NCBI RefSeq assembly: GCF_000142905.1
Contig: NW_013657631.1
Location: forward strand, 257,323-289,101
From: Thecamonas trahens ATCC 50062
Taxonomy: Eukaryota > Protista > Apusomonadida
DNA: 31,779 nt
Direction: 5' to 3'
Of this stretch, positions 1-31,779 are shown one piece after another; position 1 is the first letter of the stretch, and each line of letters opens with the position of its first letter. The notes below the pieces were generated by a model that was not told where the DNA came from, searched no databases, and worked only from the letters and a program-made list of their open reading frames with translations. Both the position numbers and the translations under genes were made by a program.

Positions 1-129
1 CGGACAAGTCCCTCCCTCCCCCCCTACTCCCCCCCCCCCCTACCCCCCCCCCAACCTCCTCCCCCCTACCCCCCCTACCCCCCCTGCCCCCCTCCACTCA
101 CCCTCCTCCACTCCATCCCACCACCGTAG
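1..129 (+). other. Probable 3' part of an intron (C-rich low-complexity tract ending in TAG acceptor)
   Basis: C-run-rich tract with CTCAC at ~97-101, then ...ccaccgTAG|GAG GTG in frame with the kinase ORF. No convincing donor site lies in the window. Confidence 0.55.
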
Positions 130-3100
130 GAGGTGACTAGCCCGTTTGCTGTGTTTGGCGTCCCGCTGGCCCAGTCGCTCTCCAATGCCGGTCAGGCGCC
201 CAACGAGGTGCCGGCTGTGGTTGATGCTGCCATCACAGCGCTGCTGGCGCTGCCGAGCCTGCCGGACGGGTTCAGCATTTCGCTGTCAAACGATTACCAG
301 AGCGTGCAGAACGTGCGGATGCAGGCCGATGATTGCGAGAGCCCGGAGCTGTCGGGCCTCTCGGCGAGCGAGCTCGTCGACGTGGTGCGGATGTTTGTCT
401 CCGCGCTGCCGGCGGCGCTCATTCCAGCCGACACGGCCAAAGCCATGATTTTGCTAACGACGACGGCGCCGTCGACCGGCCGCGCCGACAAGTACCGCTA
501 CCTGCTGGGCACGCTGGCACCTGCGGAGCGGGCGCTGCTGACGCGGATCCTGGAAGCCATCCGCCGGATGGTCAAGGCGCCTGGCGTGAGCATGGCCAAC
601 GCGGTGGCCGCCTTTGGCCCGGCCTTTATCCGGGATCCCGAGTCGAGTACACTGTCCAAGCTCCGGCTCGATGCACTGCAGCCGCTGGTTGCGGTTCTCG
701 CCGGCGAGTACGCGTCGCTCTTCTCGACGCCGGTAGAGGGCTCGGTTGAGTACGTGTCGTTTGGGGTGACGCGTGCGACGCTTGTTCCGTTCTCGAGCTC
801 TTTTCTGGCGGCCGACGCGTCAGACGTGGTGTTCATCATGCGGCAGGCCGGCAACGCGCCGCTGTGGTACGGTGAGTCGAGCTCGGGCGCCGGCCACTTT
901 CCGCCGGCGGCCGTCCAGGTTGTGGGCTTCCTCCCGCCGCTGCACGGCTCGGCGGCGGCGGCGCCGCGCCCCAAGGCCGTGACCTCGAACGCCACGGCGC
1001 TCCGTGGCGCGCCGCTCACCATCTCCATCGGGGGCAAGACTGTGTACAACGGCGCCATCCAGCACTCGTCGGCGTTCAAGGAGGCCATGGCCTCGGCCTC
1101 GCCGTCGATCGCCATCACTCTTGTGACCGGCGAGACAACCTCGCTGCTCGCTGTCGGCGACAACGCAGTGCTCGAGCACAAGATGCGGCTGGTGGTTGAA
1201 GACTCGCTCCTCCACGCTGTCACCGCCATGGACCCGGCCATGCCTGCCGGCGCGGCTCTCTCGATCGCCGTCACCACCGAGGCCGGCCCATCGACTGTCC
1301 TCATGTACGTGCCCAAGGGCTCCAAGCTCGTGCACGTCAACGGGGCTCTGGCGACCGCGTTTGGCGTGCCGGCCGGCCTGTGCGAGACGACTGTCGGCGA
1401 GGTCTCGTCGACGACAGCCGGCGAGTCGGACGCGCTGCAGCTCGAGGCCGACGTGCCCGACGCCCAGTTTGCTTTTGCGGTGACCGGGCGGGCCGCGGCT
1501 GTCGAGCCTGCGGGCGCGTCAACAGCGACTGCGGCAGCGGGAGGTAGTGGCACGGGCGCGGGCGCAAGCGCGGCGGCAACGGGCGCAGGCGCAAGCGCGG
1601 CAAACAGCACGGGCGCCAGCAGCTCTGGCGCGAGCGCTGGCGGTGATGGCGGCGACGACGGCGGCGAGGCGACCTACGGCGGCGCGCCGATTATTCTCCA
1701 GATTTGGTTTCGCGAGGGCTCGTACAAGAAGCTCAAGTCGACGTCCGAGACGCCGTGCTTTGAGGTTGTGGCCAAGATTGCGTCGAACCGGGCGGCCAAG
1801 GCCGAGGCGTACACGCTTGCGCTTGTGGCGGCCAAGTCGGACACGCCGTTCAAGTACCTCGGCGACGAAGACCTGCCGTCGGCGGTGCTCAAGTCGAAGC
1901 CCGGCTCGCGGCTGATGTTTGTGCGCAAGCTGCAGCGGTCAGGCGACGCGGCCGTCAACGTCCGCGAGCTCAACCGCAAGTCGTCGGTCTCGATTGTGCA
2001 GGTCTTCTACGAGGATCACTACTCGTCGTTCCGGTGCTCGCCGGCAACGACAGCGGCCGAGCTGGCGGAGCAGGTCATGCGCAAGCCGGTCTTTGCCGGA
2101 AAGGACCTCTCGGCGTATGCGCTGTACGAAAAGGTGGGCGAGCTCCAGCGGCAGCTCGAGCCGTCGGAACTCCCGTCCGACCTCTTTACCAAGTACCAGA
2201 GCGAGGGCGTGGTCGTCCAGTTTGTGCTCCGTCACAAGACGCTCGAGCTCGGCGAGTATGCGTTCATCGAGGAGCGGACGCGGAAGGAGAAGGTCAAGCT
2301 CGAGGACTTTGACCTGCTCAAGGTCATCGGGCGCGGTGGATACGGCAAGGTCTGCCAGGTGCAGAAGAAGGACACCGGCGGCATCTACGCCATGAAGATC
2401 ATCTCCAAGGCGTCGATTGTCAAGGAGAAGGACCTGCTCCACACCAAGGAGGAGCAGCGGATCCTGGCGTCGATCAAGCACCCGTTCCTCCTCCACCTAC
2501 AGTACTCGTTCCAGACGCCCGAGAAGCTGTACCTGGTCATGGACTACATCAACGGCGGCGAGCTCTTCTTCCACCTCTCGAACGAGGGCTTCTTCCCCGA
2601 GGAGCAGGCCAAGTTCTACACGGCCGAACTCGTCCTCGCCCTCGACCACCTCCACTCGCACAACATCCTCTACCGTGACCTCAAGCCCGAGAACGTGCTC
2701 CTCGACGCCGAGGGCCACGTCCGGCTCTGTGACTTTGGCCTGTGCAAGGCCACGGCGTCGACGACCGGCACCCTCTGCGGCACGGCCGAGTATCTCGCGC
2801 CCGAGATGCTCAAGGGCGAGGGCTACGGGCCCGAGGTCGATTGGTGGGAGGTCGGCGTGCTCATGTACGAGATGCGGACCGGTGCCCCGCCGTTTGTGGC
2901 CGAAGAGGGCGAGTCACAGGTCGACCTCTTCCGCAAGGTCCTCTACTCGAACCCGCCGGTCGACCCGGCGGTGTTCTCGGACAACGCAGCCTCGCTTCTC
3001 CTCGGCCTCATGGAGAAGGACCCCTCCCAGCGGCTCGGCTCTAACTCAGTCGAGGACATCAAGAGCCATCCGTTCTTTGCCTGCTACGACTGGGACGCCC

Positions 3101-3294
3101 TTTACAACCGCCAGATCGAGCCGCCGTTCAAGCCCAACGTCGCCGACGCCTCGTCCACCGCCAACGTCGACGAGGAATTCCTCAACATGTCTGTCGCCGA
3201 CACCCTTGTCGAGCCCTCGGAGCTGTCTTCGGTCGTCCAGGGCTCGGCCTTTGATGGCTTCTCCTACGTCGCCGACTCTGCCTTTAACAACTGA
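130..3294 (+). CDS. Multidomain AGC-family Ser/Thr kinase (Akt/SGK/S6K-like): degenerate RhoGAP, SH3-like, two Ras-association domains, kinase and AGC C-tail. Probably the last exon of a gene starting upstream
   Basis: Kinase motifs GRGGYGKV, YAMK, YRDLKPEN, DFGLCK, TLCGTAEYLAPE and hydrophobic motif FDGFSY. N-terminal VFGVPL...VPAVV...LP..LIP...FGPAFIR matches the RhoGAP pattern. There is no ATG before the domain start; an in-frame TAG at 127-129 after a pyrimidine-rich tract looks like a 3' splice site. Confidence 0.9.
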   Translation, partial: EVTSPFAVFGVPLAQSLSNAGQAPNEVPAVVDAAITALLALPSLPDGFSISLSNDYQSVQNVRMQADDCESPELSGLSASELVDVVRMFVSALPAALIPADTAKAMILLTTTAPSTGRADKYRYLLGTLAPAERALLTRILEAIRRMVKAPGVSMANAVAAFGPAFIRDPESSTLSKLRLDALQPLVAVLAGEYASLFSTPVEGSVEYVSFGVTRATLVPFSSSFLAADASDVVFIMRQAGNAPLWYGESSSGAGHFPPAAVQVVGFLPPLHGSAAAAPRPKAVTSNATALRGAPLTISIGGKTVYNGAIQHSSAFKEAMASASPSIAITLVTGETTSLLAVGDNAVLEHKMRLVVEDSLLHAVTAMDPAMPAGAALSIAVTTEAGPSTVLMYVPKGSKLVHVNGALATAFGVPAGLCETTVGEVSSTTAGESDALQLEADVPDAQFAFAVTGRAAAVEPAGASTATAAAGGSGTGAGASAAATGAGASAANSTGASSSGASAGGDGGDDGGEATYGGAPIILQIWFREGSYKKLKSTSETPCFEVVAKIASNRAAKAEAYTLALVAAKSDTPFKYLGDEDLPSAVLKSKPGSRLMFVRKLQRSGDAAVNVRELNRKSSVSIVQVFYEDHYSSFRCSPATTAAELAEQVMRKPVFAGKDLSAYALYEKVGELQRQLEPSELPSDLFTKYQSEGVVVQFVLRHKTLELGEYAFIEERTRKEKVKLEDFDLLKVIGRGGYGKVCQVQKKDTGGIYAMKIISKASIVKEKDLLHTKEEQRILASIKHPFLLHLQYSFQTPEKLYLVMDYINGGELFFHLSNEGFFPEEQAKFYTAELVLALDHLHSHNILYRDLKPENVLLDAEGHVRLCDFGLCKATASTTGTLCGTAEYLAPEMLKGEGYGPEVDWWEVGVLMYEMRTGAPPFVAEEGESQVDLFRKVLYSNPPVDPAVFSDNAASLLLGLMEKDPSQRLGSNSVEDIKSHPFFACYDWDALYNRQIEPPFKPNVADASSTANVDEEFLNMSVADTLVEPSELSSVVQGSAFDGFSYVADSAFNN

Positions 3295-3501
3295 TACCAA
3301 TTATTCCCCCCCCCCCCCCCCCCTCCGTCGCGCGCGCGCATCTGTTGAAACATAGCCCACGCCAACCGCAGCAGTAGTCGCCCGCCGAGAAGCGAACCGT
3401 CGGCCGCCGCCCAACGTTTGTCCACTTTGCCACTTTGCCGACGTCACCTCACGGCACCGCCTCCCCCCCCCCCTCCCCCCCTCCCCCCTGCCTACCTAAA
3501 A

Positions 3502-4167
3502 ATGACCTCCCTTCGCTCCTCGTCGGCAGCTCTTCCGCTCGCCCTCGTCCTCGCCCTCGCCCTCGTCCTCACCTTCGCCCTCGGGCCGCAGGCGGTGGCC
3601 GGCGGCGGCGGGCTGGATGACTTCAAGGAGATCGGCGACGGCATCGAGCGCATTCTCCGCGCACGGGAAGCCGCCAGCAGCGGAGGTGGAAGTGGAGCAG
3701 GACAGACACGGCGATCGCGGACCAAGACGACGACATCGAGCACGGACGATCACATCCGGCAGGCGCTGGGAGATCTGGGCCTCACCTCCGGCTGCGAGTT
3801 CCGCTGCCCCGGCGGGCTCAAGTACTCGGCCAGGCCCAATCACACGCCAGAGGCCAACGGATGTGGGACGGGCCCGATGCGGGTGCCAGAGACGCTGGTC
3901 GATTTTACGCCCTGCTGCAACGAGCACGATGTGTGCTACCACACCTGCGGATCGTCCAAGGCTGCCTGTGACAACGAGTTTACCGCCTGCATGGACAGCC
4001 TTTGCCACTCATCGGGCCTCTCCGAGTCGGACGTCGGCATCTGCCACGCCCAGGGCCGCATCTTTGGTCTTGCCGTCGCCTACGGGGGCTGCACCCCATA
4101 CCTCGACTCGCAGGGCGACGCGTGCCTCTGCCACAACCCCGAGGACGCGTACAAGGGCGATCTGTAG
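3502..4167 (+). CDS. PLA2G12: Group XII secretory phospholipase A2-like protein
   Basis: Hydrophobic signal peptide after ATG 3502; C.FRCP, NGCG (Ca2+ loop), CCNEHDVCYHTCG (His-Asp dyad), CDNEF..C, GC.PYLDSQ..AC.C; ends KGDL, a KDEL-like tail. Confidence 0.9.
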   Translation: MTSLRSSSAALPLALVLALALVLTFALGPQAVAGGGGLDDFKEIGDGIERILRAREAASSGGGSGAGQTRRSRTKTTTSSTDDHIRQALGDLGLTSGCEFRCPGGLKYSARPNHTPEANGCGTGPMRVPETLVDFTPCCNEHDVCYHTCGSSKAACDNEFTACMDSLCHSSGLSESDVGICHAQGRIFGLAVAYGGCTPYLDSQGDACLCHNPEDAYKGDL

Positions 4168-4194
4168 TGTGGACCATGACCACCCAGGTGATGC

Positions 4195-4260
4195 GTGATA
4201 CGCACACACACACGCGCGCACATACACACACACGCGCACACACAGACGGGTAAACACACA
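4195..4260. repeat. Alternating purine-pyrimidine (CA/CG)n microsatellite
   Basis: cgcacacacacacgcgcgcacatacacacacacgcgcacacaca lies in the intergenic region. Confidence 0.85.
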
Positions 4261-4383
4261 ACTCGCACGTGCAATCACATCACCGTGCTCCAGCCGCTGC
4301 CCCCCCCCCCCCCCCCCCCCCTCCCGCTGTCGCTCCCCGCCCCAGCCACCGCCCCACCCCTCTCCCGCCCGCCCTCCACCGCC

Positions 4384-5610
4384 ATGGCTACCAGCGGGAT
4401 GGACGACCTCTATGAGGTGTTCCCAGACTTCCAGCCGACCCCATCCCGAGCCGCCCGAACGACGCCCAAAGCCAGCCCGTCCTCGCCGTCCTCGCCTCGG
4501 CCCGGCCGTTCATCTGGTGCCAGCTCGGTAGCCACTCTGGCCAAATCGCGCTCGCTGGCTCGGCGTCGGGAGGCCGCCCGTGGCACCGCACGACTCTCGG
4601 CGCATGATCGGCTATACCGTGCCGGAAGGGAAGCCATTTCACGCCGGGCGCATATGGATGCCCTTGCCTCGGGGCCGCCAAAGACCCTCACGGCTCGTGC
4701 ATCGTCGCTCTCATCGTCGCCGCACAAGTCGCCATCGCCGCACAAGTCGCCGTCGCACCGCCCCTCCTCGCCTTCACACCCGCAGACGGGTGGCATACAT
4801 CTGGATGGCCTGTCACCGGCCGATGAGGCTTCGTTCAAGGTCTTTGTCCACTCGCCAGACGGACGCCCGGCAAAGGTCGAGGTCGAGAAGGCCAAGAACG
4901 AGTACAGAGCACTCAAGGACGAGCTGGATCACCACGGTGGCTCGGTCTCCCGCCTGGCGCGGGCTATTGCCGACCAGACGGCCGAAATCGAGGAGATTGA
5001 GGCCGGCATTGCCGCCAACAAGGGCGTTGTCACCTCGTTGAGCGCAGATCTCAACGAGCTGCACGGCGATCCGGCTGCCGTGCTCAAGGTCGAGCGGACC
5101 GAGGACGCGTTGGCGGACGCCCAGGACGAGCTCGCCGATCGCGAGGCCGAGCTGCGGAGCGCCCGCGTCGAGCTGACAAAGTTCAAGCGCGAGTACAAGC
5201 TTGTCCGTGCCAAGCTCGACGTCGGTCTTGCACGCAAAGACCAGCTCAAGGCCCACATCGGATCGCTCCACGCTGAGTTGTACGAGGCGTGGAAGGCGTG
5301 GGATGAGGCCAACACCGCCGCAGGTATCCCGGCCCCGCTCGCGGCGGGCACCGTCCGCATTGCAGGCGCCGCCCCACGCAGGTCTCGGCGTCGGGCAAAC
5401 GACCCTCACCCGGATGCTGCCTACCGCCAGCTCTTTGACGTCCGCGGCACCGGCGTTGTCACGCTCGACGAGCTCATGCAAGTTCTTGACACCATCGGCG
5501 CCCGCACCGCGGGCCGCGACGAGGTCGCTGCTCTCTTCCAGCGATACACCGCACGCGACGGCACCATCGACGTCCGCGACATCCTTGCTGTTATTCTGCA
5601 CGACTCTTAG
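4384..5610 (+). CDS. Hypothetical protein: Ser/Pro-rich N-terminus, long coiled coil, C-terminal EF-hand pair
   Basis: ATG in gccATGg context; heptad-rich segment EVEKAKNEY...AELYEAW; FDVRGTGVVTLDEL and RDGTIDVRDIL resemble calmodulin-type EF-hand loops, the second degenerate. Confidence 0.75.
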   Translation: MATSGMDDLYEVFPDFQPTPSRAARTTPKASPSSPSSPRPGRSSGASSVATLAKSRSLARRREAARGTARLSAHDRLYRAGREAISRRAHMDALASGPPKTLTARASSLSSSPHKSPSPHKSPSHRPSSPSHPQTGGIHLDGLSPADEASFKVFVHSPDGRPAKVEVEKAKNEYRALKDELDHHGGSVSRLARAIADQTAEIEEIEAGIAANKGVVTSLSADLNELHGDPAAVLKVERTEDALADAQDELADREAELRSARVELTKFKREYKLVRAKLDVGLARKDQLKAHIGSLHAELYEAWKAWDEANTAAGIPAPLAAGTVRIAGAAPRRSRRRANDPHPDAAYRQLFDVRGTGVVTLDELMQVLDTIGARTAGRDEVAALFQRYTARDGTIDVRDILAVILHDS

Positions 5611-5903
5611 CGCTCACTGGCGCGACCCGACTGCCAGGGCGCGCACGTCGCCCGCGGCCTGTCCGCGCATGAACGGACACCGTGACCGGAATGTCCGGCA
5701 TGGAATCATTGTTGTTGGTCTTGTCGACCGGGTGGACCCTCCGCCTCGCATCGGGCGCCCCTCCCACCTCAAGCCGCAGGCCAAGCAGGCGTCGCGCAGC
5801 GTCGGCCGGAGACCTGGAAGTCAAGCATCATCGAGTTGTTCACTTGGAGACGCGCGACAGCGCGTCCGCACGGCCGTACCGTTAAGGGTTAACAGCCAAG
5901 TCA

Positions 5904-7535
5904 CTACTCGTCGATGCGGACCGGGAGCGAGGCCTTGATCAGGTCGCCTGCGTCGCCGGGACGGGCAGCCATGGCGGCGTTGTAGGCCGCAGCGGCTGCG
6001 GAGCCGGCATCGCCGAGGGTTGGCGGGGCATAGGTAAAGTCAGAGGCGAGGCCGACGTAGCCGGTGCCGTAGACAACTTCGATGGACGAGAGGGTGATGC
6101 CCGAGACGACCGGGATGGGGAAGCCGACGCCAAGGACCTTGTTGATCCAGGGAACGAGGCCCTTGGAGACGGCTAGGTTGACGAGGGCGTCGAGGAGCTG
6201 GACGTTAAAGTTGCCGATGGGCGCAGTGGTGTTGGCCAGCGAGAGGTTGCAGCCGACGTACGAGACCTGGGCGGTGATGTTGTTGGCCGAGACGGCGACC
6301 TTGCCGGTGCCAAAAAGGTGGAGGCCAAGAGTAAAGGCGTAGATGCGCGGCTGGCCGGCGGGGAGGACGTAGACGGCAACGTTGCCGAGCACGTCGCACG
6401 TTGCGCCGTCGGGCGAAATGGCGGCGTTGGGCGTGGCGTTGGCGGCGAGCTCAAACTCGACCTTCATGTCCGGATACGCCTTGTACAGCGCCGGGAGAAG
6501 GAACCGCATCGACGTGGTGTTGAGCGAGACGGGCGACCAGGACGGGAGCTCGTTGACGGTGGTGTGGAGAGCGCCGGCCTTAAAGTAGACGTAGCCAGCC
6601 GAGAGCGCCACGTCCTCCGAGAAGACAAGGTTGATCTCGTCGGCGGCGTCGACAGTGGTCGGGAGCTTGACTGGAGCCCAGGGGCCGGGCGGCGCCGGCG
6701 AGTTGGAGAGGAACTGGCCGAGATGGACCGACGAGAACTGGGTAGCGGTGATGCTTGGCGGGGCGAGCATGGCGTAGTTGACAGACGAGTATTTGTCGAC
6801 CTTCTCCTTGATGGGCAGAGTGGCGAGCGCTTCCTCGGCCTGCTTGTTGATGGCGTCAACAATGGCCGACTTGAGCGAGGACTGGACCGAGGACTTGACC
6901 GAGCCCTTGAAGAGGCCGACGAGCCAGTTGTAGAGCCACGAGGCACCTCCATGGACCTTGATGTGGAACGAGCCAATGTCGACCTCTGAAGCATCAACAG
7001 CAACCGTGGGTCGACCCGAGGCCTCACCGATGGCAACGGTGACGGAGATGGTAGTCTTGGAGACGTCGACACTCGCCGAGCCATGATCGGAGATGTGCGG
7101 CCAAGAGTGCTCACGGTAATGCCAATTGAGGCTCACATCACACACAGCAGCCGAGACACCGACTTGAATGCCGGTACCTGGCTTGAGCTGAAGGATCGAG
7201 TCTGGCAGAGCCAAGTTGGTAATGGCAATGTTCGAGAGAGTGTAGTCGACGTGTCCCACGGGTGTGCCTGCCGAGCCAGAAATGGTTGGCACGGAAATGG
7301 TTTTGAGCTCAGCGAGAATGAGCTCAATGCCCACGTCTTTGATGTACGTCAGGCCTTTTTGAGAGAGGGAGACCGCCACACCAGCACCTCCACCACTTGC
7401 CACCTTGTCGGTCATGCTACGCCTGCCCGTCATGGTTGTCGTTGGCAAGGCCGTGGGCATGGCCGTCGTCGTCATCGACATAATCGCCACTGTGAGCATG
7501 ACAATGCCAAGCATGGCTACAGTCGTCGCTTGCAT
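5904..7535 (-). CDS. BPI/LBP/CETP (TULIP) family secreted lipid-binding protein
   Basis: Signal peptide; G..V.LSQKGL.Y, I.VP.ISG, NWHY, IKVHGGASWLYN.L, and C-terminal P.IN..L..GFPIP...GI.L. The two-barrel length fits the family. Confidence 0.9.
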   Translation of the reverse strand: MQATTVAMLGIVMLTVAIMSMTTTAMPTALPTTTMTGRRSMTDKVASGGGAGVAVSLSQKGLTYIKDVGIELILAELKTISVPTISGSAGTPVGHVDYTLSNIAITNLALPDSILQLKPGTGIQVGVSAAVCDVSLNWHYREHSWPHISDHGSASVDVSKTTISVTVAIGEASGRPTVAVDASEVDIGSFHIKVHGGASWLYNWLVGLFKGSVKSSVQSSLKSAIVDAINKQAEEALATLPIKEKVDKYSSVNYAMLAPPSITATQFSSVHLGQFLSNSPAPPGPWAPVKLPTTVDAADEINLVFSEDVALSAGYVYFKAGALHTTVNELPSWSPVSLNTTSMRFLLPALYKAYPDMKVEFELAANATPNAAISPDGATCDVLGNVAVYVLPAGQPRIYAFTLGLHLFGTGKVAVSANNITAQVSYVGCNLSLANTTAPIGNFNVQLLDALVNLAVSKGLVPWINKVLGVGFPIPVVSGITLSSIEVVYGTGYVGLASDFTYAPPTLGDAGSAAAAAYNAAMAARPGDAGDLIKASLPVRIDE

Positions 7536-8020
7536 AGTGAAAGTGTAGAAGAGTGGCGTGGTCGTTGTCGTCGCCGTTGTCGTACTCGCCGTCGGTCACG
7601 TGAGTCACCACGGTGGCGGGAGGTGAGTGACTTTTCGACGAGCGGGATCGTCTCGCGATTGCGGCGGCGCGAGTGGCGCGGGAGGTCGGCGTACTTGCCC
7701 TGCGGCACGACGAGCTCGTCGAGGTGACGGCTCGGGTCCTGTACCCGCTCAAAGAGTTCGGCAAAGTACGAGGGCACGCCGCCAAAGTAGCTGTTGAGGA
7801 ACTCGATGACCTCATCGCCATCGAGAAGCTTGTTGTTGTCGGCGATGGTTTGCTCGTACGCCGAGCGGAGCCAGCACATGCCGTTGACCACCACCGTGGC
7901 GACCGGCCGAGCGGTCACACCGCTGGCTCGACAGCTTGAGATTTCCTCGCATTTACACATCGTGCCAGTTGGCACGGTCAACCGCATGTACCTGAGCGCC
8001 GTTCGATGGCTTGCGTACAC
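7517..8020 (-). CDS. Possible small hypothetical gene or gene remnant; boundaries uncertain
   Basis: The segment WLRSAYEQTIADNNKLLDGDEVIEFLNSYFGGVPSYFAELFERVQD has protein-like composition and GC-ending codons, within an otherwise long (~720 nt) intergenic gap. No family recognised, and the ORF end overlaps the BPI start. Confidence 0.3.
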   Translation of the reverse strand: MYASHRTALRYMRLTVPTGTMCKCEEISSCRASGVTARPVATVVVNGMCWLRSAYEQTIADNNKLLDGDEVIEFLNSYFGGVPSYFAELFERVQDPSRHLDELVVPQGKYADLPRHSRRRNRETIPLVEKSLTSRHRGDSRDRRRVRQRRRQRPRHSSTLSLCKRRL

Positions 8021-8256
8021 ACGATATCTGTGTCGACGCCATCGGAGCTCTTAGCGAGGTAAGGTGTCACCTGCCTGGCTTCGTCCAGCCAGCCGCGAGT
8101 GGTAGCAACTCGTGGCAGTCGCGGCAGCATTCGATGGCAGAGCAACGACTGACAGCGGCCGGATGGCAAATCGGCTGACGAATGAAAGGCAAGCGGTGGT
8201 GAGGCGTCGGAGAGAGCGACGACGGCCTGGCCAGCGTGGCGCACCCCACTGCGAGC

Positions 8257-9702
8257 ATGTCGGCTACTTGTGGGCCACCTGCCGAGTGCGGTGAGTACAC
8301 GTCATCGACCGAGGTGACCAACTGGGCAGAGTCGTACTCGTCGCCGTTGGCGTATCTGTTTGCGCCGAGGAGTGAGGACGAGGTGGTCGCCATCGTCACT
8401 TGGGCCGCGTCCATGGCCGAGAGCAAGCCGGGCGATGGTGAGCGGAGGAAGCCGCTGGTCAAAGCCTTTGGCGCCATTCACTCGCCCGGACCGCTGCCGC
8501 TGCCGCTGCCCAAGGACGGGGAGGAGGCCCGGGTGCGGATCGGAGTCAACATGGACGGCATCGATCGGGTTCTGGCCTACGATGGGGAGAAGCGGGTGCT
8601 GACGGTCGGCGGAGGGATGCGACTGGAGGCGCTGAATCGAGTGGCGGCGGTGCTGGGACTCGCGCTTCCGGTCCTAGGCTCGATCTCGGAGCAGTCAATT
8701 GCTGGAGCGATTGCGACTGCGACGCACGGGACGGGCGCCGAGTGGGGCTCGATCTCGGCCCAGGTCCGCGGCCTGCGGCTGGTGGACGGGACCGGGCGTG
8801 TGGTGAGTGCAAGCGCTACTGAGGCGCCTGACGTGCTTGCAGCCGGGCGGTGCCACATCGGTGCGCTGGGTATTGTGACTGCGGTCTCGCTCGAGCTGGT
8901 TCCTGCCTTCAAACTCTCGACACAGAGCTCGCTGGTGCCTGCGGCGGATGCGTTTGCGGCGCTCGATGCGCACCGGACCGCGTCGGACCACACCAAGCTT
9001 CTGTGGTACCCACACAGCGACTTGGTCAAGATTGAGTACACCGATCGGGTGTCGGTGGCTGCGGCGAGCGCGCCTGCGGCGTCCAGCTGGTTCCGCAACG
9101 TAGCGATCGGCCACCGTGCGGTCGAGTTTGGGCTCTGGCTCTCGTCGTTTGCGCGGCCGGTGGAGGCGTGGGTGGAGACGATGTTTGTGGAGGGTGTGGT
9201 GAAGCCGCAGCTTGCGCCGGCATCGGCGCCTATTGTGGACGACTCTGTGGCGCTGTTCAACATGGACTGCCTGTTCTCGCAATACGTAACCGAGTGGGCG
9301 GTGCCGCACGCGGCGGCGCGCGGAGTGCTTGAGCAGCTGCGGGAGCTTGTGCGTGGGGCGTCGTTTGCGGTCCACTTTCCGATTGAGATTAGGTTTGTGG
9401 CTCGCGACGACGAGTCGTGGCTCTCGCCGGCGTACGGCGAGGGCGTGACGTACATCGGGATCATTGTGTACCGGCCATACGGGCGCGACATTGCGCGGTC
9501 CCAGTACTGGGCAGCGTACGAGAGAATCATGCTCGCGGCTGGCGGGCGGCCACACTGGGCCAAGGCGCATCCGCTAACAGCGGCGACGCTGCGGGCGCAG
9601 TATCCCCAGCTGAACGCGTTTGAGGCGGTCCGGGCCGAGCTCGATCCACACGGCCTGTTTACGAATGCTGCGCTTGCGCAGGTCTTGCCGTCGCGGCTGT
9701 AA
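8257..9702 (+). CDS. GULO: L-gulonolactone / D-arabinono-1,4-lactone oxidase (VAO-type FAD oxidase) with C-terminal SRL
   Basis: NWA...P.SEDEV, GAIHSP (His at the covalent-FAD position), LGSISEQSIAGAIATATHGTG, FNMDCLFSQYVTEWAVP, HFPIEIRF, YRPYG, GGRPHWAK, LDP.GLF.N. Confidence 0.9.
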   Translation: MSATCGPPAECGEYTSSTEVTNWAESYSSPLAYLFAPRSEDEVVAIVTWAASMAESKPGDGERRKPLVKAFGAIHSPGPLPLPLPKDGEEARVRIGVNMDGIDRVLAYDGEKRVLTVGGGMRLEALNRVAAVLGLALPVLGSISEQSIAGAIATATHGTGAEWGSISAQVRGLRLVDGTGRVVSASATEAPDVLAAGRCHIGALGIVTAVSLELVPAFKLSTQSSLVPAADAFAALDAHRTASDHTKLLWYPHSDLVKIEYTDRVSVAAASAPAASSWFRNVAIGHRAVEFGLWLSSFARPVEAWVETMFVEGVVKPQLAPASAPIVDDSVALFNMDCLFSQYVTEWAVPHAAARGVLEQLRELVRGASFAVHFPIEIRFVARDDESWLSPAYGEGVTYIGIIVYRPYGRDIARSQYWAAYERIMLAAGGRPHWAKAHPLTAATLRAQYPQLNAFEAVRAELDPHGLFTNAALAQVLPSRL

Positions 9703-9719
9703 ACACAAGCGAGGCGAGG

Positions 9720-11051
9720 CTAGAGCTTGGAGGAGGTGACGCGCTCAATGATGGTGCAAGTTGCCTGGCCATGGCCGATGCACATGACGACGAGGGCGTA
9801 GCGACCGGCGATGCGCTCGAGCTCGTGCACTGCCTTGGTGAGGAGGACGCAGCCCGTGGCGCCCAGCGGGTGGCCATGTGCGATGGAGCCGCCGTTGGGG
9901 TTGACACGGGCGAGGCCGTCGCGCGGGGCAAGGGCCTTGCGCCAGGCGAGAACAACCGAGGCGAATGCCTCGTTAATCTCAATGACGTCGATGTCTTCGA
10001 TGGTGAGGCCGGCGGCCTTGAGCGCCTTGCGGGTGGCCGGGATGACGCCGTCGAGCATGAGCACCGGGTCGGAGCCGACAACGACGCGGGTGACGACACG
10101 GGCGCGCTTGCGAAGACCGAGCGCATCTGCGGCTGGGCCCGAGGCGAAGAGAACAGCGGCTGCGCCGTCGGAGACCTGCGAGGCGTTGCCAGCGGTGACG
10201 ACACCGTCGGCCTTGAAGATGGTGCGGAGCTGAGCCATCTTGGTGCGGTCAATACTGGCGCGCACGCCCTCATCGCGGGAAAAGACAGACTCGCGACCAT
10301 CTGCATCGGTGACGGTGATGGGGAAGGTCTGTGCGTTGAAATGACCGGCGGCGATGGCAGCCGAGGCGCGGGCGTGCGACATCTCGGCGAGATCGTCACA
10401 TTCAGCACGAGAGACGTCGACTTTTCGGCAACCAGCTCAGCAGACTGGCCCTGGTGCACGAGCTGGTGTGGGAAGCCGTCAGCGACGAGCTCGCTGAGAC
10501 CATCCATGGAGACGTCGGAGCCCATCTTTTCGACCGACATCATCTCGACGCCAGAGGCGACGACAACGTCCATGTCGCCGGATGCGATGGCCTGGGCGGC
10601 AAAATGGGCGGCCTGCTGTGACGAGCCGCACATGCGGTTGATCTGGACTCCCGGGACCGAGACCGGAAAGCCGGCCTTGAGCAAAGCGAGGCGAGGCACG
10701 TTTGCGCCCTGCTTGCCCTTGGGCGTCACCACGCCGCCGATCACGTCCTCGATATGTTCGGGCGAGACGTTGGCGCGGGAGACGAGTTCGGCGAGCGTCT
10801 GCGCCAGCAACGAGACGGGATGCATGTTGTGGAGGGCACCATTAGCCTTGCCTGTTGCCAGTCGTAGCATCAGTTCAGTCGCCGTGAGCCATCGGGTATT
10901 GCGCCACATGTCAGTTCAGTCCGCCAGGTCACCCCACGCGCATGAGTCACCACACCGCCTCCCCCCCCCCATCACCACCCGACGTACCACGGGCAATAGG
11001 CGTGCGCACAGCTTCGACAATGTACACGTCGCGTCCAGCAGTTGCAGCCAT
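9720..11051 (-). CDS. Acetyl-CoA acyltransferase (thiolase), two exons (11051-10988 and 10851-9720), with a 1-nt frameshift near 10420 and C-terminal SKL
   Basis: DVYIVEAVRTPIARG|KANG, NRMCGSS (catalytic Cys), TAGNASQVSDGAAA, EINEAFA, NGGSIAHGHPLGATG, MCIGHG. Adding one base at GAAAAGTCGAC restores EKxDVSRAECDDLAEMSHARA, which matches the thiolase consensus helix. Confidence 0.9.
10852..10987 (-). other. Spliceosomal intron (136 nt) in the thiolase gene
   Basis: GTACGT donor and CAG acceptor; splicing gives CGT G|GC AAG (RGK) in frame; CTGAC/CTGAT branch-like motifs are present. Confidence 0.85.
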
Positions 11052-11169
11052 GTCTGGTAGTGATGAGCCAGGTGTTAGACGACTGCCGCGGCGGTCGCCT
11101 GCCACGTCGCACTGCAGCGGCAAGGCTCGCTTCGTCAAAAGGCCGATTGTTTGAGAGATGGACAGAATG

Positions 11170-13506
11170 CTACGGTTGGGCGAGGAGGTAGGTCTTGAGG
11201 GCGGGGAAGATCGGCGAGCCGAGGCCGGTGGCCGCATCCCATCCCTCGGCGGCGGGGTAGCCCCAGGCGGAGCAGCCGATCCAGAGCGATCCGGGCTGCG
11301 AGTCGAGGTTGCACGTCTGGTCGTAGTACATGGCGGTGGTGACCTGGCGGCAGTGGTTGGAGCCCTGAGTGATGTCCGAGAAGGTGCCGATGGGCGCGGC
11401 GTAGAGGTACGGGTTGAGGAAGCCGATGGACGACTTGCCGGCGGCGTACCGCGCGTCGTTGATGAGCGAAATGAGGCCGGCAAACGACGGTGATGACGCT
11501 GACGTGCCGTCGATGCCCGGCATGACCGAGCATGAGCCACTGTCAAACGCGCTGATCTCAAAGTTGTGGCCCATAAAGGCGACGTCCGGCGCCCCGCGTC
11601 CGCCCTGTGCAAAGACTGCAGCCGGCGGCAGCGCCGCCGCGTTCGCCGACAGGTACCCAGCCGCGGCCTTGGCCTGCCAGGTCGGGACCGGGTGGAACTG
11701 CGAGAAGAAGCCGGCCGAGGTGATGGCGGCGCCGGTCTCCGAAGAGCAAGTCACTTCGGTGTTCGGGCCAGTGCACTCGGGCTCGCCCGGGCAGGTGAGC
11801 ATGGTCGCGCCGACCGCGGTCACGTACGGCGACGCGGCCGGGTACTGCGACTGCAGCGAGGCGTCGACTCCGAGGCCGGGGTTGACCGGCTTGCCGTACT
11901 CGTACGCGCCAATGGTGCACGTGATTCCGTTTGCCTGCCATGTCTTGGTCGGGAACTGCGAGGTTGAGCAGTTGGACGAGACCGTCGGCTGGGCGGCGGT
12001 ACAGTCCGGGCCAAAGATTGAGGTCATCTCGAGCGAGCAGCCTGCCTCGGCCACAAAGGTGCCAGAGGTAAACTCGGAGATGGCGGTCGGGCAGACTTCG
12101 AGGACGATCTGGCAGATGAAGCCGCGACCCATGCCGCCGACAGGGATGGCACATGTAAATGACTCGGTCGAGCCCGAGTCCGACGGCGCCGACGCGGTGA
12201 CCGACAGCTGGTTGACGACGCCGTCAGCGTAGCCGGTCTGGTACGGCAGGTTCGACGAGTCGCCGGCAGCGCCGTCGTCGCCGGTCGCAACCATGACAGT
12301 CCACCCGCGGACGCCAAACTTGACAAACTCGGCATCGACGGCGGCAATGTACTTGGCCGAGTCGTAGCCAAACGACGGGCAGTACTGGGTGATGTTCGCC
12401 AGGTCGGCATCGCACTGCCACACCTCGGGCAGGCCGTACGAGAGTGAGAAGACCTGCGGCGTCGACGAGCTGGGTCCGTCCTGTCCAGTCACCTCGTACA
12501 CCCAGTTGAGCATCCACTCTTGCTGGTGCTGCTCGTCAATGTCCGAGTTCCACACCCAGGTCTCGATCCCGGCCCCAATCGACGTCATGTAGTCGACGTC
12601 GAGGTCGGCCTCCAGCTGGCCGGCTGCGCACGTCTCATTGGGTGCAATGCCCCAGCAGTTGTAGCCCTTGGACTGCGCAATCTTGCCGTACGTCGCGTTG
12701 TCAAAGGTCTCGACAAACTGAGCTAGGCACTCGGGGTTGTAGAACGAGCCAAACGAGCCGATGCACTGCTTAGCCATTGTCGCCACCGGTGTGTAGTCGA
12801 TGCCATAGAAGTCGCGCAGCAGCGCAGGCGTCACCTGCGTGTATCGGCCCTTGTACTGCGACTTGCTGCCGCTCGTTGCGACTGTGTCCGCCCCGGTCGT
12901 CGCCTTCTGGCCCGCCCGCTGCGGATGCGAAAAATGGAAGACCTCAGCGAGGCCCGAGACAAGGGCCACGTGCGGCGCAAGCGCCGCAGGCACATGCGCC
13001 GACGATGTGATCGCCAGCTGCGTCGGCGCCGCCTCACCGAGCGCCTTCTTGTCCGCCACCGACATCCAAACGCCCATCTTGGTCCGGAACATCCGCTCGA
13101 CGGTACTCACCGAAGCCGTGATTTTGAGCGTGTCCGAGCGGACCTCGACGGCGACCGGGAACTCGGCGAGCCAGGCCATGACGGCCTCGGCGGCACCGGC
13201 CCGAGCCGCAAACAGCGCCTCGGTGGCCTCAAAGTCGAGATGCTGGCCAGCACGCGGCGAGCCAGGGCTCGACACCGCCAGCAGCTCTGCCTCCAGCTCC
13301 TCCATGGTTTTTTCACGCACTAAATGCACGCGGAACGTGACCCGAGTCTCGCCACCGGCATCGCCTACAAGCACAAAGCCCAGCGGAGCGACCTCCCGCT
13401 TGGCCACCGCCACCCTGTCGCCGTTGTACCCCGTCGTCGTCGTCGCCATGCACATACCCACCAAGCAGATCAGGCCCAGAAGACCAAGCCCAATACCCTT
13501 GTTCAT
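11170..13506 (-). CDS. Peptidase S53 (sedolisin / tripeptidyl-peptidase 1-like) precursor
   Basis: Signal peptide and pro-domain (VSSPGSPRAGQHL, V.AWL); catalytic EADLD (Glu, Asp); oxyanion ATGDDGA; YPAASPYVTAVGAT; GRGAPDVA; GTSASSP (Ser); Ca-site GWDAATGLGSP. Confidence 0.92.
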   Translation of the reverse strand: MNKGIGLGLLGLICLVGMCMATTTTGYNGDRVAVAKREVAPLGFVLVGDAGGETRVTFRVHLVREKTMEELEAELLAVSSPGSPRAGQHLDFEATEALFAARAGAAEAVMAWLAEFPVAVEVRSDTLKITASVSTVERMFRTKMGVWMSVADKKALGEAAPTQLAITSSAHVPAALAPHVALVSGLAEVFHFSHPQRAGQKATTGADTVATSGSKSQYKGRYTQVTPALLRDFYGIDYTPVATMAKQCIGSFGSFYNPECLAQFVETFDNATYGKIAQSKGYNCWGIAPNETCAAGQLEADLDVDYMTSIGAGIETWVWNSDIDEQHQQEWMLNWVYEVTGQDGPSSSTPQVFSLSYGLPEVWQCDADLANITQYCPSFGYDSAKYIAAVDAEFVKFGVRGWTVMVATGDDGAAGDSSNLPYQTGYADGVVNQLSVTASAPSDSGSTESFTCAIPVGGMGRGFICQIVLEVCPTAISEFTSGTFVAEAGCSLEMTSIFGPDCTAAQPTVSSNCSTSQFPTKTWQANGITCTIGAYEYGKPVNPGLGVDASLQSQYPAASPYVTAVGATMLTCPGEPECTGPNTEVTCSSETGAAITSAGFFSQFHPVPTWQAKAAAGYLSANAAALPPAAVFAQGGRGAPDVAFMGHNFEISAFDSGSCSVMPGIDGTSASSPSFAGLISLINDARYAAGKSSIGFLNPYLYAAPIGTFSDITQGSNHCRQVTTAMYYDQTCNLDSQPGSLWIGCSAWGYPAAEGWDAATGLGSPIFPALKTYLLAQP

Positions 13507-14272
13507 AGTATACCTTGTCGAAGAGGTCTGTCTGTCCAGGAATGGTCCTCTGCACGGGGCATGCTCACTCGCTTGTGCTGGTGGCTGCAGCGAGCGGGGG
13601 GAGGGGTGAGTGGTGAAAGCGCCGTCGCATGACTAATGATGTCTTTCTTTGGGTTTGAGGGGGGGGGCAAGCAAAGAATGTGTGGGTCATGCGGTCACAG
13701 GTCCTCCCTCTCCCTGCGCCTCCTCCCCCTTCCCCCCTCCACCGCGTCGCGTGTCGTGGCTAGCCTTGGCCTGTTGCCATTTCCTGCCCATTGACCAGCT
13801 CCAACTCCACCCTCACCACCTGCACCTCACTTCCACTCTCTTTCTACATCACATCCGTACGTTGTGGAGCCATTCTGCGGTTGTCTTTGTTTTCCTTGCG
13901 CCCACTGTTGGTGGCTGTACCGACGGGTGGCGGTGGTGTCGATGGCCGCCTCTCGTGCTGCCGGCCCCGCCTGGCACGGTGGACGACAACGCTGGCTACT
14001 GCGTCGAGCAGGGACATGCTGGTGCACCATGGCCACGGGCATGTTTGCGGGGATATGCACTAGCCAGGATTGTGTATTTGGTTGATGTTGGCCGCGCGAG
14101 CTGGCATCTGGCGAGCTCTGCACGAGGGCTGGGCTTGGGAGTGGAGGCTGGCGGGGCTAATTTTTGGCTACCGGCGTGGCAGGAAGCTGACCTGGTGGCT
14201 CCTGCGGACAAGCCGTGTCATCGGGTGCGACTTACCGAGTTGGAGTTGGGGGACGACGATAGGTGGAGAGGC

Positions 14273-17200
14273 ATGGCGGCTGTATCGGCGTCGTCATCGA
14301 CGGGGCCTGGACTCGATCCGGAGCATGACCCGAGCCTGTGGCAGGAGCTGACAACCGAGGACGGGCTGGTGTACTACTACAATGCTGGGCTTGACATTAC
14401 CCAAGAGGACAAGCCGGCGTGCTTGCGGACCGATGGCGACGAGGCGTTTGATGGCGCGTGGGCATGGGTGCCTGATGAGCAGGAAGGCTACGTCGCCGGG
14501 CGGGTTATCGAGACCAATGCTAACGACGAGCCGGCGGTCATCGAGCTCATCGACGGCGGTACTCGCCGTGTACCCAAGAAGGACCAGGGCTCGACATTTA
14601 CCCTCTCACCGGGCTCGCTCCGCAAGAACCGTGACGACCTTGTGCAGATGGGCGAGATCGACGAGGGCATCATTCTCCACAACCTCAAGAAGCGGTTCAT
14701 GGAGGATACCATTTACACCAACATCGGGCCGATTCTCATCATCGTCAACCCGTACCGGTGGATGAAGCTCTACACCGAAGAGATCATGGAGAAGGTTCGC
14801 AACCGCGGCATCCAGATGCTCAAGCCGCACATCTTCAACATTGCCGACGACGCTTTCCGGCAGTTGTCGGAGAAGATGGCGTCGGGCGAGAATCCGAATC
14901 AGTCGATCCTCATTTCAGGCGAGTCGGGTGCCGGCAAGACCGAGGCGACCAAGCAGGCGCTCAAGTACCTTGCGCACTGCGCCGGGTCGGGCGAGACCTC
15001 GGGCGTGGAGCAGAAGCTGCTTGCGGCGAACCCGCTGCTGGAGGCGTTTGGCAACGCGGCGACGCTGCGGAACCACAACTCGTCGCGGTTTGGCAAGTGG
15101 ATGGAGGTGTTTTTTGACTCACGGCGGCGGATTGTGGGCGCCAAGATCAACAACTACCTGCTGGAAAAGTCGCGTGTCTCGCACCAGATCGGCGGCGAGC
15201 GCAACTTCCACATTTTCTACCAGCTCTGCCAGGCGCGCGAGATTGCGGAGATGTACTCGCTGGGGCGGGCAGAGGAGTATGCGTTTGTGCGCGGGCGGAC
15301 GGTCATCGACGACGCGCACTTTTCAGATGCCAAGGACTTTGCCGAGGTGCTGGAGGCGATGGACATGTTCAACATCAAGGAGGGTGCGGACCGGCAGTCG
15401 ATTTTCCGGTTGGTGGCGGGTATTCTCCACTTTGGCAACCTTGAGTTTGCTCGCGATGACTCGGGCGAGGGCTCGCGCATTCGCAACCCCGAAACGCTCG
15501 CGGTCGCAGCCAGCATGTTCTGTGTGCCAGAGGCTGCGCTCGAGCGTGCGGTCTTGTTCCGGACGCTGACGTTCAAGCGGCAGGATGACGTCATTGTGCC
15601 GCTTACGCCAGAGCAGGCAGCCGACAACCGCAACGCACTGGCACGAACGCTGTACAACTCGATGTTCAACTGGCTGGTGGTGCGGGTCAACCAGGTGCTT
15701 GCGCCCAAGGGCGGAGTCGGCGGCCTCAACCTCATCGGGATCCTGGACATTTTCGGGTTTGAGATTTTCCAGAACAACTCGTTCGAGCAGCTCTGCATCA
15801 ACTACGCTAACGAGAAGCTGCAGCAGCACTTTAACCAGCACACGTTCAAGATGGAGCAGCAGCTGTACATGGACGAGGGCATCAACTTTGAGGAAGTCAA
15901 GTTTGTGGACAACCAGCCGTGCCTGGACCTGCTCGAGCGTAAGCCGCACGGCATCCTCATCATGCTTGACGAGGAGCTGCTCGCGCCGTCGGGTTCTGAC
16001 GATCGGTTCCTAGACAAGCTCAACTCACGGCACTCGAAGAAGACGGAGCGGTTCTCGATGGCGTTCCGGACGCCCAACACGTTCAACGTGGAGCACTACG
16101 CTGGACAGGTGACGTACGACGTGCGCGGGTTTCTGGAGAAGAACAAGGACACGATTGAGAAGGATCTGCTGACGCTTGTGCACGCGTCGACAGACCAGTT
16201 CATCCAGCACTTGTTTGAGTCTGTGGGCGCCGACTCCAAGTCGCGAAAGCAGAGTACGGCGTTCCAGTTCCGGACGCAGCTCGGGTCGCTGATGAAAGAG
16301 CTTCAGGCGACGACGCCGCATTATGTGCGGTGCATCAAGCCGAACTCGGTGTTCAAGCCGCGGATCTGGAGCGGGCGCGACTCGCTGCTCCAGCTGCGGT
16401 ACTCGGGAGTGTTTGAGGCTGTCCGCATCCGGCAGACCGGGTTCCCGTTCCGGTACAGCCACGCCGAGTTTATCCGGCGGTACGGGGTGTTCAACTCGTG
16501 GGCGCGCAAGTCGAGCGAGGCTGCGACGTGCAAGGACATTCTGGAGAGCGTGCGCGGCGACTTTTCCGAGGTGCAGATCGGACGGACGCGCGTGCTGTAC
16601 CGGGCCAAGATGCACCGTGCGCTCGAGGTGCGACTGTCGATCATTCTGCATCGGATGGCGACCAAGGCGCAGGCCGCGTTCCGTGGATTCCGGGCACGCA
16701 AGCTGTTTGCGCAGATGAAGAAGGTGGACGCGGCGATGCGTGCGGCGATGGCAACGCTGGACGTGGACACGCTCCGTGCAGCGATTTCCGAAGCACGTGC
16801 GATGTGGTTCCAACTCGGGGTGACAGACGAGGCGGAGCGGCTGTGCGCGCGGCTTGAGGAGGAGCGCGGGCTGAACGCGGCGATGGAGCGGCTGCGGACT
16901 GCTGGTGACCCAGAGGGCAACTACGAGGAGATTTTCCGGGTCATCTCGCGGGCCGAGGAGCTTGGGGTGGTCAACCCAGACATTGCGGTTCTGCGCGAGT
17001 CGATCCGGTCGATCCACGAGCGCAAGCAGGCGGTGAAGGACCTGGAAGAGGGCGCACGTGAGTTTGACAAGAAGCGGCTCGAGGCCGGGCTGGAGGCTGT
17101 TTCACGGCTCGGCATCTCGTGCGCCGGCGCGGTAGCGACGGCACAGCGCGTGCTGGACCTCATCCTCTCTGAGGAGTCGCTGGTCTCGCGGTGCTCGGCC

Positions 17201-20200
17201 GCGCTGTACTCTGCTCAGGATGATCTGCAGGGTCTGCAAGAGGCGCTCTCTGAGGTGTCGGCGTTCCAGATCCGGACCGAGGCCGGCAAGCTGCTACGGT
17301 CGAAGCTGTCGGCTACGGTCGGCATCCGTGTGGCGATTCGTGACCAGGACTGGGATGGGCTGCGATCTGCAGTGGATGCGGCGCTCGCACTGGGGCTTGC
17401 CGGTATGCCAGATGTTGTGGCGGCGGAGGAGGGCCTCGCGCTGAGGGCGCGGATGGCAGAGGTGGGATCCGCGCTGGTGGCTGAGGTTCCGCGCAAGGTG
17501 CTCCCGGCGCTCCTTGCGGTGCTGGCGCAAGCGCGCGAGCTGGAGATGGGTAGCTCGCTGTACTCGTCGTGGCGCGACGAGGTGGCGGGCGCAGAGGCGC
17601 AGGCGGCCGCGCATGCGGCGTTGCTGGAGGATTTGCGGACGCAGCTCAAGCCACTGGAACGGACAGTGACGCCGGCGCGGGCGGTGCTGGAGCTCAAGAC
17701 ACAGATTGGCGTTGCAGACGAGTTCGGGCTTGTGGCGCAGGACGACCTGGCGCTTGTTGAGGCGGCGCGGACGCTGCTCGCTGTTCGCGAAGGGGTGTCT
17801 GGGAAGGAGTGGCGGAAGCTGGAGAACGCCGTGGCGTCTGCTGCGCGGCAGCCGAGCATTGCGGACCACCCGGAGGTTGCGGCGGGCAAGGAAGGTCTTG
17901 CGCTGCGGGCCAAGATGCTCGGCGTGGCCGGGCAGCTCTCGACGCAGATGTCGGCGCGTGCGATGCAGGGTCTGGCGCAGGCGCTCGAGGACGCGGAGGC
18001 GCTTGACATGAAGACCTCGTACTGGTCGACGTGGGAGGACGTGGTTGTGGCCGGAGAGGTGCAGCTGGCGCAGCACAAGCGGATTGTCAAGAACCTCAAG
18101 GCTTGCACGGGACCTGGGACTCAGCTGCAGATCGATTCGCTGGAGGCAGCGCTTGCTGACGCGCGCGCGTTTGGCCTGCGGCAGCCTGCAGACACGGCGC
18201 TTGTCTCGCTCGGCACGCTCCTCCTGGAGCTGCGGCGCGCACTGGCGGCGCGCGACTGGGCGGTGTTGGGCCAGTGCGTGGCGCGTGCGGCGTCGTCGGG
18301 AATCTCAGCGCCGGAAGTGGCACAGGTCAAGGCCGGCCTCGAGCTGCGGGAGCAGATGCACGAGGTTGCATCGCGACTGAGCGTGGCCAAGGCGAAGCAC
18401 GACTCTGAGGCGCTGCGCGACGCGATGGGCACAGCAGTGCGGCTGGAGATGGAGGACTCGATGTGGTCGACGTGGAGCGAGCTTGTTGTGGCGTGCGAGA
18501 ACCAGCTCCGGCGGCATCTGGAGCTGCTGCGTGCGCTGCGTGCGACGCTCGCACCCGGCACCTCGAAGCTCATTGACCAGCTGCAGTCTGTGCTCAACAA
18601 TGTGGCGGCGTTTGGGTTCAAGACCCGTGACGACTGCGTGCTCGAGGAGCAGGGCCGGATTACGCTCTCGCTCCGCAAGGCGATTGCGGCGCGGGCATGG
18701 GACGACATTGCCGGCGCGCTGGCGTCTGCCGCAGCGGCCGGCTACACCTCGACCGAGGTCTCTGCCGCCAACTCCGGCCTGGAGCTGCGGGCTAAGATGG
18801 AGGTGGTGGCGACCAAGCTGAGCAAGGCGGCTGCGGCGCATGATGCCAAGGCGATGGCGGCTGGTCTGGGCGAGGCCGACACGCTGGAGATGGCTACGTC
18901 ATACTGGTCGACGTGGTCCGAACTGCTGGAAAGGTGGAGCGGCAGCTGGTTACCCACCGGGCTGTTGTGGCGTCGCTCAAGGAGACGACGGCACCAGGCA
19001 CGTCCAAGCTTGTTGAGCCGCTACAGGACGCGATCGAGGCTGCGACCGAGTACGGGCTGTGGACGGACTTGGACGCAGACTTGCTCCGCGGAGCGGAGAT
19101 CACGCTGCAGGCACGGATTGGGTTTGCGTCGCGCGATTGGGAAGCTGTCCGCAAGGCGACGCAAGCTGCGTTTGTGGCCGGGCACGAGACCTCTGAGCTC
19201 CGCGAGCTTGCCGAGGGACTCAAGCTCCGGGCGAAGATGTCTGGTGTGGCCGAGGCGCTACGCCGTGCGATGGAGGCACACGACGCGGTGGCGCTGGACG
19301 CGGCGCTGCTGGACGCGTCGGGCCTGCGGATGGAGAGTTCAGCGTGGTCGACGTGGCAGGAGCTGATGGAGAAGGCGCGGGCGCAGCGAACGCAGCACGC
19401 GGATTTGCTCAGCGACTTGCGGCACTGGCTATCGGCTGGCAAGGAACGTGCGATCGAGCCGCTGGCCGACGCGCTTGCAGCCGGAGTGCAGTACGGTTTC
19501 TGTGTGGCAGAGGACGTGCAGGTGCTTAACGAGGCCAAGCTCGTTCTCCAAATCCGCAAGGGCTTCGATGCCAAGGACTACACGTCTGTGCGGTCGCAGG
19601 TGCGGCGGGCAACGCAGCTTGGACTCGCCAGCTCGCGCGAAATCGCGGCAGCGGCGCAAGTGCTTGAGGCGCGGTCGCAGATGGAGGCGACTGCTCGCAA
19701 GCTCAAGGCCGCGGCAGCGGCGCACGACGCGCCGGCGTTGAGGGCGGCACTTGTGGAGGCGCGCGGGTGCGAAATGGGTACATCGCCGCACTCGTCATGG
19801 GTCTCGGAGGTGGTGGAGGCCAAAGAGCTGCTGTCGAAGCATCGGTCGCTGCTTGTGCGGCTCCGAGTGGCGGCGGCACCCAAGTCGCGTAACCTGATTG
19901 GGCCGCTTGCGGCGGCGCTGCAAGAGGCGATCGACTTTGGGCTGTGGACACCTGCGGACGCAGGAGTGCAGCAAAACGCATCGATTGTGCTCCGTGCGCG
20001 ACAGGCTCTCGACGCGCAGTCGTGGCAGGGTCTCAAGGCCGCGCTTGACTCTGCGCTAGTGGCGCAGCTGGACAACGAGGAGATCCGGTGGTACCGCGAG
20101 GGCCTTGCGCTGCGGCACAAGATGAGCGCAGTGGCCGAGTCGCTGGAGCGCGCTGTGCGCAGCCGCGACGTCGACGCACTGGTGGCTGGTGTGGAGGAGG

Positions 20201-21597
20201 CGACGACCCGCGAGGTGGACATGATCTCGTCGCCGTGGTCGTCGTGGTCGCCGCTGGTCGACTCTGCAGCGGAGCTGGCGGAGGAGGGCAAGTCGCTGCG
20301 GACGAGGCTGCGGTCGTCGCTGGAGCCGCCGGCCGAGGTGGGTGATGCCAGCGCAGCCGAGGCGGCGCACCTTGCGCTGCTGGATGCTGCCGACGAGTAC
20401 GGGTTTACGCTCGGCGACGACCTCGAGCTTGTGCGGCAGTCGCGGCTGTACCACCAGGTCCGTGTTGCGCTTCGTAGCTCCGACTGGAGCCGGCTCGAAG
20501 CCACGCTCCGGTCTGCGCTCAGCTTTGGAATGGAGAGCCCGGAACTTGCAGCGGCGGCAGAGGCTGTGCATCTTGCACGGCAGCGTGCCGAGATGGCAGC
20601 GCTGCTCAAGTCGGCAATGCAAGACGTGTACAACTACGAGCGCAACGTGCTCGGGATGGCACTGGAGCAGGCGGAGCCGCTGCGGCTGCACGAGTCCGAG
20701 TACGCGCTGCTAGAGCAGGAGGCGAAGAAGCTGGCGGCACAGATCGAGACAGTGCGCGGCTCGCTGGAGAGCGGGACTGCCAATGTGGATGCTGCGGAGC
20801 TGAGCGTTGCGCTGGAGCTCGCGGCCGACATCGGGTACGAGACGGTGCAGGTGGCATCTGCACGTGTGCTCCTCCACGAGATCCAGTCGATTGTGGACGG
20901 AGCGTCTGTGGCGCTTTCGACCCGCGACGTCAAGGTGCTGCAGCAGCTGCTGCGGCGGGCCAAGATGATCAATCTTCGGGCGCCGCCGATTCCGGAGATC
21001 GAGATGAAGCTGCCTTTGTTTGTGTACTCGGAAGGTGACAAGCAGGTGAAGGACTTTGAGCGGCTGCGCGACGCTGAGAGCTTTGCGTCAAAGAAGTGGT
21101 TCGGACGGAGCTCGGCAGCGCAGAGCATGCTCATGTGGTCGGGCTCGCCGCTGCCCAACTCGCTGACGCAGCTCGACTCGGCCGGTGAAGTCAAGATTGC
21201 GTTGCAGGCGTTCACCAATTTGCTGGCGTACATGGGCGACCGCAAGTCCGGTGGGGTGTTCTCGTCCAAGAAGGCCGGCGGTGAGAAGCCGATGCGGTTC
21301 CTCGTCGAGCTCGGACGCGGCAACTCGGGCTCGCCGCTCGCAGATGAGCTCTACGTCCAGCTTGTCAAGCAGCTGAGCGAGAACCCGCATGTAGAGTCGG
21401 AGGCCTTTGGCTGGCGGCTCATGGAGGCGTACGTTCAGACCTTCCTCCCCTCGGCCGCCTTTTTCGTCTACCTCGAGTGGTTCCTCATCAACCAGCCCGT
21501 GGTCGACGGCCGCCCCGGGGCCGCACAGTACGTTGCCTGGCTCCGCGGGACGCGTGCCGAAGGCGCCGCTGGTGCCGCCAGCGCGTCGAGTGCGTGA
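14273..21597 (+). CDS. Giant unconventional myosin A (class IV-like): WW, N-terminal SH3-like, motor, one IQ, 7 x ~147-aa repeats, MyTH4; ~2440 aa after correcting a 1-nt frameshift at 18930-18932
   Basis: WQELTTEDGLVYYYN (WW), GESGAGKTE, LEAFGNA, NSSRFGK, LDIFGFE, FEQLCINYANEKLQ, HYVRCIKPN, AQAAFRGFRARK (IQ), and LAYMGD...DELYVQLVKQL...GWRLM...F.PS (MyTH4). ORFs 13649-19366 and 18913-21597 join into one repeat-consistent protein. Confidence 0.92.
14603..17031 (+). repeat. Copy 1 of a ~2.43-kb near-perfect direct repeat (myosin motor, IQ and proximal tail)
   Basis: Matches 22194-24622 at a constant offset of 7591 nt; I found about a dozen substitutions by eye and no indels. Confidence 0.95.
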
Positions 21598-21739
21598 GGA
21601 TATTGCCTGATAAAGTGATCAAAGCTTTGCCGTTGCGGGCACAGCTGTTGTTGGGAGCGGTGGCAGGAGCGGTGGCTGCGCCAGTGCCTGCCACTCCACT
21701 TTCGTCGACTTGCGTGAGCAAGGAACGAGCAGCTGGAGC

Positions 21740-21762
21740 AAGCGAGCGAGCGAGCGAGCGAG
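21740..21762. repeat. (GCGA)n microsatellite between the two myosins
   Basis: agcgagcgagcgagcgagcgag. Confidence 0.75.
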
Positions 21763-21851
21763 GGCACGACACAGCAGGCTTGGTCTGTGACGTTGGTACT
21801 GACTGTGTGATTGAAAGAAGACACCATTTTGTACACGTTGTAGGTGTGCGT

Positions 21852-24800
21852 ATGTCTGCGTTGGCAAGTCGGTCCGGAGTGAGCGAGGCCGAAGCAGCCG
21901 AGCTGGCGCGTGACCCGAGCCTGTGGCAGGAGCTGACAACCGAGGACGGGCATGTGTACTACTACCATGCGGTGTTGGACGTAACCGACGAGGACAAACC
22001 GCGGTGTCTCCGCGGCGGCGACGAAGATGGTTATGACGGCGCAGAGTGGGTCTGGGTCCCCGACGAGGTCGATGGCTACAAGGCCGGCAGAGTCCGTGGC
22101 TCGGACCCGGCGACAGGCCTGCCGCTCGAGGTCGACATTCTCGATGGTGAGCTTGTGGTTGTCCGCAAGAAGGACCGTGCTCGGTGCTTGCCACTCTCGC
22201 CGGGCTCGCTCCGCAAGAACCGTGACGACCTTGTGCAGATGGGCGAGATCGACGAGGGCATCATTCTCCACAACCTCAAGAAGCGGTTCATGGAGGATAC
22301 CATTTACACCAACATCGGGCCGATTCTCATCATCGTCAACCCGTACCGGTGGATGAAGCTCTACACCGAAGAGATCATGGAGAAGGTTCGCAACCGCGGC
22401 ATCCAGATGCTCAAGCCGCACATCTTCAACATTGCCGACGACGCTTTCCGGCAGTTGTCGGAGAAGATGGCGTCGGGCGAGAATCCGAATCAGTCGATCC
22501 TCATTTCAGGCGAGTCGGGTGCCGGCAAGACCGAGGCGACCAAGCAGGCGCTCAAGTACCTTGCGCACTGCGCCGGGTCGGGCGAGACTTCGGGTGTGGA
22601 GCAGAAGCTGCTTGCGGCGAACCCGCTGCTGGAGGCGTTTGGCAACGCGGCGACGCTGCGGAACCACAACTCGTCGCGGTTTGGCAAGTGGATGGAGGTG
22701 TTTTTTGACTCGCGGCGGCGGATTGTGGGCGCCAAGATCAACAACTACCTGCTGGAAAAGTCGCGTGTCTCGCACCAGATCGGCGGCGAGCGCAACTTCC
22801 ACATTTTCTACCAGCTCTGCCAGGCGCGCGAGATTGCGGAGATGTACTCGCTGGGGCGGGCAGAGGAGTATGCGTTTGTGCGCGGGCGGACGGTCATCGA
22901 CGACGCGCACTTTTCAGATGCCAAGGACTTTGCCGAGGTGCTGGAGGCGATGGACATGTTCAACATCAAGGAGGGCGCGGACCGGCAGTCGATTTTCCGG
23001 TTGGTGGCGGGTATTCTCCACTTTGGCAACCTTGAGTTTGCTCGCGATGACTCGGGCGAGGGCTCGCGCATCCGCAACCCCGAAACGCTCGCGGTCGCAG
23101 CCAGCATGTTCTGTGTGCCAGAGGCTGCGCTCGAGCGTGCGGTCTTGTTCCGGACGCTGACGTTCAAGCGGCAGGATGACGTCATTGTGCCGCTTACGCC
23201 AGAGCAGGCAGCCGACAACCGCAACGCACTGGCACGAACGCTGTACAACTCGATGTTCAACTGGCTGGTGGTGCGGGTCAACCAGGTGCTTGCGCCCAAG
23301 GGCGGAGTCGGCGGCCTCAACCTCATCGGGATCCTGGACATTTTCGGGTTTGAGATTTTCCAGAACAACTCGTTCGAGCAGCTCTGCATCAACTACGCTA
23401 ACGAGAAGCTGCAGCAGCACTTTAACCAGCACACGTTCAAGATGGAGCAGCAGCTGTACATGGACGAGGGCATCAACTTTGAGGAAGTCAAGTTTGTGGA
23501 CAACCAGCCGTGCCTGGACCTGCTCGAGCGTAAGCCGCACGGCATCCTCATCATGCTTGACGAGGAGCTGCTCGCGCCGTCGGGTTCTGACGATCGGTTC
23601 CTAGACAAGCTCAACTCACGGCACTCGAAGAAGACGGAGCGGTTCTCGATGGCGTTCCGGACGCCCAACACGTTCAACGTGGAGCACTACGCTGGACAGG
23701 TGACGTACGACGTGCGCGGGTTTCTGGAGAAGAACAAGGACACGATCGAGAAGGATCTGCTGACGCTTGTGCACGCGTCGACAGACCAGTTCATCCAGCA
23801 CTTGTTTGAGTCTGTGGGCGCCGATTCCAAGTCGCGAAAGCAGAGTACAGCGTTCCAGTTCCGGACGCAGCTCGGGTCGCTGATGAAGGAGCTCCAGGCG
23901 ACGACGCCGCATTATGTGCGGTGCATCAAGCCGAACTCGGTGTTCAAGCCGCGGATCTGGAGCGGGCGCGACTCGCTGCTCCAGCTGCGGTACTCGGGAG
24001 TGTTTGAGGCTGTCCGCATCCGGCAGACCGGGTTCCCGTTCCGGTACAGCCACGCCGAGTTTATCCGGCGGTACGGGGTGTTCAACTCGTGGGCGCGCAA
24101 GTCGAGCGAGGCTGCGACGTGCAAGGACATTCTGGAGAGCGTGCGCGGCGACTTTTCCGAGGTGCAGATCGGACGGACGCGCGTGCTGTACCGGGCCAAG
24201 ATGCACCGTGCGCTCGAGGTGCGACTGTCGATCATTCTGCATCGGATGGCGACCAAGGCGCAGGCCGCGTTCCGTGGATTCCGGGCACGCAAGCTGTTTG
24301 CGCAGATGAAGAAGGTGGACGCGGCGATGCGTGCGGCGATGGCAACGCTGGACGTGGACACGCTCCGTGCAGCGATTTCCGAAGCACGTGCGATGTGGTT
24401 CCAACTCGGGGTGACAGACGAGGCGGAGCGGCTGTGCGCGCGGCTTGAGGAGGAGCGCGGGCTGAACGCGGCGATGGAGCGGCTGCGGACTGCTGGTGAC
24501 CCAGAGGGCAACTACGAGGAGATTTTCCGGGTCATCTCGCGGGCCGAGGAGCTTGGGGTGGTCAACCCGGACATTGCGGTTCTGCGCGAGTCGATCCGGT
24601 CGATCCACGAGCGCAAGCAGGCAATTGTTCAACTTCGGCGCGGGATCAGCGAGTACTCGCGGGCCGACCTTGAGGCTGGGCTGGCGGCTGTGGCGCGGCT
24701 GGGGCTGAGTGCCCAGGAGCTTGTGGCGGCTGGACATGCAGCGCTGGAGCAGCTGAGGGCGGAAGAGGGTTTTGTGACGCTGGCGCAAGCGGCGCTCTCT

Positions 24801-27800
24801 GCCGGCCAAGCGAATGTAGGTGGAGTGCGGGATGCGCTGGAGGCTGGGCGGCGGATGGTGCTACGTACGAAGGGTGGCAAAGCGCTGATGGCAAAGCTGG
24901 AGGCTGTGCTTGCGGTGCGCGAAGCGCTTGTAGCGCGCGAATGGGAAGCGCTCCGGCGGGCTGTCGAGGCTGCACTGACGATGGGTCTTGGCGAGCTGGG
25001 GGACGTGGTTGCGGCACGCGAGGGGCTTGCGCTGCGTGAGCGAATGTCGGGCGTGGCGCGAGAGTTGAGCGCGGCGCAGGCGTCCAAAGTGCTGCTGACG
25101 CTGGAGGTGGCGCTAGCTCGTGCGCGTGAGCTGGAGATGGGCAGCTCGCTGTACTCGTCGTGGCGCGACGAGGTGGCGGATGCGGAGGCACAGGCAGCAG
25201 AGCATGCGTCGCTGGTCGGCGCGCTTGAGTCTTACACGGCGAGCAGCTCATCTTCTGTGGTAGGCCCACTGGAAGCAACGCTTCGTGCTGGCAAGGCGTT
25301 TGGATTTGTTGCGACGAGTGACGTAGAGCTGATGCAGCGCGGCGAGCTTCTGCTGCAGCTGCGGCGGCATCGCAGTGCACGCGAGTTTGAGGCGCTAGGC
25401 ACCCTCATGGAGACGATCGAAGCGGCCGCAAACAGGGTGCAGCTCTGGAATGTCCACGACGAGGTGGCCGACGTTGTGGCTGGGCTTGAGCTTCGCGCGT
25501 CGATGGCGGCGCACGCCGACACGATTGCGGAGGCTGTTGCTGGACGCGATGCCGACGCGCTGCATGCTGCGCTTGTGGCCGCGGACGATGGCGAGCCGCT
25601 GCTGATGTCGACGTCTTTCTGGTCGTCCTGGGTCGACGAGGTTGCAAGCGGTGCGAGTTTCTTGGAGCAGCTCCGGGCGGTACTGCGGGGCTGGAAGCGG
25701 CGAGCTTGCCTGCGGGCGACATGGCCAAGTTTGAGAGCTCTGTCTCGGACGTAGCGCTGGGCATGGAGGCTGCCGTGAAGTCCGGACGCAAGCTTGGGCT
25801 AGTGCGCGAGGTCGACGTGGCGCTCCTCGAGTTTGTGGAGGAGCTGCTTGCACTGCGTCGTGGATTGTTTGACCGCAAGTGGGCGAGCATGCAGGCGAGC
25901 GTGCGGCGGGCAAGCGAGCTCGGGTTCGGCGAGCATAGTGATGTGAGCTACGTGCGCGACGGGCTGCGGCTGCGGGCCAAGATGAGCGGCGTGGCACAGC
26001 GACTGGAGGCTGCGACGCGGGTGGCCGATGCCGACGTGCTGGTGGACGAGCTCAACATGGCGGCGTCACTCAAGATGAGCTCGTCGTACTGGTCCAGCTG
26101 GCAGGATGTGGTGAGCCGCGGGCAGGAAAAGCTCGCTGCGCACCGCGCAGTGGTGGCAGAGCTCGATGAGGCGCTTAACGTGTGGCACGACGGCGACGTG
26201 GCGGCAGCGACGTCGGCGGTGGCGGCGGGCGAGGCGTTCGGGTTTGGGATGCCGGACGATGTGGCACGGCTGGCGCTGGCACGCGATGTGCTCAAGGTCC
26301 GCCATGCTGTAGCAAGCGGGTCGTGGCAGGAGCTTGAGGGCTTGAGCGGACCGCATGCGGAGCTGGAGCGCGCGCAGCAGATAGTGGCGGATCGTCGTGC
26401 GATGGCTGCGCTCGTGCCTACGCTCGAGCAGGCAGCGGCCGGCCGCAATGCGGCCGACCTTGCGGCAGCAATCCATGCCGGGCGCAAGCTGAAGATGGAC
26501 ACTGCAGAGTATTCCTCGTGGCATGCAGAGATGGCGGCGGCCAAGACTGCGCTAACAACGCACCGTGCTATTCTTGCCAGGCTTCGGAGCGCGAGTGCGG
26601 CGCGTGCGTCACTGCGGTCAGAGGGGCTAGCGGTTGCAGTGGCCGCTGCAGAGGCGCTCGGGTTGCGAAAGGCGAGCGAAGTGGCAGAGCTGGAGCGCGC
26701 ACAGGTAGCGCTGCGGCTCCGTGTGGCCGAGTCGAGTGAGTCGTGGGACGAGCTCGCGAGTGCGTTGGACTCTGCGCTTGTGGTGCAGCTGGAGAACGAG
26801 GAGACGAAGCGTGCGCGTGCCGGGCTTGCGCGGCTGCGGCGGATCGACAAGCTTGCAGAGAAGATGGAAGCGGCGATGATGATGCGGCACACTGGAGTTC
26901 TTGCGCTCTGCCTGACTGTTGCGGCGGAGGAAGACATGGAGTGGAGCAGCTGGTCGCGGTGGCGGGGGCTTGTGGGTGAGGCGCGGGCTGTGCAGGCGCG
27001 GTCGGCGGAGCTGCGTGAGCAGCTGCGAGAGACGCTGGAGGTACCGAGCGGGACGAGCGGGCGGTCTGCGGCGTTTCTGGGCGCGCATGCTCGTGTACTC
27101 GACGAGGCGGCCGACTTTGGGTTTGAGCTCAAGGAGGACGTGGACCTGTTTGCCAGCTCGAAGATTGTGTACCTCGTGCGCGAAGCGTGGGCGAAGCAGG
27201 CGTGGGCAGAGCTTGAGCAGCACCTCAAGACGGCAGCGGCGTGTGGAGTGCAGTCGAGCGAGCTTGTTGTGGCGGTGGAGGCGCTGCACGAGTGGGCGCA
27301 GATGTCCGGGCTGGCGTCGCTGGTAGAGGCCGCGGTTGCAGACCGGGCCAACTACGCGCGCGGGACACTGCGGAGCGTGCTGGAGCAGGCACGAGGAGCC
27401 GGGCTGGAGGAGAGCACCGAGTTTGGTGAGGTGTACGCAGCGGCGGCAAGAGTGCAGGCCGAGGTGGAGGCTGTGGACGAGCTTGTGGCGAGCGGGGCGG
27501 AGGAAGGGTCTGTGGAGAAGCTCAGTTCTGCACTTGCGCGTGCAGAGGCTATCGGGTACGACGGCGGCGGACGGGTGGCGGCGGCACGCAAGCTCCGCGA
27601 CGCACTTGCCGAGGCGTTTAACGAGGCCGAGCTCGGGTGCGCTGAGGGCGACGCCAAGATCCTGCAGGTTGCGGTGCGCAAGCTGAAGGCGCTGGGCGGT
27701 GAGGCCCGGCGGGTCTCTGACTACGAAGCCGAGCTCGCGATGTACCAGTACGAAGCCGGCGAGCTTGCGCTGGATGGGTACGGCGGGCTGCGAACACCGG

Positions 27801-28291
27801 AGGCGTTTGCGTCGACCAAGTGGTTCGGCAAGGCGGCTGCGGCTGCAGGGATGATGGAGTTTTCGGACAAGAGCCTTCCCAACTCGCTCGTGCAGCTCGG
27901 CGAGGCTGGCGAGGTGAAGACGGCTGTGGCGGCGTTTGATAAGCTGCTTGTGGTGTTTGGGCTCCGGCGCGGGTCGCGGAGCGCGGCGCTGGAAGCGCTG
28001 ATGGCGTTGGGGCGGAGCGGGAGTGGGACGCTACTTGCGACAGAGCTTTGGCTGCAGGTCATCAAGCAGATGAGCGGACGAAGCGTGAGCGCGGCGGAGC
28101 GTGTGACCGGGTACGAGGTTCTGAGTGCTTACGCGGGCGCGTTTGCACCGTCGGATGACTTTGCGCCGTTCCTCGACTGGTGGCTGATGACTGCCGGGCG
28201 CGGCGGCGGCGGCGAGGCTGGGGCGCAGGTTTGCGCGTCTGTGCGCCGGGCGTTGCGTGCGCTCCGCGGCGGCGTTGGAGCGTCACGGTAA
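21852..28291 (+). CDS. Giant unconventional myosin B, tandem paralogue: same architecture with 5 x ~147-aa repeats and a divergent MyTH4; ~2146 aa after correcting a 1-nt frameshift at 25687-25690
   Basis: The motor translation is the same as copy A. ORFs 21477-25754 and 25706-28291 join by adding one G (VLRGLEAASLPAGD). The C-terminal SLPNSLVQL...ELWLQVIKQM...FAPS aligns with the MyTH4 of copy A. Confidence 0.92.
22194..24622 (+). repeat. Copy 2 of the ~2.43-kb near-perfect direct repeat
   Basis: Matches 14603-17031. Confidence 0.95.
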
Positions 28292-28298
28292 AGACCGC

Positions 28299-29117
28299 TT
28301 ACGGTGCGCAGCGAGCGATGTGGGCTGTGAGTGCGACAGTGGACATCAGGTGCCCGCCGCAGTGCGGGCAACTCGATGATGGTGGTGGTGGTGGTGGCGG
28401 TGGGTGCCAAGGCGAGGCGCGGACCGGCTTGGGCTTTTTGGCAGGTGGCGATGAGGCAGTAGGGTTGGGCTTGCGCTTGCGCTTGCGCTTCTTCGGGTTG
28501 CGATAGTCGCTGGGCTCGCGGATCTTGACGTAAGGCCCGCCGCACGAGGCCTGATGGCGAGCCCACCAATTGTCGTTGGGTCCAGGGGCGCGATTCATGG
28601 AGCGCTTGACGATGCGGGCGCAGCGGCCCTGGCACTGCCACCAGTGAGTGCGAAAGTGGTTGACCTCGTCGTTGAACGAGTGGTAGACGGTGATGGAGAG
28701 GCCGGTGGCGGCGTTGATGCGGCGCATGTGCTGGCAGAAGATGGGCCCGTGGTCCTCACGATTAGAGACCGATGCGTCGAGGAAGAGATAGGCGTGGATC
28801 ATCTCGTGAAGAAGGGTGGAGAGCAGATCGGCGCGAGAGCGGAACTGCAGCAGCTTCTCCGACAGCTTGATGGTGCAGCCACCGAGCGGGCCTCGCCACT
28901 CGCAGAGGCCTGCGCAGAGAGTCATACGCTTGGACCAGACGACCGAGACGCCCGACTCTGCCAGGCGATCCGAGAAGAAGAGGCGATCAAAGTGGAGAAA
29001 GAGGTCGTGGACGGGCGTGGCCACGTCGAGGGTCCACGATGCGACGCCCGTAGCCGTGGACGAGGCAGGAGGAGACGGAGGAGGGGATGGTGAGTGGGTC
29101 AGATCGATGATGGACAT
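28299..29117 (-). CDS. SPRTN: SprT-family DNA-protein crosslink metalloprotease Spartan, compact (272 aa), with C-terminal UBZ-type zinc finger
   Basis: LF..FD.LFF, WSKRMTLCAGLC, IKLSEKLL..R, TLLHEMIHAYLF (HExxH), HGPIFC.HM.RIN, ITVYHSFNDEV, HWWQCQG.C, NRAPGPND.WW..H...CGG.YVKIREP; basic NLS PKKRKRKRK; CPHC...H...C at the C-terminus. An upstream exon in the gap cannot be excluded. Confidence 0.92.
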   Translation of the reverse strand: MSIIDLTHSPSPPPSPPASSTATGVASWTLDVATPVHDLFLHFDRLFFSDRLAESGVSVVWSKRMTLCAGLCEWRGPLGGCTIKLSEKLLQFRSRADLLSTLLHEMIHAYLFLDASVSNREDHGPIFCQHMRRINAATGLSITVYHSFNDEVNHFRTHWWQCQGRCARIVKRSMNRAPGPNDNWWARHQASCGGPYVKIREPSDYRNPKKRKRKRKPNPTASSPPAKKPKPVRASPWHPPPPPPPPSSSCPHCGGHLMSTVALTAHIARCAP

Positions 29118-29159
29118 GGTGTGGGTGGAGGGGGTAGAGGCATGGGTGTGGTGGGGGGG

Positions 29160-29553
29160 NNNNNNNNNNNNNNNNNNNNNNNNNNNNNNNNNNNNNNNNN
29201 NNNNNNNNNNNNNNNNNNNNNNNNNNNNNNNNNNNNNNNNNNNNNNNNNNNNNNNNNNNNNNNNNNNNNNNNNNNNNNNNNNNNNNNNNNNNNNNNNNNN
29301 NNNNNNNNNNNNNNNNNNNNNNNNNNNNNNNNNNNNNNNNNNNNNNNNNNNNNNNNNNNNNNNNNNNNNNNNNNNNNNNNNNNNNNNNNNNNNNNNNNNN
29401 NNNNNNNNNNNNNNNNNNNNNNNNNNNNNNNNNNNNNNNNNNNNNNNNNNNNNNNNNNNNNNNNNNNNNNNNNNNNNNNNNNNNNNNNNNNNNNNNNNNN
29501 NNNNNNNNNNNNNNNNNNNNNNNNNNNNNNNNNNNNNNNNNNNNNNNNNNNNN
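29160..29553. other. Assembly gap (394 N) flanked by G homopolymers
   Basis: Run of n with ggggggg on both sides. Confidence 0.99.
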
Positions 29554-29631
29554 GGGGGGGGGGGTACCGGAGTGAGGTGGGAGAGTGGGGTGGCGGGGGT
29601 GGTGAGGTATGGATGATGGGTGTGTTGGTTG

Positions 29632-29785
29632 GTGGCTGTGGCTGTGGCTGTGGCTGTGGCTGTGGCTGTGGCTGTGGCTGTGGCTGTGGCTGTGGCTGTG
29701 GTGGTCGGCTCGTCGGTCGGTTCGTCGGTTCGTCGGTTCGTCGGTTCGTCGGTCGGTGGGTGGTGGCTGGTTGGCTGGTTGGCTG
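29632..29785. repeat. Compound microsatellite: (GTGGCT) x ~11, then (TCGGTTCG)n-like and (GGTTGGCT)n-like units
   Basis: Directly visible tandem units upstream of the kinase ATG. Confidence 0.9.
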
Positions 29786-29845
29786 GCGGCAGGGCGAGGG
29801 CGAGGGCGGAGGACACGTTTCTTCTGCTTGGCGTGCAGGAGAGAG

Positions 29846-31653
29846 ATGGCGGATGCAGCGGCTACGCTCGAGTATGACGAGGCTGATGTGGCCATGGATG
29901 TGGAAGGAGGAAGCGGAGGTGCAACAGGGGCATGGGGCCAGCTGCACTCGCTCAACCATGCCTATCCCTCCATTGACTTGACCGATGGCGAGGTGACCTT
30001 TGGCAGGGCTTCCATCTGCACCCACCAGTTCGACGTCAACCTCATCTCCGGCACGCACTGCAAGCTCCACAAGGACCCCACAGGCGCCGTGATTGTCGAG
30101 GACAAGTCGTATGTCATCATTCTTGGTCGTGGGAGGGGATAGGGCTTGCTCTCTCGGCATGGTGGCTCCCGGTGGGCGTGGGGGTGAGGGTGGTGGGGGG
30201 GAAGGGGGTGGTGGGGAGGGCGGCGAGTGCTGGTTTCTGCGACCTTTTTTTGCCACTGCCCGGCCCGTCTTTGGCTGTGGCCGGATGGCCGTGGTGGTTG
30301 CTGGCCATGGCTGGCCTGGCCTGTTCGTCGCCATACTCACACACACGGCGCTTGATGTGGACGGACAGATCGAACGGGACATTCATCAACGGGAAGAAGA
30401 TCGGACGGAACAAGACGGCATTGATCAAGCAGGGCGACAGGCTGCAGTTTCTGCTGAAGCAGAAGAACATGGAGCCGATCGAGTATGTGTTCAAGCTAGT
30501 GGCCGGGTCTGTGGATGCGGGGACACACTCGTTTGTGGAGGAGAGGTACGACCTGGAGCGAGTGCTGGGGAAGGGCAACTTTGCCGAGGTCCGGCTCGGC
30601 CTCTCGCGGCGGAGCGGGGAAAAGTACGCGGTGAAGATTGTGGACAAGACCAAGTTCCTATCGCTGCAGCAGCGGGCGGGCGCACTGCTCGACGAGGTCA
30701 ACATCCTCAAGTTCCTCTCCCACCCCAACATTGTGTCGCTCGAGGAGACGTTTGAGACGGAGAAGCACCTGTATCTGGTGCTGGAGCTTGTGAGCGGCGG
30801 CGAGCTCTTTGACGTCATTGTCAACGCCGAGCGGCTGTCCGAGGCGCTCTCGCGCAAGCTGTTTGTGCAGATGCTCGACGCTGTGGCGTATCTCCATGAG
30901 CAGGGCATTGCGCACCGCGACCTCAAGCCGGAGAACATTCTCATCGGCGAGGGCGACGTGGTCAAAATCTCTGACTTTGGCCTCTCGCGCATCACGTCGA
31001 AGAGCTCGGTCATGGGCACGGTGTGTGGGACGCCTCAGTACCTCGCGCCCGAGATTCTCAAGTCGAAGGAGCACAACGACGGGTACAACGTTGCCGTCGA
31101 CATGTGGTCGCTCGGTGTCATTCTCTATGTCATGCTCTCGGGCATGCTCCCCTTTGACGACAACCTGCCCATGTCGGTGTTTGAGCAGATCCAGCGCGGC
31201 CTGTACTCGTTCCCGGACACGTTCTGGTCGTCGGTCTCCGAGTCGGCCAAGGACCTCTGCCGGCGGTTGATGCAAGTCGAGCCGAGCGCCCGCTGGACGG
31301 CCAAGCAGGCGCGCGCCCACCCGTGGTGTGTCGACAAGTCGCTCACCGCCACGCCGATCCCGATCGCGGACACCTTTGCCTCTGTCCGCACCGAGCCGGT
31401 CCCCCGGTACCGCGGTCACGCGACGCTCCGCGTCATGATCAAGGCGGCCATCATGGAGCTTGCCGAGCCGCGCGGCTCGGCGCCCGACGACATCGCCGCG
31501 TTTGTCTCGGCCAACTACGCCGACGCCGAGACGACCGGTGACGCCCTGAAGCCCAAGCTGGACGGCCTAGTCGCTGATGGCGTTCTCGCTGCTGCCGCTG
31601 GTGGCAAGTACAAGCTTAAGATGGGCAAGCGCAGCCGCGGCCGCAGGCGGTAG
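29846..31653 (+). CDS. FHA-domain CAMK-group kinase (CHK2/Cds1/Dun1-like) with C-terminal linker-histone H15-like domain; exons 29846-30108 and 30369-31653
   Basis: FHA motifs WGQL, TFGR, ISGTHC, EDKS|SNGTFING; kinase motifs GKGNFAEV, YAVK, HRDLKPEN, DFGLSR, TVCGTPQYLAPE, DMWSLGV; C-terminal MIKAAIMELAEPRGS....I..FV.ANY...LVADGVL....GKYKL. Confidence 0.9.
30109..30368 (+). other. Spliceosomal intron (260 nt, G-rich) inside the FHA domain
   Basis: GTATGT donor and CAG acceptor; splicing gives AAG TC|A TCG AAC GGG ACA (KSSNGT), restoring the FHA consensus. Confidence 0.88.
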
Positions 31654-31779
31654 CCGCCGCAGCCAACAAGTTGAACACAACCGACTCACAGCTACAGATC
31701 CTTCCCGAGCGCGCGCCGGCGCTTGCGGGCGGACGGCAGGCCTCCGCCGGCCAGAGCGCTTCCGGCCGTGGCGGCGTCC

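What the first reader, a model, noticed from the sequence alone, without database searches (positions are those of the whole stretch)
14273..28291. Tandem myosin pair: same motor, different-length modular tails (7 versus 5 repeats)
Seen: two head-to-tail genes 254 nt apart. Their motor, IQ and proximal tail are identical in protein sequence, but the tails differ in repeat number, and the gene-length difference (885 nt) is almost exactly two 441-nt units. Established: WW plus motor plus MyTH4 without FERM is the class IV myosin layout, and MyTH4 domains can bind microtubules. Inference: a two-component system with one engine and two spacers, acting as molecular rulers or actin-microtubule/membrane cross-bridges of two defined lengths, possibly for gliding, pseudopodial feeding or cortex spacing.
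Basis: partly seen in the sequence, partly recalled or inferred. Interest (0 to 1): 0.85.

Follow-up and report, generated by a model that had tools for sequence, protein, structure and literature searches.

The report
Tandem class IV myosins sharing one motor
Two neighbouring class IV myosin genes of the gliding protist Thecamonas trahens have had their motor halves made identical by gene conversion, while their old, diverged tails carry 8 versus 6 copies of an uncatalogued 147-residue helical unit; this is a tidy natural case, not a new kind of system.

Summary
Gene A (14273-21597) and gene B (21852-28291) lie head to tail, 254 nt apart. Their proteins are identical over 810 residues. The tails differ by exactly two ~147-aa units: 7 strong plus 1 degenerate in A, 5 plus 1 in B.

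The window is Thecamonas trahens, and both genes are class IV myosins. The shared motor comes from a sharp-edged 2,429-nt gene-conversion tract. It has 12 differences, all synonymous. The flanks are old: tails 32% identical, N-termini 57%.

Contigs from four sequencing runs, two of them unrelated metagenomes, bridge the A-to-B junction, so this is not a mis-assembly. They also show that gene B's frame break is a missing G in the reference. Gene A's break sits in an A-run and was not tested.

The pair is not a closed two-part system. The genome holds five class IV paralogues with about 2, 6, 6, 8 and 9 units. Canonical class IV myosins, including Acanthamoeba's, have two units, and other lineages have amplified the unit independently.

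The unit is predicted with high confidence as three helical hairpins. It matches no Pfam family and no clear PDB fold. The "molecular ruler" idea remains untested.

The parts
14273..21597 (+). Gene A, a long class IV myosin (about 2,441 aa if read through one frame break). NCBI annotates it as 'myosin XI-2', 2,432 aa.
   Evidence: ORFs. 100% match to P0001 of Thecamonas trahens. Pfam finds Myosin_N, Myosin_head and MyTH4.
14327..14416 (+). Gene A WW-like segment (aa 19-48). It lacks the second Trp.
   Evidence: Motif located. No Pfam WW hit at E<=0.01. The N-terminus aligns at 47-51% identity with WW-positive class IV relatives.
14456..14584 (+). Gene A N-terminal SH3-like domain (Myosin_N)
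   Evidence: Pfam PF02736, 33.9 bits, above the cut-off of 27
14633..16603 (+). Gene A motor domain. P-loop, switch I, switch II and LDEE are intact.
   Evidence: Pfam PF00063, 730 bits. Motifs located.
16667..16699 (+). Gene A single IQ-like motif (AQAAFRGFRAR)
   Evidence: Regex match. Not reported by Pfam IQ at E<=0.01.
14603..17031 (+). Gene-conversion tract, copy in gene A (2,429 nt)
   Evidence: 12 differences from the B copy, all third-position synonymous transitions. Dense differences begin immediately outside both borders.
17258..20829 (+). Gene A tail array of eight ~147-aa helical units, A1-A8 (A8 degenerate). A weak 'unit 0' lies at 16889-17254.
   Evidence: Profile HMM hits, unit alignments, AF2 models
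18916..18921 (+). Gene A -1 frame break at GAAAGG. One more A would restore the frame and the repeat consensus. It is probably an assembly error, but this was not verified.
   Evidence: Sequence. The annotated model bridges it with a 26-nt pseudo-intron that destroys the conserved SYWSTW motif. No read evidence was obtained (searches found nothing).
21325..21492 (+). Gene A MyTH4 domain. No FERM or SH3 follows it.
   Evidence: Pfam PF00784, 50 bits, above the cut-off of 27
21598..21851 (.). 254-nt intergenic spacer between gene A's stop and gene B's ATG
   Evidence: Contigs of four runs cross it without mismatch. It has no similarity to the region upstream of gene A.
21852..28291 (+). Gene B, a long class IV myosin (about 2,146 aa once the missing G is restored). 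It is AMSG_08941 in the Broad annotation.
   Evidence: ORFs. Identified in the supplement of PMC3942036. Pfam domains.
21912..22001 (+). Gene B WW-like segment (aa 21-50)
   Evidence: Pfam WW 17.3 bits, below the cut-off of 26.9. Motif located.
22044..22175 (+). Gene B N-terminal SH3-like domain (weak)
   Evidence: Pfam PF02736, 17.7 bits, below the cut-off
22224..24194 (+). Gene B motor domain, identical in protein to gene A's
   Evidence: Pfam PF00063, 731 bits. Identity shown.
24258..24290 (+). Gene B IQ-like motif
22194..24622 (+). Gene-conversion tract, copy in gene B
   Evidence: Short-read contigs break at 22200-22229 and at 24622, as expected where two flanks converge on a duplicated stretch. 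Word depth in run X2 roughly doubles inside the tract.
24852..27550 (+). Gene B tail array of six ~147-aa units, B1-B6 (B6 degenerate). A weak 'unit 0' lies at 24480-24845.
25686..25690 (+). Gene B frame break. The reference lacks one G in a G-run, so the gene is intact.
   Evidence: 'G put in behind 25686' in contigs of X1, X2 and the independent estuary metagenome X9. The annotated 50-nt 'intron' at 25680-25729 is therefore an artefact.
28034..28204 (+). Gene B MyTH4 domain (degenerate)
   Evidence: Pfam PF00784, 24.3 bits, below the cut-off of 27

Best explanation
These are two old tandem paralogues of class IV myosin in Thecamonas trahens. Each encodes a WW-like and an SH3-like N-terminus, a catalytically intact motor, one IQ, a long array of ~147-aa helical-hairpin units, and a terminal MyTH4 without FERM or SH3.

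Shown here:
- The tails and N-termini diverged long ago.
- The tails changed length by internal duplication of middle units. The first and last units are positionally conserved, and A3/A4 are a gene-A-specific pair.
- A single recent gene conversion, or a few, copied 2,429 nt from one gene into the other. The tract covers the motor, the IQ and about 90 aa of proximal tail. This is why the 'engine' is identical.
- Since then only synonymous changes have accumulated, so both motors are under purifying selection.

Inferred:
- Both proteins work as ordinary actin-based class IV motors with the same kinetics.
- Their tails are extended alpha-helical arms that hold a MyTH4 partner-binding end at different distances and present different surfaces. 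This would be subfunctionalisation within a five-member family whose tails have about 2, 6, 6, 8 and 9 units.
For: - **Organism and class:**, with PMC3942036 for the class IV definition.
- **Conversion tract:** A 14603-17031 equals B 22194-24622, with 12 differences, all synonymous third-position transitions. P is about 2e-6 if transitions fell at random, and dS is about 0.02. Flanks are 50-68% identical in DNA. The A and B tails are 32% identical, no closer than A is to the unlinked paralogue on contig C1 (34%). The N-termini are 57% identical.
- **Real tandem:** contigs from the culture (2010 and 2020 runs) and from two unrelated metagenomes bridge A tail, spacer and B N-terminus.
- **Gene B intact:** an extra G is present in three runs.
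- **Constraint in wild strains:** variants in the tract and in B's tail are mostly synonymous.
- **Motor motifs intact:**
- **Units:**, with the unit tree.
- **Family context:** five loci in the genome. Canonical class IV proteins, including Acanthamoeba's, have two units. Motor-to-MyTH4 distance across the class ranges from about 500 to 4,400 aa. Long-tailed forms fall in separate clades.
- **Predicted structure:** one unit has pLDDT 93.5 with six helices in a long-short x3 pattern. Three units have pLDDT 90.
Against: - Gene A's frame break was not checked against reads, so a real recent frameshift is possible.
- No RNA data were found, so expression of either gene is unknown.
- Short-read contigs cannot phase the 12 tract differences. 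A contig from the culture itself mixes A and B letters. The assignment of variants to copies, and any claim of one versus several conversion events, is therefore uncertain.
- Tail shape and length are not measured.
- Gene B's MyTH4 and both WW-like segments score below Pfam cut-offs.
- The motor tree held only class IV-like sequences and a class II outgroup.
Confidence: 0.8

Rival explanations
1. The pair is a dedicated two-component system: one engine on two spacers of defined length. The spacers act as molecular rulers or as actin-microtubule or actin-membrane cross-bridges. Motor identity is kept by selection because both must work at the same speed.
For: The motors are identical in protein and the tails differ by exactly two units. 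The tail is predicted as a continuous helical repeat array, which could be rod-like. MyTH4 domains of other myosin classes bind microtubules (established knowledge). All post-conversion changes are synonymous.
Against: Five paralogues with about 2, 6, 6, 8 and 9 units exist, and only this pair shares a motor. The sharp tract borders do not coincide with the end of a domain on the 3' side, since the tract ends inside weak 'unit 0'. This fits a mechanical conversion event. The tails are only 32% identical, so they differ in far more than length. Gene B's MyTH4 is degenerate. No length, binding, localisation or expression data exist.
Confidence: 0.1
2. Gene A is a recently inactivated pseudogene. 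Its frameshift at 18916-18921 is real, so only gene B, together with the unlinked paralogues, is functional.
For: The assembled sequence has a -1 frame break there. It was not covered by the reads laid, and two attempts to find independent copies found nothing.
Against: The break sits in an A-run, and adding one A restores both the frame and the repeat consensus. The analogous break in gene B, in a G-run, is proven to be a reference error. Downstream of the break, 891 codons stay open. They keep four good units and the better-scoring MyTH4 of the two genes, at 50 bits. The 12 tract differences are all synonymous.
Confidence: 0.1
3. The tandem pair, or the identity of the motors, is an assembly artefact: a collapsed or duplicated repeat.
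For: The reference has homopolymer errors and a 394-N gap nearby. Short-read contigs cannot span the 2.4-kb tract.
Against: Contigs from four runs and three independent sample sources cross the A-tail/spacer/B-N-terminus junction with 0-1 mismatches. Contigs break exactly at the tract borders. Both variants are seen at the 12 differing sites, and word depth about doubles inside the tract. Both flanks of each copy are unique and coding.
Confidence: 0.02

Closest known systems
Canonical class IV myosin: Acanthamoeba castellanii high-molecular-weight myosin I / myosin IV (P0175, 1,571 aa), and the short T. trahens paralogue P0157 (1,629 aa)
   Same: N-terminal WW and SH3-like domains, motor 45-47% identical, one IQ, the same ~147-aa helical unit between IQ and MyTH4, and MyTH4 without FERM.
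   Different: The canonical proteins have two units and a C-terminal SH3. Genes A and B have 8 and 6 units, no SH3, and a WW-like segment that lacks the second Trp and falls below Pfam's cut-off.
Gene conversion between tandem myosin heavy chain genes of vertebrates, for example the alpha/beta cardiac MYH6/MYH7 pair (from my own knowledge, not checked here)
   Same: Neighbouring same-strand myosin paralogues with a homogenised stretch inside otherwise diverged genes.
   Different: Here the tract covers essentially the whole motor plus the IQ of an unconventional myosin in a protist. The flanks are far more diverged (tails 32% identical), so the contrast is extreme.
The other long-tailed T. trahens class IV paralogues (contig C1: P0154/AMSG_00218; contig C10: P0155/AMSG_02747), and long class IV-like myosins of other lineages (Rhodelphis marinus, 3,162 aa; metagenomic proteins up to 5,663 aa)
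   Same: The same motor family and the same unit, amplified to many copies.
   Different: Their motors are only 58-61% identical to A/B, so no conversion is involved. They are unlinked. P0155 ends in two WW domains instead of a detectable MyTH4. The amplifications in other lineages sit in separate clades, so they are independent.
Alpha-solenoid and TPR-like helical repeat arms (for example the P58(IPK) TPR domain), and spectrin-type rods
   Same: Arrays of antiparallel helical hairpins. Local four-helix stretches superpose on TPR units at 3-4 A.
   Different: No match rises above background. Best Z is 8.1-8.2, Foldseek E is 0.018 or worse, and TM is 0.1-0.3. There is no sequence or Pfam relation, and the period is 147 aa made of three ~49-aa long-short hairpins.

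Membership tests
Class IV myosin | The motor domain groups with class IV motors | tested here: met
   The best named hits are WW-motor-MyTH4(-SH3) proteins of Acanthamoeba, Balamuthia, Stygamoeba and Rhizaria at 40-49% identity. Class II hits are at 34-35%. In the tree, gene A sits with the T. trahens paralogues inside the class IV set, with SH-aLRT 98 for the six-row clade. Caveat: other myosin classes were not in the tree.
Class IV myosin | A WW domain N- or C-terminal to the motor (PMC3942036) | tested here: inconclusive
   Pfam WW scores 17.3 bits in B (cut-off 26.9) and gives nothing in A at E<=0.01. The segment is present (LWQELTTEDGxVYYY) but lacks the second Trp. It aligns at 47-51% identity with the N-termini of WW-positive relatives.
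Class IV myosin | MyTH4 in the tail, without FERM | tested here: met
   Gene A scores 50 bits, above the cut-off of 27. Gene B scores 24.3 bits, just below it, but at the homologous position. No FERM was found in either.
Class IV myosin | C-terminal SH3 after MyTH4 (present in some members only, including one T. trahens protein) | tested here: not met
   Neither A nor B has an SH3 hit, and both end about 30 aa after MyTH4. The short paralogue P0157 has two SH3 domains. The feature is optional, so its absence does not exclude membership.
Class IV myosin | The helical region between IQ and MyTH4 is made of the ~147-aa unit | tested here: met
   The unit profile hits Acanthamoeba (E 1.9e-20, 2 units), Balamuthia, Stygamoeba, Arcella, Plasmodiophora and Lotharella. 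The modal count is 2, and class II outgroups have none. A has 8 units and B has 6.
Interlocus gene conversion between tandem paralogues | A near-identical tract with abrupt borders inside otherwise diverged paralogues | tested here: met
   99.5% identity over 2,429 nt. Dense differences start at the first codon outside each border. Flanks are 50-68% identical.
Interlocus gene conversion between tandem paralogues | Discordant divergence between the tract and the flanks (old duplication, young tract) | tested here: met
   Tract dS is about 0.02. The tails are 32% identical in protein, which is as far apart as A is from the unlinked C1 paralogue. Motors of unconverted paralogues are 58-61% identical.
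Single alpha-helix (SAH) or coiled-coil tail spacer | One long uninterrupted helix rich in E/K/R, or heptad coiled coil | tested here: not met
   The tail is Ala/Leu-rich (A 19-20%, L 12-13%). It is predicted as short antiparallel helices of 10-28 residues with loops. No coiled-coil program was run.
TPR / armadillo / spectrin repeat families | A sequence-profile or clear fold match | tested here: not met
   No Pfam hit in the repeats. Foldseek best E is 1.1 for one unit and 0.018 for three units, with TM 0.1-0.3. VIA Z is at most 8.2, the stated background for helical models. A weak match does not prove a new fold.

The most novel reading that the evidence does not exclude
The ~147-aa three-hairpin unit is an ancient, so far uncatalogued tail module of class IV myosins. 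It can be amplified like beads to set the reach of the motor. T. trahens would then keep a graded set of arms (about 2, 6, 6, 8 and 9 units). One pair runs on literally the same motor, so the only functional difference between A and B lies in the arm. That would make the pair a natural experiment on how tail length and surface tune an otherwise identical myosin.
Probability: 0.3. Interest if true: 0.65.

Novelty: new variant of a known kind. Interest (0 to 1): 0.45.

Why it matters
Class IV is one of the least studied myosin classes. No function is established for it, and its 500-aa region between IQ and MyTH4 has no domain annotation. This locus shows that the region is built from a defined, confidently foldable unit. 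The unit is shared from Acanthamoeba to Rhizaria and Rhodelphis and has been amplified independently several times.

The A/B pair gives two natural proteins with the same motor but different arms. That is a convenient starting point for asking what the class IV tail does and whether its length matters. It is also a clean example of gene conversion overwriting a whole motor domain between old paralogues. Such conversion would mislead motor-only phylogenies and paralogue counts.

On the practical side, the reference assembly and both published gene models are wrong at the two frame breaks.

Tried and rejected
- **Introns at the frame breaks:** rejected. The annotated 26-nt (A) and 50-nt (B) 'introns' remove conserved repeat residues, and reads show a missing G in B.
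- **Independent copies of gene A's break:** an exact DNA pattern allowing AAA or AAAA in JGI metagenome contigs found nothing. A protein search with the 252 aa before the break found nothing at E<=1e-20. Neither blank says anything about the site.
- **Word-indexed search with A's tail:** it found only the gene's own product. The exhaustive profile search was needed to find relatives.
- **Fold searches:** one unit against PDB by Foldseek, the ESM Atlas and VIA-align wide, and three units by Foldseek and VIA-align wide, gave only background matches.
- **Bacterial promoter/terminator scan of the spacer:** found nothing, and it is not relevant to a eukaryote.
- **Spacer versus gene A's upstream region and gene B's downstream region:** no shared element.
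- **Strain-level phasing of the 12 tract variants from contigs:** abandoned. A contig from the culture itself mixes A and B letters, so contigs are mosaics.
- **First three-unit alignment (A3):** discarded because overlapping rows aligned out of register. It was rebuilt as A4.
- **Handling of the breaks:** no read-through protein was handed to any search tool.
Full report
**Identity of the locus.** The window is from Thecamonas trahens ATCC 50062. The first 1,549 codons of gene A match NCBI's 'myosin XI-2', P0001, at 100%. Gene B is AMSG_08941 in the data set of Sebe-Pedros et al. 2014 (PMC3942036). The window lies on contig C49 of a 28.7-Mb assembly.

**The observation.**
- Gene A runs from 14273 to 21597 and gene B from 21852 to 28291, on the same strand.
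- The spacer is 254 nt and the length difference is 885 nt.
- Pfam finds Myosin_N, Myosin_head and MyTH4 in both genes. WW appears only as a sub-threshold hit in B.
- The motor has an intact P-loop, switch I, switch II and LDEE, and one IQ-like motif follows it.
- The proteins are identical over 810 residues.

**Frame breaks.** As assembled, each gene changes frame once by -1.
- The published models bridge these sites with a 26-nt pseudo-intron in A and a 50-nt pseudo-intron in B. The 26-nt one in A deletes the conserved SYWSTW motif of unit A4; the 50-nt one in B removes 17 residues of unit B2.
- I laid contigs of four runs on 19800-25799. Three of them insert a G behind 25686. Two are from the cultured organism (2010 and 2020) and one is from a 2025 estuary metagenome.
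- Gene B is therefore intact and the reference is wrong.
- Gene A's break (GAAAGG, 18916-18921) would be repaired in the same way by one more A, giving WSELLEKVERQL, which fits the unit consensus.
- The single read-laying run could not reach that site, and two other attempts found nothing.
- I put about 0.85-0.9 on an assembly error there.

**Is the tandem real?**
- Contigs from all four runs cross from A's tail through the spacer into B's N-terminus with 0-1 mismatches. Two of those runs are unrelated marine or estuarine metagenomes.
- Contigs end at 22200-22229 and at 24622. These are the borders of the duplicated tract, where a de Bruijn graph must branch.
- Both letters are seen at the sites where A and B differ.
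- Word depth in run X2 roughly doubles inside the tract.
- A mis-assembly is very unlikely.

**Why the motors are identical.**
- An ungapped comparison shows that A 14603-17031 equals B 22194-24622 (2,429 nt) except at 12 sites.
- All 12 are third-position synonymous transitions.
- The chance of 12 out of 12 being synonymous is about 2e-6 if transitions fell at random. dS is about 0.02.
- Differences become dense at the very next codon on both sides.
- Flanking DNA is 50-68% identical. The N-termini are 57% identical in protein and the tails 32%.
- A's tail is no closer to B's than to the tail of the unlinked paralogue on contig C1, at 34%.
- Motors of the unconverted paralogues are 58-61% identical to A.
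- This is the signature of interlocus gene conversion between old tandem paralogues, followed by purifying selection on both copies.
- Variants in the wild strains are also mostly synonymous, both in the tract and in B's private tail.
- Contigs cannot phase the 12 sites, because a contig from the culture itself mixes A and B letters. I therefore make no claim about the number of conversion events or about donor and acceptor.

**The tails.**
- A profile of the unit finds 7 strong plus 1 degenerate units in A (aa 996-2186) and 5 plus 1 in B (aa 1001-1900).
- A 26-unit profile adds a weak proximal 'unit 0' in both genes.
- Units pair by position: A1/B1 at 51%, A7/B5 at 38% and A8/B6 at 33%.
- In a unit tree, the first units of four paralogues form one clade (93/94). 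A7/B5 and A8/B6 are supported pairs. A3/A4 are a gene-A-specific pair (89/88). The middle units are unresolved.
- Length therefore changed by duplication or loss of middle units between conserved end units.

**Family context.**
- The genome has five loci with the unit. All five carry the same N-terminus and motor. They are A, B, C1 (8+1 units; P0154/AMSG_00218), C10 (5 units plus a partial one; P0155/AMSG_02747) and C37 (2 units, MyTH4 and two SH3; P0157).
- The motor tree puts the short C37 gene, with a metagenomic relative, as sister to (A,(C1,C10)).
- An exhaustive profile search of 1.84 billion representatives gave 256 hits at E<=1e-3. At least 52 of the best 150 carry a myosin motor and 44 carry MyTH4.
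- One hit is a 3,162-aa Rhodelphis marinus protein with 22 matched stretches.
- Canonical class IV myosins contain two units. These include Acanthamoeba castellanii, Balamuthia, Stygamoeba, Arcella, Plasmodiophora and Lotharella. Class II myosins have none.
- Across the class, the distance from motor to MyTH4 ranges from about 500 to 4,400 aa.
- Long-tailed forms fall in separate clades, so amplification happened several times.

**Structure of the unit.**
- No Pfam family covers the unit.
- AlphaFold2 with a 26-row alignment gives pLDDT 93.5 and pTM 0.82. The model has six helices in a long-short x3 pattern, which is three ~49-aa hairpins.
- Three consecutive units give pLDDT 90 and pTM 0.62, with helices running continuously across unit borders.
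- Foldseek and VIA-align find only background similarity to TPR, armadillo and other helical repeats.
- The tail is Ala/Leu-rich, so it is not an SAH.
- I could not obtain coordinates. An extended arm of roughly 3-5 nm per unit is an inference from the hairpin-array topology, not a measurement.

**Comparison with the literature.**
- Class IV (WW, motor, MyTH4, sometimes SH3) is reported in T. trahens by Sebe-Pedros et al. 2014 and by Kollmar and Muhlhausen 2017 (PMC5583752).
- The 2017 paper uses none of the terms 'gene conversion', 'tandem gene', 'tandem duplic' or 'repeat', and the passages of the 2014 paper that I read do not describe the tandem pair, the conversion or the repeat unit.
- Gene conversion among tandem vertebrate MYH genes is known. 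That statement rests on my own knowledge.

**Verdict.**
- The 'two-length ruler system' is one possible reading of a broader pattern. It is not supported by any direct evidence.
- The best account is an old tandem duplication, tail remodelling by unit duplication, and a recent conversion of the motor, within a five-member family.
- New here are the extent of the conversion, the recognition of the unit as a class-wide amplifiable module, and the corrections to the reference.
I tested the first two and partly tested the third.

Noticed in passing
window 25686 and 18916-18921: The reference assembly has homopolymer errors. A G is missing after 25686, which is proven, and an A is probably missing at 18917-18919. 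Both public gene models (P0001 'myosin XI-2' and AMSG_08941) paper over these sites with 26-nt and 50-nt pseudo-introns.
   Followed up: partly
G000 contigs C1:488212-495903 (+), C10:206221-199358 (-), C37:231238-226190 (-); loci L001-L007: Three further class IV paralogues carry 8+1, 5 plus a partial, and 2 copies of the same unit. The C10 protein (P0155) ends in two WW domains and shows no MyTH4. The C37 protein (P0157) is the canonical short form with MyTH4 and two SH3 domains.
   Followed up: partly
runs X9, X11, X12: Estuary and marine metagenomes from 2016-2025 hold this locus at about 98.5-99.5% identity. T. trahens or a very close strain is therefore present in natural waters, and its variants are almost all synonymous.
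   Followed up: partly
window 29160-29553: A 394-N assembly gap is flanked by G-rich sequence, followed by a perfect (GTGGCT)x11.7 microsatellite at 29632-29701 and (GTCGGTTC)n at 29716-29753. This explains the apparent low-GC bin at 29-30 kb.
   Followed up: no
window 9-122: A C-rich degenerate repeat (CCCCCCCTA-like, periods 16-42) lies just upstream of the ORF at 133-3294, whose C-terminal part reads like an AGC-type protein kinase.
   Followed up: no
window 11170-13506 (-): A 778-aa ORF with a signal-peptide-like start lies directly upstream of gene A on the opposite strand. By eye it looks like a secreted peptidase (sedolisin-like). It was not searched.
   Followed up: no
P0003, P0036, P0058: Giant class IV-like myosins carry many copies of the unit and up to 4,400 aa between motor and MyTH4. 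They include a Rhodelphis marinus protein of 3,162 aa and metagenomic proteins of 3,869 and 5,663 aa.
   Followed up: partly

What the first reader, a model, noticed from the sequence alone, without database searches (positions are those of the whole stretch)
17300..20700. Unrecognised ~147-aa tandem repeat with a hierarchical 3 x ~49-aa structure in the myosin tail
Seen: seven units in copy A marked by GLxLRxxM...[DE]MxxSxWS[ST]W...H...[FY]G[LF]...D...R......W (EMGSSLYSSW, DMKTSYWSTW, EMEDSMWSTW, EMATSYWSTW, RMESSAWSTW, EMGTSPHSSW, DMISSPWSSW), plus a degenerate eighth. Copy B (~24900-27440) has five units plus a degenerate one. Each unit seems to hold three Ala/Leu-rich helix-turn-helix subunits of the form DxxxLxxAxxxAxxxG[LMF], and simpler versions flank the array. 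It is not a heptad coiled coil and does not resemble spectrin, ankyrin or TPR consensus to my eye. Inference: a new helical rod or solenoid that may extend the single-IQ lever arm or act as a spring; the Ser/Trp motif may be a repeated binding or phosphorylation site.
Basis: partly seen in the sequence, partly recalled or inferred. Interest (0 to 1): 0.8.

Follow-up and report, generated by a model that had tools for sequence, protein, structure and literature searches.

The report
Helical-hairpin repeat rod in class-IV myosin tails
The tails of two neighbouring Thecamonas trahens myosin genes really are built from a ~147-residue all-helical unit repeated 5 to 7 times, and the same unannotated module fills the tails of related (class IV, MyTH4-bearing) myosins of many other protists, so it is a conserved but undescribed tail-building block rather than a one-off oddity.

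Summary
The window is Thecamonas trahens. It holds two tandem class-IV-type myosin genes: weak WW, SH3-like, motor, one IQ, repeat tail, MyTH4. Copy A has seven ~147-aa units (17432-20559) and copy B has five (25023-27268), each array flanked by degenerate units. Units outside the training set score E 1e-24 to 1e-46. AlphaFold2 (pLDDT 90-94) gives six helices per unit, as three long-short hairpins. This supports the 3 x ~49 reading; profile comparison of the thirds supports it only weakly.

No Pfam family reaches threshold and nothing in PDB matches by sequence. Structure searches return only generic TPR-like or three-helix matches (Z <= 8.5, TM <= 0.41).

The repeat is not unique. A profile search of 1.8 billion proteins found 107 hits. 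Nearly all hits with visible context are myosins with motor, module array and MyTH4, up to 5,663 aa. They include Rhodelphis and three more Thecamonas paralogues. Elsewhere the usual period is ~105 aa (two hairpins). The Ser/Trp loop is confined to four long Thecamonas paralogues.

The proximal tail shows a borderline similarity to Pfam PLU-1. Function (most likely a stacked-helix rod or spacer) is inferred, not shown. Each gene has one frame switch at a homopolymer, probably a sequencing error.

The parts
14273..21597 (+). Myosin copy A. Domain order: weak WW, SH3-like N-terminal domain, motor, one IQ, repeat tail, MyTH4. It equals the database protein P0001 (2432 aa, Thecamonas trahens), apart from how the frame switch is bridged.
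   Evidence: Pfam; 100% match to P0001; coordinates
16658..16708 (+). Single IQ motif at the start of the tail of copy A
   Evidence: Pfam IQ, E 0.013, below the cut-off
16703..17422 (+). Proximal degenerate copies of the unit (16703-17038 and 17198-17422). This region carries the weak PLU-1 similarity.
   Evidence: hmmsearch E 5.6e-6 and 1.5e-8; PF08429 E 0.9 in copy A and 0.046 in copy B
17432..17893 (+). Unit A1 (154 aa)
17894..18334 (+). Unit A2 (147 aa)
18335..18775 (+). Unit A3 (147 aa)
18776..19215 (+). Unit A4, split by a 1-nt frame switch at about 18929-18933, at an AAA run. Homology continues in the new frame.
   Evidence: the spacing is 440 nt where 441 is expected
19216..19659 (+). 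Unit A5 (148 aa)
   Evidence: modelled
19660..20100 (+). Unit A6 (147 aa)
   Evidence: modelled
20101..20559 (+). Unit A7 (153 aa)
   Evidence: modelled
20584..20988 (+). Degenerate eighth unit. It groups with the last unit of the canonical class-IV paralogue on contig C37.
   Evidence: hmmsearch E 7.7e-5; tree support 97/90
21325..21492 (+). MyTH4 domain of copy A (partial match, profile positions 10-65 of 105)
   Evidence: Pfam E 4.1e-13
21852..28291 (+). Myosin copy B, same architecture as copy A. Its DNA is 99-100% identical to copy A from the motor to the proximal tail (copy-A coordinates 14600-17030).
   Evidence: Pfam; identity profile
24294..24995 (+). Proximal degenerate units of copy B
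25023..27268 (+). Five units of copy B, starting at 25023, 25482, 25961, 26390 and 26825. The second is split by a frame switch at about 25689-25693, at a G run.
27296..27559 (+). Degenerate last unit of copy B
   Evidence: hmmsearch E 1.6e-3
28034..28204 (+). MyTH4 domain of copy B (weaker match than in copy A)
   Evidence: Pfam E 4.1e-5, 24.3 bits against a cut-off of 27

Best explanation
The stretch encodes a tandem array of ~147-residue all-alpha units. Each unit is three long-short helical hairpins, six helices in all. The long helices bridge neighbouring sub-bundles, so the units stack into one continuous elongated helical rod or solenoid. The array fills the tail between the single IQ and the C-terminal MyTH4 domain of two tandem class-IV-type myosins of Thecamonas trahens.

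It is a lineage-specific three-hairpin, amplified version of a conserved helical-hairpin module. That module builds the tails of MyTH4-bearing class-IV-like myosins across eukaryotes. The canonical ~1,600-aa members have two or three units. The Thecamonas paralogues have 5-10. Giant environmental myosins have long arrays of ~105-aa two-hairpin units.

Shown here: the repeat, its predicted helical hairpin anatomy, its conservation, and its near-exclusive association with motor + MyTH4. Inferred: it acts as a structured spacer or rod whose unit number sets the distance between the motor and the MyTH4 cargo- or microtubule-binding end. The Ser/Trp loop would then be an ordered structural cap or a lineage-specific docking site.

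The confidence below is for the identity and anatomy. For the spacer function I give about 0.45.
For: Organism and gene:
- 100% match to the Thecamonas trahens protein P0001.
- Architecture by Pfam: motor 4e-219, Myosin_N, weak WW, IQ, MyTH4.
- The motor is 53.5% identical to the canonical Thecamonas class-IV myosin on contig C37. That protein has WW, motor, MyTH4 and two SH3 domains. This architecture is how PMC3942036 defines class IV.

Repeat:
-. Units outside the training set score E 1e-15 to 1e-46.

Structure:
- Three units give pLDDT 90.2 and pTM 0.60. Two units give pLDDT 93.9 and pTM 0.78. Both show six helices per unit in a long-short pattern, with the S/W motif in an ordered 11-residue loop.
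- VIA-align splits each unit into a three-helix part (residues 1-67) and a TPR-like four-to-five-helix part (67-163) that runs into the next unit.

Conservation:
- 107 hits among 1.84 billion proteins.
- 35 of the 41 hits of at least 1000 aa carry a myosin motor and/or MyTH4, counting P0036, whose MyTH4 only Pfam detected.
- Pfam finds only Myosin_head and MyTH4 around the arrays.
- Named sources are Thecamonas and Rhodelphis marinus.
- Module spacing is 100-115 aa outside Thecamonas and 145-150 aa inside it.
- hhalign of the 105-aa unit against the 147-aa unit gives probability 95.9% and E 5e-9.

Own genome:
- Five ORFs carry the unit.
- Unit positions are orthologous between copies A and B and to the canonical paralogue.
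Against: - No coordinates were available, so rise per unit, straightness and rigidity were not measured.
- The AlphaFold2 alignments were shallow (8-10 paralogous rows).
- All structure-search matches are in the noise range for helical repeats, so 'rod' versus 'curved solenoid that binds ligands' is open.
- Nothing is known experimentally about class-IV tails.
- Both genes carry a frame switch, so they could be recent pseudogenes.
- A few hits of the big search are false: P0035 matched through the WSxW motif of TSP1 repeats, and P0015 is low-complexity.
Confidence: 0.85

Rival explanations
1. The array is a TPR-like interaction scaffold. The stacked hairpins form a curved solenoid whose groove, or whose regularly spaced Ser/Trp loops, bind many copies of a partner or a polymer such as cargo adaptors, microtubules or membrane proteins. 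It would not be a passive spacer.
For: - Residues 67-163 of each unit superpose on TPR-like modules (LpoA, Sec72, PgaA, DUF309) at rmsd 2.8-3.6 over 84-98 residues, Z 6.4-7.2.
- The nearest ESM Atlas shapes are TPR proteins, TM 0.31-0.41.
- The S/W loop is almost invariant in the internal units of four paralogues, which is typical of a functional site.
Against: - The Z values are within the noise for helical repeats, by the tool's own calibration.
- No TPR Pfam model hits the tail.
- The S/W loop is missing in the canonical class-IV paralogue and in all non-apusomonad relatives, so it cannot be the conserved function of the module.
Confidence: 0.25
2. The rod is a dimerisation or oligomerisation element, pairing side by side as spectrin or alpha-actinin rods do. 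This would make these myosins two-headed.
For: - There is no coiled coil in the tail, so if these myosins dimerise the repeat is the only candidate. This is an inference.
- The period of ~105 aa in relatives is close to that of the spectrin repeat.
Against: No positive evidence. Pfam finds no spectrin match. The unit has six short helices, not three long ones. The single homodimer prediction gave no verdict and counts neither way.
Confidence: 0.12
3. The repeat is a diverged member of the Pfam PLU-1 family (PF08429), the helical region of KDM5/JARID1 demethylases. On this reading it is not a new family.
For: - PF08429 hits the proximal tail of copy B at E 0.046 and of copy A at E 0.9.
- It hits the canonical Thecamonas class-IV paralogue at 27.3 bits and E 2.5e-6, against a cut-off of 28.5. 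With neighbouring pieces the score is 29.5 bits.
- A precomputed annotation of that protein lists PF08429.
- 4 of 54 environmental relatives hit it, best E 6.4e-5.
- The ESM features search places a PLU-1 cluster at rank 20, score 0.76.
Against: - Hits touch only the proximal simple copies, never the 147-aa units.
- All hits are at or under the cut-off.
- The same model also touches a dynein heavy chain at E 0.012, so it may simply attract helical sequence.
- The profile search from the repeat side returned myosins, and no JmjC, ARID or PHD family appeared among its members.
- The second Atlas search gave no PLU-1.
- The structure searches found no KDM5.
Confidence: 0.3
4. The two genes are decaying pseudogenes, and the repeat no longer has any function in this locus.
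For: Each copy has one frame switch inside the array. The public gene model bridges the switch in copy A with an artificial mini-intron and loses the S/W motif of unit 4.
Against: - Both switches are single-base length changes at homopolymer runs (AAA; G run).
- Homology continues without loss in the new frame, with no stop codons or other damage in about 7 kb per gene.
- Units remain conserved.
- The paralogues on C1 and C10 are uninterrupted ORFs of 2564 and 2198 aa.
- The likely cause is sequencing or assembly error.
Confidence: 0.1

Closest known systems
Class IV myosins (Acanthamoeba HMWMI type; WW + motor + MyTH4 +/- SH3, as defined in PMC3942036)
   Same: - Weak N-terminal WW, SH3-like domain, motor, one IQ and C-terminal MyTH4.
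- The motor is 53.5% identical to the canonical Thecamonas class-IV paralogue.
- That paralogue holds two or three copies of the same unit between motor and MyTH4.
   Different: - The tail is expanded to 8-10 units.
- There is no SH3 after MyTH4.
- The WW match is below the Pfam cut-off.
- The repeat itself is not mentioned in the two classification papers I read: PMC3942036 lists only WW, MyTH4 and SH3 for the class, and a word search of PMC5583752 for 'repeat' gave no occurrence.
TPR-like and other alpha-alpha hairpin solenoids
   Same: Antiparallel helix hairpins repeated in tandem. Part of each unit superposes on TPR-like modules at rmsd ~3 Å.
   Different: - The helices alternate long (21-29 residues) and short (13), and the higher-order period is 147 or 105 aa rather than 34.
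- No TPR Pfam model matches.
- Whole-model TM is at most 0.41 and Z at most 8.5.
Spectrin repeat rods
   Same: An all-helical tandem repeat that forms a tail or rod. Relatives have a ~105-aa period, and the long helices appear to bridge adjacent bundles.
   Different: Four or six short helices per unit instead of three ~30-residue helices. No Pfam spectrin hit. The spectrin structure 3f57 aligns only at Z 6.2 and rmsd 8 Å.
Pfam PLU-1 (PF08429), helical region of KDM5/JARID1 demethylases
   Same: Borderline HMM similarity to the proximal tail copies of class-IV myosins.
   Different: It is never significant on the 147-aa units. It is not a repeat family. It comes from unrelated proteins (nuclear demethylases). 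The reciprocal search does not find them.

Membership tests
Class IV myosin | Myosin motor domain that groups with class IV | tested here: inconclusive
   The motor is 53.5% identical to the canonical Thecamonas WW-motor-MyTH4-SH3 myosin. It is 41-57% identical to other repeat-tail MyTH4 myosins. No class-wide phylogeny was run.
Class IV myosin | WW domain N- or C-terminal to the motor | tested here: inconclusive
   PF00397 scores E 0.013 (copy A) and 0.0054 (copy B), 16-17 bits against a cut-off of 26.9. The paralogues on C37 and C10 have clear WW domains.
Class IV myosin | MyTH4 domain in the tail, without FERM | tested here: met
   PF00784 scores E 4.1e-13 in copy A and 4.1e-5 in copy B, which is just under the cut-off. 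There is no FERM hit.
Class IV myosin | SH3 after MyTH4 (present only in some members) | tested here: not met
   There is no SH3 hit, and the ORFs end 35-30 residues after the MyTH4 match. The feature is optional in the class (PMC3942036).
Pfam PLU-1 (PF08429) | Score at or above the Pfam gathering threshold (28.5 bits) | tested here: not met
   Window tails score 13.3 and 9.1 bits, on the proximal copies only, and nothing on the 147-aa units. The paralogue on C37 scores 27.3 bits, or 29.5 when summed.
Pfam PLU-1 (PF08429) | Profile-profile or structural homology to the KDM5 PLU-1 region | not testable with these tools
   No PLU-1 alignment or solved structure was available by reference.
TPR repeats | 34-residue helix-turn-helix units matching TPR profiles | tested here: not met
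   No TPR model hits at E up to 10. The hairpins are ~42-56 residues with unequal helices. Structural Z is at most 8.1.
Spectrin repeat | ~106-residue three-helix bundle matching PF00435 | tested here: not met
   No Pfam hit. Six helices per 147 aa. 3f57 aligns at Z 6.2 and rmsd 8.0 Å.
Coiled coil or single alpha-helix (SAH) lever extension | A long uninterrupted helix with heptad or E/K/R-rich pattern | tested here: not met
   The longest predicted helix is 29 residues and there are loops every 13-29 residues. Composition is Ala 19%, Leu 13%, Lys 3.7%. No dedicated coiled-coil predictor was run.

The most novel reading that the evidence does not exclude
The module defines a previously unnamed domain family, a 'class-IV myosin tail hairpin repeat'. 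It forms a rigid rod whose length evolution tunes by adding one-, two- or three-hairpin units. Tails range from about 3 units to several thousand residues of array. Unit number would then set the reach of the motor or its working stroke. This would be a natural ruler series usable to test how tail or lever length governs myosin mechanics.
Probability: 0.3. Interest if true: 0.65.

Novelty: new variant of a known kind. Interest (0 to 1): 0.5.

Why it matters
Class IV is one of the few myosin classes argued to go back to the last eukaryotic common ancestor. Its tail between motor and MyTH4 has been treated as featureless.

This work shows that the stretch is a conserved, scalable helical-hairpin repeat. 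It has 2-3 units in canonical members, 5-10 in the Thecamonas paralogues, and long arrays in environmental myosins of up to 5,663 aa. That gives the class a defining tail module and a better marker for annotation; these proteins are currently auto-named 'myosin XI-2' or 'myosin VIIA'.

It also offers a natural series of tail lengths within one genome (roughly 3, 6, 8, 9 and 10 units) for testing whether the rod acts as spacer, lever or scaffold.

It is not a new kind of protein architecture, since alpha-hairpin repeat rods are common. The value is moderate and mainly for myosin and protist cell biology.

Tried and rejected
- Word-index protein search with the tail of copy A found only the protein itself. 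With the tail of the canonical paralogue it found itself and one 78%-identical metagenomic relative. Low-complexity words saturated the candidate list.
- PDB sequence search with the unit profile found nothing below E 1.
- Foldseek against PDB, with the 3-unit and 2-unit models, found nothing below E 0.02 and 0.1, with TM at most 0.3.
- VIA-align over the wide PDB set gave a best Z of 8.5 and 8.1, on mini three-helix bundles and TPR-like pieces. This is within the stated noise for helical repeats.
- The ESM Atlas shape search gave a best TM of 0.41, to TPR-like bacterial proteins.
- The ESM Atlas feature searches returned unnamed eukaryotic clusters at 0.90, a PLU-1 cluster at 0.76, and for the proximal tail only an IQ cluster at 0.76.
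- Tandem Repeats Finder found no DNA-level 441-nt repeat.
- blastp self-comparison within one tail piece returned no off-diagonal HSPs because of culling. It was replaced by piece-against-piece and HMM searches.
- The homodimer prediction of two units gave 'no answer', score 0.00. This is no evidence for or against dimerisation.
- Taxon names for most environmental hits could not be obtained.
- I did not search or fold a protein joined across the frame switches. The pieces on either side were handled separately.
- I could not inspect model coordinates, so no rod length or curvature is given.
Full report
**Where the window comes from and what the genes are**

The tail of the first long ORF matches a 2432-aa protein of Thecamonas trahens ATCC 50062 at 100% identity. 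That protein is auto-named 'myosin XI-2'.

The window holds two head-to-tail genes on the + strand, copy A (14273-21597) and copy B (21852-28291). Pfam gives both the same order:
- a weak WW (E 0.005-0.013, under the cut-off);
- the SH3-like Myosin_N;
- a motor (E about 1e-219);
- one IQ;
- about 1,300 residues without any family;
- a C-terminal MyTH4 (E 4e-13 in A and 4e-5 in B).

WW + motor + MyTH4 (+/- SH3) is how Sebe-Pedros et al. define class IV, and they list T. trahens among its carriers (PMC3942036). The motor is 53.5% identical to a canonical class-IV myosin elsewhere in this genome, on contig C37. That protein has clear WW, motor, MyTH4 and two SH3 domains. I did not run a class-wide phylogeny, so 'class IV' rests on architecture and on this similarity.

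The two copies are 99-100% identical in DNA from about 14600 to 17030 and diverge on both sides.

The GLxLRxxM and [FY]G[LF] landmarks recur in register.

An HMM built from six copy-A units recovers seven units in A (17432-20559). It also finds a degenerate eighth (20584-20988) and two degenerate proximal copies (16703-17422). In copy B, which was not used for training, it finds five units (25023-27268) at E 1e-15 to 1e-38, plus degenerate flanks.

Units are 25-37% identical to one another. No 441-nt repeat is visible in DNA. The array is therefore old and held by selection on the protein, not a recent amplification.

**Frame switches**

Each gene changes frame once inside the array. In both places the homology runs on without interruption in the new frame. 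The change is a single base at a homopolymer: an AAA run near 18930 and a G run near 25690.

The spacing of the motifs across the copy-A switch is 440 nt where 441 is expected. I read these as sequencing or assembly errors. A very recent pseudogenisation cannot be excluded.

The public gene model bridges the copy-A switch with an artificial mini-intron and so loses the Ser/Trp motif of unit 4. I handled the pieces on either side separately.

**Anatomy of a unit**

AlphaFold2 was run on three units (pLDDT 90.2, pTM 0.60) and on two units (pLDDT 93.9, pTM 0.78). Both give six helices per unit in a strict long-short alternation:

| Helix pair | Lengths (residues) |
|---|---|
| First (Ha, Hb) | ~29 and 13 |
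| Second (Hc, Hd) | 25 and 13-14 |
| Third (He, Hf) | 21 and 13 |

That is three hairpins of about 42-56 residues. The Ser/Trp motif is an 11-residue loop between the first short helix and the second long one, and it is modelled with high confidence. The alignments behind these models are shallow (8-10 paralogous rows), but the result is consistent between the two jobs.

At sequence level the support is weaker:

| Comparison of thirds | hhalign score | Highest shuffle score |
|---|---|---|
| s1-s2 (aligned end to end over 49 columns) | 19.7 | 9.4 |
| s1-s3 | 18.1 | 12.5 |
| s2-s3 | 12.6 | 13.6 (not above chance) |

**Comparison with known families**

- No Pfam family reaches its threshold on the repeat, even when weak matches up to E 10 are listed.
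- The unit profile finds nothing in PDB sequences.
- Foldseek finds nothing below E 0.02.
- The ESM Atlas shape search peaks at TM 0.41, on bacterial TPR-like proteins.
- VIA-align peaks at Z 8.5 and 8.1.

The VIA-align local matches split each unit in two. Residues 1-67 resemble a three-helix bundle. Residues 67-163, running into the first helix of the next unit, resemble TPR-like four-to-five-helix modules at rmsd ~3 Å. By the tool's own calibration such Z values are ordinary for helical repeats. I therefore take them as a description of shape, not as homology: stacked hairpins with long helices bridging adjacent sub-bundles.

Spectrin, a long coiled coil and a single alpha-helix are all excluded by the helix lengths. 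For spectrin, the lack of any Pfam hit agrees.

**The repeat is not unique to this gene**

A profile of ten units was searched against 1.84 billion representative proteins. It gave 107 hits at E <= 1e-3.

Local phmmer searches with the window's own motor and MyTH4 show that 34 of the 41 hits of at least 1000 aa carry a motor and/or MyTH4. Pfam adds one more, P0036. Pfam on the best hits shows Myosin_head, then a long unannotated array, then MyTH4. Hit lengths run from about 1,500 to 5,663 aa.

Named sources are Thecamonas itself and Rhodelphis marinus. The rest are MMETSP or EukProt transcripts and metagenome assemblies. Two hits are evident false positives: a TSP1-repeat protein caught through its WSxW motif, and a low-complexity protein.

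Outside Thecamonas most hits match only profile positions ~76-140. After three rounds of profile refinement the module recurs at 100-115 aa, against 145-150 aa in Thecamonas.

An alignment of 207 such ~105-aa units matches the 147-aa unit at hhalign probability 95.9% (E 5e-9, 84 columns). A second, weaker alignment is shifted by one hairpin. So the common currency is the hairpin. Most lineages repeat it in pairs, and the Thecamonas type repeats it in threes.

Short canonical class-IV proteins match the full 147-aa profile two or three times. These are the C37 paralogue, its 78%-identical metagenomic relative P0023, then P0029 and Rhodelphis P0054. The three-hairpin unit therefore predates the Thecamonas expansion.

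**Within the genome**

Five ORFs carry the unit:
- the two in the window;
- one on contig C1 (2564-aa ORF, eight full units plus a partial one, at a strict 147-aa period);
- one on C10 (2198-aa ORF, five to six units, two C-terminal WW domains, no MyTH4);
- the canonical one on C37 (three units).

A tree of 28 units pairs A1 with B1, A6 with B4 and A7 with B5. It also pairs the degenerate A8 with the last unit of C37. The array therefore existed before the A/B duplication, and the 7-versus-5 difference arose by gain or loss of internal units.

The M..S.WS[ST]W loop is nearly invariant in the internal units of the four long paralogues. It is absent from C37, from terminal units and from every non-apusomonad relative. 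It is a lineage-specific elaboration, not the conserved function of the module.

**The PLU-1 lead**

Pfam PLU-1 (PF08429, the helical region of KDM5 demethylases) touches these proteins in several places:
- the proximal, simpler copies in copy B at E 0.046 and in copy A at E 0.9;
- the same region of the C37 paralogue at 27.3 bits, against a cut-off of 28.5, or 29.5 bits when neighbouring pieces are summed;
- a precomputed annotation of that protein, which lists PF08429;
- four of 54 environmental relatives, best E 6.4e-5.

Against this:
- the model never touches the 147-aa units;
- it also brushes a dynein heavy chain at E 0.012;
- the reverse search returned no demethylase-type proteins;
- neither Atlas search supported it beyond a score of 0.76.

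I rate true homology at about 0.3. A profile-profile test, which I could not run, would settle it.

**How it most likely works**

Shown: a conserved, ordered, all-helical hairpin array sits between neck and MyTH4, and its copy number varies widely among paralogues and lineages.

Inferred: the hairpins stack into a continuous rod that acts as a structured spacer. It would set the distance between the motor and the MyTH4 end. MyTH4 domains of other myosins bind microtubules or adaptors; this last point is established knowledge, not tested here. I give the spacer reading about 0.45.

The lever-arm idea is not excluded, but it would need a rigid junction with the IQ helix, which I could not assess. 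One homodimer prediction gave no verdict and counts neither way.

**Novelty and verdict**

Neither myosin classification paper mentions a repeat in class-IV tails. A text search linking PLU-1 to myosins found nothing.

The finding is real and undescribed, but it is a new family within a common architectural kind (alpha-hairpin repeat rods) in a known myosin class. It is shared with many relatives rather than unique.

Interest is about 0.5. It is useful for defining and annotating class IV and as a natural tail-length series, but it is not categorically new.

Noticed in passing
window 18929-18933 and 25689-25693: Both myosin genes switch frame once, at a homopolymer run, with homology continuing in the new frame. 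The public gene model P0001 bridges the first switch with an artificial mini-intron and drops about 20 residues of unit 4, including its Ser/Trp motif.
   Followed up: partly
window 14600-17030 against 22191-24621: The two copies are 99-100% identical in DNA across the motor, the IQ and the first part of the tail. They are only 30-60% identical on either side, with a second short patch of 81% identity near 17500-17600. This pattern fits a gene-conversion tract with sharp edges.
   Followed up: partly
L016:3359-9952 (- strand; G000 contig C10): This paralogue has motor, IQ and five to six units, but two WW domains at the C-terminus (E 1.5e-15) and no MyTH4. The repeat rod is therefore combined with different end domains within one genome.
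   Followed up: partly
L015:2191-7182 (- strand; G000 contig C37): This is the canonical class-IV myosin (WW, motor, three units, MyTH4, two SH3 domains). It is auto-named 'myosin VIIA' in public databases. Its proximal tail nearly reaches the Pfam PLU-1 threshold (27.3 against 28.5 bits).
   Followed up: yes
P0035 (hit of the big search): A VWA + thrombospondin type-1 repeat protein was pulled in through its WSxW motifs, which resemble the WS[ST]W of the Thecamonas loop. This is a false positive. It shows that the motif alone can attract TSP1 repeats.
   Followed up: partly
window 28299-29816 (- strand): The ORF downstream of copy B runs through a long stretch of N (a gap in the assembly) and simple repeats. 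GC falls to 0.40 in 29001-30000 because of this.
   Followed up: no
window 11170-13506 (- strand): A 778-aa ORF upstream of copy A begins with a hydrophobic, signal-peptide-like N-terminus. It is not related to the finding and I ran no search on it.
   Followed up: no
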